A DNA stretch of 50,006 nucleotides from a virus (IMGVR_UViG_3300012041_000007:1-50006), one strand, 5' to 3'. Positions 1-50,006 are shown, numbered from the stretch's first letter. A program made the numbers and translations. Notes: generated by a model not told the origin, from the letters alone.

Positions 1-123
1 GACGGCCAGACTTACGACAAGGCCGTAATCAATACCGTAAACTTCAAGCACGCAATTCAGTGGAACACAAAGGCTCAGTGGGGAACGGATGACTCACGGA
101 AGTCTGTCATTAACTTGTTCAAA
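1..123. repeat. Terminal direct repeat (identical to 49884-50006); circular assembly overlap
   Basis: Exact 123-bp match at both ends; lies inside one continuous reading frame, giving a unit genome of 49,883 bp. Confidence 0.97.
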
Positions 124-1041
124 GAGTTGATGGCAAAGGCTATGCCTGAGTTCCGTCGTCAGACTGAATCTCAGTGTATGACTGCTGGTAACGGAGTTCT
201 TGGAACCATTACTTCTCTGTCAACCACGACGCTAACCAATGATACCTTAACCATGACGACTGATGGTTACGGTGTCAAGTTGCTTCGTAAAGGCCAGAGG
301 ATTCTGGTTTACGATTCGGCTTTAGCTGCTGCTCGTTCAGCTACTCCAGCAAAGATCATTGGATATGACTTGGTTAACAAGCGTATTCAGCTGGATGCAA
401 CGATTGCTGCTATTGCTCCGACTGACGTGGTATTACCAGAAGGATTAGCCGGTGCCAATCCGGTTGGTCTCTTTGGTGTTCCTTATCACGTTCAGAACTC
501 CACTGTTGGTAATTGGTTAGGACTTCCTCGTGCAACAACGCCAGAAGTTCAGGCCAATCGAGTTAATGCTGCCGCTGCTGCTTTAGCTCCTGCGTTTGCC
601 CGTCGTGCAATTAATGCGATTGGCGACCGTTTGGGAATGGATAACAAGACTCCTCTTACTGCATGGATGCATCCTTGTCAGGTGCAGGCTTATGAAGCAT
701 TAGGCCAGCTTGTTTCCATCATCAACAAGGAAGCTTCTGAACAGGGGCTTAACTTGTTCTTCTCTGAAAACATGAGGTTGGCTGGTGCTCCTATCAAGCC
801 CAACTTTGTGTGGAACAAAACTCGAATTGATTTCTTAACCAACGATCATTGGGGTCGAGCGGAATTGCATCCGATTGATTACTACACGGTCGAAGGTCGA
901 AAGATTTTCGAGATGCGCGGAGCTAGCGGTGGAGTTGCTACAAGCCAGATCTTTTACATTGTAGCATCGTGGAATCTCTTCTGCGATTGTCCACCGGCAC
1001 AGGCTTACATTGACAACTTGCTAGTTCCCACTGGCTACTAG
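1..1041 (+). CDS. Major capsid protein, 3' part (full gene 49665..49883 joined to 1..1041, 419 aa)
   Basis: In frame with ATG 49665 across the junction; follows portal and scaffold; followed by a terminator; size typical of HK97-fold capsids. Confidence 0.85.
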   Translation, partial: DGQTYDKAVINTVNFKHAIQWNTKAQWGTDDSRKSVINLFKELMAKAMPEFRRQTESQCMTAGNGVLGTITSLSTTTLTNDTLTMTTDGYGVKLLRKGQRILVYDSALAAARSATPAKIIGYDLVNKRIQLDATIAAIAPTDVVLPEGLAGANPVGLFGVPYHVQNSTVGNWLGLPRATTPEVQANRVNAAAAALAPAFARRAINAIGDRLGMDNKTPLTAWMHPCQVQAYEALGQLVSIINKEASEQGLNLFFSENMRLAGAPIKPNFVWNKTRIDFLTNDHWGRAELHPIDYYTVEGRKIFEMRGASGGVATSQIFYIVASWNLFCDCPPAQAYIDNLLVPTGY

Positions 1042-1062
1042 TCACGGTTGCTTGTAAGGGAG

Positions 1063-1102
1063 AGTGGGGGACGGGTGGCCATCCTTGTTCCCCACTTCTT
1101 TT
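1063..1102 (+). terminator. Intrinsic terminator after capsid gene
   Basis: AGTGGGGGAC...GTTCCCCACT hairpin followed by TCTTTT. Confidence 0.7.
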
Positions 1103-1104
1103 AA

Positions 1105-1218
1105 ATGACTTGGATTGTACTAATAGCAGTAATAGCATTTATTATTCATTGCCCTTTACTCAAGCCTTGGTTTGGATTTCGTAAACCGGCTGGGCACAAA
1201 GGTAAATGGTTTGAGTAA
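1105..1218 (+). CDS. Small membrane peptide, 37 aa (MTWIVLIAVIAFIIHCPLLKPWFGFRKPAGHKGKWFE); not in ORF track
   Basis: Fills the gap; stop overlaps next start (TAATG); hydrophobic N-terminus, basic tail; no clear SD. Confidence 0.45.
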   Translation: MTWIVLIAVIAFIIHCPLLKPWFGFRKPAGHKGKWFE

Positions 1219-1742
1219 TGACTGATTCAGAATTCATTAACGAACGTCTCTTTCAATTGTATGGAAGGGACCAGCTTACTCAACAGCAGAAGTATCGTGT
1301 AGTCCGTTCAGAAGAGCAGACGGAGAAACGATACGGTTCCTACGATTTACTCTCTAAGGAATCAGGAATCTGGCTGGGAGTTAAAGAAGGATTAGTTGAG
1401 ATTCAAAAGTATTGGTATCTTAAACCATGCTGGCTCCTTGAAAGAGTAGAAGCCAATCTCAACCGGCAGGATACATTATATGATAAGTGGACATACGAGC
1501 CGATACTTACTTTCCTTGACAAAGAGGACAATCCGTTACCTCTCAACTGGAGAGCTATTGAGTTTGCAATCAACCATATCGAAAAAGCTGAAAAGAGAAT
1601 CCGAACAGAGAGCGAAGATCTTCAAGAAGAAGAAAAGCGTCTTGAAAAAGAAAGTGAAGTAGTCTACGGAGTTCTTGATAAGCCGGACCCGACTAAAGAA
1701 CTTCCAACGTTTACTAACTCAACGTTAATACCAAAAGGATAA
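1218..1742 (+). CDS. Hypothetical protein in virion operon
   Basis: 174-aa ORF colinear with structural genes. Confidence 0.75.
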   Translation: MTDSEFINERLFQLYGRDQLTQQQKYRVVRSEEQTEKRYGSYDLLSKESGIWLGVKEGLVEIQKYWYLKPCWLLERVEANLNRQDTLYDKWTYEPILTFLDKEDNPLPLNWRAIEFAINHIEKAEKRIRTESEDLQEEEKRLEKESEVVYGVLDKPDPTKELPTFTNSTLIPKG

Positions 1743-1746
1743 CAAA

Positions 1747-2382
1747 GTGCCTACTTCCACTGTATTAAGTATTTGCCCATTTGAAACCATTGAAATCAAA
1801 CCCATTGCAAGAGGATATTTTAAAATCCCCGCCGCCCCAAAAGACGATTTCGTTTTGGTACTCATTGAAGAATCGTCTTACATACAGAGGCTTCCGGCAA
1901 CGGATCATAACATTGTTGTCCCTGTTGCTAGTCACCATATTGCTAAGTCTATTGTTGACGACTTTATTAATACTGTTATTGAGGCTAGCGATGAAGCTGG
2001 CCCTGGAATGATGTGGTTTGACCACAAGCTAACTAGAGAGCAAGTTCTTAAGGATCATTCTGAAGAACTTAAAGCTCTCTTTGAAAGACAGATTCAATGG
2101 TTCAAGAATCTCTGCCGTTTAGCAGATGATGATTGGAGCCAATATAAAAAGATTGGATTGATCTCCGGCCACCAACGTTACGCGGCTCAGTATTTAGGTT
2201 ACAAACCGGCTTGGTTGCCAGAGTACAATCCCAATTCTGGGCTGATTGATTGCCCGGCTTGCTTCTCTAAGATTGATGCCAGAGCAGTTATTTGTATTAG
2301 CTGCAAGGCTGTGCTTGACAAGAAGAAGGCTTTGGAGTTTGGCATTATTGTCGAACAGCCAAAACCTTTAGCAAAGGTATAA
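1747..2382 (+). CDS. Hypothetical protein with C-terminal Zn ribbon
   Basis: CPAC...CISC motif; AAGGA SD before GTG. Confidence 0.75.
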   Translation: MPTSTVLSICPFETIEIKPIARGYFKIPAAPKDDFVLVLIEESSYIQRLPATDHNIVVPVASHHIAKSIVDDFINTVIEASDEAGPGMMWFDHKLTREQVLKDHSEELKALFERQIQWFKNLCRLADDDWSQYKKIGLISGHQRYAAQYLGYKPAWLPEYNPNSGLIDCPACFSKIDARAVICISCKAVLDKKKALEFGIIVEQPKPLAKV

Positions 2383-2383
2383 C

Positions 2384-3043
2384 ATGGCTCTCTTAGCATC
2401 AGAAGTAATGGATCGTTCGAGAGCAATTCTTAATGATGTGGTAGGAGATCTCTACACAAACGTAGTTCTCATTCCATATCTTAAGATTGCTAACGATGAT
2501 CTTTCTGATGAACTAGTAGACAACGGCTCAACCGTTTCCAAAGAAATATCTCAAGCTATTCCTCTTTCCGCTGGAGGAACCCAACCGGCTTTGCCTAACG
2601 ATATTATTGTTCCTATTGAAATCTATGAAAAAGATTCTGGTCAGGATGATTCATATTATAGGTACATGGAGCAGAGGCCATTCCTTCCTAACATTTTACC
2701 CGGCAGAGAGTTAAGTGTCTGGTCATGGCGAGAACAGGCTATCAATGTTCTTGGTTCTAATCAGAATAAAGTACTCCGAATCCGTTACTACCGTCTCATC
2801 ACTCAGGTATCTGGTGAGAATAGTAACATCGAATTAACTCATGCTTTAAACTATCTGGCTTACCACACAGCCGCTTTAGTTTCTGAGCACGTTGGACAGA
2901 ACCGAGCCAAGGCGATTGACTTGGAAAGTGTAGCGTCAGTAAAGTTATCAAAGTTACTGAAGAAAGAAGTAAAGCAGACTCACTCTAAGGCAACTCGCCG
3001 TAAACCTTTCCGACTCAACCGATACATCACTTTTACGAGGTAG
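2384..3043 (+). CDS. Putative head-tail adaptor (tail tubular protein A-like)
   Basis: 219 aa, helical termini, position between capsid and nozzle as in podoviruses. Confidence 0.6.
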   Translation: MALLASEVMDRSRAILNDVVGDLYTNVVLIPYLKIANDDLSDELVDNGSTVSKEISQAIPLSAGGTQPALPNDIIVPIEIYEKDSGQDDSYYRYMEQRPFLPNILPGRELSVWSWREQAINVLGSNQNKVLRIRYYRLITQVSGENSNIELTHALNYLAYHTAALVSEHVGQNRAKAIDLESVASVKLSKLLKKEVKQTHSKATRRKPFRLNRYITFTR

Positions 3044-3047
3044 GACA

Positions 3048-3410
3048 ATGGCAGAAGCAAAGGTAACTTTCACGACTAATGACGTTTGGGATGATGGCAA
3101 AAGGATTCATGCCGTTGGCCGTTTGACAGTAGCTCCGGCTGCCGATACCTATGTAACTGGTGGTAATGCTTTCAACGTTCTTAGTGGAACAGTTGATGGA
3201 GCCGGTTTAGGTATGCCATTACCAGTTGTCCAGCAACAGCCAATCTGGATGAATGCTGTTGGTAATGCTTATTTTGGAACATATCTACCAGCTACACAGA
3301 AGATGAAGTTTACTGCCATTGTTGGTGGTGCAGAGGTAGCTGCTGGTGCTGTTCCTGCTCCACTTTCAGGAGATACAATCAACGCTTACTTCATCTTCAA
3401 AAAGTTCTAA
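3048..3410 (+). CDS. Small virion structural protein
   Basis: 120 aa, Gly/Ala/Thr-rich beta-type composition; GAGGTAGGA SD. Confidence 0.6.
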   Translation: MAEAKVTFTTNDVWDDGKRIHAVGRLTVAPAADTYVTGGNAFNVLSGTVDGAGLGMPLPVVQQQPIWMNAVGNAYFGTYLPATQKMKFTAIVGGAEVAAGAVPAPLSGDTINAYFIFKKF

Positions 3411-3416
3411 CAGTAG

Positions 3417-5348
3417 TTGGTGGAACTGCGTATGCCTCCTTCTAAGAAACTAAATCTTCGGGATCACGAACAAATCCCGATTAACCAATGGAAGGGTCTG
3501 TACTTCAATGGTATAGATGACGCAGTTCCACCCGGCTATTTCATCGATTCTCTTAATACTTCGTTTGAACAGATAGAGGTTCGGACGCGGGATGGATTTA
3601 CAAAGATATTTGACTTGCCTAACATCAGGAGATTCTTTGTTTACAAGAGACTCAATGAAACGAGTAGGTATTTAATACTTGATACCAATGGTAGTTTGTG
3701 GGATTCTCTCTATGGTTCTCCACTAATTACCAATGTAAACTTCAAAGACTTCAGTGCGCTTAACTACCTTAATCGCGCTTACATTACTTTTCATGATAGG
3801 GTATCTGGTATTCCTGGTACAAACGTACAAGTCTATGAGGGCGAGGGACCGGGAACATTACGAGCCGCTGGTGGAACTCCTCCAACTGGTTTTGCTCTTA
3901 CTCCTTCTACTTCTGTTAACGTTGGTGACTTAGGCTTAGGAACATATTTAATAGCAGTTTGCTATGAAACATCAACTGGATTCATTACAGCACCCGGACC
4001 TGAAACTTTTGCTGTGTGGGATTCTCCTGGTGGCTTTAAGCTTAATGTAGATGGGATTAGCGTTGGACCAGCCGGAACTATTGCAAGACGTTTGCTTATT
4101 ACTAAGTCCATCCCACCTGGACTTTACACAGGGAATCAACTTGGCTACGAGTTCTTCTTTTGTCCAAACGGAAGAATCTTTGATAATTCCACTACATTTT
4201 TACATGATATTAACTTCTTCGACGACGACCTTATTGACTCAGCGGATTACTTATTTGACTCAAGAAACACGATTCCATGCGGATTAGGTCTAACTATCTA
4301 TAACAATAGGATGGCCCTTTGGGGTGTTCCGGCTTTTGAACACTATGTCTTTTTCTCAGCGGCCATCTTTGTTGAGAACTTTGACCAAACTGGTGGTTTA
4401 CTATTTCTTGATCCTTCTGATGCAGTTAGTTCTATTAAGAATGTGGTTGACCATGAAACCTCACTACTCATTCAAACGCAAGACAGAACGTATATTACTG
4501 TCGATAATGGTAATGATCCTGATACTTGGCGTTGTGACCCTCTCGACAAAGCAATAGGTGCTGAGTGCTTCTCTGTTTCAAAGATTCTAGATTCGCGGGG
4601 GACCAGTGTCAAACGATTCTTCCAAGGGGACAAATCAGGAATATATTGTTATGAGGGTGGGGGATTTGCGGACCCTCCTTTTTCAGATAATATCGCAGGA
4701 GTCTGGGCCAGAATCAATAAGAAAGAGTTTAGTAAAGTCCAGCTTGTTGACGACCCGGAAGCGAAATTACTCTATGCCTCGGTCCCATTAGATATTGCTA
4801 CTGAGTGTTCTCATATTCTAGTAGGTGATTATAACAATGCTTTCAATCGTTATGGTCAGTTAGTAGGAACATTAGTGCGATGGAATCTTTGGGCATTTCC
4901 TTGGTCTGTTACTTCCATTGTAGTAGATACTAATTTAGATGCAGAAACTGTATTTAAACAATCAGGATTTTCAGGACATATTTATGAACAGGATAAGTCA
5001 GTAGTATTAGATCATGGTATTAGGATTACTTCTTACATTCAGACTCATTTACTGAAGACTAAAGGATACTTTGTTAACCACTTCGGATTCCTAGAAGCAA
5101 GAGTAGAGGGAGTTGGATACTTCAATATCTATCTCTACGGTGTGAATAATCAGAAAATTATGACTCCGCCAAGATGGGAATTGAAACCGGAACCTAATCG
5201 TTACTACCAGAAACCCATTAACTTTGTTGATACTAAGATGTCTGTTAAGTTAATGAGTAATCTTAACGCAGGAGAAAGATTCACTCTGTTTGAAATGTCA
5301 GTGGATGCCAAATCTCTCTGGGCAGAAACGCCTAGAATCGTTGAGTAA
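3417..5348 (+). CDS. Putative tail nozzle / tail tubular protein B-like (start may be ATG 3432)
   Basis: 643 aa beta-rich protein after adaptor; WKGL motif near N-terminus as in P22 gp10-like stabilisation proteins. Confidence 0.6.
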   Translation: MVELRMPPSKKLNLRDHEQIPINQWKGLYFNGIDDAVPPGYFIDSLNTSFEQIEVRTRDGFTKIFDLPNIRRFFVYKRLNETSRYLILDTNGSLWDSLYGSPLITNVNFKDFSALNYLNRAYITFHDRVSGIPGTNVQVYEGEGPGTLRAAGGTPPTGFALTPSTSVNVGDLGLGTYLIAVCYETSTGFITAPGPETFAVWDSPGGFKLNVDGISVGPAGTIARRLLITKSIPPGLYTGNQLGYEFFFCPNGRIFDNSTTFLHDINFFDDDLIDSADYLFDSRNTIPCGLGLTIYNNRMALWGVPAFEHYVFFSAAIFVENFDQTGGLLFLDPSDAVSSIKNVVDHETSLLIQTQDRTYITVDNGNDPDTWRCDPLDKAIGAECFSVSKILDSRGTSVKRFFQGDKSGIYCYEGGGFADPPFSDNIAGVWARINKKEFSKVQLVDDPEAKLLYASVPLDIATECSHILVGDYNNAFNRYGQLVGTLVRWNLWAFPWSVTSIVVDTNLDAETVFKQSGFSGHIYEQDKSVVLDHGIRITSYIQTHLLKTKGYFVNHFGFLEARVEGVGYFNIYLYGVNNQKIMTPPRWELKPEPNRYYQKPINFVDTKMSVKLMSNLNAGERFTLFEMSVDAKSLWAETPRIVE

Positions 5349-6763
5349 TGGCTAACGAGAACGCGGTTCGCAATCTGATAAGGATTGACGACAAAACCAA
5401 TCCTACTCTGTTCCGTGCTCTTCAGTTAATGATTGATGATTTATATACTATTAATAATAAAGTATTTCCACCTAAGACTATAGCAGGAGTTGACCAAGGC
5501 GGAATTGTTAAACCATTAGGACCAGTTCAAAACTTTACAGGAGTTGCTTATCCAGATAATCTTAGGCTTGATTGGGATGATTTAGATGGAGCCTTTCGTT
5601 ACCATATTAAGATGGGTGACGATTGGGATACTGCTAGACATATTCTACTTACTGCGACCGACATGGCAAATGTCGATCCTGTTTATTTAAACTTAGTATA
5701 TGGTACTTATCAATTTTTAATTAGGGCAATGAATCTGGAGAGTGAGCTGGGAGATTCATCAGCAGCAACATTAATTATCCCAACAATACCTCCGCCTGAG
5801 TTAGCTGTAGAAGTAGTTGTTTCGACAGTACTTTTGAGATGGACAGTTCCAGCTTCATCTTGGAGAATTGACCACTTCATTGTTTACAAAGATAATGTTC
5901 CGATTGGTGCAATCTCTGGTACTTTCAAACTGATTCAGGAGCAAGTAGGTGGTTCGTATGGCTACTCTGTGGAAGCAGTTGACATTGTTGGTAATGTTTC
6001 TACTAGGTCGGCCACTCAAGTTGTAGACTTACACGATCCATCTGAGTTTGAGTTTGTTGATGAATTACAAGCAGATTATACTGGAATTTATGACCATACC
6101 GAACGAGTTATTATTGATGGATTAGTAGGAGTTCTTGGTCCGGTTTGGGTTTTAACTTGGGAACAGCATTATCAAAGTTGGAGTTTTATTTCTCCACAAG
6201 ATCAAGTTGACAAAGGTTATCCAATCTATTGGCAGCCTTCTTATGCAGGTGAAGGATTTTATCAAGAGACATTCGACTTTGGACAAGTTTATGAAGAGTT
6301 AACAGTTGTTGTAGACTACAATAAACAACAACTTTATGGCTCTACTAATGTAATTACTCATATACAGTACTCTGAAGATGGAACTAATTGGTCTGCTGTA
6401 ATTATTGGTAATAGCGTTCTTGCTCCGTCGTTTCGATACATTAATGTTAAATGGATTTTTACTAATGTTGACGATCTATCAGCCGCTTTCATATCTAATC
6501 TCAAGGTTGTTCTTAACGTTACTCTTACTATAGACTCAGGATCAGTTGATTGTTCGGCTGCTGATGTAGGAGGAACGTTAGTAGAATATAATAAAGTATT
6601 TACAGGAATTAGTTCAGTAACCGCAACGGCAGCTACATCCTTACAGCCTCTCTATGCTGTTTGTGATGCTGTGAATAAAGATAACTTTAGGATTTTAGTA
6701 TTTGATTCATCTGGTCATAGAATAAATTCTACGATTGACTGGAAAGCTAGGGGAGTCATTTGA
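5348..6763 (+). CDS. Tail protein with fibronectin type III-like repeats
   Basis: LRLDW...YQFLIRAMN and LLRW...YSVEAVDIVGNVS FN3-like segments. Confidence 0.6.
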   Translation: MANENAVRNLIRIDDKTNPTLFRALQLMIDDLYTINNKVFPPKTIAGVDQGGIVKPLGPVQNFTGVAYPDNLRLDWDDLDGAFRYHIKMGDDWDTARHILLTATDMANVDPVYLNLVYGTYQFLIRAMNLESELGDSSAATLIIPTIPPPELAVEVVVSTVLLRWTVPASSWRIDHFIVYKDNVPIGAISGTFKLIQEQVGGSYGYSVEAVDIVGNVSTRSATQVVDLHDPSEFEFVDELQADYTGIYDHTERVIIDGLVGVLGPVWVLTWEQHYQSWSFISPQDQVDKGYPIYWQPSYAGEGFYQETFDFGQVYEELTVVVDYNKQQLYGSTNVITHIQYSEDGTNWSAVIIGNSVLAPSFRYINVKWIFTNVDDLSAAFISNLKVVLNVTLTIDSGSVDCSAADVGGTLVEYNKVFTGISSVTATAATSLQPLYAVCDAVNKDNFRILVFDSSGHRINSTIDWKARGVI

Positions 6764-7527
6764 TGTTTATTCGTTATAATGAATCATTAGACTTCTGGGA
6801 ATATGATACCTCTGGTGGTCAGACTGGTGCTGGACCGTGGCTAAAATTACCTGTTGATTTTAACCAATTAAATAATAAACCTCCAACTTATACGTTACCG
6901 AGTAATGTTGCTTTCAAAGATATTGATAATGTTTTTTCAGTACCCCAGACTTTACCGCAAGGATCTACTATTAGAGGTAATAATTCTGTATTTTATATAG
7001 TAGGACTTTCAAATCCACCAGACTCTAGAACTTGGCGTACAATTACTTATGGTGATGGACCTTTACATTTTGAAGCAATGAATGATGTAGTAAGTATTGT
7101 TCAAGGCCGCATTTCTTTTGGTCGTAATGGTGACTTTAGAGCAGGTAATACAATATCTGAATTAGGTAGAGCTGCACCAATTGGTTATTGGACAGCATTT
7201 ACTCCTGTTCTTAGCGGCCCACTTGGACCTACTGGCGGAACTTTAACAGCACAGTACACACTTATTGGTAAAACAGCAATTATTCAATTAGGATTAGATG
7301 CTTTTAATCTTGCGTCTGGTGGAGTTAATGAATTATATATTACTATTCCATTTACTATAGCTTCAGGAATGGGTAGAACTGGCGTATCTTGTAATATAAA
7401 TACTGCTGGTAGTTGGCAATGGGCAATGGCATATATTACTGCAGGTGAAAGTATTATTAAGATATATGGTACTTGGGCAAGTGGGACAGGCTATGCGTGG
7501 GTAATAATTCCTATCGCTATTGCGTGA
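6760..7527 (+). CDS. Putative tail fibre / receptor-binding protein
   Basis: WTAFTP...YTLIGKT C-terminal head motif common in fibres; AT-rich. Confidence 0.6.
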   Translation: MMFIRYNESLDFWEYDTSGGQTGAGPWLKLPVDFNQLNNKPPTYTLPSNVAFKDIDNVFSVPQTLPQGSTIRGNNSVFYIVGLSNPPDSRTWRTITYGDGPLHFEAMNDVVSIVQGRISFGRNGDFRAGNTISELGRAAPIGYWTAFTPVLSGPLGPTGGTLTAQYTLIGKTAIIQLGLDAFNLASGGVNELYITIPFTIASGMGRTGVSCNINTAGSWQWAMAYITAGESIIKIYGTWASGTGYAWVIIPIAIA

Positions 7528-7534
7528 GAAAATA

Positions 7535-8965
7535 ATGGCAAACTGGAATCTACCAACTCCTCAGTCCGGCTACATTAATTTCGTAGCTGAGATGAATGAT
7601 AAATTTTATGATAGTGCTCGTATGTACTATCAAGATTCTATTAATATACCGATTGGAACAATAAGATTTAATAGATCTGGTTATGTATTTGATGAGTGGG
7701 ATTCTAATATTTCAACATGGCTTCCTAGAACTATTGGAGTAACTGGCGGTGGAACTGGTTCTAATAATGCTACTGGAGCAAGAGCTAATCTTGGTTTAGG
7801 AAGCATGGCTACTCAGAATTCTAATGCAGTAAGTATTACTGGTGGTTCTATTACTGGCATTTCATTTGATATTAGTTCTGTTACTACTGGTGTTCTTCCA
7901 TTAGCTAGAGGAGGAACTGGATCATCGTTAGCATTAGGCGCACAAGGCACTGTATTAATGTCTTATGCCGGATCAACTCAATTTACATCTGGAGTTAATA
8001 TTACTCAACTTGACGCTGGTGCTTTAACTCAAGGAATAGTTCCTTCAGCTAGATTGACTGGTGTTGGTAAATTAGCTGAACAAAATACATGGGGAGCTAG
8101 AAATACTTTTAATGGAGATTCTATATTTTCTGGTTCATCTTATGCTTGGGGCTGTACGGTATTTGCTAGTTCTGATTTTGCTGTTTTTAATTTATATTCA
8201 GGTAATGCCGGTGGTAATAGAAAATGGAGTAGATTTATTACTATTAGTGGAGATCTTCATTATCAGCGTTTGAATGATGATTATACATCTGCTGTTAGTA
8301 TTTTTACTGTTACTTGGGACGGTTTATTAGGTGGAAATGCTTCTGCATTATATGCTCTTAATGCTTCTGCTATAGATCGTGGGTTAGTTAATCCTGCCTT
8401 CTTGGGTTCCGGTTCTCCTTCTGCTGCTACTTATTTAAGAGGTGATGGAGTTTGGGCTGCTATTGCTACTGGTGGTGGAGGAGAAGCTAGTCCAATTCCA
8501 TCTGGAATGATTGCAATATTTAATGGTGGTTGCCCTGTTGGCTGGACTAGATTTTCTCAATTAGATAATAGATTTCCATTAGGTTCTTCTGGTGCCGGTG
8601 CTACTGGCGGTTCAGATACTCATAGTCATCAATTTGATGTAAATTCAAATGGTTCTGGAAACCACAATCATACTTTTAGTGGTTCATTTGGTGGTTCTGG
8701 TTCTGGTCCAATTAATGGTGGTGGAAGAACTTCTGGGCCATCTGAAGGCACTTCTACTGCTGATTCTGGTAATAGCTTTGAAGCAACTAAAGGAAATCAC
8801 TTTCATGATTTTTCAATTAGTGGTAGTGCTAACGTTAACGTAACTACTGACATTAATAGTGTAACTGGTATGGGTGGAGATCATGGACATAGAGTTACTG
8901 GAGGAACAAATGCAGCAAGTCATGTTCCTTTTTATTACACAGTTGTGTTCTGCATGAAGAACTAG
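7535..8965 (+). CDS. Tail fibre protein
   Basis: GGTG repeats, ARANLGLG, TYLRGDGVW, collar-like IPSGMIAIF...CPVGW...RFPLG, several HxH motifs, PFYYTVVFCMK end. Confidence 0.85.
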   Translation: MANWNLPTPQSGYINFVAEMNDKFYDSARMYYQDSINIPIGTIRFNRSGYVFDEWDSNISTWLPRTIGVTGGGTGSNNATGARANLGLGSMATQNSNAVSITGGSITGISFDISSVTTGVLPLARGGTGSSLALGAQGTVLMSYAGSTQFTSGVNITQLDAGALTQGIVPSARLTGVGKLAEQNTWGARNTFNGDSIFSGSSYAWGCTVFASSDFAVFNLYSGNAGGNRKWSRFITISGDLHYQRLNDDYTSAVSIFTVTWDGLLGGNASALYALNASAIDRGLVNPAFLGSGSPSAATYLRGDGVWAAIATGGGGEASPIPSGMIAIFNGGCPVGWTRFSQLDNRFPLGSSGAGATGGSDTHSHQFDVNSNGSGNHNHTFSGSFGGSGSGPINGGGRTSGPSEGTSTADSGNSFEATKGNHFHDFSISGSANVNVTTDINSVTGMGGDHGHRVTGGTNAASHVPFYYTVVFCMKN

Positions 8966-8974
8966 AGGTGGCCG

Positions 8975-9346
8975 ATGAGAACAATTGAATTTGCAAATGA
9001 TGATGAAAGTAAACAAAGATTTGAAGTTCTCTTTCATGGTTTGATTGTAACTGGTAATACGAACACTCAAAAGGGATTAATCATTCTTAACAGAGAACTA
9101 TCTCTTCTAGATAAATTTGAATCTATTTCTAGGCCATGTGAATGTGGTAAGAAACTTCCAGGTTTAGATGAATCAGATAGGGAATTAGATTTTGGTGATG
9201 ATCCAAAGCTAATGCTTAGTCTTGATGGAAATGAAGAAGATTTACTCTATGAATATGTTTCTAAGGTTCCTTGGTCAATTGGTAAACCGGCTCGGCTAGC
9301 TCTTAAGACTTTACATTGGTTGAGAAATGGTAGTTCGTCCAGCTAA
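8975..9346 (+). CDS. Hypothetical protein (possible fibre chaperone)
   Basis: GAGGTG SD; directly follows fibre gene. Confidence 0.6.
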   Translation: MRTIEFANDDESKQRFEVLFHGLIVTGNTNTQKGLIILNRELSLLDKFESISRPCECGKKLPGLDESDRELDFGDDPKLMLSLDGNEEDLLYEYVSKVPWSIGKPARLALKTLHWLRNGSSSS

Positions 9347-9704
9347 ACAAGGTGATTGGCCTGCTCTTATAGAGATACACAAAGGTCATTCCTTTCCGTT
9401 TCCTGACTTCAAGAATATGTTAGACGTTCTTGTAGTTGAACATAATGGAAAGGTAATAGCCTGGGGATATACTAAGAAATATGTAGAGATAGTATTTGTA
9501 CCAAAGAAAGATTCCCTCAAAGTCACCAAAGTTAAAGCTCTCAAGTTGCTATCCGATAAGTCAACTGAACTTACTAGAGCGCGTGGAATTGACATGGTTC
9601 ATTCCTACGTTAAGGATGAATCTTTTGTTAAGCTTCTAGTAGAGAGATTTAACTATGGTGTTTGTACTGGGACACCTTTGTATTTGGACCTAGACAATGG
9701 CTAA
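9327..9704 (+). CDS. GNAT-fold acetyltransferase-like protein
   Basis: VRPAKQGDWPAL...LVVEHNGKVIAWG pattern; position before ejection proteins as in T7-like gp13 homologs. Confidence 0.55.
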   Translation: MVVRPAKQGDWPALIEIHKGHSFPFPDFKNMLDVLVVEHNGKVIAWGYTKKYVEIVFVPKKDSLKVTKVKALKLLSDKSTELTRARGIDMVHSYVKDESFVKLLVERFNYGVCTGTPLYLDLDNG

Positions 9705-11250
9705 AGACGATAAGAAGAATCTTCATCAAGAAGTACAAAACCAGTTCGGTAGAGCTGGTACTGAATATGATGCTCTAAATGCTAAGATTGGTGGACGTGG
9801 CGACACTACATGGGATAGGGCCACAGAAGACTATAAGCCTGCCTATGAAGGATATTTAGATTATGCTCAGGGCGGAGGTTTAAAACCAGAAGATATTGAA
9901 AGAATGAGAAATGCTTGGGGTAATGTTGGTGGGCCGGGTGGTGGTGGAGGTGGAGGTGCTTCTGCTCCAAGATTAGGACCATCAGCATATGCAAATCTAT
10001 CTTCTGCATATGGTAATGCTTACCGGCCGGAATATGGAGAATCAGATACCGTTTACCGAGGATTAACTGGTAAAGGTGGAGGATTCGACCAAGCTCAATT
10101 AGATAAGATATATGGTAACGTTGATACACTGACCGGAATCGGACAAACCGGAGGTATTACAGAAGAGGATAAGGCTAATATTCTTCGTAAGCAGATGCTC
10201 GACCAAGAGCAGACTGGTGGTTACTCTGAACAAGATAAGGCTTTAGTAAGAGCTAAGTCTGCCGCATCCTCTCCTGCTTACTTTGGTGCATTAAAAGATA
10301 ACCTTGCTAGACAAAGAGGTGCCACTGGTAATCTTGCTAATGCTGGTGCAGTAGATTTTAAACTTGCAAGACAAGGTGCCCAACAACAGGGTCAAGATAG
10401 ATTGACTCAGGAGATGGCACTACAAGAATCTGTTCGTGGTGGCAAAGAAAGAGCCGGACAATTTCTCTCTGGTCAAGCAATGGACTTGGCTGGATTGAGA
10501 ACGGCTAATCAATTAGCTGGTGCTAGAAGCGGTGGAGAGTTAGGACTTTCTACTCAGCAAGGAATTACTGCTAATCAAGCTAGAGGCGCTGAAGGATTAG
10601 CAGGATCTCAAACTAATTTAGGTCAGTGGGGATTACAGCAAGCCGGTGGATTAGATTACTTTGGATTGAACAAAGCTGGTGGTTTAGACCAACATGCTAT
10701 TTCTCAGGCTCAAATGGATTTGCAAGCCTCAATGGCTAATGCTGCTAGTTCTGCCGCTAGTGGATATGCTTCTGCTAGAGATAAAGCAATGTATGAACAG
10801 TGGGTTACTGAGTATGGTAATGAACAGAAACAGTATGGCATTGGTGGTTTAGAGAGTCTCTACAATACTAACCTTACTGCATCTAGAGACTTCTCTCAGT
10901 TAGGATTGCAGGGTCTTGAAGGTAAATATGGGCAACAGTATAACTTGCTTGGGTTAGCTAATCAGACTCGTGGTTCAACATTAGGTGAAAATGCTGGATT
11001 AATTGGTGGATTAGTTGGTTCAGGTGCTAATGCTTGGAATGCTATGAAAGGTATAGTTAAGCCGGGTGGCGGTAAAGATGATGGTACTGCTAGACCAACT
11101 GGACCCGGACAGCCTAGCACTCCCGGTTATGGATTCCAACCGGGTTATTCTCCTAAACCTGGATATGGGTTTGGAGGCGGTGGTGGTGCTCCAACTGGTC
11201 CCGGTGGCTATCGTGATGATGCTGGTAATTGGGTTCCTTATCCTTGGTAA
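9697..11250 (+). CDS. Putative internal virion / DNA ejection protein
   Basis: 517 aa, Gly/Ala/Gln-rich helical, glycine-zipper-like segment near C-terminus. Confidence 0.6.
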   Translation: MAKDDKKNLHQEVQNQFGRAGTEYDALNAKIGGRGDTTWDRATEDYKPAYEGYLDYAQGGGLKPEDIERMRNAWGNVGGPGGGGGGGASAPRLGPSAYANLSSAYGNAYRPEYGESDTVYRGLTGKGGGFDQAQLDKIYGNVDTLTGIGQTGGITEEDKANILRKQMLDQEQTGGYSEQDKALVRAKSAASSPAYFGALKDNLARQRGATGNLANAGAVDFKLARQGAQQQGQDRLTQEMALQESVRGGKERAGQFLSGQAMDLAGLRTANQLAGARSGGELGLSTQQGITANQARGAEGLAGSQTNLGQWGLQQAGGLDYFGLNKAGGLDQHAISQAQMDLQASMANAASSAASGYASARDKAMYEQWVTEYGNEQKQYGIGGLESLYNTNLTASRDFSQLGLQGLEGKYGQQYNLLGLANQTRGSTLGENAGLIGGLVGSGANAWNAMKGIVKPGGGKDDGTARPTGPGQPSTPGYGFQPGYSPKPGYGFGGGGGAPTGPGGYRDDAGNWVPYPW

Positions 11251-11263
11251 GTAGGAAAATACA

Positions 11264-14002
11264 ATGGCTTACAGAAGACCAACGACCAATTACCGTCCAT
11301 TACAGTATACCCCTCAGAGTTATTCTCCACTTAACTATGAGCCGACTCCACAGACTCAAACACAGCCTGATGAGGATTTCTATAGGAAGTTACTGGAAGG
11401 AACTAAAGCACCAACTCCTCCACCAGAACCAGATCCTGCATTTGAGTATCAGAAACGGTATCAGGATATTGCTGGTAGGACACCCAACCGGCTAGCTTAT
11501 CAACAGGCTGTTCAAGAAGGCTATCCAGAAATCCAACGTGATAAGCTAAGTAAAGCATTAGCTATCATTGGTGCAGTTGGTGGTACTTGGGCTACTAAAG
11601 ATCCGGCTGCTAGTACTAGAGCTGCAATGGAAGCTTACAATGCCCCACAAGCTAGAGCTAGTGCAAGGTATAAGGAGAAGTTAACAGGTCTTGAGAATCT
11701 TGCCACGATGGAAGATAAGGATATTGCTGGTAAGATTAGAGCATTAGAGTTTGAACGTGGGGATTTCTATGACCAGCAAAGGTTAAAGCTTGACAGAGAA
11801 AGATCAGCTAGAGAAACAAAGTCTGACGAGAGAGATATTATTGGTGATGAGCAAGAGAGAGAACGTAGACAAATAGCATTAGATGAATTAAAGCTTGAAA
11901 AGAAGATTGATCCCCATACTGGTGTAGAGTACACAAGAAAAAGAGGAACTAATGATCCGTGGGTAGCTCGTGATAAGCCAAAGTTGTCTAGAGCTGAAGA
12001 GATAATGTATGACGCTTTAGCAAAGGGAGAAGAAGAAAAGGCTCTTGAAGCTGCCAAACAGCCCGGAAGAGATAAAGCTGCCGCAGCAATTACTAATAGA
12101 CAAGTAACCATTCAAGAAATGAGAGGTGCTACAACACTAAAGGCAAGACTCTTAAAAGAAGCTAATACACCTGGTGTTAGTGAAGTATATAGACAGAGAA
12201 GGATGAACTTCCTTACTGCAGTAGATAATGACCCAACTCTCGCTAAATATATTAAGTATGATGATGCAAAAGAACCTCAAATTAAGACTATTGAGGAGGT
12301 TACTTGGGGAGACCCCGAGCCTGAAGATGTATTAGGCATTGAAAAACTTAGAGCGGCAGTAATGGCTGGTAGGCCGGTAAGTGCCGGTCCGCCAATTCCA
12401 GTTATTGATCCAAAGACACAGGAAATTAAACATATCTCTGCTGAAAGTTGGCCTTACTGGGAGGGACAAGGATTTAAAAAAGCTCCTCCCGGAAGTGTTC
12501 CTAATTATAATAAAGCTGCTGGTGCTCCTGCTGCCGCGGCTAATGTTACTGCCTTACCAAAGAACGCTAATGGTAAGATTGATATGATTGATCCTGATGG
12601 AGTTGAGTTTGAAGCAAACAGTGAAGAAGAAGCTAGACATATGTTAAGTTTGAACCCTCCAGCTAGATTAAAAAATGCTGGGACACAGGCTTCTCCAATA
12701 GCTGCTACTGCTGCGGCTGGTCCTGCTCAATCAACTGCTGCTCCTACTACTACAACTACTGTTACTCCAGAAGCTCCTAAGCCTGCTTCTGTTGCTCCAC
12801 CACAGGAACCAGTAAATCCTTATGCTTCAATTGAAGAAACTAATGTTGAAGAGGGTGCGACATTATCATCAGGATTTCCATACGCTAATCAAGGATTCCC
12901 AAAGTTAGGTAATACGTTTGGGCAGCCTTATCAGAGAACAAATATCCCAAGACCAGCTAGTAATCCATTTGCTAACATGGCTCAGGATGCAACTGTTGAA
13001 CCTATTCCGGGTCCACCTGCACCTATGCCTACTGGACCAGATCCTAATGCTGGTATGCCTATTTCAAATAGGATAATGCAGAATAGATTTGGTCCTGCTA
13101 ATCTGTTTGGTGCTAATATTCCTTTACCAGGAGCTAATCCACAACAGAGAATGCCTCCGCCACAGGCACCTGCACCACCTATTGATTTAATGCCGAAGCC
13201 TCAACCACAGAGGACTCCGCCTCCACCTATTGTTCCTCCACAACAGGCACCATTACCGCCTAATCCAATTCAATTGGCTCCGGCTGTTAATGCTCCTGCT
13301 GTTCCGCCTCCGCAGGCTCCTATTACTGAAGCACAAGGGGTTCAGTTTGGTCCGGTTCCTAATAACCAAATGAATAGGACTCCGTTTGGTCAGGCATCAC
13401 AGTTAACAAGTCCATTAACTAATCCTCTTATGTTGTCTGGAGGAATGGATTCAATGGATATTAAGATTCCTAAACCGACTCCTAAACCTCTTGCTCCCGG
13501 TTCTAGGACTCCTATTCCTCCGAGGTTAGCAATACCGGAAAGAGTGAAGGATTTCAATACTAGATTAGAATCGTTAAAGGCACAGTTCAAACAAGAGACA
13601 GGTTATGACATTAGAATTGATAGGGGTGGTGACGTTACTGAAGTAGAACAGTATAAGAAATATCTACAAGGTAGGCCAGAACTTCCCGGTGGAACTAAAG
13701 GTTCAAAGGTTACTCCCATCTCTGGTAAACCTGGGGATGAATCTACTCATCAATATGGTGAAGGAGCCGATGTAATCTTTACTAAGGATGGAAAGATGGC
13801 TCCTTATGTAGATAGAACTAAGAAACACCAGCCGCCAAATAAACTTGGTGAAAGACTATATGCTATCTTAGGTAGGATTGCAGAACAAAAAGGATTGGAG
13901 TGGGGTGGTAGGTGGAAAGGTGATCGAGTAGATTTTCCACACGTTCAATTACCTGATCTTAAGAAGAAGACTGATACTGCCTCAAGCAAAGGTAGGAAGT
14001 AA
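11264..14002 (+). CDS. Putative ejection protein with Pro-rich linker and C-terminal M15 (L-Ala-D-Glu type) peptidase
   Basis: STHQYGEGADV and GLEWGGRW...DFPHVQ motifs match M15C zinc peptidases. Confidence 0.75.
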   Translation: MAYRRPTTNYRPLQYTPQSYSPLNYEPTPQTQTQPDEDFYRKLLEGTKAPTPPPEPDPAFEYQKRYQDIAGRTPNRLAYQQAVQEGYPEIQRDKLSKALAIIGAVGGTWATKDPAASTRAAMEAYNAPQARASARYKEKLTGLENLATMEDKDIAGKIRALEFERGDFYDQQRLKLDRERSARETKSDERDIIGDEQERERRQIALDELKLEKKIDPHTGVEYTRKRGTNDPWVARDKPKLSRAEEIMYDALAKGEEEKALEAAKQPGRDKAAAAITNRQVTIQEMRGATTLKARLLKEANTPGVSEVYRQRRMNFLTAVDNDPTLAKYIKYDDAKEPQIKTIEEVTWGDPEPEDVLGIEKLRAAVMAGRPVSAGPPIPVIDPKTQEIKHISAESWPYWEGQGFKKAPPGSVPNYNKAAGAPAAAANVTALPKNANGKIDMIDPDGVEFEANSEEEARHMLSLNPPARLKNAGTQASPIAATAAAGPAQSTAAPTTTTTVTPEAPKPASVAPPQEPVNPYASIEETNVEEGATLSSGFPYANQGFPKLGNTFGQPYQRTNIPRPASNPFANMAQDATVEPIPGPPAPMPTGPDPNAGMPISNRIMQNRFGPANLFGANIPLPGANPQQRMPPPQAPAPPIDLMPKPQPQRTPPPPIVPPQQAPLPPNPIQLAPAVNAPAVPPPQAPITEAQGVQFGPVPNNQMNRTPFGQASQLTSPLTNPLMLSGGMDSMDIKIPKPTPKPLAPGSRTPIPPRLAIPERVKDFNTRLESLKAQFKQETGYDIRIDRGGDVTEVEQYKKYLQGRPELPGGTKGSKVTPISGKPGDESTHQYGEGADVIFTKDGKMAPYVDRTKKHQPPNKLGERLYAILGRIAEQKGLEWGGRWKGDRVDFPHVQLPDLKKKTDTASSKGRK

Positions 14003-17000
14003 TGCCTCCTCAAAGTTCATGGGCTGAAAGAAATAGATTAAAGCCTCCTATTGCTCCTACAGGCTCTACTTGGGCTGAAAGGAATAGGCTTGAATCAAAG
14101 ACGTCTAATCCTGCTCCAACTTCTCCTACTGAGAAGCCAGGTTTTTGGTCTAGAGCATTACCGGCAGCTAAAAGTATAGCTGAAGGAGCAGTAGGCCAGC
14201 TTTACATGGGAATGAATCCTGGCTATGGTTCCCAAGTAATGGGACAGGGTTTAATTGAACCCATAATGGAAGCATATAATGACCCTACACCTAGACATCC
14301 ACATGCTAGGTTTGGTAGGGCTGCTCTTCAAATGGCACAGGTTGATCCTAATGCTCTTGAAGAAGATTTATCTGCTGGAAACTATTGGGCAGCCGGTGGT
14401 GACGTAGCTCCTGCTATTGTTGCTGGTCTTGTTGCTAAGAAGGTTGGTGGTAATTTAAGAGGCAGAGCTTTAGCTAACAGTTTAAATGTTCCTACTCCTC
14501 CACCTATTGTTCCTGAGATTCCTACTGTTGGTGGCTGGCGCGGACCTGCTCCTTATGATGTTCCGTTTCCTCCATCTAAGATGGATGTTCCTCTTAATCA
14601 ATCACCGTGGCCTAATGAAAAGGTTCCGCCTAAGCCACAACCATATGATGTGGAGTTACCTCCTTCTCCTTATAACGTTCCAGGTCCACCTAAGCAAATA
14701 CCAGCAGTAACTGGATTAACTACTCCTGATCCTTCTCCTTTGTTTCCTGAAGGTGGACCTTCTTACTTAAGAGGACCAAGAGGACCGGCACCTAAACTAT
14801 TGGGAACAGGAGAGCCTACACCTCCACCCGGTAATAGATTTGCTGATTCATTAGGTCAACCAAATACTGATTTAAATAGTCCTAGCACTGTTGACATCTT
14901 TGGACAGTCTATTCCTGATGCAGCAGCAGTACAGGGAAGAGTAGACTTTCCACCTGTTCAACCGGGATTCAATCCGGCTTTACGTAGACCTGGAACATCC
15001 ATGCCATTGGGTAAACCAATCATGGAGATTCCTCCTGCTCCTGTTCTTCCAGATGTTGAGCCTATTGCTCCTACTGCTGGAGTTGGTGCAGCTACTGGTG
15101 CTAGGGTATCTAAACCCGGTAAAGTAGTTAAAGCTCCGCAAGCTAAAGTACCTAAGTTAAACGTAAAAGAATTGACTGACGAACAGTTACAGCAAGTAAT
15201 AATGAGTGATGCTGGCCCTGTTCCAGCAGCAATGAAAGAGCTTGCAACAAGGACAAAGAGAAGAGTTAAAGCAGCTAAGGCAGAGCAAGTTGCTAAGTTA
15301 GTAGCAGAGACAAAGGCTAGAGCAGGACAGCCTGTTGCTCCTATTGTTCCTCCTGTTGAAGCTGTTGATGTACCAGTTAGAACATTACCAGATGTTGAGC
15401 CACCTAAACCTGTTGTTCCTCCAACTGTAGAACCTGTAACTCCGGTTAAGTCTCCTGTTCCTCTTGCAGATGTTACACTAGCTTCTGAACCACCTAAACC
15501 TGTTGCTCCTGTTGTTGAAACTCCAACTCCACCTAAGCCAAAGGTAGCTGCGCCACCAAAGGCAAACATATCAGCACTTTCTAAAGCTTTAGAGGATGCT
15601 AATACTGCCTATCAAAAGGCACGAAGAGAGTTCAGAGGCTATAAGAGTCCTTTAGAAGATGAAACAAAAGACCCGAAATGGGTTGAAATAAACAATGCAC
15701 TTAACGTTGCACGTAAACAGGTAATAGATGCTACCAAAGCTAAAGCTGCTGCTCTTACTAAGCCTAAGGAAGTAGTGTCGGCTCCTGTTGTAGGGCCAAC
15801 AAAGTCTATTTATGCAGGTATGGAGTGGGAACGTACAGGAGATAATTATACATCTGGTAAATACTCTATTCAAACTGAGAAATCGGGTAGTTGGAGTCTC
15901 CTTGAAGATGGCAAGGTTATTAAGAAAGGTTCATTAAATAATCTTAAAGCAACAGCGGCAGAGCTTTCTAGTAGACCAAAAGGTATTGATCTTTCTGGTA
16001 AGACTCGTGAAGAGTTAATAGAGATTGCCAGAACGGCTGATGATGCCACATCTCTAGCTGTTAGACAAGAACTTAAAACCAGAAGAGAGGCTGCTTCTAA
16101 GGCTGCTGGTTCTAATTTAGCTTCTGGCTTTGGTAGCTTACAGGATGCTCCTCGTATTATTAAACAGGAATTTGATGATTGGAGAGTACTCAAAGAACTA
16201 CCTGAGAATCAGGCTGCCTTTGAGCAGTTCTTAAATGAATCTCCTGAAATCGCTAGGTTAATGCCTAACTGGTCAGGTAAACCTAAAGAGGTACAGATTA
16301 GTACGAAGAGTATACCTAATGTAACTATTCCAAAAGAGGAGCCAGTTGGATTTGGTACTAGAACTGGCAGTAAGAGACTGAATCCACTTGACTATCCAGA
16401 CTTACCTACTGCTGAGAAAATAAAAATAGAAGGACCATCAGTAAGTAATATTAAACGTGGCCCAGTTGAAAGGGTAGTTTGGAAGGATAGGGAAGGTCAG
16501 AGAATTGGTAGACGTTTAGAACCTGAAGGTGAGTTTACTCCTCAGCCAACAGAACCTAGACCAATACCAAAACCACCAGTTCTTAGAGAAAGAACTCGTA
16601 TTGAACTTGACCAAGAGAAGTCACCGCTTAAAGGTTTATCTAATAGAGAGATAGTAGCTAAGGTAGGTAAGGAAGCTGAAGCACAAGCTAAATTGGATGC
16701 CATTAAGGCAGCAGAGGAACGTGGTAAAGCGGCAGCAAGAGCAGAGATCAAGGCAAAGAAGGATGCTAGACTAGCTGAGAGAACTGCTAAGATGGAGGAA
16801 AGAAAAGCTAAAGTAGCTGAGAAGAAAGCTGCTAGAGCTAAGACAGTAGATGAGGTTATTGCACAGAAGAGAGCTACTTCTAAGGTAGATAATGCTACGT
16901 TTAGTGCTGCCGTTAAGAACTTACCTAAGAGGTTTAAGAGCAGCACTCTTTACCGAACAATCTATGAGCCGTCCGGTGTCTCTACTCTTACCAAGTTAAA

Positions 17001-18831
17001 GAGAATGGGTGAGAAGGGTAGTTCATTGGCTAAGACTCTTAGAGATGAGAGAACAGAGTCTAATCGTTTAGGTGGGCAGGAAGCGGTTAAGGTAAGGAAA
17101 GTTAGAAGGATGCTCAGTAATGCCGAGCAAACTGAAGTGGTTAAACTTCTCGATGGTCAGAAGCCATTGAATTCTGCATCTTCTGAGAAGGTTGTAAAAG
17201 CTTATAGAATGTTGAGAGAAAGTACTGAATACTTGGGTAACTTAGCAGTCCAAGCTGGCGTAAAGATGAAGGATTCTAAGGGTAATACTGTTCCTTTCCA
17301 AAAGCTAGCTGGAGAGTACTTCCCTCATCGTTACCCGGAAGAGTTATTCAAAGACCCTGTTGCATTGAAAGAGAAGTTACTACGGCATGGTAAGGATGCA
17401 CAAGGTAGACCGCTTAGTCCTAATGCTGTAGATGCAATGGTTAAGCAAATCACTGAGAAAGGTGAGAGGTTCTCTTCTCCACAGCATTCACGAGACTTTA
17501 ATCTACCAGGTTACTTAGAGAGTCTGGATGCTTTAGAAGCTCATCAATATGAGCTAGCTCAAGCCATTACTAGAACCAAGAGATTTGGTGCTTTGGATAT
17601 GGCTGATGCTGGCAGTACGATTAGCCAACTGGTTAAAAATGCTGAAGACCCAGTTAGAGCTAAGATGATGGTTAATGATTATCTGGAAAGGAATGAGTTT
17701 GACCCGGATAGATCTGGTCAACAGAAGTGGTACAATAGGATTGTTAAGGCAGAGGTAGCTAGTAAGTTATCCCAGTTTGCTATCACTAACATGGGTGACT
17801 TAGCCGGTACTAATGCTGCCCTTGGTATTAGGAATACTCACAAAGCTATTGCTGATACTCTTATGGATAGGCATGGAAGTGCTGATATTGCAGCCGGTAC
17901 TGGTGCTCATGCTATTCTTAGGAAGGAATTACTTAATGATGTTAAGGCAGGTAAATTCTTAAGCAAAGCCTATGGCACAGCCGGTACTGAGAAGGCTATT
18001 AGAACTGTTGCTGCATTGGCTGGCCGGGTAGAGGTTCAAAAGCTGTTTGCAAAGGCTAAGAAAGATCCAAGGTTTAAGAAAACATTAGCAGATTTTGTGG
18101 ATGGGGATGTTAATGATGTTCTCAAGCAGGAGAAACTAACTAAAGAGCAGATTGATTTTGGTGGGGGAAGGGGAGTAGAGATTTCTTCTGGTATCCCTGA
18201 TAAGTTATCTCTTAGCAAAGCCATGTTTGCTGATAATCCCATGATGAGATTGCCATTCCTCTTTAAGAGGTTTGCTTTCATGAATACCAGAAACATGGTA
18301 GACGTAGTTAAGAGGCAGCCTACTGCATTTGCAAAGGTTAAAAAAGCTGGTACTATTCTGGCTGCTTATCAGGTAGCTGGTGAGGTTATTGGTGATACTA
18401 AATCTGCTATTACTGGCTTAGTTAGTGGAGATGTTGAGGAAGAGATTAAGGGACGTGGAGAGTATATTAATTCAGAGAATTGGAAGTTCATTGGTAAAAC
18501 GGTTGGAAGCAAAGCATTAGATAGAATCATAGCTAACTATCTACAGGCTGCTTTGTTTGGTGTGGTTGGTGATGTTACTGAGTCAGTAGTTAGGAAGAAG
18601 TTAGGTAAGGTTTCTGGTACTATTGGTGGGCCGGTTCTTAGTGATGCAGATGAGTTTGCACAAGTTGCTACTGACTTAGCTGGTGGAGATTACAAGTCAT
18701 TAGGTAGAGCGGCAGCTAGAAGGGTTCCATATGTAGGAACCGGGTTAGCTAAACGTTGGGCCAAAGAGAGTAAATCTGGATCAGGAGGTTTAGGTTCTCT
18801 CAGTGGCCCATCGTTGAGAGGATTGAATTAG
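14002..18831 (+). CDS. Large internal virion / ejection protein
   Basis: 1609 aa; last late gene; Pro-rich N-half, helical C-half. Confidence 0.65.
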   Translation: MPPQSSWAERNRLKPPIAPTGSTWAERNRLESKTSNPAPTSPTEKPGFWSRALPAAKSIAEGAVGQLYMGMNPGYGSQVMGQGLIEPIMEAYNDPTPRHPHARFGRAALQMAQVDPNALEEDLSAGNYWAAGGDVAPAIVAGLVAKKVGGNLRGRALANSLNVPTPPPIVPEIPTVGGWRGPAPYDVPFPPSKMDVPLNQSPWPNEKVPPKPQPYDVELPPSPYNVPGPPKQIPAVTGLTTPDPSPLFPEGGPSYLRGPRGPAPKLLGTGEPTPPPGNRFADSLGQPNTDLNSPSTVDIFGQSIPDAAAVQGRVDFPPVQPGFNPALRRPGTSMPLGKPIMEIPPAPVLPDVEPIAPTAGVGAATGARVSKPGKVVKAPQAKVPKLNVKELTDEQLQQVIMSDAGPVPAAMKELATRTKRRVKAAKAEQVAKLVAETKARAGQPVAPIVPPVEAVDVPVRTLPDVEPPKPVVPPTVEPVTPVKSPVPLADVTLASEPPKPVAPVVETPTPPKPKVAAPPKANISALSKALEDANTAYQKARREFRGYKSPLEDETKDPKWVEINNALNVARKQVIDATKAKAAALTKPKEVVSAPVVGPTKSIYAGMEWERTGDNYTSGKYSIQTEKSGSWSLLEDGKVIKKGSLNNLKATAAELSSRPKGIDLSGKTREELIEIARTADDATSLAVRQELKTRREAASKAAGSNLASGFGSLQDAPRIIKQEFDDWRVLKELPENQAAFEQFLNESPEIARLMPNWSGKPKEVQISTKSIPNVTIPKEEPVGFGTRTGSKRLNPLDYPDLPTAEKIKIEGPSVSNIKRGPVERVVWKDREGQRIGRRLEPEGEFTPQPTEPRPIPKPPVLRERTRIELDQEKSPLKGLSNREIVAKVGKEAEAQAKLDAIKAAEERGKAAARAEIKAKKDARLAERTAKMEERKAKVAEKKAARAKTVDEVIAQKRATSKVDNATFSAAVKNLPKRFKSSTLYRTIYEPSGVSTLTKLKRMGEKGSSLAKTLRDERTESNRLGGQEAVKVRKVRRMLSNAEQTEVVKLLDGQKPLNSASSEKVVKAYRMLRESTEYLGNLAVQAGVKMKDSKGNTVPFQKLAGEYFPHRYPEELFKDPVALKEKLLRHGKDAQGRPLSPNAVDAMVKQITEKGERFSSPQHSRDFNLPGYLESLDALEAHQYELAQAITRTKRFGALDMADAGSTISQLVKNAEDPVRAKMMVNDYLERNEFDPDRSGQQKWYNRIVKAEVASKLSQFAITNMGDLAGTNAALGIRNTHKAIADTLMDRHGSADIAAGTGAHAILRKELLNDVKAGKFLSKAYGTAGTEKAIRTVAALAGRVEVQKLFAKAKKDPRFKKTLADFVDGDVNDVLKQEKLTKEQIDFGGGRGVEISSGIPDKLSLSKAMFADNPMMRLPFLFKRFAFMNTRNMVDVVKRQPTAFAKVKKAGTILAAYQVAGEVIGDTKSAITGLVSGDVEEEIKGRGEYINSENWKFIGKTVGSKALDRIIANYLQAALFGVVGDVTESVVRKKLGKVSGTIGGPVLSDADEFAQVATDLAGGDYKSLGRAAARRVPYVGTGLAKRWAKESKSGSGGLGSLSGPSLRGLN

Positions 18832-19052
18832 AAGGCGTTAATAAACTCTACCTTCTCAGCACGTAAACCTTTTGGCCCTTGACATGGGGTGAATTGAACT
18901 ACTGGTCCTTTAATAGTAACAGGTGGACTCATAGCTTTTAATTCATCCCAGTCTCCTTTGTAATGTTGAGCATGGAAGAAATACTCTTGTCCATTCTCGT
19001 CCAAGATAAACCCATACAACGAAGGCTTAATGGTCTTAACTCGGCCTAGCAT
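18828..19052 (-). CDS. Cold-shock domain protein
   Basis: GRVK...YGFI...EYFFH...VQF...GPKGLRAEKV matches RNP1/RNP2 CSD signature. Confidence 0.85.
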   Translation of the reverse strand: MLGRVKTIKPSLYGFILDENGQEYFFHAQHYKGDWDELKAMSPPVTIKGPVVQFTPCQGPKGLRAEKVEFINAF

Positions 19053-19218
19053 CTGTTTGCTCCAGACTCTTCAAGTAGTTAATTGCTCTGACCATCACTC
19101 TAATAAAAACCTCATTACCCTTGGAAATATGGGAGTGTTGTAGCTCCTCTACCATAGCTTCCACTTCTTCTCTGCTCATTAGAAATACATCACTAATCGG
19201 AGTCTTAAGATATTGCAT
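19036..19218 (-). CDS. Hypothetical protein
   Basis: 60-aa ORF tightly packed between neighbours. Confidence 0.6.
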   Translation of the reverse strand: MQYLKTPISDVFLMSREEVEAMVEELQHSHISKGNEVFIRVMVRAINYLKSLEQTDARPS

Positions 19219-19221
19219 TAC

Positions 19222-20397
19222 TCACCCCAAGTTTTTCATCCAAAGACTCGTACAAGCTTTGGTTAACTGATACTTAATGTTCTTCCCGCCTGTTTTCTGC
19301 ACCACAAAACCCGTCTGACTTAGAGTTTCTATTACCCGGTCCAACTCAAACGAGTCATAATCACCAAACCCTTTCTGTAGTGCTTGTTGTCTAGTTAGTT
19401 CGTAATTAGGTGCAGCAAACATTACAATTAAGAATGCCTTGATATGCTTGGATACTTCACTCTGTCCTTGCATCCCGGCTACCTTCTTAGCCGTATTACT
19501 TAGGCTAGAACAGGCAGCAACAGCATCCAGAATATCATCATCCTCTAGTACCATATCTTTCTTTCTGGCTAGAGAGATGCAAGTGGCAATCTTAATTACA
19601 TGGTCGTTCATCCGGTCAAAGGTGCCGGTCTTGTCTTCGTATTCTAATGCTCGGTATTTGTAGAACCATTCATCATAGACATCTGCTGCTGCGTCTGACC
19701 ATATCATTGTGCCATTCAGTTTAGATAGTTCTGCTAGGTAGGCAACCAGCTTTAGATAGTTAACTTCAGGAACATTCCTAATCATACTGTTAGGATGGTC
19801 CCGTTTGTCTGCACTAATCAGTAATGTCCTACCTATAAATCCACCACCTAAGTGGGATTTATCTACTGTCATATCAAACATTTCCTGATTGGCTCCGCTT
19901 AATAGAGTTAAGCACGGAAATCTGAGCCTCTCCACTGGGGAATTCTTAAGAGTGTTAACCCATTCTGGATTGTAATGAGCATCATACAAATCAGTAAGTA
20001 TCGTGAGCGCGTGTTTAGCTTCATAAAGAGAAGAGGCAAACTCACCGGAGCAGAGGAAACCTCTAGCGTCTTTAAATGGTATGCTACCGTTCTCTTTAGC
20101 TTTAACAATAGCCAGTTCCTTAATGATGCCTTCAATTGAACCTCGCCCACTAATCACTCTAGTATTGTCTACCATCTTCACCAGTTTGGTAGCTACACTA
20201 GGACCGAATCCTTTTCCTAATCCTGACCTACCCATTAATAGAATGTATAGGTTAGGCTTTAGCTTGTAAGCCCCTTTGTTTACTATAACATTGGGGGAGA
20301 CAATGGCAGATATGGTTGCCAATCCTGACCAGTATATCCATTGTTTAGGTGTCTCGACAAAATCAGTCTCCTCTAATAGTAAGTTCAACCATGACAT
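19222..20397 (-). CDS. DUF3987-like P-loop ATPase (putative replicative helicase)
   Basis: PNLYILLMGRSGLGKG Walker A, GGGFIGR motif, probable winged-helix C-terminus; adjacent to polymerase. Confidence 0.7.
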   Translation of the reverse strand: MSWLNLLLEETDFVETPKQWIYWSGLATISAIVSPNVIVNKGAYKLKPNLYILLMGRSGLGKGFGPSVATKLVKMVDNTRVISGRGSIEGIIKELAIVKAKENGSIPFKDARGFLCSGEFASSLYEAKHALTILTDLYDAHYNPEWVNTLKNSPVERLRFPCLTLLSGANQEMFDMTVDKSHLGGGFIGRTLLISADKRDHPNSMIRNVPEVNYLKLVAYLAELSKLNGTMIWSDAAADVYDEWFYKYRALEYEDKTGTFDRMNDHVIKIATCISLARKKDMVLEDDDILDAVAACSSLSNTAKKVAGMQGQSEVSKHIKAFLIVMFAAPNYELTRQQALQKGFGDYDSFELDRVIETLSQTGFVVQKTGGKNIKYQLTKACTSLWMKNLG

Positions 20398-20408
20398 TGG
20401 TTAACCCT

Positions 20409-22889
20409 TTAAAACTTAAGTTTGTTTAGGTCTTTGTAATTGTCTCCATATTCAAAGTCACATGGAATCACTAATGTGTCCCGGCTCAACGAACAGGAAG
20501 AGAAATCGATAGGCATTTCCATTATCGGTTTGAGTTCCTTACAGATGTCTTTGTATTCTCCAACCGGCATGAAATAAGTGAGGCTGTCATGTGCCTCATT
20601 CACTAGCTTAATAGGGTAGTTCTTACTCTTGATACACAGAGCAGACTGAGTTAGTCTGTCTTTAACGGTTGACTGGGGAAGGAAAGCAAATGCCTCCTTA
20701 TAGAGTTGATTTCCTGGCCGGTCGAAGAATCTTCTAAGTCTACCAAAAGGATTGATGAGGGCTCTTGAGGTATCAATTGCATCCTTAACATCCTTATGGA
20801 AGATTTCCACAAGATTTGGGGTTGCTTGGTGGAATCGACTGAGGATTTGCTTTGCCGAGAATGGACTAGCTGTAAAGTTAATTCTGAATCGTCGGCAATC
20901 GGATATAATGTTTTTAAGAAATTCTCTATCTTGCATATTATAATTACCTGCATGTCTCACCTTCTTTCCGATAAATCGTTCGGGACCGTCTTTGGGCAAT
21001 CTGTCTGCTCGTTCATCAAATGCAGGAGAAAGATTAAATTCCCCACCAAACAACACAAGAGCAGCAGTACGGCGATGAATGTCAATGGTATCGAACGCAT
21101 TTAGGAGTCTCTCATCTCTACTGAGTAATGCAACAATTCTCGCTTCAGCCTGACTAAGGTCGATGTTAACGATAATAAATCCTGGGTCAGCAATAAGCAT
21201 CCGTCTAATGTCTTGTCCAGCGTCCCTCTCATCTCCTTGCTTAGTAAGTGTTTTAAAAGCGAATCCAACTTTGTAAGGTCTAGCGGGAGGGTCCAATGTA
21301 CTGTCTGAACTTCTTCCCGTTTCAGTCCCAACGATTCTAATTTGTGTTCGCATTCTTCCATCAATATCTGGGAGTGCGTATAGATACGTTGAAAGAGTCT
21401 TATTGACTCTTCGTATTTCGAGAATGTTCTGTAGTACTGAACGGTAGGATTCATCTTTAACCCTGTCTTTCAACATCTTTGATATTGCGTCTTCATTGGT
21501 AGATAGTTCTTTGTCAACCGGACGAAGTTTCATTTGTTCGTATAGTAATTCCTTAACTTGCTTAGGACTGTTGTAGTTAATCTCTCTGCCTACTGATACT
21601 TCTAGTCTAATCTTAAGCATCTCTGCCCAAGCCTGATACTTAGCAATCAGGTATCCCTTTACCCCTTCATCAACTCTGAATCCGACCTTTTCCATTCCGA
21701 AGTAGAGGTCATGGAGTTTGGTAATGTAGTTGTAATAGAACCCTTTGAGATCTGTTTTGTAAAGGTCAGACAATACATCCAATTCAATCTCTTGGGCTTC
21801 GTCAACCTCACAATCCACCGCGGAATCCTTAGCATTATATAGAAACCATCTATCAATACTATGTTTTCCGAAAACAAACTCCTTGCCTTCATCCTTATAA
21901 TATGGCTCCCTTGTCCAGATGCTTCCGAGGAATGCCAAACCAACGTAAGGTATTTCTGGATTAATGGTATGTGCTTTAAGGGATGTATCACTCTTTAATC
22001 CTTTGAACTTGAAGCCAAGCATCTCCATCTTCTGCTGGTCAAACTTAAAGTTCTGACCGGCCACCATCTTATTCCTAAACAGCTTATCAAGTATCTGCCA
22101 GATATATGCTAAGTCTCCAGTTGGAATTGAACAGAGTTCATATCTTCCTACTCTTTGGAAGAGGGGGATTGAGATGGCTTCCCATCGATTAAAAGCAATG
22201 CTAATACATCCTGGTATTGTTGACTCAATTGTTTCAATGTCTGCAAAAACTCTGTCCGTTTGTTTATGGGAGCGCTCAATAAATCGTGATACATCAACGC
22301 TATTTCTTGCAATAGTGAGTGACCTTTCAGGTAATGAGAAGCCCACGCTCTTCGATTCATCGATTGCCCTTTTGATGTCAAGTGCTACCACCCATTTCCA
22401 TACGTAAGAGAACATCCCTTTACTTGCATCATGATCTTCTGACTCATCACTCGACCTTACTAGATGGCCCGGATGAATCGTACCTACTACTTTACAATCT
22501 CCGACCTGAGACGGGAGAATAGATCCCCTATAGTTGAGATACTTACTAACTCCAGTAACCGTCTCAAGTGCGACAGGCCCAACAGCAAGTATACAGTTAG
22601 GATTAATAGATAGTATTTCCTTGTAGAGTCTTTCCTTTTCTTCCTCTTCATCACAAACCGTCTTGACCTGTTTAGCATCGTTGAAGGGAGGTTTGTAACG
22701 GTATACATAGGTTAACCAGAACTCTGTTCTCCAACTAGGATAGCCTAAGTCGTTAAAGATTCTATCTAGTAACTCTCCGCCTGCACCATTGAAAGGTTTC
22801 TGTAACCGGTCGTCTGATTGATTTGGAAAGTCACCTAATACTATCAGCTTACTATATGGATTCCCTTGCCCGCTTACCATGTTAGGCAT
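20409..22889 (-). CDS. polA: Family A DNA polymerase with N-terminal uracil-DNA glycosylase-like domain and 3'-5' exonuclease
   Basis: GQGNPYSKLIVLGDFP...PFNG...HPG (UDG family 4-like); ADIET, GQNFKFD, YNAKD (exo I-III); TETGRSS, DLSQAEAR, HDS (pol motifs). Confidence 0.93.
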   Translation of the reverse strand: MPNMVSGQGNPYSKLIVLGDFPNQSDDRLQKPFNGAGGELLDRIFNDLGYPSWRTEFWLTYVYRYKPPFNDAKQVKTVCDEEEEKERLYKEILSINPNCILAVGPVALETVTGVSKYLNYRGSILPSQVGDCKVVGTIHPGHLVRSSDESEDHDASKGMFSYVWKWVVALDIKRAIDESKSVGFSLPERSLTIARNSVDVSRFIERSHKQTDRVFADIETIESTIPGCISIAFNRWEAISIPLFQRVGRYELCSIPTGDLAYIWQILDKLFRNKMVAGQNFKFDQQKMEMLGFKFKGLKSDTSLKAHTINPEIPYVGLAFLGSIWTREPYYKDEGKEFVFGKHSIDRWFLYNAKDSAVDCEVDEAQEIELDVLSDLYKTDLKGFYYNYITKLHDLYFGMEKVGFRVDEGVKGYLIAKYQAWAEMLKIRLEVSVGREINYNSPKQVKELLYEQMKLRPVDKELSTNEDAISKMLKDRVKDESYRSVLQNILEIRRVNKTLSTYLYALPDIDGRMRTQIRIVGTETGRSSDSTLDPPARPYKVGFAFKTLTKQGDERDAGQDIRRMLIADPGFIIVNIDLSQAEARIVALLSRDERLLNAFDTIDIHRRTAALVLFGGEFNLSPAFDERADRLPKDGPERFIGKKVRHAGNYNMQDREFLKNIISDCRRFRINFTASPFSAKQILSRFHQATPNLVEIFHKDVKDAIDTSRALINPFGRLRRFFDRPGNQLYKEAFAFLPQSTVKDRLTQSALCIKSKNYPIKLVNEAHDSLTYFMPVGEYKDICKELKPIMEMPIDFSSCSLSRDTLVIPCDFEYGDNYKDLNKLKF

Positions 22890-22890
22890 C

Positions 22891-23418
22891 TTATTGTGCT
22901 TCTTCTCCTATCCACTTATCTTGTTCTTTCTTTAATGCCTCTTGTAATAACTTATTCTCTTTAGTCAGCCGGTCGATTTCCGCGAGGGCGGCGTCTCGCT
23001 GGGTTCTCGCCTCGATCAATTCAGCAGCCATCTCTGCCACGCCAGCGCATCCGGTCAAGGTTAAGGCGCGTTGAACGGTGGGCGAGACGACAGGATTCCA
23101 CGGTGCGTTCATTGATGCCTTGCGGTGCGTCTCGGTGAATGGCGCGTCGGTCATGGCGTCACCATCTTCGGGATGGGCAATCTCAAACAGTCCATCTAAA
23201 TGCTTTCGCATGTCTTCATTCTCTTTCGTCAGCCGTGCCATCTCGGCATTATAATCTTTCTTCGCAATACATTCAGTATTTTCACATGCCTTCGCTACCA
23301 CTCGCAGTTCATCTCTCTCCTTTCTTAGTTCCTCATGTGAATCACAGAGTAACTCGATGTGACTGTTCTTAGCACTACTCCGCTTAAACATTTTTACTTT
23401 GTCTTCTGAGTAAATCAT
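22891..23418 (-). CDS. Hypothetical coiled-coil protein, mosaic
   Basis: N-terminus duplicated in 23718..24080; GC-rich middle. Confidence 0.7.
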   Translation of the reverse strand: MIYSEDKVKMFKRSSAKNSHIELLCDSHEELRKERDELRVVAKACENTECIAKKDYNAEMARLTKENEDMRKHLDGLFEIAHPEDGDAMTDAPFTETHRKASMNAPWNPVVSPTVQRALTLTGCAGVAEMAAELIEARTQRDAALAEIDRLTKENKLLQEALKKEQDKWIGEEAQ

Positions 23419-23421
23419 TCC

Positions 23422-23712
23422 TTAATCTCCTATCTGAAAGGGACAATTCTTGCTGCAAGGTTCTGCCTGTTCTGTTGTGGGCGTATTGTGGTCGCCGTAG
23501 TCCACCTGCTTGAGTGACCCACAACTGCGACATCTGAACTTCCCATACCCAAGATTCTCGTACTGAAACATCCGCAGTTTGATCACTCGCGTACGCAGCC
23601 GCTCGATCTCTTTGAGTGCCGCATGGGCTGCTTGCTGTCCGAAGTACGGATTGCGTGGATTGGCAATCTTCGTTAGCGTCTCGCGGTGCGTCTCGGGGAA
23701 CTCATTACTCAT
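23422..23712 (-). CDS. Hypothetical protein with Cys motif
   Basis: AGGAG SD; CRSC...CSKNC; GC-rich body. Confidence 0.7.
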   Translation of the reverse strand: MSNEFPETHRETLTKIANPRNPYFGQQAAHAALKEIERLRTRVIKLRMFQYENLGYGKFRCRSCGSLKQVDYGDHNTPTTEQAEPCSKNCPFQIGD

Positions 23713-23717
23713 AATAC

Positions 23718-24080
23718 TTACTCCTTAACTGTCTCTCTCACTGTAGCTTTCTCTAATACTAAGACTCTAACTCTCTCAAGAAGATAGTCTCTCTCCTTTC
23801 TTAGTTCCTCATGTGAATCACAAAGGTGTTCAATGTGACTGTTCTTAGCAGTAGCCTGTCTAAATGATTTGACTTGCTCTGACGAGTAGATCATTGTTGT
23901 TTGTCTCCCAGTATTTAACCATTCTGCATACTCTTGTAGCTTTAGTTCTGCTAGTTCTTTTGTTTCATATGGACCGTAGCATTGTGATTCTGTTTCATCC
24001 CAAAAGTACCAGCCGGGTCCATCAAATCCTTGTGCATCGGCATCATGCCAATCCTTACCATGTGCATAATAGTAAACCAC
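23718..24080 (-). CDS. Hypothetical protein
   Basis: GGAGGA SD before GTG; GWYFWDE motif. Confidence 0.7.
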   Translation of the reverse strand: MVYYYAHGKDWHDADAQGFDGPGWYFWDETESQCYGPYETKELAELKLQEYAEWLNTGRQTTMIYSSEQVKSFRQATAKNSHIEHLCDSHEELRKERDYLLERVRVLVLEKATVRETVKE

Positions 24081-24503
24081 TCAATCCTCCAGACCCCAAC
24101 AGTATCCATTGGGACTAATAACAAATACTTCCTTCTCATTCTGAATGGCATAGCGAATAGTCTTCCATGCCGGAGAGTCTTCATACTCATTGAAGATTTG
24201 TGGAATACCTACAATGATTCCACATTCATCAATCATCCTCTTGTTACGTTCCCTCAATGGAAGGGAAGGATTAATCTTCTTAGCTCCATTGAACTTCTCT
24301 ACTTCTCCATTGTTACCTGCATGTGGATAAACTTCAACTTCAAATCCTTGACCCATTAACGTTAAGAACAAATCGTAGTCTGCATCGTCCCCACCTACAA
24401 TGAATGAGTGGGTATCCTTATGGAAGGTTGGAAGCAATTGCCTGAAAGCTTCTAACTGTTTGCGGGTAATGTCAAACCGGCTGGTAACTACTGAAATTTT
24501 CAT
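24081..24503 (-). CDS. SLOG-superfamily (YspA/DprA-like Rossmann) nucleotide-binding protein
   Basis: GGDDAD, RERNKRMIDEC and SPAWKTIRYA...KEVFVI patterns. Confidence 0.65.
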   Translation of the reverse strand: MKISVVTSRFDITRKQLEAFRQLLPTFHKDTHSFIVGGDDADYDLFLTLMGQGFEVEVYPHAGNNGEVEKFNGAKKINPSLPLRERNKRMIDECGIIVGIPQIFNEYEDSPAWKTIRYAIQNEKEVFVISPNGYCWGLED

Positions 24504-24802
24504 GATTCTAAAAACCTTCTCATTTTGTTTTTCTTCATTAGGTACAGGTAAGCTTCGTTTCTATTTCTACATCGTGATACTTCTGGATAGGTCTTAAGTC
24601 CTTTTGCTATGATTGAACTAACACCTATCCAGCTTTTACTCTTGTTGGTAATCTTAGCCATCGATCGTACAGTTGTGGACTTACCGGCACTATTGAGCTT
24701 GTCCATCAACTCAGTAAGAGTATTGATTTCAAGAACCCAATCTTTAGGTTCTCTTAGAGTTCTGATTAACTCATTAAGTCTTTCGTAAGTTGATGGGTCC
24801 AT
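24500..24802 (-). CDS. HTH-like DNA-binding protein (start revised to ATG 24802)
   Basis: TVRSMAKITNKSKSWI helix-turn-helix; the longer track ORF runs through the tRNA. Confidence 0.6.
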   Translation of the reverse strand: MDPSTYERLNELIRTLREPKDWVLEINTLTELMDKLNSAGKSTTVRSMAKITNKSKSWIGVSSIIAKGLKTYPEVSRCRNRNEAYLYLMKKNKMRRFLES

Positions 24803-24804
24803 AA

Positions 24805-24951
24805 CTATGCAGGCCAGGGAATCATTGAAGCAGTCAGAAACGCTAGACCTGCTGCAACTAACCGTTGTTGGTAAGGTGCTCCTAATGGTAGTGCTGCAAT
24901 TGTAAAGCATACAAACGCAAACACTAGTAGTAACAGTTGAAGTATCTTCAT
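24805..24951 (-). CDS. 48-aa two-TM membrane protein, holin-like (MKILQLLLLVFAFVCFTIAALPLGAPYQQRLVAAGLAFLTASMIPWPA); not in ORF track
   Basis: AAGGAG SD 8 nt before ATG; two hydrophobic stretches; fills the gap between tRNA and next gene. Confidence 0.7.
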   Translation of the reverse strand: MKILQLLLLVFAFVCFTIAALPLGAPYQQRLVAAGLAFLTASMIPWPA

Positions 24952-24970
24952 TGCCTTTTCTCCTTGGTAA

Positions 24971-25052
24971 TGGGATCGATGGGAGTCGAACCCATATGGT
25001 TTGCACCGTTGGATTTTAAGTCCAATGCGTATACCTGTTCCGCCACGATCCC
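24971..25052 (-). tRNA. tRNA-Leu(UAA)
   Basis: Acceptor GGGATCG/CGATCCC plus A; anticodon arm TTGGA-CTTAAAA-TCCAA; long variable arm; T arm ATGGG-TTCGACT-CCCAT; CCA not encoded directly. Confidence 0.93.
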
Positions 25053-25058
25053 AATTAA

Positions 25059-25244
25059 CTAGTCAGCTCTCTCTGCGTAGATTCTCTCTAATATTTCTAA
25101 TTGTTTTTCACTAAGAGAACCACGCTTAGTAAACTGTTCTTTAACAGACTCTACGAAATCTTCTTCCCACTTTGATAGGTTTACACCAGTTTCTTCAATA
25201 GATTTAAACCACTCTTCTACTAGTTTCTTTTGATTCTCTTCCAT
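25059..25244 (-). CDS. Hypothetical protein
   Basis: LSKWEEDFVES...LSEKQLEILERI, a common small phage protein pattern; TAATG coupling. Confidence 0.75.
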   Translation of the reverse strand: MEENQKKLVEEWFKSIEETGVNLSKWEEDFVESVKEQFTKRGSLSEKQLEILERIYAERAD

Positions 25245-25459
25245 TAGACAAGTCCATTAAGAACGATGGAAGCATTAGCAGTCATTACTGCTTCTCTAAT
25301 CTTACGGATTGCTGTTGTCCTATCGGCTGAAGCTGGACATTCATTAAGGATACAAAGAACTAGAATTTTTGCAGTATCCCTAATAGCTTTGAGGCTTTCA
25401 ATTTGTTCTTCACTTGGTGCATGATACTTAAACACTTCATCAACTTGTGCTTTTTCCAT
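25244..25459 (-). CDS. Acb2/Tad1-like helical hairpin protein (candidate immune-signal sponge); start revised to 25459
   Basis: FKYHAPSEEQ...CPASADRTTAIRKIREAVMTANASI pattern; GAGGA SD 6 nt before ATG. Confidence 0.6.
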   Translation of the reverse strand: MEKAQVDEVFKYHAPSEEQIESLKAIRDTAKILVLCILNECPASADRTTAIRKIREAVMTANASIVLNGLV

Positions 25460-25724
25460 TTTCATTCCTCTTTTCATGATGTAGTCCCACTGTTTTGAAG
25501 TGAAACTACTTACTTCATCGTAGTAAATTATCTTCATATCCTTTAAAGAGGGAACAATCTGTTTGGGTGTCCCGGCCCAGTTAATAGCCACGGTCTTTAA
25601 CTATTAACTACCTATTGTTCCCTCATTAAAAGATACTCGATGGAGTTTAGGCGCCTCAGCCTAATCTTTTATTCAAGCGGTTGGCGATTCCGAGTGTATT
25701 GCCAACCATCCATTTCTTACTCAC

Positions 25725-26126
25725 CTATTCGCTAGGAATCGGAGCATAGTCATCAATCTGATTGACAGGCTTGTTGTTGTACGTTCCACGAACCCAATGA
25801 GCAAGGAACTTCTTTCCAATCATTGTCCCTTTGGAAAGCTTAACGCTAAAGCTTCCATTGGGATTCTGTGGAAACCCACAAGCCTTCATCAGAGGAGTAG
25901 ACATTACTGTCACCTTCTCACTGAAGTAGATGAAGGGATTCTCCAAGCCTTTGAACTCACCTGCAAACACACGCAGAGTAAGATGAAGGTTCTTGGAATC
26001 ACCAGACTTTGAATCAATAATCTCAAAGTCTACGATTTCAGTGGGCAACCACGATGGAGCATCAACAAGACGGTTCTTGCTAATGTCATCTTCGGAAATG
26101 TTCCAGACAATGCTATCGTCAGCCAT
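25725..26126 (-). CDS. Putative single-stranded DNA-binding protein (DUF669-like)
   Basis: SKSGDSKNLHLTLRV...MIGK...GTYNNKPVNQI OB-like pattern; downstream of Sak4-like gene; AAGGTG SD. Confidence 0.55.
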   Translation of the reverse strand: MADDSIVWNISEDDISKNRLVDAPSWLPTEIVDFEIIDSKSGDSKNLHLTLRVFAGEFKGLENPFIYFSEKVTVMSTPLMKACGFPQNPNGSFSVKLSKGTMIGKKFLAHWVRGTYNNKPVNQIDDYAPIPSE

Positions 26127-26166
26127 GTTATTCACCTTTACTTTGTGCCTCTTTGTAATGGGCACC

Positions 26167-26397
26167 TTACTTTACCTCTGCCCCCGGAATTGGGTGACTA
26201 GAGGTAATCTTTTTCTTACCTGTTATCTTTACTACAGATCTATTTCCTTTTTTCCAAGTGACATGAACTTCACTTTCTGGAAATAAAATCTTTTCTTTAT
26301 TGATACATTCAGGACACACAAGTATTGCCCTGATTACAGAATCATCTGGTAGTTCTGAGCTTACTGATTTCCTACAGAACCAACAAGGGTATCTCAC
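26167..26397 (-). CDS. Small Zn-finger protein
   Basis: CWFC...CPEC. Confidence 0.55.
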   Translation of the reverse strand: MRYPCWFCRKSVSSELPDDSVIRAILVCPECINKEKILFPESEVHVTWKKGNRSVVKITGKKKITSSHPIPGAEVK

Positions 26398-27182
26398 AGG
26401 TAATCCTTTACTAGGTCATAAAGATTCTTGTCAGTGTAATCCATTTCCCTAGGAACTTTGAGTGCGGTCTTTGCTTCCATGTAGTCTTCACTTGGACCAG
26501 TATAGCAAGTCCTTTTGATATGCTCAATTCCCTTATCGTCACTCTCTACTTTGTAACCGAAGTACCATACCTCATCGAAGTAGGTAGGGATAATTGATTC
26601 AATCTTAGGACCAAAGGTAACGATTGAAGTATACCTGGAACCTTTCTTGTTCTTATCAATTGCAGTTCGTTGAACCGGATGGGCAGTAACAAACAGATTG
26701 CACTGTAAACTCTTGAGTGTTTCAAGAAGAGTACTAATAATCATAGCCTCTCCATTAAACTCATCCCAAGTAGGAACCATAATTCCACCGGCAGTAACCT
26801 TATTACCGGGAGAATCCTTACCAGTCCAATTAGAGAAGGAACCTTTGGCAAGCATCTGCATTACTACTGTAGTAGTGGTCAAGCTGGTAATCCCATCCAG
26901 AATAATGTTCTGGTAAGGATTGTATTGAACTAGACTATTGACTAAAGGTTTGAACTTAGTCCAGAAATTCTCCGGTCCAATAATCTCTGCAACAAAATCT
27001 CCAGCCTTTACCCTTTCACTATACCAATCAATGACAGGTCTATGTCTACCGTCAAAGTCAATGATGAGAGTCTTACCGGGCCAACTACTAGCTGCAATAG
27101 TTTTACCTCTACCCGTTGGACCTACGAAAAGAGCACGAAAGAATCTATCATATGTCTCACTGTTCAGGTTTGGCATCTTCAT
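26394..27182 (-). CDS. AAA_24 / Sak4-like ATPase (recombinase)
   Basis: GPTGRGKT Walker A, IIDFD, IILDGIT Walker B, FVTAH, YFDEV, AKT. Confidence 0.8.
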   Translation of the reverse strand: MKMPNLNSETYDRFFRALFVGPTGRGKTIAASSWPGKTLIIDFDGRHRPVIDWYSERVKAGDFVAEIIGPENFWTKFKPLVNSLVQYNPYQNIILDGITSLTTTTVVMQMLAKGSFSNWTGKDSPGNKVTAGGIMVPTWDEFNGEAMIISTLLETLKSLQCNLFVTAHPVQRTAIDKNKKGSRYTSIVTFGPKIESIIPTYFDEVWYFGYKVESDDKGIEHIKRTCYTGPSEDYMEAKTALKVPREMDYTDKNLYDLVKDYL

Positions 27183-27429
27183 CCTTTAGATAAGCTACAT
27201 ATTCAAAGTATAGTATTACTTGATGACCATGCTTCAATACTATCTGTCCTTCCTCTGTCTCTAAGAATGGAACCACACAAGCTCTGTGTAAGTAAGCATC
27301 CCATTCCTCACACCACATTAAGTCTTTCTCTTCTACGTTCTTACCACATAGAAAGCAATCATGTTCTGGATGTTCATTAAAGTATTTCTTTATCTCACTA
27401 GTAGCAGGCCAGATGCCACCGCAAGGCAT
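27157..27429 (-). CDS. Hypothetical Zn-binding protein
   Basis: CFLC...HRAC; AAGGAG SD. Confidence 0.65.
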   Translation of the reverse strand: MPCGGIWPATSEIKKYFNEHPEHDCFLCGKNVEEKDLMWCEEWDAYLHRACVVPFLETEEGQIVLKHGHQVILYFEYVAYLKDEDAKPEQ

Positions 27430-27581
27430 CAGTCTTTCTCCTTATGATTAATAGACTTATCTCTACCTTCTCGGAAGTAATCTCTAGCATGTTCCTTACA
27501 GCATGGGATTCTTTCCTCTAACATAGCAACCGCTTTACCAGTACACTTAGTTCCGTTTGCCTTAATACCACAAGTAACCAT
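27429..27581 (-). CDS. 50-aa Cys-rich protein (MVTCGIKANGTKC...CCKEH...); not in ORF track
   Basis: GAGG SD; stop overlaps next start (TGATG); fills the gap exactly. Confidence 0.6.
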   Translation of the reverse strand: MVTCGIKANGTKCTGKAVAMLEERIPCCKEHARDYFREGRDKSINHKEKD

Positions 27582-27582
27582 A

Positions 27583-27903
27583 TTAACCTCTCGGGAGAAT
27601 AGATTGCATCAACGCATCAATTCCAGTTAAAGCTTTCTCTTTCTTTTTCTTCAAGTGAACAGGTGTCTTTGTACATTCTTCACAGTGTGGCCGGACAATG
27701 ATTCTGTCACCATGCTTTAGCTTAGACAGTTTCATAATGAATGGGTCGCCGCATCGGTTACACTCAGCCTGTTTACCATCTACTAACTCTACTCTAATGT
27801 GATGAGTACAAGTTTGTTTAGTGCAGATGTAAACTAAGTAAGGCTCCTTACCCGGATTCCTAGTTAGGTCTTTCAGTTTGTATTTGTGAGTACACTTAGC
27901 CAT
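27583..27903 (-). CDS. Cys/His-rich hypothetical protein
   Basis: CTH, CTKQTC, CNRC, CEEC. Confidence 0.7.
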   Translation of the reverse strand: MAKCTHKYKLKDLTRNPGKEPYLVYICTKQTCTHHIRVELVDGKQAECNRCGDPFIMKLSKLKHGDRIIVRPHCEECTKTPVHLKKKKEKALTGIDALMQSILPRG

Positions 27904-28804
27904 TTACTTCCGCCTCTTGTCTGTGAGCAGACCATCGTTCCCCAATATGGAAGTGGTCTTCAATCTTTCTCTTCATCTCCTGATCATTTTCGCTGTTGCA
28001 AATCTTATTGTAAGTACACTTTACACATTGAGTAACACCTGTTGGTGGTACTTTTAAGTGACTCTGCGGCCATACATTAGACTGCATACTGTGGTCAAGT
28101 ATCTTTGCCCACATGATGGTATTCTTTACCCATCTTTCCTTTACTCCATCTCCGATCGGAATAGCTACCCTCCTAAACTTTACTTCTGGCGTATACTTAT
28201 CACTCTTCTGTAGACCTACCTCATTAACATAGACTAGGTTAACATCTTCCTTGACAGCATAGCCAAGTAATTGATTGTCTAGTCCAATGTAATCTACCTT
28301 CTGTCCTCTCCACTTATGGTCAATGACTGTCTTACCAAGGACAGGAAACTCTGCAATCAAATCTATCTTGCCTTCGTAGACTATGATTAACTCATCATCC
28401 TCATAGATAACAAAGGAGAATGAGTTCTCTACTCCGAGTATCTTAATGCCATCGTGCTTGTAGTACTCGGTGTATTGGTGAAAGGTTTTAACAATCCATT
28501 CCGAGGTTTGTAAATCTAGACTAAGCTTCTGATAGTGTTCTCTTCCTACCTCAGTAGCTTTCTCTACCGCTTCATTCCATTCGTAACCTTTCTGTATTAA
28601 CTTATAGTAAACCTCTAACATAGTGTGTCCTAAGTCACCACGTTGCATTGGTTCTATTACTTCGTTAGGTCTGTAGTTTTTAACGAAGTTCAAGTAAGTG
28701 TAGAACGGACACTTCTGTATAGCATCTAAAAGCTGGGAGTCTAAGGCAAGTATTCTCTTCTCCGCTTTCTCTTGCGAATCTAAGAACGGTTCATGTAAAG
28801 TCAT
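27896..28804 (-). CDS. PD-(D/E)XK (Cas4/RecB-like) exonuclease
   Basis: CP N-terminus, GDLGH, EGKIDL, IDHK, QLLGY, C-terminal CVKC...C. Confidence 0.8.
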   Translation of the reverse strand: MTLHEPFLDSQEKAEKRILALDSQLLDAIQKCPFYTYLNFVKNYRPNEVIEPMQRGDLGHTMLEVYYKLIQKGYEWNEAVEKATEVGREHYQKLSLDLQTSEWIVKTFHQYTEYYKHDGIKILGVENSFSFVIYEDDELIIVYEGKIDLIAEFPVLGKTVIDHKWRGQKVDYIGLDNQLLGYAVKEDVNLVYVNEVGLQKSDKYTPEVKFRRVAIPIGDGVKERWVKNTIMWAKILDHSMQSNVWPQSHLKVPPTGVTQCVKCTYNKICNSENDQEMKRKIEDHFHIGERWSAHRQEAEVNG

Positions 28805-28815
28805 AGTAAGATACC

Positions 28816-28844
28816 ATCTTAGCACACTTTTCTTCGTTTGTCAA
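28816..28844 (-). promoter_or_regulatory. Sigma70-type promoter for recombination/replication genes
   Basis: TTGACA-17-TAAGAT with extended TG. Confidence 0.75.
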
Positions 28845-28847
28845 GTC

Positions 28848-29039
28848 TCATTCTTTCTCTTTGTTATCCCTTTCGAGGACTATAACTAAAGAACTCCACT
28901 TTAGATTAGGGTGTTTCTCTGTTGCATCATCGGCTGCTCTAGCTAATACAGTCCTAACACTACCAGCTATTGCTGTTCCCTTTACTGTGATTGGTTGGGA
29001 AGTTTCAAACTCAAAGGTCAAAGAGTAGTTGCATTTCAT
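28848..29039 (-). CDS. Hypothetical protein
   Basis: 63 aa, GGGGA SD. Confidence 0.6.
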   Translation of the reverse strand: MKCNYSLTFEFETSQPITVKGTAIAGSVRTVLARAADDATEKHPNLKWSSLVIVLERDNKEKE

Positions 29040-29244
29040 TTGTTATCCCCAATAGTTATTTAGTTAAAACGGCCTCTCAGAAATCTTTAGGATTCGGAGG
29101 CAGTAAGGTACTGGTGAAGGGTGCCGATTGGTTTAGACTGTGCTATATGCCTGTCTCAGCCGGGAGAATGGGCAGTCTAGGGTATGCCTTCTGTTACCCA
29201 CTTCCGTTTGTCCATAACTTGTCTTTGTTTGTGGACAATAAATA

Positions 29245-29283
29245 GAAAAAGAGATAAGGGATTATTAGTCCCCTATCTCTTTC
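29245..29283 (-). terminator. Intrinsic terminator after 29304..29870
   Basis: AAAGAGATAGGGGA/TCCCTTATCTCTTT hairpin with T-tract on - strand. Confidence 0.75.
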
Positions 29284-29303
29284 GAGTCTTACTTACTTAC
29301 TGC

Positions 29304-29870
29304 TTACGCAGTCTGCTGTTGTGCAGCCTGATTGGCAGCCTGAGCAGCCTGCTTCTTGAGAAGCATACCCTTAATGAGTTCGGCTGCATCAAGGATTGAA
29401 ACACCAGTTCCACGATTCAACTGGCGAGCAGTACGCTTGAAGACTGTCTTCTGGTCTTCGGACATTTCCATGTCACGAAGGAAATCATCAAGCTCATCCT
29501 TGCTGTATTCCAGATTGTAAGCACGCTCATTGAATCCCTCGGCAAAACAATCCAAGAGAATCTGCTCATCACCATCGACAAGCATCAGAGCATCAGCCAT
29601 TCCATCACCATTGGCATCGAGAATGCCTTCAGTAACAAACTCAGGAACCTCTTCCTGAACAGTGATGAGCTTACCTTCTGCATCCTTACCAAGATTCTTA
29701 CGAATCTCTTTGCCTTCGGCATCGTAAGTCTTGTTACCGGCAGCATCAAGAACAGGAACCGATTCCTTCTCTACTGTCTTAGTAACCCACTTACCGATTG
29801 CCTTGTACTTAATCTCTCGGCTGTTAACACCACGAGTACGCTTCACCATTTCAACCAATTCGATAGCCAT
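29304..29870 (-). CDS. Hypothetical protein with own promoter and terminator (likely abundant)
   Basis: 188 aa; monocistronic layout. Confidence 0.8.
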   Translation of the reverse strand: MAIELVEMVKRTRGVNSREIKYKAIGKWVTKTVEKESVPVLDAAGNKTYDAEGKEIRKNLGKDAEGKLITVQEEVPEFVTEGILDANGDGMADALMLVDGDEQILLDCFAEGFNERAYNLEYSKDELDDFLRDMEMSEDQKTVFKRTARQLNRGTGVSILDAAELIKGMLLKKQAAQAANQAAQQQTA

Positions 29871-29985
29871 TTGTGTTTACCTTTTCCATTCAACTAAAAG
29901 TGTTTGGGGAAATCCCGCACACCGTGTAGTTCTTACGCGGTTCCCGCGGGAATCTCAGGATTGAGAACCCCGCCGGCCTGAACCT

Positions 29986-30034
29986 ATTCTATCATACCTC
30001 ACTAACAAATGTCAACTGTCCTAAGATGGGGACA
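29986..30034 (-). promoter_or_regulatory. Sigma70-type promoter with abutting 18-bp palindromic operator
   Basis: TTGACA-18-TAGAAT with extended TG; TGTCC-N8-GGACA at 30017-30034. Confidence 0.7.
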
Positions 30035-30042
30035 ATCACCTC

Positions 30043-30363
30043 CTAATCGTCTAACTCTTCTAGCACATCAGCAAAGTCATCAAGAGTAGTATTAGAATGT
30101 AAGTCTTCAACCCATTCAATCTCACTCTCGTAAGGACAAAGCTTACAGTATTCTTTGTCCATCAAATCGTAATCTTCTGTCTTAATTACTTTGCAATTCT
30201 GTGTTCGGTATTCGTTATTGTCTTCCTCTCCCTTATAGAGAGTCAATCCCAAATACTTATTGTGACTGCATGGAAAGAGAACCGCGACGGCGTGACCCAA
30301 CCGTCTATTCCTTTTAGACCTGTGAACATGAATCTCTACGATTCTATTTGGTGGTTTCTTCAT
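30043..30363 (-). CDS. Hypothetical protein
   Basis: 106 aa; AAGGA SD. Confidence 0.65.
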   Translation of the reverse strand: MKKPPNRIVEIHVHRSKRNRRLGHAVAVLFPCSHNKYLGLTLYKGEEDNNEYRTQNCKVIKTEDYDLMDKEYCKLCPYESEIEWVEDLHSNTTLDDFADVLEELDD

Positions 30364-30371
30364 ATGCTTCC

Positions 30372-30626
30372 TTAGTGAATGATGTCTTTGAAGTCTAACC
30401 CATGCTCATTCTTAAACTGTTGGATTAGCCTTTCTATTTCCATTAGGTTGGACCTATGGAAATCGTAGTCTCTCTCAGCAATCTCAACCATTGTATCATG
30501 ATTGTCTCTTGACTTTATAATGTCAAGGATTGCTTGACTTTGTGCATCAATTACTTGCTGGTAAAGACGCATCATCTTAATCAGCAAACTGTTTAGATTT
30601 AGAATCACTTCCTGTTCGTCTTTCAA
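30372..30626 (-). CDS. Hypothetical protein
   Basis: GGAGGA-like SD (GGAGGAG on - strand near 30633) before TTG. Confidence 0.55.
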   Translation of the reverse strand: MKDEQEVILNLNSLLIKMMRLYQQVIDAQSQAILDIIKSRDNHDTMVEIAERDYDFHRSNLMEIERLIQQFKNEHGLDFKDIIH

Positions 30627-30807
30627 CTATCTCCTCCAGTAGTTTGATTCGTATTTCAAACTGTTGCTTCATCTTTACGTTCATACGAATGGCAGTCATT
30701 AGTTCTTTTAATGATGAGTCACCCCACAATCTCTTAACTCTTTGAGTAAAGATGTTAACTTCGGCTTCCGTCATTGGAACAATCATGTAGTGTTTGTTCA
30801 TTACCAA
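30577..30807 (-). CDS. Hypothetical protein
   Basis: Coupled to helicase stop (TAATG at 30801). Confidence 0.55.
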   Translation of the reverse strand: MVMNKHYMIVPMTEAEVNIFTQRVKRLWGDSSLKELMTAIRMNVKMKQQFEIRIKLLEEIVERRTGSDSKSKQFAD

Positions 30808-32507
30808 CCCTTTACTGGTTTACTTCTGCCCTTCATCTTGATTGCCTCATAGAGAGCAGTAAGCAATCCTGTTTCATCCCATGCGGCAGACTTACCATCC
30901 ATTGTTTCTTTCATTGACCTACGCTTCACTTCCACTATCTCCGTGAAGTATTCATCAATGGTTCCGCTTGCAATTGGATAGGTAGCATTAACGAAGTATT
31001 TCTTCTGACCAATCCTAACCAATCGACTCTCAGCCTGCTCTTCATTGGCAGGATTCCATTGTCTTTCTGCTAGGATACAATCGTTGCACTGTTCCTGTAA
31101 CCTATCTGTTCCTGTTCCCATTGCCAGTGTCGAACCAACAATGAACTTAATGCCAGGGTTATCAGTAAACTTGGCTACTGTTTCAAACCTTTCTGTTGCA
31201 CCAAGACCAGAGTGAAATCTTAGTGGTGCTTCATAACCTGCATCCTTACAGGTTTGGGAAAGGAGAACATGAATGGCTTGTTGCACATCGTCATGCTGAG
31301 TAAAGATTACCAGCTTGCCATTCGGATTCTCTAACAGAAACTCTTCAGCCAAGTCAACCGTTGGTTGTATCTTGTTAAGACCAACCAAATGTCTCATGAC
31401 TGCGAGCCTAGCAATCAGAACAACAGGGTCTTTCTTTCTAGTCTCTTCCTCCATCTCTCTAATGAATGCTGCCTCTGCTGCCAAGTATGCAGCCTTAAGC
31501 TTTTCATTCTCGAAGTCTACATGGTAGAAGATTCGATTAGCTTTGGTTACTCTCAATCCAATCTCTTCCTTTACCTGTTCTCTGCTACGACGAATGATTA
31601 TGTCCTTTGTGTATTCGGCAAACCGTTCAGGATTCCATAGTCCGGTATGCTTCTCATAACCATTGACAAGCTCGGTCTTTACCCACCGTCTAAGATAATC
31701 TTCTCTTGTCTTAAACTTATCCGGTGCTAGCAAGTGAAGGATTGTATAGTATTCGGCAGCACTATTCTTAATCGGTGTGCCGGATAAGGCTATGATGTTC
31801 TTGCCTTTGGCTATACGTTTCACTTCATCGGTTCTCTTACTATCTCCCTTGATAGCCTGAACCTCATCCATAATGACAGTCTTAAAGGGGAAGTCATAGA
31901 ATGGATTGTCTTTCTTAGTCGTCTCGATTTCGTGACCATACCTACTAGTCAAGACAACCTTCTCCGTTTTACTAAACCTTCGGAGAATGTCATAGGATGC
32001 AATGTAGATATTGAATCCCTCAACTGGTGGAATCTTTCCATCCTCAATAATCTGAGGAATGAAATCGCTATCACCCCAGTTAAGTAATTGAACCAACCAT
32101 TGCACCTTCACATTAGAAGGACTAAGAATCAAAGCCGGGAGAACTAAATCCGGACAGTGTTTCATAGCATACTTCAATGTGCAGATTGCCTGAAGAGTCT
32201 TACCTAATCCCTGCTCATCAGCAATCAGAACCTTAAAGGCATTACGAACGGCAAACTTAATGCCTTCAACTTGAAACGGGTAAGGAGTATCGCCAGTCTT
32301 TCTATTCTTAAAGGCAAAGGCATCCTCAATAGGCTGCATTACCTCTGGCTCTTTAACAAGCTCTTCGATTGTTTCTTGGGCAGTCTTAGGTGCATCCTTT
32401 AGCAAAGGTCTGCTAGCAAGATGCTTACAACCCAATCGAATTAACTTCCTACCAACTTCTTCACCTATCTCTTGCTCGGTCTTGCAGAAGGGACAAATCA
32501 TTGTCAT
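30801..32507 (-). CDS. SNF2-family (HARP-like) helicase/ATPase
   Basis: IADEQGLGKT, MDEVQ, LSGTP, WNP..EEQAESRLVRIGQ. Confidence 0.9.
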   Translation of the reverse strand: MTMICPFCKTEQEIGEEVGRKLIRLGCKHLASRPLLKDAPKTAQETIEELVKEPEVMQPIEDAFAFKNRKTGDTPYPFQVEGIKFAVRNAFKVLIADEQGLGKTLQAICTLKYAMKHCPDLVLPALILSPSNVKVQWLVQLLNWGDSDFIPQIIEDGKIPPVEGFNIYIASYDILRRFSKTEKVVLTSRYGHEIETTKKDNPFYDFPFKTVIMDEVQAIKGDSKRTDEVKRIAKGKNIIALSGTPIKNSAAEYYTILHLLAPDKFKTREDYLRRWVKTELVNGYEKHTGLWNPERFAEYTKDIIIRRSREQVKEEIGLRVTKANRIFYHVDFENEKLKAAYLAAEAAFIREMEEETRKKDPVVLIARLAVMRHLVGLNKIQPTVDLAEEFLLENPNGKLVIFTQHDDVQQAIHVLLSQTCKDAGYEAPLRFHSGLGATERFETVAKFTDNPGIKFIVGSTLAMGTGTDRLQEQCNDCILAERQWNPANEEQAESRLVRIGQKKYFVNATYPIASGTIDEYFTEIVEVKRRSMKETMDGKSAAWDETGLLTALYEAIKMKGRSKPVKGW

Positions 32508-32510
32508 CCC

Positions 32511-33203
32511 TTATTCTCCTTTCTCTCGCTTCTCTTTAGCCAACCTAATCTTTTCTTTAACAGCATCAGCTTTGGCTTTCATTTCTTCCGGTGTCAACTT
32601 CAATGGTTCAACCTTTCTTTCTCCCATTGACATTGCCATTTGTTCTAGTGCTTCGTTAAGAGATTGCTTCTTCTCTTGCTTTTCAGGAGCAACGAAACCA
32701 CCGTTCTGTTCCTTAACCTTTTGGCGCATCTCTTTAATGCTCATACCAAAGAGGTCAGAAATCAAATCGTCTTTTGGTTTCTTCTCTTTCTTACGTGGTT
32801 CACCTTCCCAATTCACCTTAATGTTTGGGTCAGTGATGAGCTTATCCCTGTCTTTCTTAATCCATTCAGGGATTCCATGCCTGCCAGATAACTTATCCCA
32901 TTGCTGGCTAAGCATTGCTCCTTCTCTTTTGCAATAGAACTCTATGTAGAAGACCTCTTTGATTCTTTGCTCAATGTCTTCCTTAGTCATAGACTCTATC
33001 GCAACGGTCTTTTCTTCAAACCATTTGATGTATAGGTCTTTGTCAATGTCGAACTCACCCATTTGTTCTCCTTCCAGACTTAAGTAAAAGTCCCTACACT
33101 TACTGTCACAGAAAACATACCAAATGTTTTCTTGTTTGCGGTTGCAGAAGTTACAGTATCCACTTTGTTTTATCACATAAGTAATAACCTCTATACTGTC
33201 CAC
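32511..33203 (-). CDS. Hypothetical protein, N-terminal Zn finger, charged C-terminus
   Basis: CNFC...FCDSKC; possible internal start at MGEF with GGAG SD. Confidence 0.65.
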   Translation of the reverse strand: MDSIEVITYVIKQSGYCNFCNRKQENIWYVFCDSKCRDFYLSLEGEQMGEFDIDKDLYIKWFEEKTVAIESMTKEDIEQRIKEVFYIEFYCKREGAMLSQQWDKLSGRHGIPEWIKKDRDKLITDPNIKVNWEGEPRKKEKKPKDDLISDLFGMSIKEMRQKVKEQNGGFVAPEKQEKKQSLNEALEQMAMSMGERKVEPLKLTPEEMKAKADAVKEKIRLAKEKREKGE

Positions 33204-33242
33204 AAGAAAAACGGTTCCTTGTGAACAGTAACAAGCTATTAG

Positions 33243-33665
33243 TTACTTGGCTTTCTTAGCACGTTGCATCTTCCTGATTATCTTAGCCAGCTTCTCTTTG
33301 TTCTCTGGTCTTTGAGTCCAATGAGGATAAAGCTTAGTATACTTACGCTTCATCCTTCCCTCTTCCTGTTTCTTATTAGCAGGAGTCCAACGATAAGGAA
33401 CAGGCTTCTCTGTCCACTTCTTCATGAACTCTTCTCTAGTAGGAAACTTATCGAAGAGTTTATCGTAGATGATATGGCTCTTACCTTTAGCCTTCTCATC
33501 AGCCTTATCATTAAATCCTTCACTGAATGTCTTAAGGATTTCATGTTCTATTCTCTGACCTGAAGGTGGAAGGATTGAATCCAATTCATTCAGGTTTGCT
33601 TCGATGTTATCAGCAATCATGCGTAGCTTCTTAATAAACTCTCTCATCATACTAAACCTCTCCAT
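33243..33665 (-). CDS. Hypothetical basic protein
   Basis: HWTQRPEN motif; Lys-rich. Confidence 0.65.
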   Translation of the reverse strand: MERFSMMREFIKKLRMIADNIEANLNELDSILPPSGQRIEHEILKTFSEGFNDKADEKAKGKSHIIYDKLFDKFPTREEFMKKWTEKPVPYRWTPANKKQEEGRMKRKYTKLYPHWTQRPENKEKLAKIIRKMQRAKKAK

Positions 33666-33879
33666 TATCGGGCCACAGTTTGGGTTGCGGTTCTTCTGGC
33701 TTCATTAGTTCTTTGATGCTGAACCCATGCACATCAAATATGTCATACTCATAGTCACTACCTCTGTCTCTGATAATGAACTTGCCATTCTCAAAGATGA
33801 ACCGGCTAACGTTATGGAAGTCTACTGTGCTTCCAGTTCTAAACGTTATCTCTATCCGTCTAATCATGAGGATAGGCAT
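33652..33879 (-). CDS. Hypothetical protein
   Basis: GGAG SD, coupled to upstream stop. Confidence 0.65.
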   Translation of the reverse strand: MPILMIRRIEITFRTGSTVDFHNVSRFIFENGKFIIRDRGSDYEYDIFDVHGFSIKELMKPEEPQPKLWPDNGEV

Positions 33880-34196
33880 TAGTTACTCTCCAAACTAATC
33901 ACATCCTTTAACTCATAGTGATGATTAGCACCATGCTTATTACGGGTCCAAAGGATTACCGTATTGTCTAGGAGTTTGTTAATGGTTACTACATTCTCAT
34001 ACTTAGTAACCATGTCCGGGTCTTGTTTACTTACTATGTAAACGTTCATTGTGTCTGTTCTCAAGAACCTTACCAAAGCATTCTCCATTTCCATTGGCTG
34101 CATTAATGCCTTTGTTCTTTGACAGGTATTGCAATCACAATCACAATGCTGTGGTTCTAGACATACCTTACAGTTTTCGTTTTCGTTTCTTCTCAT
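33879..34196 (-). CDS. Hypothetical protein with Cys-rich N-terminus
   Basis: CKVC...CDCDCNTC; AGAAAGGG SD. Confidence 0.65.
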   Translation of the reverse strand: MRRNENENCKVCLEPQHCDCDCNTCQRTKALMQPMEMENALVRFLRTDTMNVYIVSKQDPDMVTKYENVVTINKLLDNTVILWTRNKHGANHHYELKDVISLESN

Positions 34197-34378
34197 ACCT
34201 TACCCTTTCTGAACCGGGCAATGTTCGCTATGTTATTCTTCCAAGACTGAACGTTATCATTCAGTGGAAGATGCCCATACTTCTCACACTCAGCGCAGCC
34301 GGAACACTTAATCAAGTAACCGGCTGGAGCTTTATCGATTAGACCGTCTAAGAACTGTTTCTTTAGTGCTTCGTCCAT
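34193..34378 (-). CDS. Hypothetical protein
   Basis: 61 aa, tightly packed. Confidence 0.6.
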   Translation of the reverse strand: MDEALKKQFLDGLIDKAPAGYLIKCSGCAECEKYGHLPLNDNVQSWKNNIANIARFRKGKV

Positions 34379-34379
34379 A

Positions 34380-34616
34380 CTAAATCCCTTTCAACCTAAT
34401 CTCTACTTCAATCAAATCCAATGCCCGTTCCAATTCCAAGTTCTTATTGTTGTAGTCATTGGACCAAGTGATTAGAAGTTGCTTGGCAATCTGTAGTTCT
34501 TCGTCAGTTACATTGGCATTGAATGTAACCATATAGTGATTAGCTACTGCTACTAATCTAAAGGCTTTAGCTATTTGTAATGCTCTACTTCTGGTTACTT
34601 CTGGTGTCTCTATCAT
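34380..34616 (-). CDS. Hypothetical protein
   Basis: 78 aa, GAGG SD. Confidence 0.6.
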   Translation of the reverse strand: MIETPEVTRSRALQIAKAFRLVAVANHYMVTFNANVTDEELQIAKQLLITWSNDYNNKNLELERALDLIEVEIRLKGI

Positions 34617-34617
34617 A

Positions 34618-34794
34618 TTAGGTAGTAACCTCTACTGTTAACTCATCGTAACGTGGAACACTACTGAGCTTCTGAACGATTAAGTCTTTGAGATTCTCTA
34701 GTTCAGACTCAATCTCTTCTACTGCTGCGTCTAGCTCTTCGTCTGTCCAATAGCTAGTGGTTTTGATGTTCACTTTCAGTTGATATAGAATCAC
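34618..34794 (-). CDS. 58-aa acidic protein; not in ORF track
   Basis: GTG start overlapping upstream TGA, GAAGG SD; fills gap. Confidence 0.55.
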   Translation of the reverse strand: MILYQLKVNIKTTSYWTDEELDAAVEEIESELENLKDLIVQKLSSVPRYDELTVEVTT

Positions 34795-34970
34795 TGAACC
34801 TTCACCTTCCCTTTCTCATCCATGTAACCAGCCAATGCTGATTGCACGAAGTTAAGAGCACACTGTTTAGTGCAGAATGTAAGCTCATTCATACACTCAT
34901 CACAAGGACATTCCATTACCATATCCTTGCCGCAAGAGTCACACTTCTTTGTTACTTTGTCTTTGTCCAT
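34791..34970 (-). CDS. 59-aa Cys-rich Zn-finger protein; not in ORF track
   Basis: CDSC...CPCDEC...FCTKQC; TAATG coupling to upstream gene. Confidence 0.6.
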   Translation of the reverse strand: MDKDKVTKKCDSCGKDMVMECPCDECMNELTFCTKQCALNFVQSALAGYMDEKGKVKVQ

Positions 34971-35362
34971 TAGCAGCCCATTCTCCTCTCTCTATCGCAC
35001 TCTGCCTGATAAGTATAGTGGTCGTCAATCCAATCCTGAACGTATTTGGTTGACTTCTCGTCAAGTCTATCCCAATCCACTTCAGGTGCTACCCGTTCAC
35101 CATGACATTCATTACAAGGAACGTCATAGACTCCACTAAAGTAGTCTTCCATGAAGTCTGGTCCTTGCTCATCGAAATCCTCTTGAGTAAGACCATTGGA
35201 ATCGATGGCAGGATTAACATGCTTACCCTTACCATCGCACGTTCCACATACCTCATACTTAGCAGGTATCTCCATGTCTTCTGTTTCTGTTTCAATGATT
35301 AGAAGCATTTTCTTCTCATCGAAACGGGAATACCATTTCCTATTCGTTTCTCGTCTGTCCAC
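34970..35362 (-). CDS. Protein with DnaJ-like CxxCxGxG zinc motifs
   Basis: CGTCDGKG and CNECHGER; AGGAGGAG SD. Confidence 0.75.
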   Translation of the reverse strand: MDRRETNRKWYSRFDEKKMLLIIETETEDMEIPAKYEVCGTCDGKGKHVNPAIDSNGLTQEDFDEQGPDFMEDYFSGVYDVPCNECHGERVAPEVDWDRLDEKSTKYVQDWIDDHYTYQAECDRERRMGC

Positions 35363-35450
35363 TTACTCCTCCTAAGGTGTTAGGGAAATGAATAAGATTA
35401 ACATAAGGAAAAGAAATGTAAGAATCATTTCTCCCCATCCTGTTTCTTCT

Positions 35451-35639
35451 TTACTCATAGCTTTTTACTTTCTCTATGATTTCCCAGTTTTCATTGATGA
35501 TTTGGAAATACTTATCGGCATCCTTTAAGTATTTCTTTGCTTTTGTTTCGTTTCCTCTGTCCCTACAGTAAACGGCAGAATCATGAGAATCTCTGAACCA
35601 TTTACAGTAGAACCTTACTAAAGTTTCATGGAACTCCAT
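35451..35639 (-). CDS. Hypothetical protein
   Basis: AAGGAG SD 5 nt before ATG. Confidence 0.65.
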   Translation of the reverse strand: MEFHETLVRFYCKWFRDSHDSAVYCRDRGNETKAKKYLKDADKYFQIINENWEIIEKVKSYE

Positions 35640-35666
35640 AGTAACTCCTTTCTTTTCTATTCCGCG

Positions 35667-36041
35667 TCAGCGCTCCCAATTGCCTTTCATTCTGGCAATC
35701 TGTTCGTCTGGCACATTGTGTTCGCTTTTCCTAAGCGGGCCAGTCATAGTAACTTCCGTTACTGTGTAGTAGTTAGCCTCTGCCAAGTCCAAGTAGTCTT
35801 TCATTTCCCAACGCTTAACGAAGGTGTTTGCTACTGCAATGGTTTGAACTCCGGCAATCATTGCATACTTAACCTTATCCTTACACCAAGCGTGAGCCTC
35901 TGCCAGTTTCTCTCTGTCATACTGATAGGCTCCGTCTTTCTTAAAGAACTCATCAGCCTCACAAACAATGTGAGCAATCTTATTGGCAAAGGTTGTCTTA
36001 CCTGAACCGGGCAATCCACGAATCATGTAGATTTGCCTCAT
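35667..36041 (-). CDS. P-loop kinase (AAA_33 / polynucleotide-kinase-like)
   Basis: IRGLPGSGKTT, CEADEFF, AHAWC, VANTF, HNVP. Confidence 0.85.
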   Translation of the reverse strand: MRQIYMIRGLPGSGKTTFANKIAHIVCEADEFFKKDGAYQYDREKLAEAHAWCKDKVKYAMIAGVQTIAVANTFVKRWEMKDYLDLAEANYYTVTEVTMTGPLRKSEHNVPDEQIARMKGNWER

Positions 36042-36200
36042 ATTCTCTCCTAAGTGAGTGGAAAGCTAATCCCGCTTCTTAATGGGTTTGGAATCCATCA
36101 GATTAAGGTATCTTGCATTAGCCTTCCGACCTAGCAATCCACTCCTTAAACCTTCTCTTAAGAAAGCTTAAGGAGAGGATTGAATCCTTCTCCTTTATTC

Positions 36201-36644
36201 CTATCCAGTCATTGCTGGATTCTTTCTCGGCCACTCTGACTCAAGAGACATGGCCGCGATTGACATTGCCAAATCCCAAACGTGACGGCGTGCCTCTTTG
36301 GGAACGGCAGGCATGTAAAGATAGGAGTGTTGAATCAGCAATTGTGCTTGCTGTTTCACTCTCACATTCTTTACAAGCTGAACATGAAGCTTCGGGAAAG
36401 CGTAACCACCGTGACCTTCGTAGACAGAACAGTTACCCTTGTCTACGTAGGAATGGTCAAACGTTTCCTGAAAGCCATGTCCTTCCAGAAACGTTCTCAC
36501 TAGTGGAGAGTCTTGCACAAAGAAATCGGAATCGGATTTCTCTGTTACTCCACCAAAGAACCTGCTACCTGTGATAAAGAACTCAAAGGTAGAGTCTGCG
36601 AGAAGCTTCTCTAATGGAGAAGCATATGCCTGATTGCAAATCAT
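36201..36644 (-). CDS. Pol-beta-superfamily nucleotidyltransferase (start revised to ATG 36644)
   Basis: FFITGSRFFG...SDSDFFV (GS...DxD); AGAAAGG SD; TGATG coupling. Confidence 0.7.
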   Translation of the reverse strand: MICNQAYASPLEKLLADSTFEFFITGSRFFGGVTEKSDSDFFVQDSPLVRTFLEGHGFQETFDHSYVDKGNCSVYEGHGGYAFPKLHVQLVKNVRVKQQAQLLIQHSYLYMPAVPKEARRHVWDLAMSIAAMSLESEWPRKNPAMTG

Positions 36645-36871
36645 CAGTGTTTCCTTTCTGTTTGACTCTGCTCTTGCACCTTGTGAACGGTCATGGAAAA
36701 CAGAATGATTGCACACATTCTGTGTGAGAGGGAGTGATGGAACCAGTAATTAATCACTGGCCCAAACGATTGTGCAACTGACTCCGGGTCATAGTAGATT
36801 ACCATTTCAGGAACACCAAGGTATTCCATGTAATGATAAACTCTATCTAAGTAGGTGTCGTAAGTCTCCAC
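36644..36871 (-). CDS. Hypothetical protein
   Basis: AAGGAG SD before GTG. Confidence 0.65.
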   Translation of the reverse strand: METYDTYLDRVYHYMEYLGVPEMVIYYDPESVAQSFGPVINYWFHHSLSHRMCAIILFSMTVHKVQEQSQTERKH

Positions 36872-36872
36872 T

Positions 36873-37079
36873 CTACTCCTTTCTGAGATTGACCTGCTTA
36901 AGTCTTTGCAGGAAGTCCCAATCTCTTTCTCTTTCGAGCCTTTGCTTATCAGAGAAGGCTTTCTGTTTCGCTATCTCTTCTCTTTCAAGAGCTTCTCTGT
37001 CAAGCCTAACCTTATACTCTTTCCAAGAATTTCTTCTCTTTAAGAGTTTTGGTTTAGCTTTAAGTGTTTGCTTTTCCAT
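36873..37079 (-). CDS. Small basic/charged protein
   Basis: 68 aa; AGGAG SD located within stem G arm. Confidence 0.6.
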   Translation of the reverse strand: MEKQTLKAKPKLLKRRNSWKEYKVRLDREALEREEIAKQKAFSDKQRLERERDWDFLQRLKQVNLRKE

Positions 37080-37136
37080 AAGTTAGTGTGTTTCTCCTGA
37101 TTTTCGCCATACTCTTTCGAGTATCTCTGGCGCCAG

Positions 37137-37178
37137 TCGGGCCTACCTCGGGCCTACCTCGGGCCTACCCTCGGCCTA
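37137..37178. repeat. Tandem 11-bp repeat TCGGGCCTACC x3 plus partial copy
   Basis: Directly visible, three perfect copies at 37137-37169. Confidence 0.9.
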
Positions 37179-37228
37179 TGGTCTGCCGGCAACCCTATGT
37201 GTAGACTACAGTTAACCCTACCCACAGG

Positions 37229-37276
37229 AGTATAGCATACTCTTAGGGTAGAGTCTACTGTCCCCTTTTGGTGACA
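37229..37276 (-). promoter_or_regulatory. Sigma70-type promoter with abutting 18-bp palindromic operator
   Basis: TAGACT-17-TATACT with extended TG; TGTCC-N8-TGACA at 37259-37276. Confidence 0.7.
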
Positions 37277-37423
37277 GGGTTTTGGGGTGTTTGTAATGTT
37301 GTAGTTGTTTGTGTTCTTTTCTATATATATTTTTTATATATATAAAGAAGAGAACCCCACACCCACCACCATGTAAAACTTACACCCTACCCATTGGGTA
37401 AGAATCTGGCATAGGGATATGGT

Positions 37424-37469
37424 CAGGCATTTTTTGCAGATTCCCTAGGGAAAACGCAGAAAATGCCTG
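37424..37469. repeat. 46-bp near-perfect palindrome centred on TTCCCTAGGGAA
   Basis: CAGGCATTTTTTGC...GCAGAAAATGCCTG. Confidence 0.85.
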
Positions 37470-37560
37470 TTTTGATAGCCCTAAACTAGCCCGAAGGAGA
37501 GCATAACATAGTCAAAGAATGACCAGAAATACTCTTTCGCTTTTGGGCGAAACACACTAA

Positions 37561-37977
37561 ACTTGTAGATTTGATTCAATGCTGGAGAATGAGAAGCTAA
37601 ATCCTAGTGTCTATCGTTCATTTCCAGATTGACTTCTCGAAACAAGACTTCAAGCAATTTCTTCCTGAAATCTGTATCCTTTGTGTTGAAGACGTTGGTT
37701 CTCAATCCAATGAGTTTGGGAACGATTGCCAGAACGTCATTGTAATTGATTCCAGAGACCTTCTGATAGCAACGAATACGAAAGACAACCTTGTCAATGT
37801 TCTCGGTAGTAATCTCACCGATGTCAATGACCATAGTTGTCCAAATCATTGCTTCAATGGCAGTCCAATTCTCTTTCTGCCATTCTTTGTCTAGCTTACA
37901 CTCCGTAATGTCCCAAGTTAGTGCCATACAGACCCTTTCTTTACTAATCTGTCCAGCACTGAATGAAACCTACAAGT
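37561..37977 (-). repeat. Stem F: 26-bp inverted repeat (37561-37586 / 37952-37977) enclosing gene 37604..37927
   Basis: ACTTGTAGATTTGATTCAATGCTGGA vs reverse complement ACTTGTAGGTTTCATTCAGTGCTGGA (23/26). Confidence 0.92.
37604..37927 (-). CDS. Early hypothetical protein
   Basis: 107 aa; AGAAAGGG SD. Confidence 0.8.
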   Translation of the reverse strand: MALTWDITECKLDKEWQKENWTAIEAMIWTTMVIDIGEITTENIDKVVFRIRCYQKVSGINYNDVLAIVPKLIGLRTNVFNTKDTDFRKKLLEVLFREVNLEMNDRH

Positions 37978-37983
37978 CTAATT

Positions 37984-38441
37984 GTTTGTGTGCTTTACTG
38001 GTAGCCTGAAAAGAACCCTAATTAGAACTTGGGTTCGTTGTCGTAATCGAAGTGTTCCGAAATGGACATCGAAGGATAGCTTTTGTCCATCGCAGTTGAG
38101 ATGTCATTACGAAGGTGAATGAGACGATTCTCAGCGTCAGACAATTGCTCTCTGAGCTTGTTGTTCTCCTTCTGCAACGATTCAATCTTGGCTTTCTGAC
38201 TCTCCGATTCATAGTTCGGAGGCTGAATAACCATGATTGCTTCCACCAAGTCTTTCGCTTCCTTCAAACCAATGTCAACCTTGGCAACAGTGTAAGTCTT
38301 TGTGCCATAGTGAACGGTTTCAACTGTCTGTGTTGTGACAACCACAGGAAGGTCACGAATAACCTTGATTGCATCGATTTTGTGAGTAGGCATCTTCATA
38401 GTAGCACTAACCTTTCTAGGCTACCAATGAAGCACACAAAC
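37984..38441 (-). repeat. Stem E: 30-bp inverted repeat (37984-38013 / 38412-38441) enclosing gene 38022..38399
   Basis: GTTTGTGTGCTTTACTGGTAGCCTGAAAAG vs GTTTGTGTGCTTCATTGGTAGCCTAGAAAG (26/30). Confidence 0.92.
38022..38399 (-). CDS. Ribosomal protein bL12 C-terminal-domain-like protein with coiled-coil tail
   Basis: KIDAIKVIRDL and IGLKEAKDLVE match bL12 KI.VIK.VR...LGLKEAKDLVE, split by a ~25-aa insertion. Confidence 0.7.
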   Translation of the reverse strand: MKMPTHKIDAIKVIRDLPVVVTTQTVETVHYGTKTYTVAKVDIGLKEAKDLVEAIMVIQPPNYESESQKAKIESLQKENNKLREQLSDAENRLIHLRNDISTAMDKSYPSMSISEHFDYDNEPKF

Positions 38442-38475
38442 TGTTTGTGGATTTGATAAGTGGGCCAAAGTTGAA

Positions 38476-38661
38476 TTACTTCTTGTCTTTCCAGAAGTCT
38501 TTCTGGTTGTCCAGTGACTTCTGAAGTTCGCAGGCTTTGCAAATGCGGTCTGTTTTGGGATTGCAGACCACATACATTCCATTGGGATTGTCTACATGCT
38601 TAACGCAGTAGTAATTCCCATCCCAATCTACCCAACCAACGATAACATCGTAGTCAGGCAT
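38476..38661 (-). CDS. Early small Cys/His protein
   Basis: CVKH...CKAC; TAATG coupling. Confidence 0.7.
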   Translation of the reverse strand: MPDYDVIVGWVDWDGNYYCVKHVDNPNGMYVVCNPKTDRICKACELQKSLDNQKDFWKDKK

Positions 38662-38861
38662 TAGGATTGTCCTTCCTGAAACACAGAGAATGACTCGATG
38701 TCATTGACTTTGACATACTCAGGAAGTTTCTTGTCACCCTCGAAATAGATAATCAATTCGGGATGATAGATGTTGTCGGAAGGGTGTGGATAAGTGCTTA
38801 TTCCACGAACCTTAGCGATTTGGCTTTGAGAGCCATTCTTGAAGTTAAGATGGAGAACCAT
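38661..38861 (-). CDS. Early hypothetical protein (start revised to ATG 38861)
   Basis: AGAAAGG SD; longer track ORF runs into stem D arm. Confidence 0.7.
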   Translation of the reverse strand: MVLHLNFKNGSQSQIAKVRGISTYPHPSDNIYHPELIIYFEGDKKLPEYVKVNDIESFSVFQEGQS

Positions 38862-38914
38862 ACAGAACAGACCTTTCTGGCCCACCAACCAAATCCACAA
38901 ACATAACAATCTAT

Positions 38915-39010
38915 TGGTAAAGGCCGGTTTACAGTTCGTTTAACCCTCACTCTGTAAATCGCCTCATGAGCAGAGTATTTGTTCTTGTTTAAGGAACGGC
39001 ACCTTTACCA
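38915..39010 (-). ncRNA. ORF-free ~96-nt rod-like hairpin between stems C and D
   Basis: TGGTAAAGG/CCTTTACCA closing stem; inner ACTCTG/CAGAGT. Confidence 0.5.
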
Positions 39011-39377
39011 GTAAGACATTGCCTTGTGAAGTTCTTAAGTAGTTCTGAAGGCTGATTGATTAGTTAGAGAACCGGAAGCGGTTCGTAAACTTCGTTTTCG
39101 TAGCCTTTGCCATTGTTTGCGACACGCTCTTGCAGACGAGCCATGTCACGGTTCAAGGCATTGTGAAAGCGAATGGCCTTCGTGTGGATAGCTGCCATTT
39201 GAAGCGCCTCACTGAATGTGAAACCATCCAGTTTGATGCTCATCAAAGCAGCCCAATTGTCTGTGCGGATTGCATCCTGAAAGTCACAGAGCTTAACCAT
39301 CTTGATGTCCATAGTAACTCCTGTTTGGTGTTTAGCCATTCAGAACTACCAAAGAACCTCACAAGGTTTTGTCTTAC
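39011..39377 (-). repeat. Stem C: 39-bp inverted repeat (39011-39049 / 39339-39377) enclosing gene 39064..39312
   Basis: GTAAGACATTGCCTTGTGAAGTTCTTAAGTAGTTCTGAA vs GTAAGACAAAACCTTGTGAGGTTCTTTGGTAGTTCTGAA (33/39). Confidence 0.95.
39064..39312 (-). CDS. Early hypothetical protein (start revised to ATG 39312)
   Basis: AGGAG SD 5 nt before ATG. Confidence 0.75.
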   Translation of the reverse strand: MDIKMVKLCDFQDAIRTDNWAALMSIKLDGFTFSEALQMAAIHTKAIRFHNALNRDMARLQERVANNGKGYENEVYEPLPVL

Positions 39378-39386
39378 CTAGACTGC

Positions 39387-39715
39387 GGAGATTAGATGCT
39401 CAATAGGTGGGCCGAGTGAAAGGGTTACGAAGCGATGCCGTTCTTAATGTTGATTACCCAAACGTTACGCAAAGACTGGTTGCGAACCTGAACGGTGCCG
39501 TCTGCAAGGTCACGAACCGAGCAGTAACCAGAACCATTGTAGGTATTCATCATGAAGTCTTTGCCAGCGTTCAGGTCAGTGACTACAGACAAGCGATTCT
39601 TGTAGTCTCGACCGTAAGCGGGGGAAAGTGTTCCACCAGAGAGTTTCTGAGTAGTCTGAGTAGTGTTTGCCATGATTAATTCCAATCTGGCCCACCTACT
39701 GAACACCTAATCTCC
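39387..39715 (-). repeat. Stem B: 27-bp inverted repeat (39387-39413 / 39689-39715) enclosing gene 39425..39673
   Basis: GGAGATTAGATGCTCAATAGGTGGGCC vs GGAGATTAGGTGTTCAGTAGGTGGGCC (24/27; all three differences are G:U on the mRNA). Confidence 0.95.
39425..39673 (-). CDS. Early hypothetical protein (start revised to ATG 39673)
   Basis: PAYGRDYK...GKDF motif; lies within stem B loop. Confidence 0.75.
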   Translation of the reverse strand: MANTTQTTQKLSGGTLSPAYGRDYKNRLSVVTDLNAGKDFMMNTYNGSGYCSVRDLADGTVQVRNQSLRNVWVINIKNGIAS

Positions 39716-40407
39716 AAGGATTGTGGACTCGTTTGAGTCTACTGAGCAGGGTTAACTAGCGGTTGCCGATTGCGTCTGCGATTGTCTGGTTGACAACCCC
39801 AGTGTCGGGAAGCGAAACAACTGCCGGGATGACTTCGGCAGGAGTGTTGACTACGACAGGCTGAATGACTTCTCCGGCAGACTTCAGCGAAGCCTTCCAA
39901 AGACCGTCGGCCTTCAGCTTGTTGATGTGAACGGACAAGCGATTGCAGAAGGAGTCCAGCGTTTCGGCAGGGAAACCGATTGCCTTCTGTCCTTCGTTGC
40001 TCGTGTGGAACGCCGTGGCAAGAGTGATTGCACGGTCTTCCGTTTCCGCGTAATCGTTATCGAACAGGAACGAAGCCACTTCCTTGACTTCGATGTTCTC
40101 CTTGATTACGGCAGAACGCTCGACTTCCAGCCCGCCTCTGACGAAAGACTCTTTCATCATTGACTGGTTGAAATTGAAGACCTGTTCCATACTGTCAACC
40201 ACTTCCTTGAAGGAAACGGAAGCCAGATGGTCAAAGGTGAAACGAACAGCAACACCGTTGACGAGAACCGGAACGGCAATCGTCTTGATTGTTACTGTTC
40301 CCTTTGCCGCCTTGCCTTTGCGGGGAACCTGCACTGTGTGAATGGTAAGAGCCATTGAACTACCTCAGAGAGTTAGCCCAGTAGACTCGAAAGAATCCAC
40401 AATCCTT
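39716..40407 (-). repeat. Stem A: 32-bp inverted repeat (39716-39747 / 40376-40407) enclosing gene 39756..40355
   Basis: AAGGATTGTGGACTCGTTTGAGTCTACTGAGC vs AAGGATTGTGGATTCTTTCGAGTCTACTGGGC (28/32). Confidence 0.95.
39756..40355 (-). CDS. First early protein, hypothetical
   Basis: 199 aa; GAGGT SD; higher GC than rest of genome. Confidence 0.85.
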   Translation of the reverse strand: MALTIHTVQVPRKGKAAKGTVTIKTIAVPVLVNGVAVRFTFDHLASVSFKEVVDSMEQVFNFNQSMMKESFVRGGLEVERSAVIKENIEVKEVASFLFDNDYAETEDRAITLATAFHTSNEGQKAIGFPAETLDSFCNRLSVHINKLKADGLWKASLKSAGEVIQPVVVNTPAEVIPAVVSLPDTGVVNQTIADAIGNR

Positions 40408-40410
40408 TAA

Positions 40411-40584
40411 CTCACGCGATTCTCGATGTCTAGCCGTTTGCTATTCTTAGGCTGGCAGAGTTACCGGACACGATACGCTTGGGAAGCGTTCGTTCTACCG
40501 GCAACCGTAGCCATTCAATAGGTGTTGGGAACACCAACCACCAAGTGATAGCAGGGACGCTAGGCTGTCGAGCCGTCACGTGAG
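40411..40584 (-). ncRNA. ~174-nt highly structured leader RNA
   Basis: Nested pairings CTCACG/CGTGAG, CTCGA/TCGAG, CTAGC/GCTAG, TGCTAT/ATAGCA, TGGC/GCCA, GTTGCCGG/CCGGTAAC, ACGCTT/AAGCGT, GGTGTT/AACACC; no ORF. Confidence 0.65.
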
Positions 40585-40593
40585 CCGTATTCA

Positions 40594-40606
40594 GTTGTCA
40601 AAGAAC
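40594..40606 (-). promoter_or_regulatory. rRNA-type boxA antitermination element
   Basis: GTTCTTTGACAAC(TGAATA) resembles rrn boxA (GYTCTTTRAMAA); ~100 nt downstream of a promoter and preceded by hairpins. Confidence 0.6.
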
Positions 40607-40709
40607 TAAGGCTTCGAGGTTCAGCACCAACCATGTAACGGGTGCCTGTCACTCTAACCAGCACTAATCAGTAGTGCCCACTGTCTTAACGAACGAGTCT
40701 TACAATTGA

Positions 40710-40737
40710 TTAGACGCTAAAGAGAAGGAAAGGTTCC
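40710..40737 (-). promoter_or_regulatory. ECF sigma (sigmaE-type) promoter for early transcript
   Basis: GGAACC-N16-GTCTAA. Confidence 0.6.
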
Positions 40738-40926
40738 CGGCCTGCGCGTGTGAGAATCCAACCCCAACAATACCCACCCCCCACACCCCGATTTACTTTT
40801 GGTTCCATTTGCTCCGCAAATCGGAAAGGTAGCTACTGAGTGTCTTTGTCACAAAAATAAGTACCTAAACAAAAATAAGGATTGTTAGTTGAATCACTAA
40901 AAATAAAAAAATCAAAAAGTTTAGGA

Positions 40927-40944
40927 CGTCCCAGTTTGGGGACA
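40927..40944. promoter_or_regulatory. Third copy of 18-bp palindromic operator
   Basis: CGTCCCAGTTTGGGGACA. Confidence 0.6.
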
Positions 40945-40988
40945 AACCTAGGACAGCAATTTCCTGCAAAATCCCTAGGAAAAACGGC

Positions 40989-41017
40989 TTGTACTCCTGT
41001 ACATAATGTGGTAAGGT
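40989..41017 (+). promoter_or_regulatory. Candidate late promoter
   Basis: TTGTAC-17-TAAGGT with extended TG, upstream of terS; weak match. Confidence 0.4.
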
Positions 41018-41035
41018 AGTCCTCGGCACGGAAGT

Positions 41036-41575
41036 ATGTCAATGTATATTACAAGAGAAGAATTAGAAGCTCGGTTAAAGAAAACCGAATTACACATTGA
41101 ACAACGTACTAGAAAGCCAAGATTAAAAGAAGAACGATTAACACAAGACGAACGTACCCTCATTGGAATCCTCGATTCAGTAGATACCCAAAAGAATATA
41201 GCTGATTTAATGGGAGTGTCACAGACGACAGTCTCTAATAATAGTCGAGGTCTAATTGGTGTTGCAACCGGAGTTAATCAAGAACTAAAGGAAAGAGTTA
41301 AAGCTGGAAAAGAAGAAATAGCTGAAGAAAGATTAGAACACGAAAAGAAGATTCAGGAACAATTAATCACTAACTTAGCTGCCGCTCTTGGTCATGTTGC
41401 TAATAACATGAGTAATACCGATGCGAGCGAAGCCTCTAAGATTGCCGTCGATATGTCTAAGATTCTTGATCGAGTTTCCTCCCCTGGAAAAGAATCAAAA
41501 GGCAATCGAACGGCAATTATCATTAATGTTCCTGCAATGAAGGAAGAGAAGCACTATCAAACAATCGACGTGTGA
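41036..41575 (+). CDS. Putative terminase small subunit (HTH)
   Basis: TQKNIADLMGVSQTTVS HTH, helical middle, IIINVP beta tail; first late gene. Confidence 0.6.
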   Translation: MSMYITREELEARLKKTELHIEQRTRKPRLKEERLTQDERTLIGILDSVDTQKNIADLMGVSQTTVSNNSRGLIGVATGVNQELKERVKAGKEEIAEERLEHEKKIQEQLITNLAAALGHVANNMSNTDASEASKIAVDMSKILDRVSSPGKESKGNRTAIIINVPAMKEEKHYQTIDV

Positions 41576-41585
41576 GGAGAAACAA

Positions 41586-41936
41586 ATGCCTTTAGCAATG
41601 ATTACGTTTTTGGATGGTCGTGGTAATCCAGTTGATCCAGGTTATGGTCAAGAAGTACCTGTAGGTGGATGGGGCGGAAGGCCAGATAACTCTTTACCGG
41701 GTTATGGAAGGCCAGACAATTCATTACCTAGACCATTACCGCCCGGTTCGATTGGAACACTTCCCGTTTTTCCATTCGATCCAACGATTGACAATTCTCT
41801 TCCAACTCCTCCAGCAACAGTAACTCCTCCCATTCAACTACATCCCGGTCTTAAGTTAGTAGTGAAGTGGGTGGCTTGTTTAGGATTCGTTGCTGTTCCC
41901 GATCAAGAACTTCCAGAGCACGCACAACCAAAGTAG
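41586..41936 (+). CDS. Pro/Gly-rich protein with (P/I)DNSLP repeats
   Basis: GAGGAG SD; GRPDNSLP x2 and IDNSLP. Confidence 0.75.
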   Translation: MPLAMITFLDGRGNPVDPGYGQEVPVGGWGGRPDNSLPGYGRPDNSLPRPLPPGSIGTLPVFPFDPTIDNSLPTPPATVTPPIQLHPGLKLVVKWVACLGFVAVPDQELPEHAQPK

Positions 41937-41942
41937 GGCAAA

Positions 41943-42125
41943 ATGCCAAGTGGATACAATCCAGAAGAAACGTCTAGAGATTGGGAAACGCTCCAACAGG
42001 ATACGGATTCCAAAACTCAACGTCTACGTATTAAAGGTGGCTGGCTCTACCGTACTGTAACAACAGCTTCACAGCACGTAGCTTTAGCGTTTGTTTCAGT
42101 TCATGACGAGAGCATCGATGACTAG
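41943..42125 (+). CDS. Hypothetical protein
   Basis: RLRIKGGWLYR motif seen in small phage proteins. Confidence 0.65.
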   Translation: MPSGYNPEETSRDWETLQQDTDSKTQRLRIKGGWLYRTVTTASQHVALAFVSVHDESIDD

Positions 42126-42142
42126 AGTCTTAAAGGTGGCCA

Positions 42143-42547
42143 ATGAGAGTATGTCTAGCACTATGCCTACTCCTAATAACAGCATGTGATAGAGAAATAA
42201 CTATCAATCTACCAACAGAACCTACTCAAAAAGAAGAACCGAAAGTAATTACTAGCAAGATAGAGTTTAGGGTTGTTGGTAATGCTTCTTCTGTTAGGAT
42301 TAGGTATAGTACTCCGGCTGATGGATTGATACAGACAGTAACCTCTTTACCATTCTTTGCAGCATTTAACACGACTGAGAGCTTACTGTTCTTATCATTA
42401 GACGTAACACCATTAGCATATCCATTGTCAGTGACGTTACCTTTCCTATCAGCGCAAGTGTTTGTTAACGGTAATCTGTTCCGAGAAGCAACTAGTAGTG
42501 ATTTCTTCTCAACTACCTTATCGGTGACTGGCACATGGAGAAGATAG
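42143..42547 (+). CDS. Predicted lipoprotein with Ig-like beta-sandwich
   Basis: Signal peptide MRVCLALCLLLITA-C lipobox; AAGGTGG SD. Confidence 0.7.
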   Translation: MRVCLALCLLLITACDREITINLPTEPTQKEEPKVITSKIEFRVVGNASSVRIRYSTPADGLIQTVTSLPFFAAFNTTESLLFLSLDVTPLAYPLSVTLPFLSAQVFVNGNLFREATSSDFFSTTLSVTGTWRR

Positions 42548-42771
42548 GAGATTGGGAAATATCTACCCTTAAAGTAGAGGGAGATGTTAATACTGGTAGA
42601 GGCCAGCAGTTTACATTTTGTTTTTATAGTGTGAAGACTAATAGAAAGTTTCCTCGTATTATTTCTTTTTTAGAGCCGTACGAACACGGATTTCTCATTG
42701 AGATTTTAACAAGTGAAACTAAATCACTTGATCGTGTCTTAGAGTTAGAAAAAGAGCCAACCTGTCTTTAA
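42535..42771 (+). CDS. Hypothetical protein
   Basis: 78 aa, GGTG SD, overlaps upstream stop. Confidence 0.55.
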   Translation: MEKIGDWEISTLKVEGDVNTGRGQQFTFCFYSVKTNRKFPRIISFLEPYEHGFLIEILTSETKSLDRVLELEKEPTCL

Positions 42772-42783
42772 GGAGATTGAACA

Positions 42784-43176
42784 ATGGCGACTGAAAAGAC
42801 CTACGGACCAGAGAAACCAGCTACGTTACCTGTTGTTCCTCCAACAGATAAAGAAAGAGCAGAACAGTTAGCAAGGCAGAAAGATCCTGTTCCTACTCCT
42901 ACTGGATTACCAAAGACTCCACGAGAAGCATTAGAACGTGAACGACTTCTCCATCCAGTTGTTGCTGTAGCTGCTCATCTTCCAACTGACTTTGATGAAC
43001 CTTTCAAGGTTGCAGAGCCGAGAGAATTAACTCCGGCTGAACAAGAAACAAAGAAACAGAAGGATGAACTAGTCAAACAGATTAGTGAAATCCTTGGTAA
43101 GTTTGACCATCGAGAGTCAAACATTCCTGCTAATCACGAATACTGGGCTTTGGTTGCCAAATTCAGAGCACTCTAA
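42784..43176 (+). CDS. Hypothetical protein
   Basis: AAGGAG SD. Confidence 0.75.
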   Translation: MATEKTYGPEKPATLPVVPPTDKERAEQLARQKDPVPTPTGLPKTPREALERERLLHPVVAVAAHLPTDFDEPFKVAEPRELTPAEQETKKQKDELVKQISEILGKFDHRESNIPANHEYWALVAKFRAL

Positions 43177-43556
43177 TGATAGCAAAGCTAATAGGTCAGC
43201 CGGGTACCTACAGAGGTATCAATACTGACCACGCAGTTAGTGTCGTTGGTAGAGATGTAACTATTGCTCAACCTCCAGAAGAATCGGGAGATAGGATTTG
43301 GGTATTGGATGCAATTCAATACTCATTTGCTATGGAGGAAGGTGCAGTAGCAACAGCCGCGCCGGTTAGAAGTAGACTAACAGTTAGACTGGATGACAAG
43401 ATTAAATGGGATGCAGACATTCCAGACTTTACTGGAGTTCTGAATCTCTATATTCCTAGTCAAACAGATAAGACTATTAGTGTTACTTTACAGGCAGCCG
43501 GTCCGAATTACGTTGGTAAGTTAAATGTCCAATGGCATTTGGAGCCTGCTCAGTGA
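43176..43556 (+). CDS. Hypothetical beta-rich protein
   Basis: TAATG coupling. Confidence 0.7.
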   Translation: MIAKLIGQPGTYRGINTDHAVSVVGRDVTIAQPPEESGDRIWVLDAIQYSFAMEEGAVATAAPVRSRLTVRLDDKIKWDADIPDFTGVLNLYIPSQTDKTISVTLQAAGPNYVGKLNVQWHLEPAQ

Positions 43557-43649
43557 TTAGTCGCACTGGCGGCACGGCGCAGCCGGGCAAACGGGCGCAG
43601 CAAGTAGCGGGTGGAGCTTCACGTTCACCAGCACGCTCTTGATCTTGTT

Positions 43650-44237
43650 ATGGCTAAAAGAAAACAAGGTCCAACTTATGCAAGGGAGAAGAAAGCTGAA
43701 CCATTAAAAGGTTTAGGAAAGGATATTAACTTACCTATTGAAACAATTGTTCCTAAAACCCATCCTTCTGACGTAGAAGAAGGAATGATAGAAAAGGTTA
43801 TTAAGAAGTCTGCTAGGGCACGAGGAGCATATCTAGATGAAGATGAGCCATACTTAGAACAATATCTTCATCCAGATAAAGATATATTACAAGTACAACC
43901 AGACAGACCTACTATTGGTAAGCCGGATGATTTACCCCATAGAAAACTGCATGTTCTTCCAGCCTCAAGATATGATGATGAATTATATAATGTAGAAGGA
44001 TTAGGGCATTTTAAATATGATAAGACTAATCCTAAGTATGATAGCGTTTATGACATTTGGGATTTTGATACTAAGAGTGAATTGACTGATCAGAGGAAAC
44101 CAGAGATACTTCCTAGCCTTGCTAATATTGAAAGCTGGATTGCTAAAGAAGCTATGAAGCGAGCCGGTAAACCATATACAGTTTATGAGAGAGTTCCTAA
44201 AGGTACTGACCAACGTAAATGGAAGACTGGTAAGTAA
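43650..44237 (+). CDS. Hypothetical protein (start uncertain, 43611 or 43650)
   Basis: Coupled to terL by TAATG; VYDIWDF motif. Confidence 0.65.
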   Translation: MAKRKQGPTYAREKKAEPLKGLGKDINLPIETIVPKTHPSDVEEGMIEKVIKKSARARGAYLDEDEPYLEQYLHPDKDILQVQPDRPTIGKPDDLPHRKLHVLPASRYDDELYNVEGLGHFKYDKTNPKYDSVYDIWDFDTKSELTDQRKPEILPSLANIESWIAKEAMKRAGKPYTVYERVPKGTDQRKWKTGK

Positions 44238-45898
44238 TGCTTACTCAGAAGATTGAAGTTCAATCGGTAGTTGAACGGGAGTTTACTCCCACAAAGAAGC
44301 AAAATGACTTTATCGCAATTCCTTGGTCTGTTAAGGAAGCATTGTACGGTGGTGCTGCTGGAGCCGGAAAGACAGAACTCATTATATGGCTGCCTCTTAT
44401 CTATCAGTTCCATGAACATCCTTTGTACAAGGGAATCATATTACGTCGTAATCTCAAACAATTAGAAACAGAATTAATATCTCGTTCTAAAGAAATATAT
44501 CCATCATTAGGCGGAGTTTTTAATGATACCAAAAAGAAGTGGACTTTCCCCTCAGGAGCGGTTCAATATTTTGGCGGAGCGGATAAAGAAGATGATATTA
44601 GAAAGTTCGACTCCGACCAGTATAACCTCATTTCATATGATGAAGCAACACATTTTACAGAATTCCAGTATTCATATCTCGTTATGTCCCGGCTCCGTTC
44701 TAGATGTGCGGATCTTCCTGCCATTGCAAGGAGCGGAACCAATCCTGGAAATGTTGGTCATGCATACTTTAAGAAGAGATTCGTTAAGCCTTGGAAAGAA
44801 GGCTACAGACTCTTAATAGATTCTATTACCGGACTGAAAAGGATATTCATTCCGGCAAGGATTCAAGACAATCCTACACTATTAGCAAACAATCCAGAGT
44901 ACATCCAACAGTTGATGTCTCTGAGTGAAGCAGAAAAGAAAGCTAAACTCTACGGTGATTGGGATACATATGAAGGACAAGTCTTTAATGAATTTAGACT
45001 TGAACCATTATCTGATGAGCCGGATAATGCCAGGCACGTCATTGAACCATTTAATATTCCAAGCTGGTGGCCCCGTTTCATTGCGATTGATTGGGGATAC
45101 GCTGCTTATACAGTCATCTACTGGGCTGCTCTGTCTCCCAATGGACGAGTCTTTGTTTACCGAGAGTATGCTTTCAAAGGTAAAAAAGTCGTTGACTATC
45201 TCACAGATCTCATAAACTTAACCCAGCCGGAGGAACGAGAGATACTTGCTAAGGTTAAGATTTGTCATTCAGCCGACCAGAACAAAGGTGAACCATCAAC
45301 AATATATGATCAACTCCAGAAGTCTTTACGCAAAGCGGAATTCAAATGTGGCATTGAACTTGGAGAAAGAAATAGAATTAATGGTAAGCTGGCTTTACAT
45401 GAATACCTCCGGTGGACGCCTAAGGACTCAGTGGCTAAAATATATGGAGGAGATTTCGACAAAGAATATGCAGACAAAGTATATAGACTCTACGGTCAAA
45501 CAGCTTATGTAGAATATGTAAAGCTATTTGAGCAAGAGAAGGATGAAAAGAATTTACCTAAGCTTCAAATATTTGATACTTGTCCCATGTTAGTAGAAAC
45601 GATTCCGGCTTGCGTATACGCTGACTCTCCAGAAGAAGGAAAGAAAGCGGAGGACGTAAAGGAGTTTGACGGTGACGACCCTTACGACTGTATACGAATC
45701 CTCCTCACCGGAATCAGGGAATACCAAGTTCAAAATGCCAAGCAATTTGAGCATGATGCAAAGACTCAAGAAGCTATTAATCAACTTTCTCAAGGCGATC
45801 AAACAGCTTTTTACCGTAAGATGGAGTTCCTCGAATCAAAGAAAGAAGCAAGAAGCGGAACAACTTTCCGTCGTCGTGGCTTTAGAAGGTACCATTAA
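44237..45898 (+). CDS. terL: Terminase large subunit
   Basis: LYGGAAGAGKT Walker A, YDEATHF Walker B, GTNPG, AIDWG and DDPYD nuclease motifs. Confidence 0.95.
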   Translation: MLTQKIEVQSVVEREFTPTKKQNDFIAIPWSVKEALYGGAAGAGKTELIIWLPLIYQFHEHPLYKGIILRRNLKQLETELISRSKEIYPSLGGVFNDTKKKWTFPSGAVQYFGGADKEDDIRKFDSDQYNLISYDEATHFTEFQYSYLVMSRLRSRCADLPAIARSGTNPGNVGHAYFKKRFVKPWKEGYRLLIDSITGLKRIFIPARIQDNPTLLANNPEYIQQLMSLSEAEKKAKLYGDWDTYEGQVFNEFRLEPLSDEPDNARHVIEPFNIPSWWPRFIAIDWGYAAYTVIYWAALSPNGRVFVYREYAFKGKKVVDYLTDLINLTQPEEREILAKVKICHSADQNKGEPSTIYDQLQKSLRKAEFKCGIELGERNRINGKLALHEYLRWTPKDSVAKIYGGDFDKEYADKVYRLYGQTAYVEYVKLFEQEKDEKNLPKLQIFDTCPMLVETIPACVYADSPEEGKKAEDVKEFDGDDPYDCIRILLTGIREYQVQNAKQFEHDAKTQEAINQLSQGDQTAFYRKMEFLESKKEARSGTTFRRRGFRRYH

Positions 45899-46100
45899 AT
45901 CGAAAGACGAGTTCATTGTTTACTTGCAAGATGAGGTAGCTGAACTTAAAGCTATTCTACGTGACGAGAAGCCGGAACGTATCAGAAAAGAAGTAGAGTT
46001 TAAAAGTGCAAGAGGCTATAAGTCAATTCATGCAAGAGTAAGAGAACAAGCATTAGCTAACAAGGTCAAACACGAAGCATTAGAGATTGACGTAGAATGA
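45753..46100 (+). CDS. Coiled-coil protein overlapping terL 3' end (start uncertain)
   Basis: Only ORF filling 45899-46097; ATGA coupling to portal. Confidence 0.55.
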   Translation: MMQRLKKLLINFLKAIKQLFTVRWSSSNQRKKQEAEQLSVVVALEGTIKSKDEFIVYLQDEVAELKAILRDEKPERIRKEVEFKSARGYKSIHARVREQALANKVKHEALEIDVE

Positions 46101-48343
46101 TACCTGACGGCACTGAAACACCGCCTCCGGCTGAAGATTTAGAAAAGCCGAAGCAAGCAACAGCAGTACCTGAGGAGTGGAAAGGATTACTAACCACTCT
46201 ATTGAGCAGGTGTGTCCTTGAAGATGAAGCCGTCCACTATGCATGGGTTAGAAAAGCAAAGCGTCTGGAATTATACTTCAACAACATTGTTACTCTCTTT
46301 TGGGACAACCTCCAGAATGATTGGTCCATTCCCAACTGGGATGAAAAAGAATCAGAGGGTATCCCGCCCCGTATCATTAATATATACAGACCACACGGTG
46401 AGTCTATTATTGCTGCCCTTTCTGTTGGCGTACCTGCTGTTCTGTTCTTTCCTGACGATGCTGATAATCCTGATGATATTGAGAAAGCAGAAGCTTATAG
46501 CTCACTTGCTAAAATTATCCAAAAACACAATAAAGCAAAATTACTATACATTAAAATCCTTTCGATTCTTTTCAATCAGGGAACTCCGTTTGTCTACTCT
46601 TACAGTAAGAAAGACAGAAAATTTGGTTTCTACCAGGTAGAAGAAGTTAGCCTTCAAGACCAAACCAGCCATACCCATGACTGTCCAGTTTGTGGTAATC
46701 CTTTTGGTGAAGGTGGTCAGGAACCTGTAAACATTCTCTGTCCAGGCTGCCAGCAACAGATTACTACCGAAGTAACTCCACAGACTGTCCAGATTCCTGT
46801 TCCTATTCAAGTAAACAAAGAGAAATCCAGGGTTATAATTGACCCATTTGGAGTTCTTAATGTCAAAGTTCCTTATCATGCTAGGACGCAAGAGCATTGT
46901 GGCTATCTTGTACTTAAATTTGATCAGTCAATTGCTTCTCTTCGGTCTATTTTTTGTGTAGAAGGTCCAAATGGTGAAGAACCGCTCATTGATAATATCG
47001 AGCCTTCTACTGCTGACATTTCTGTGGATAGTACTATTAGGTATCCTTCTGTTTTCTTGAATAACCAGCCGCAAAATACCGCAATAGTTCAGTGTGTTTG
47101 GTATAGACCCTGGCAATTAGAGCTAGTAACTGGTAAGGGTGACTCTACTAATAGGGATATTGTTGACCAAATCAACAAAAAGTATCCAGAAGGTACTTAC
47201 GTAATCTATATTAATGGCGATCCGGTAGAAATCAATGGCGAAGACATGGACGCGCATTGGACTATTGGTCTTGATCCTAGAAGTTCTTCGCTTCATGCTG
47301 AACCTTTAGGAACAAACCTTGCAATGATTCAGGATATTAATGCAGAAATCGACGAACTTGAGCTTCAGACGATGGAACATGGAATCGCTGAGCTATTCAT
47401 TGCGTCGGACGCTATTGATTTCCAGAAGTACGGTAATCAGCAAGCTAAACCAGGTAACATTACCCAAGCTTTCAAAGAACCGGGACGAAACATTGCAGAA
47501 AACTTCTTTGAAACTCGTACTGCTCAGCTTTCCCCTGAAATTGTTGGGCTTACTGCTAAATATCGTAATCTTGCTGAGTTTGTTACTGGCGACTTTCCTA
47601 CTGTTTACGGCGGCTCCGTTCCTGGAACTAGCACAGCGACGGAGTATACGAAAAGCCAGAATCAAGCGTTACAAAGATTGGGTTCAGTCTCAGCAATAGC
47701 CTCTTTCCTATGGGCAGACGTGATTCATAAGGCAGTATTAGAGTATGCCAGCGTTCTAGACTATGATGAGAAGCTAGTTGATAAGACTGCCACTGGATTT
47801 GAGACGACTAAAGTAGATCACATGGCTCTTAGTCGTGGTGAAGTCGGTAATTGTGAACCAGAATTCTCTGAGTTGTTGCCAATCTCTCCCATGCAGATCA
47901 AAGATACCATCATGCTCTTAATGGAGTCGAAAGACCCGATGGTAATGGCAATGCTCACCCATCCTCAGAATAATGAACTGGTAAAGAAAGCACTCTCCAT
48001 TCCCGAACTCTACATTCCTGGAATTAATGCCAGAACTAAACAGTATCGGGAAATTGGTTTACTTCAACAGCAACAGCCGGTTCCTTCTCCCAACTCTCCA
48101 TTAGGTGTTGAGCCTTCAATTGTTCCTGAAGAACATGAAGACCATCCGGTTGAGATGGAAGTTTGTGTTGTTTGGTTAACTGGTCCTAAAGGTCAGAAAG
48201 CGAAAGCAGAGAATCCGGCCGGCTACCAAAACGTTGTGCTTCATTGGAAAGCTCATCAAATGATGAAGATGATGAGGACAGATATTCCAAATGAAACACC
48301 TCCAGGTGAAGAACCCGATACCGCTTCAACAAAGATTCCATAG
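46097..48343 (+). CDS. Portal protein
   Basis: 748 aa after terL; IINIYRP...IAAL...P N-terminal motif, TATE motif; P22-like size. Confidence 0.85.
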   Translation: MIPDGTETPPPAEDLEKPKQATAVPEEWKGLLTTLLSRCVLEDEAVHYAWVRKAKRLELYFNNIVTLFWDNLQNDWSIPNWDEKESEGIPPRIINIYRPHGESIIAALSVGVPAVLFFPDDADNPDDIEKAEAYSSLAKIIQKHNKAKLLYIKILSILFNQGTPFVYSYSKKDRKFGFYQVEEVSLQDQTSHTHDCPVCGNPFGEGGQEPVNILCPGCQQQITTEVTPQTVQIPVPIQVNKEKSRVIIDPFGVLNVKVPYHARTQEHCGYLVLKFDQSIASLRSIFCVEGPNGEEPLIDNIEPSTADISVDSTIRYPSVFLNNQPQNTAIVQCVWYRPWQLELVTGKGDSTNRDIVDQINKKYPEGTYVIYINGDPVEINGEDMDAHWTIGLDPRSSSLHAEPLGTNLAMIQDINAEIDELELQTMEHGIAELFIASDAIDFQKYGNQQAKPGNITQAFKEPGRNIAENFFETRTAQLSPEIVGLTAKYRNLAEFVTGDFPTVYGGSVPGTSTATEYTKSQNQALQRLGSVSAIASFLWADVIHKAVLEYASVLDYDEKLVDKTATGFETTKVDHMALSRGEVGNCEPEFSELLPISPMQIKDTIMLLMESKDPMVMAMLTHPQNNELVKKALSIPELYIPGINARTKQYREIGLLQQQQPVPSPNSPLGVEPSIVPEEHEDHPVEMEVCVVWLTGPKGQKAKAENPAGYQNVVLHWKAHQMMKMMRTDIPNETPPGEEPDTASTKIP

Positions 48344-48350
48344 GTGACAA

Positions 48351-49655
48351 ATGTTTATTCCTAAAGTATTCTATTCTCCTGACAGTGTTACTGGAACTGG
48401 TCCAGTTGGTCAGACAGCAGACAGAACTGATAAAGAGATTTTGAATCAGGAGACTGATGATGCCGTTTCCGATGATGAAGAAGTTCCCGACGGAGGAGAC
48501 GGAGACGAAGACGAATCCGTTTCAGAAGAGGATGAAGAACCGGAAGAAGAAACCGATGAGGAAACGGATGAAGAAGACGAAGAAGATGCCGATGATGAAT
48601 CTGAAGGGACTGGGGATGAAGATGAAGTATTAGATGAAGAAGAAGAGGAAGTAGAAGAACTTGCTCTTTCAGATTTATCTAAAGCAGTAAAGAAAGCTGC
48701 TCCTGATCTCTTTAAGAAAGTTCCCGGCTTACGAGAGGCATTAGAAGAGCATAAGCAATTCGGTGCCGTTTTTGCTAATCCAGAGGAAGCTAAAGTTGCT
48801 GCTAGGAATTCTGGCTTCTTAGCTGCAATGTATAATGACATCTCTTCTGGTGATGTAGAAAGAACCGGGAACTTTCTTAAGGCGCTTGAGAACACTAACA
48901 AAGAATCCTTTGAAGATTTCTCTCATACTATTCTAGATTCTATTGGTAAATTAAATCCTCAACTTTATGGGGAAGTGATGTTGAAGCCGATGAAGAAGGC
49001 TTTAATGTCTATGTATCATGACGCATTACGAACAGGAAATAAGAATCTCGCAGCAGTTGCTATTCACGCTCATAACTATTGGTTTGACACCCAAGACATT
49101 AAAGCTCCACTGGAAGAGAGAAAGAAAGTCTCTAAGACAAAAGAGCAGGAAGATTGGGAGAAAGAGAAAGAAGAATTCGAGACTAATAAATCTTATGAGT
49201 TCAAAGGTGCAATCACAGAAGTAGTCAATCATTCTATGAAATTGTCCATCACGAAAGAACTCGATGGCCTTAAGCTTGACGATTACCAAAAGCGAAACAT
49301 TATCCGAGACATCTTCACCGGAGTTGATGAGATTCTTGGAAGCGACAAAAGATACCTTGGTGGAATCCAATCTCTTTTTGATCAGGCCAGAGGTTCCAAA
49401 TACTCACCTGATTGGAAGTCTAGAATTGTTAAGGCTTATTTACAAAGAGCCAGACAAGCCTTACCAGGAGTTCGTAATAAAGTGTTGCGAGAAGCCGGAA
49501 TTAAAGTGAAAGACCAAAAGCCTGAGTCACGCCGGATGGTACCTGCTGGTCTGGGTGGCAATAAAAGTGAAGATAAGATCGATTTCAGCAGAGTTGATCG
49601 TTCCAGAACAACTGATATGGACATCCTTAATGGGCGTCCAAAATACATCAAATAG
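48351..49655 (+). CDS. Capsid scaffolding protein
   Basis: Very acidic N-terminus, helical body, between portal and capsid. Confidence 0.7.
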   Translation: MFIPKVFYSPDSVTGTGPVGQTADRTDKEILNQETDDAVSDDEEVPDGGDGDEDESVSEEDEEPEEETDEETDEEDEEDADDESEGTGDEDEVLDEEEEEVEELALSDLSKAVKKAAPDLFKKVPGLREALEEHKQFGAVFANPEEAKVAARNSGFLAAMYNDISSGDVERTGNFLKALENTNKESFEDFSHTILDSIGKLNPQLYGEVMLKPMKKALMSMYHDALRTGNKNLAAVAIHAHNYWFDTQDIKAPLEERKKVSKTKEQEDWEKEKEEFETNKSYEFKGAITEVVNHSMKLSITKELDGLKLDDYQKRNIIRDIFTGVDEILGSDKRYLGGIQSLFDQARGSKYSPDWKSRIVKAYLQRARQALPGVRNKVLREAGIKVKDQKPESRRMVPAGLGGNKSEDKIDFSRVDRSRTTDMDILNGRPKYIK

Positions 49656-49664
49656 GAGTTTAAC

Positions 49665-50006
49665 ATGGCTGTAGGCGGAACGCAGCTCCTCTCTGTTGAA
49701 ATGGAAAAGGTTCGCAAGAAGCTTTCCATGCTCTACGAGTTGGAGTCTGCCAAGTTCTTTTCGACCGTAGAGAAGAAGGATACCGAAGTTATCTCGGAAA
49801 GAGATATGCGGATTCCTCTCGCTATTGGTCCTGGCGGATACTTCGGGTATTACAATCCCGATGGTGGAGATTTAGGGATTGGCGACGGCCAGACTTACGA
49901 CAAGGCCGTAATCAATACCGTAAACTTCAAGCACGCAATTCAGTGGAACACAAAGGCTCAGTGGGGAACGGATGACTCACGGAAGTCTGTCATTAACTTG
50001 TTCAAA
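49665..50006 (+). CDS. Major capsid protein, 5' part (continues at position 124)
   Basis: AGGAG SD, ATG 49665, open to the window end and in frame with 1..1041. Confidence 0.85.
   Translation, partial: MAVGGTQLLSVEMEKVRKKLSMLYELESAKFFSTVEKKDTEVISERDMRIPLAIGPGGYFGYYNPDGGDLGIGDGQTYDKAVINTVNFKHAIQWNTKAQWGTDDSRKSVINLFK

What the first reader, a model, noticed from the sequence alone, without database searches (positions are those of the whole stretch)
37083..40737. Every early gene is looped out by its own long-range RNA stem: a chain of abutting 26-39 bp inverted repeats
Seen: six consecutive cassettes (A 39716-40407, B 39387-39715, C 39011-39377, D 38442-38903, E 37984-38441, F 37561-37977) each have a 5'-UTR arm complementary to a 3'-UTR arm 270-630 nt away. 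A seventh (G) encloses a non-coding region. Each pair has a unique sequence. Neighbouring stems abut with 0-9 nt gaps (A/B, D/E and F/G have none). The SD and start codon sit at or just inside each loop. By hand count, 13 transition mismatches give G:U on the mRNA strand versus 4 giving A:C, which points to selection on RNA pairing of the coding strand. Established: RNase III cuts long-range stems flanking 16S and 23S rRNA, and T7 early mRNA is cut at local hairpins. Inference: the early polycistron folds into a rosette that is processed into end-paired, possibly stabilised or circularised, single-gene mRNAs, and genes may be exchanged as stem-bounded modules. I do not know of a described phage with this layout.
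Basis: partly seen in the sequence, partly recalled or inferred. Interest (0 to 1): 0.95.

Follow-up and report, generated by a model that had tools for sequence, protein, structure and literature searches.

The report
Phage early genes packaged like rRNA
In this uncultured phage each of the first early genes is enclosed by its own long-range RNA helix downstream of a ribosomal-RNA-type boxA signal, so the early operon seems to copy the way bacteria transcribe and process rRNA.

Summary
Six imperfect inverted repeats of 26-40 nt, 275-628 nt apart, each bracket one cistron (one holds two ORFs) on the - strand. They are the six best long-range pairings in the 50-kb genome and are absent from shuffles. 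Several results point to selection on RNA. In relatives the helix around the conserved gene A keeps pairing through compensatory changes (26 of 31 pairs; 0 of 500 shuffles). Wobble pairs favour the mRNA strand (83 G:U against 25 A.C). All six helices appear in the minimum-energy fold of the 3.75-kb transcript.

New here: a conserved motif just upstream (40606-40588) is identical to the boxA region of bacterial rRNA operons. In those operons, as in the phages, a leader-trailer helix starts at or next to it. Two conserved non-coding RNA modules sit in the same chain. Phages with unrelated terminases also show boxA followed by a gene-bracketing helix.

Best reading: an rRNA-operon mimic, with Nus/boxA antitermination and per-gene leader-trailer helices that are probably cut by host RNase III, giving insulated, swappable cassettes. 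Cleavage, Nus binding and the host are untested. Circularisation has no support.

The parts
40588..40606 (-). rRNA-operon-type boxA motif (core 40594-40606) with its 3' extension. It is the only zero-mismatch boxA-like site in the genome.
   Evidence: Found once per phage in the window and 9 other distinct relatives, always upstream of the first stem. The same 17-mer lies 58-190 nt upstream of 16S or 23S in 9 of 18 bacterial loci tested. It is the only 0-mismatch hit in the window.
40409..40586 (-). Non-coding structured leader module. Its closing helix, 40586-40576 with 40419-40409, starts 2 nt after boxA and ends 1 nt before stem A.
   Evidence: The helix is in the MFE of the 3.75-kb transcript. 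RNAalifold with L040 gives 53 pairs, 13 with changes on both sides (only two sequences).
39716..40407 (-). Cassette A: 5' arm 40407-40376, ORF 40355-39756 (199 aa, the conserved 'gene A' family), 3' arm 39747-39716.
   Evidence: Covariation across 10 phages. Cognate duplex -47.0 kcal/mol.
39387..39715 (-). Cassette B: 5' arm 39715-39689, ORF 39673-39425 (82 aa), 3' arm 39413-39387.
   Evidence: -50.4 kcal/mol.
39011..39377 (-). Cassette C: 5' arm 39377-39339, ORF 39312-39064 (82 aa from the ATG that has an SD), 3' arm 39049-39011.
   Evidence: -51.1 kcal/mol.
38915..39010 (-). Conserved non-coding module of about 95 nt between C and D, closed by a 10-bp helix (39010-39001 with 38924-38915).
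   Evidence: The interior is highly conserved in 4 phages. 6 of the 10 closing pairs (7 of all 26 predicted pairs) show changes on both sides. No Rfam match.
38442..38903 (-). Cassette D: 5' arm 38903-38876, two overlapping ORFs 38861-38661 (66 aa) and 38661-38476 (61 aa), 3' arm 38469-38442.
   Evidence: -42.8 kcal/mol.
37984..38441 (-). Cassette E: 5' arm 38441-38411, ORF 38399-38022 (125 aa), 3' arm 38014-37984.
   Evidence: -42.2 kcal/mol.
37556..37982 (-). Cassette F: 5' arm 37982-37952, ORF 37927-37604 (107 aa), 3' arm 37586-37556.
   Evidence: -39.7 kcal/mol. The same arms hold unrelated cargo in L040 and L007.
37080..37561 (-). Module G: a composite interrupted helix (37561-37518 with 37128-37080) around a non-coding region. 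The region contains a terminator-like hairpin, an AT palindrome, a promoter-like site and a tandem repeat. The 3' strand lies between the SD and the ATG of the next gene (37079).
   Evidence: -39 kcal/mol against a median of -18.5.. Comparable closures in L040 and L007.

Best explanation
The first 3.5 kb or so of the leftward (- strand) early transcription unit is built like a bacterial rRNA operon, with small protein-coding genes and two small structured RNAs in the place of rRNAs.

Proposed steps:
1. Host RNA polymerase transcribes an rRNA-type boxA (40606-40588).
2. boxA recruits NusB/NusE and the other Nus factors, giving a termination-resistant complex.
3. Each downstream unit is then closed by its own 26-40 bp leader-trailer helix. 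The helix forms between sequences just upstream of the ribosome-binding site and just downstream of the stop codon.
4. The helices make each cistron an independently folded domain.
5. Most likely they are cut by the host's double-strand-specific RNase III. That would release single-gene mRNAs with paired ends whose expression does not depend on their neighbours.
6. Because the arms are conserved 'slots', they also serve as anchors for recombination that swaps cargo between related phages.

Shown here: the helices, their conservation and covariation, the strand asymmetry, the identity of the motif with rrn boxA and its rrn-like position next to a long-range helix, and the cassette shuffling.

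Inferred: Nus binding, RNase III cleavage, the insulating or stabilising effect, and the early timing.
For: Helices in the window:
- They are the top six long-range pairings of the genome and are essentially absent from shuffles.
- All six are present in the MFE fold of the 3751-nt transcript, and A and B also in the centroid of a 1041-nt fold.
- Cognate arm duplexes are -40 to -51 kcal/mol. Non-cognate ones are -7 to -23 and neighbouring-junction ones -8 to -14.

Conservation:
- 15 of 42 loci fetched by terminase similarity carry such stems, in chains of up to 6.
- Gene A is bracketed in 10 distinct phages whose arms differ widely. 89.9% of cells are paired, 26 of 31 pairs have changes on both sides, and 0 of 500 shuffles reach this. 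Slid controls are 26-48% paired.

Strand asymmetry:
- 14 G:U against 4 A.C in the window.
- 83 against 25 in 43 stems of 12 phages under a strand-neutral stem definition.
- A G:U pair is kept at one helix position in 7 of 10 phages.

Placement: arms lie outside the ORFs, with the SD just inside the loop.

boxA:
- The motif is conserved in the window and 9 other distinct relatives.
- The exact 17-mer lies upstream of 16S or 23S, on the rRNA strand, in 9 of 18 bacterial loci tested.
- In 6 of 7 of those rRNA operons my finder places the leader-trailer helix at +1 to +19 of the motif.
- The phages show the same arrangement. In 7 of 10 the first long-range helix starts 0-10 nt after the motif or within it.

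Literature (PMC10250234, passages read): boxA is necessary and sufficient for the rrn antitermination complex. Leader-trailer helices are 25-40 bp. The 23S helix is cut by RNase III. boxA tethering is proposed to help the long-range helix form.

Generality: among 80 viral loci holding the 17-mer, 12 of 81 motif instances have a long-range stem starting within -10 to +110 nt, against 0.42 expected. These stems bracket the first ORF. They occur in phages whose terminase is only 34-37% identical or not detectably related.
Against: - No RNA data exist, so no cleavage site, transcript end or start point is known.
- The host is unknown, so its RNase III and Nus factors cannot be examined.
- Two of the four closest relatives with the richest chains (L007, L010) have no recognisable boxA upstream of their first stem, nor do L021 and L014. 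boxA is therefore not required for the stems.
- In the window boxA is followed first by a non-coding module, and only one boxA serves the whole chain.
Only its position gives it meaning. 9 of the 18 tested bacterial loci had no rRNA within the stored 8 kb.
- The G:U counts include homologous stems that share ancestry, so the p-values overstate independence.
- G:T is also the most tolerated mismatch in single-stranded DNA, so the asymmetry shows single-strand folding of the sense strand rather than RNA as such.
- In rRNA the leader-trailer helix has a role independent of RNase III (PMC10250234, passage), so a helix does not prove cleavage.
- No RNase III or RNA ligase gene was recognised in the phage.
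Confidence: 0.6

Rival explanations
1. The helices act without being cut. In this reading they are structural insulators that close each cistron into its own folding domain. They would hide both ends from exonucleases and 5'-end-dependent RNases, and bring the stop codon next to the ribosome-binding site so that terminating ribosomes can re-initiate on the same cistron.
For: The arms end 5-20 nt after the stop in most cassettes and 9-59 nt before the start in 35 of 36, so the two ends of each cistron meet at the base of the helix. In rRNA the leader-trailer helix has an essential role independent of RNase III (PMC10250234, passage read). All structural evidence fits this reading as well as it fits cleavage.
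Against: Helices of 26-40 bp are much longer than needed merely to join ends, and they are in the size range of the RNase III-cleaved rRNA helices (PMC10250234, passage). Imperfections recur in the helix interior, several pairs in from the loop-proximal end, in most stems. That resembles the internal irregularities of known RNase III sites; this comparison is recalled, not tested.
Confidence: 0.22
2. The helices are RNase III targets used to switch the early genes off. Cleavage removes the protective ends and speeds decay of the early mRNAs, giving a sharp early pulse. The recalled parallel is sib retroregulation of lambda int.
For: The same structural evidence as above. The bracketed genes are confined to the promoter-proximal 3.3 kb, and the later genes on the same strand lack stems.
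Against: After cleavage both ends would still be held in a residual duplex, which in the known T7 case (recalled) stabilises mRNAs. Nothing in the sequence distinguishes this from stabilisation.
Confidence: 0.08
3. The repeats are primarily DNA elements. They would be ends of mobile gene cassettes (terminal inverted repeats, or halves of palindromic recombination sites as in integron-like systems), and the RNA pairing would be incidental.
For: Cassette order differs among near-identical phages. Identical arms hold unrelated cargo (F arms are 92-100% identical with three unrelated ORFs). One cargo that is 98% identical sits in arms only 79-82% identical. Several boundaries abut with no spacer. 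All arms share a loose consensus.
Against: - The two arms of a cassette stay complementary through many compensatory changes. Independent decay of transposon ends would not give this.
- Non-Watson-Crick positions are strongly biased to G:U on the sense strand.
- No cassette is found inverted in any relative.
- Junction sequences do not form local hairpins of attC type (-8 to -14 kcal/mol).
- No integrase or transposase was recognised among the ORFs scanned.
- The same architecture occurs around rRNA genes next to the same boxA motif.
Confidence: 0.05
4. After cleavage the paired ends are ligated, giving circular single-gene mRNAs. The recalled parallel is the archaeal pre-rRNA intermediates.
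For: Only the geometry: the 5' and 3' ends of each unit are held together in a helix.
Against: No RNA ligase domain was recognised in the phage. There is no RNA evidence of any kind.
Confidence: 0.03

Closest known systems
Leader-trailer (processing) helices of bacterial rRNA operons with the boxA/Nus antitermination complex
   Same: - Long-range helices of 25-40 bp between the sequences that flank a functional RNA unit, supported by covariation.
- A boxA motif identical over 17 nt.
- The helix 5' strand starts at or within a few nt of boxA.
- Several such units sit in tandem in one transcript (16S, then 23S).
Sources; PMC10250234 passages.
   Different: - The enclosed units are small protein-coding genes (66-231 aa) or small non-coding RNAs, not rRNA.
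- Six to nine units are chained, and most abut.
- Only one boxA serves the chain, and some relatives have none.
- The units are swapped between genomes.
RNase III processing sites of T7-group early mRNA (recalled, not from a call)
   Same: A polycistronic early phage transcript made by host RNA polymerase, with double-stranded elements between cistrons. The elements share a family resemblance within one genome.
   Different: T7 sites are local hairpins between genes. Here the 3' arm of one cassette and the 5' arm of the next pair only weakly (-8 to -14 kcal/mol), and each arm pairs across its own gene (-40 to -51).
boxA in lambdoid nut sites and in other Nus-dependent operons (suhB; CRISPR arrays, the latter recalled)
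   Same: boxA in the 5' leader of a long transcript that must resist termination (PMC10250234 and PMC5725501 passages).
   Different: No N-like protein or boxB was identified. The motif matches the rrn form found in several phyla, which differs at one position from the gamma-proteobacterial consensus quoted in PMC5725501. It is also coupled to long-range helices.
PeSL regulatory cassettes of T4-type phages (PMC2839356, abstract read)
   Same: Repeated intergenic elements in a region of small ORFan early genes that mediate modular shuffling between close relatives.
   Different: PeSLs are a promoter plus a local terminator stem-loop, repeated in direct orientation. Here there is no excess of promoter-like or terminator-like sites (7 found against 6.9 expected, and 7 against 6.3), and the elements pair across the gene.

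Membership tests
rRNA-operon-type leader-trailer helix | Long (about 25-40 bp) helix between the sequences flanking the unit | tested here: met
   Arms of 26-40 nt, 85-89% complementary, 275-628 nt apart. All are in the MFE.
rRNA-operon-type leader-trailer helix | Pairing kept by covariation among relatives | tested here: met
   26 of 31 pairs have changes on both sides in 10 phages, and 0 of 500 shuffles reach this.
rRNA-operon-type leader-trailer helix | 5' strand lies just downstream of boxA | tested here: met
   Window: a helix strand starts 2 nt after the motif. In 7 of 10 phages with boxA it starts 0-10 nt after the motif or within it. In rrn operons it starts at +1 to +19 in 6 of 7. Not met in L007, L010, L021 and L014, which lack boxA.
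rRNA-operon-type leader-trailer helix | Encloses an rRNA | tested here: not met
   The loops hold ORFs with SD and start codons, or small non-coding RNAs. No rRNA was found by Rfam.
rRNA-operon-type leader-trailer helix | Cleaved by RNase III | not testable with these tools
   No RNA run was listed and the host is unknown.
boxA (NusB/NusE site) | Sequence matching the rrn boxA of bacteria | tested here: met
   The exact 17-mer lies upstream of 16S or 23S in 9 of 18 bacterial loci tested. It differs at one position from the gamma-proteobacterial consensus quoted in PMC5725501.
boxA (NusB/NusE site) | Binds NusB/NusE and confers antitermination | not testable with these tools
   Needs binding or read-through assays.
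T7-type intercistronic RNase III hairpin | Local hairpin between adjacent cistrons | tested here: not met
   Junction duplexes are -8 to -14 kcal/mol, against -40 to -51 for the long-range pairs.
PeSL cassette | Sigma-70-type promoter plus local terminator stem-loop at each junction | tested here: not met
   Promoter-like sites: 7 against 6.9 expected. Terminator-like sites: 7 against 6.3. None lies at the junctions.
Integron attC cassette or TIR-bounded mobile element | Local attC hairpin with an integrase, or transposon ends that decay independently, with a transposase | tested here: not met
   There is no local hairpin. The arms co-vary. No integrase or transposase family was hit among the ORFs scanned; about 16 small ORFs were not scanned.

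The most novel reading that the evidence does not exclude
Phages of several unrelated lineages may have taken over the whole rRNA-operon expression programme for their first genes. The programme would comprise boxA-nucleated Nus antitermination, the tethering that helps long-range helices form, and RNase III leader-trailer processing. The result would be a natural 'plug-and-play' array in which any ORFan or small RNA placed between a matched pair of arms is transcribed without termination, cut out and expressed independently of its neighbours. That would explain how hypervariable early regions can swap cargo freely.
Probability: 0.4. Interest if true: 0.9.

Novelty: new variant of a known kind. 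Interest (0 to 1): 0.85.

Why it matters
If the helices work as proposed, this is a natural way of insulating genes in an operon, built from host rRNA-processing logic and applied to mRNAs.

It would explain how phage early regions tolerate rapid cassette exchange. It would add a class of Nus/boxA targets in phages that need no N-like protein. It would also offer ready-made orthogonal pairs of insulating arms for synthetic operons.

The architecture is simple to search for (boxA followed by a gene-spanning helix). It already appears in phages with unrelated terminases, so it may be a widespread and unrecognised feature of early phage transcription.

The two conserved non-coding modules in the chain are candidate new phage small RNAs.

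Tried and rejected
Searches that found nothing:
- DNA similarity to cultured phages: none for 37000-41000. No tblastn hit for gene A.
- The nearest cultured phages by terminase are HMO-2011-type, at 30-33% identity. Roseobacter phage CRP-1 (whole genome) and the first 30 kb of Puniceispirillum phage HMO-2011 show no such chain.
- PHROGs and Pfam give no family above the curated cut-off for any of the cargo proteins.
- The AlphaFold model of gene A (mean pLDDT 74, pTM 0.44) has no significant PDB match (best E 0.98). Its function stays unknown.
- Rfam: only the tRNA at gathering score. At E up to 1 there are only chance microRNA hits on an AT palindrome.

Leads checked and set aside:
- The leader 40400-40800 as a whole does not fold better than shuffles (z -0.7), although its boxA-proximal 178 nt co-vary with L040.
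- Aligning the region upstream of the leader with region G showed no convincing paralogy.
- The MFE also pairs the G-rich tract near 40787-40739 with 37370-37284 across the whole array. I did not test this and treat it as possibly a folding artefact.
- Host inference from boxA failed, because the motif occurs in many phyla.

Tools that gave no result:
- No RNA holder was listed for the region.

Literature: six searches listed no paper describing gene-spanning helices around phage mRNAs. That is no proof that none exists. Supplements were not opened; supplementary tables of PMC10250234 and PMC5725501 with boxA and boxC sequences may bear on the motif comparison.

Rows dropped from the counts:
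- For one search I used 37 of 51 detected stems. I dropped 6 duplicates (L026 = L027, L029 = L037) and 8 stems that rest on tandem repeats, are nested, or do not bracket an ORF (L027_0, L027_2, L027_3, L036_1, L032_0, L021_3, L014_0, L014_1).
- For one search I tested 18 of the 80 listed bacterial loci, choosing full-length (8-kb) loci, mostly from long contigs.

Full report
WHAT THE WINDOW IS. The 50,006-bp window is a complete viral record with direct terminal repeats. It has no nucleotide match among cultured phages. Its terminase is 30-33% identical to those of HMO-2011-type podoviruses. Genes run leftwards on the - strand from about 40800 to 19222. This arm holds small ORFans, then a helicase, a PD-(D/E)XK nuclease, DNA polymerase and primase. 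Genes run rightwards from 41036 through the record's end to 18831, holding terminase and structural genes. The finding lies at the promoter-proximal end of the leftward arm. Calling it 'early' is an inference from that position.

THE OBSERVATION. Six inverted repeats lie at the stated coordinates. They rank 1-4, 6 and 7 among 59 long-range inverted pairs in the genome. They are the top six on the - strand with a wobble-tolerant score, at 22.75-25.75 against 19.75 for the next best. A stricter finder gives 4 in the window; in 40 dinucleotide shuffles it gave one hit in each of 2 shuffles.

Each pair brackets one cistron, and D brackets two overlapping ORFs. The 5' arm ends 9-59 nt before the start codon in 35 of the 36 listed cassettes, with an SD-like AGAAAGG, AGATTGG or GGAG in between. 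The 3' arm begins 5-20 nt after the stop in most cassettes. The genes from 37079 downwards are tightly packed and have no such stems.

The gaps are 0-9 nt except between C and D. That 107-nt gap is occupied by a conserved non-coding module with its own covarying 10-bp closing helix. G is a composite interrupted helix.

IS THE PAIRING SELECTED, AND IN WHICH MOLECULE? Three lines of evidence bear on this.

First, thermodynamics. The minimum-energy fold of the whole 3751-nt transcript contains all six helices (27-34 bp). The centroid of a 1041-nt fold contains A and B. Each 5' arm pairs with its own 3' arm at -40 to -51 kcal/mol. With any other 3' arm the value is -7 to -23, and with the abutting arm of the neighbouring cassette it is -8 to -14. 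So these are not local hairpins at gene junctions.

Second, conservation. A terminase-based scan of IMG/VR gave 42 loci, and 15 of them carry long-range stems upstream of the terminase on the opposite strand, in chains of up to six. Many of the 27 without stems have little sequence upstream of the terminase. The five with only 31% terminase identity have none. The one cargo shared widely, gene A (181-231 aa, 19-43% identical to the window's copy), is bracketed in 10 distinct phages by arms that differ widely in sequence. RNAalifold on the whole cassettes predicts the helix. On that alignment 89.9% of cells pair, 26 of 31 pairs show changes on both sides, and 0 of 500 shuffles reach any of the five measures. 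Slid controls pair at 26-48%.

Third, strand asymmetry. On tool-defined arms there are 14 G:U against 4 A.C on the mRNA strand. With a strand-neutral stem definition there are 83 against 25 in 43 stems of 12 phages. With the wobble-tolerant definition there are 96 against 19 in 37 stems. One G:U is kept at the same helix position in 7 of 10 phages. Homologous stems are not independent, so the p-values are generous. G:T is also tolerated in single-stranded DNA, so strictly this shows folding of the sense strand. RNA is the natural candidate, because the arms track UTR boundaries.

THE ARMS ARE A FAMILY AND BEHAVE AS SLOTS. The 5' arms share a loose GU-rich consensus. Most stems carry one or two non-canonical positions in the helix interior, several pairs in from the loop-proximal end.

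Cassette order differs among phages with 98-99% identical terminases: A-B-C-D-E-F in the window, B-A-x-C-D-E in L010, x-x-A-x-E-F* in L007. The F arms are 92-100% identical in three phages but hold three unrelated ORFs. The E arms are 96-100% identical around cargo only 42% identical. Conversely, a 98%-identical cargo sits in arms that are 79-82% identical. No cassette was found inverted.

It suggests recombination within or beside the arms, comparable in outcome to PeSL-mediated shuffling in T4-type phages (PMC2839356, abstract). The elements themselves differ: there is no excess of promoter-like or terminator-like sites.

THE NEW ELEMENT: AN rRNA-TYPE boxA. A 19-nt motif at 40606-40588 is almost the only sequence of the early region shared with more distant relatives. 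It occurs once in the window and in 9 other distinct phages, always upstream of the first stem. It is the only zero-mismatch match in the genome.

It resembles boxA; the gamma-proteobacterial consensus quoted in PMC5725501 differs at one position. I tested the resemblance directly. The exact 17-mer occurs in many bacterial genomes (the raw count is near chance by my arithmetic). In 9 of 18 loci examined it lies on the rRNA strand, in one of two places:
- 130-190 nt upstream of 16S (two Mesorhizobium, one Acidobacteriota, one deltaproteobacterial MAG);
- 58-150 nt upstream of 23S in the spacer (three Acidobacteriota, two Mycoplasmopsis).
These are the two positions where rrn operons carry boxA (PMC10250234, passage).

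Running my stem finder on seven of those operons placed the leader-trailer helix at +1 to +19 of the motif in six. The phages do the same. In seven of ten the first long-range helix begins 0-10 nt after the motif or within it. In the window a helix strand begins 2 nt after it and closes a 178-nt non-coding module that ends 1 nt before stem A.

According to the passages read in PMC10250234:
- boxA is necessary and sufficient to assemble the rrn antitermination complex;
- leader-trailer helices are 25-40 bp with a GU-rich boxC in the 5' strand;
- the 23S helix is cut by RNase III;
- tethering of boxA to NusB is proposed to keep the leader strand near the RNA exit channel until the trailer emerges.

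Against a strict dependence, L007, L010, L021 and L014 have no recognisable boxA.

GENERALITY. Among the 80 listed, 12 of 81 motif instances have a long-range stem of score 19 or more starting between -10 and +110 nt. The loci's own stem density predicts 0.42. In L195, L213, L217 and L220 the stem tightly brackets the first ORF, in L194 the first large ORF is bracketed by a second stem that follows a short first one, and L177 has three abutting stems. In L174, L176, L227 and L233 boxA itself lies in the 5' arm, as in the Acidobacteriota and deltaproteobacterial rRNA operons. Of five such records, one complete 69.5-kb genome has a terminase only 34-37% identical to the window's, and four show no match. 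The architecture is therefore not confined to one phage clade.

MECHANISM. The best-supported reading is an rRNA-operon mimic: Nus/boxA antitermination followed by per-unit leader-trailer helices. The helices, their selection, the motif identity and its position are shown. Nus binding, RNase III cleavage and the physiological effect (insulation, stabilisation, or timed decay) are inferred. The phage encodes no recognisable RNase III or RNA ligase among the ORFs scanned, so a host enzyme is assumed. No RNA run was listed and the host is unknown.

Alternatives are given with the rivals: helices acting without cleavage, cleavage used for shut-off, DNA-level cassettes, and circular mRNAs. The DNA reading is disfavoured by the covariation, the strand asymmetry, the absence of inverted cassettes and the rRNA parallel. 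Circularisation has no support.

COMPARISON AND NOVELTY. The components are known: boxA, leader-trailer helices and RNase III. The combination is what I could not find described. That combination is a chain of gene-spanning helices around protein-coding phage genes and small RNAs, headed by an rrn-type boxA, with arms acting as exchange slots. Six full-text searches listed nothing of the kind. I rate it a new variant of a known kind and of high interest. It is conserved, statistically solid, recurs in unrelated phages and is directly testable.

Noticed in passing
window 38915-39010 (-): A conserved non-coding element of about 95 nt between cassettes C and D. Its interior is nearly invariant in four phages, and its 10-bp closing helix shows compensatory changes. 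There is no Rfam match. It may be a phage small RNA or a protein-binding site.
   Followed up: partly
window 40409-40586 (-): A structured non-coding module directly after boxA. 13 of 53 predicted pairs change on both sides between the window and L040 (two sequences only).
   Followed up: partly
window 25244-25591 (-): A 115-aa protein with an Acb2/Tad1 hairpin domain (Pfam PF24729, E 6e-11, above the cut-off). It is a likely sponge for cyclic-nucleotide defence signals.
   Followed up: no
window 35667-36041 (-): A 124-aa P-loop kinase of the AAA_33 type (E 1.5e-10). It could be a nucleotide or polynucleotide kinase.
   Followed up: no
window 24970-25053 (-): tRNA-Leu (anticodon TAA) inside the replication arm, overlapping the predicted start of ORF 24500-25006.
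   Followed up: no
window 37140-37175 and 37315-37351 (-): Inside region G: three tandem copies of an 11-nt unit, and an AT-only palindrome next to a promoter-like site (37257-37229) and a terminator-like hairpin (37403-37385). This may be the boundary to the next transcription unit.
   Followed up: no
window 40739-40787 with 37284-37370 (-): The minimum-energy fold pairs the G-rich tract at the start of the leader with sequences in region G, 3.4-3.7 kb away, enclosing the whole array. It may be a folding artefact.
   Followed up: no
L010 loops (about 6000, 4660 and 4040); L040 about 5390: Small GC-rich hairpins of one family, with a four-base loop, are inserted inside several cassette loops, before or after the ORF.
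   Followed up: no
L027 5963-6933: A nested arrangement: an outer 32-bp helix encloses the gene A cassette plus a small second cassette, and its 5' strand overlaps the end of the boxA motif.
   Followed up: no
L061, L075, L111 (Streptococcus and Veillonella contigs): The same boxA 17-mer lies about 150 nt upstream of a pemK RNA motif, in what looks like a shared mobile element and not an rRNA operon.
   Followed up: no
window 14002-18831 (+): A 1609-aa ORF in the structural arm has no Pfam family. The neighbouring 912-aa ORF ends in a peptidase M15 domain.
   Followed up: no
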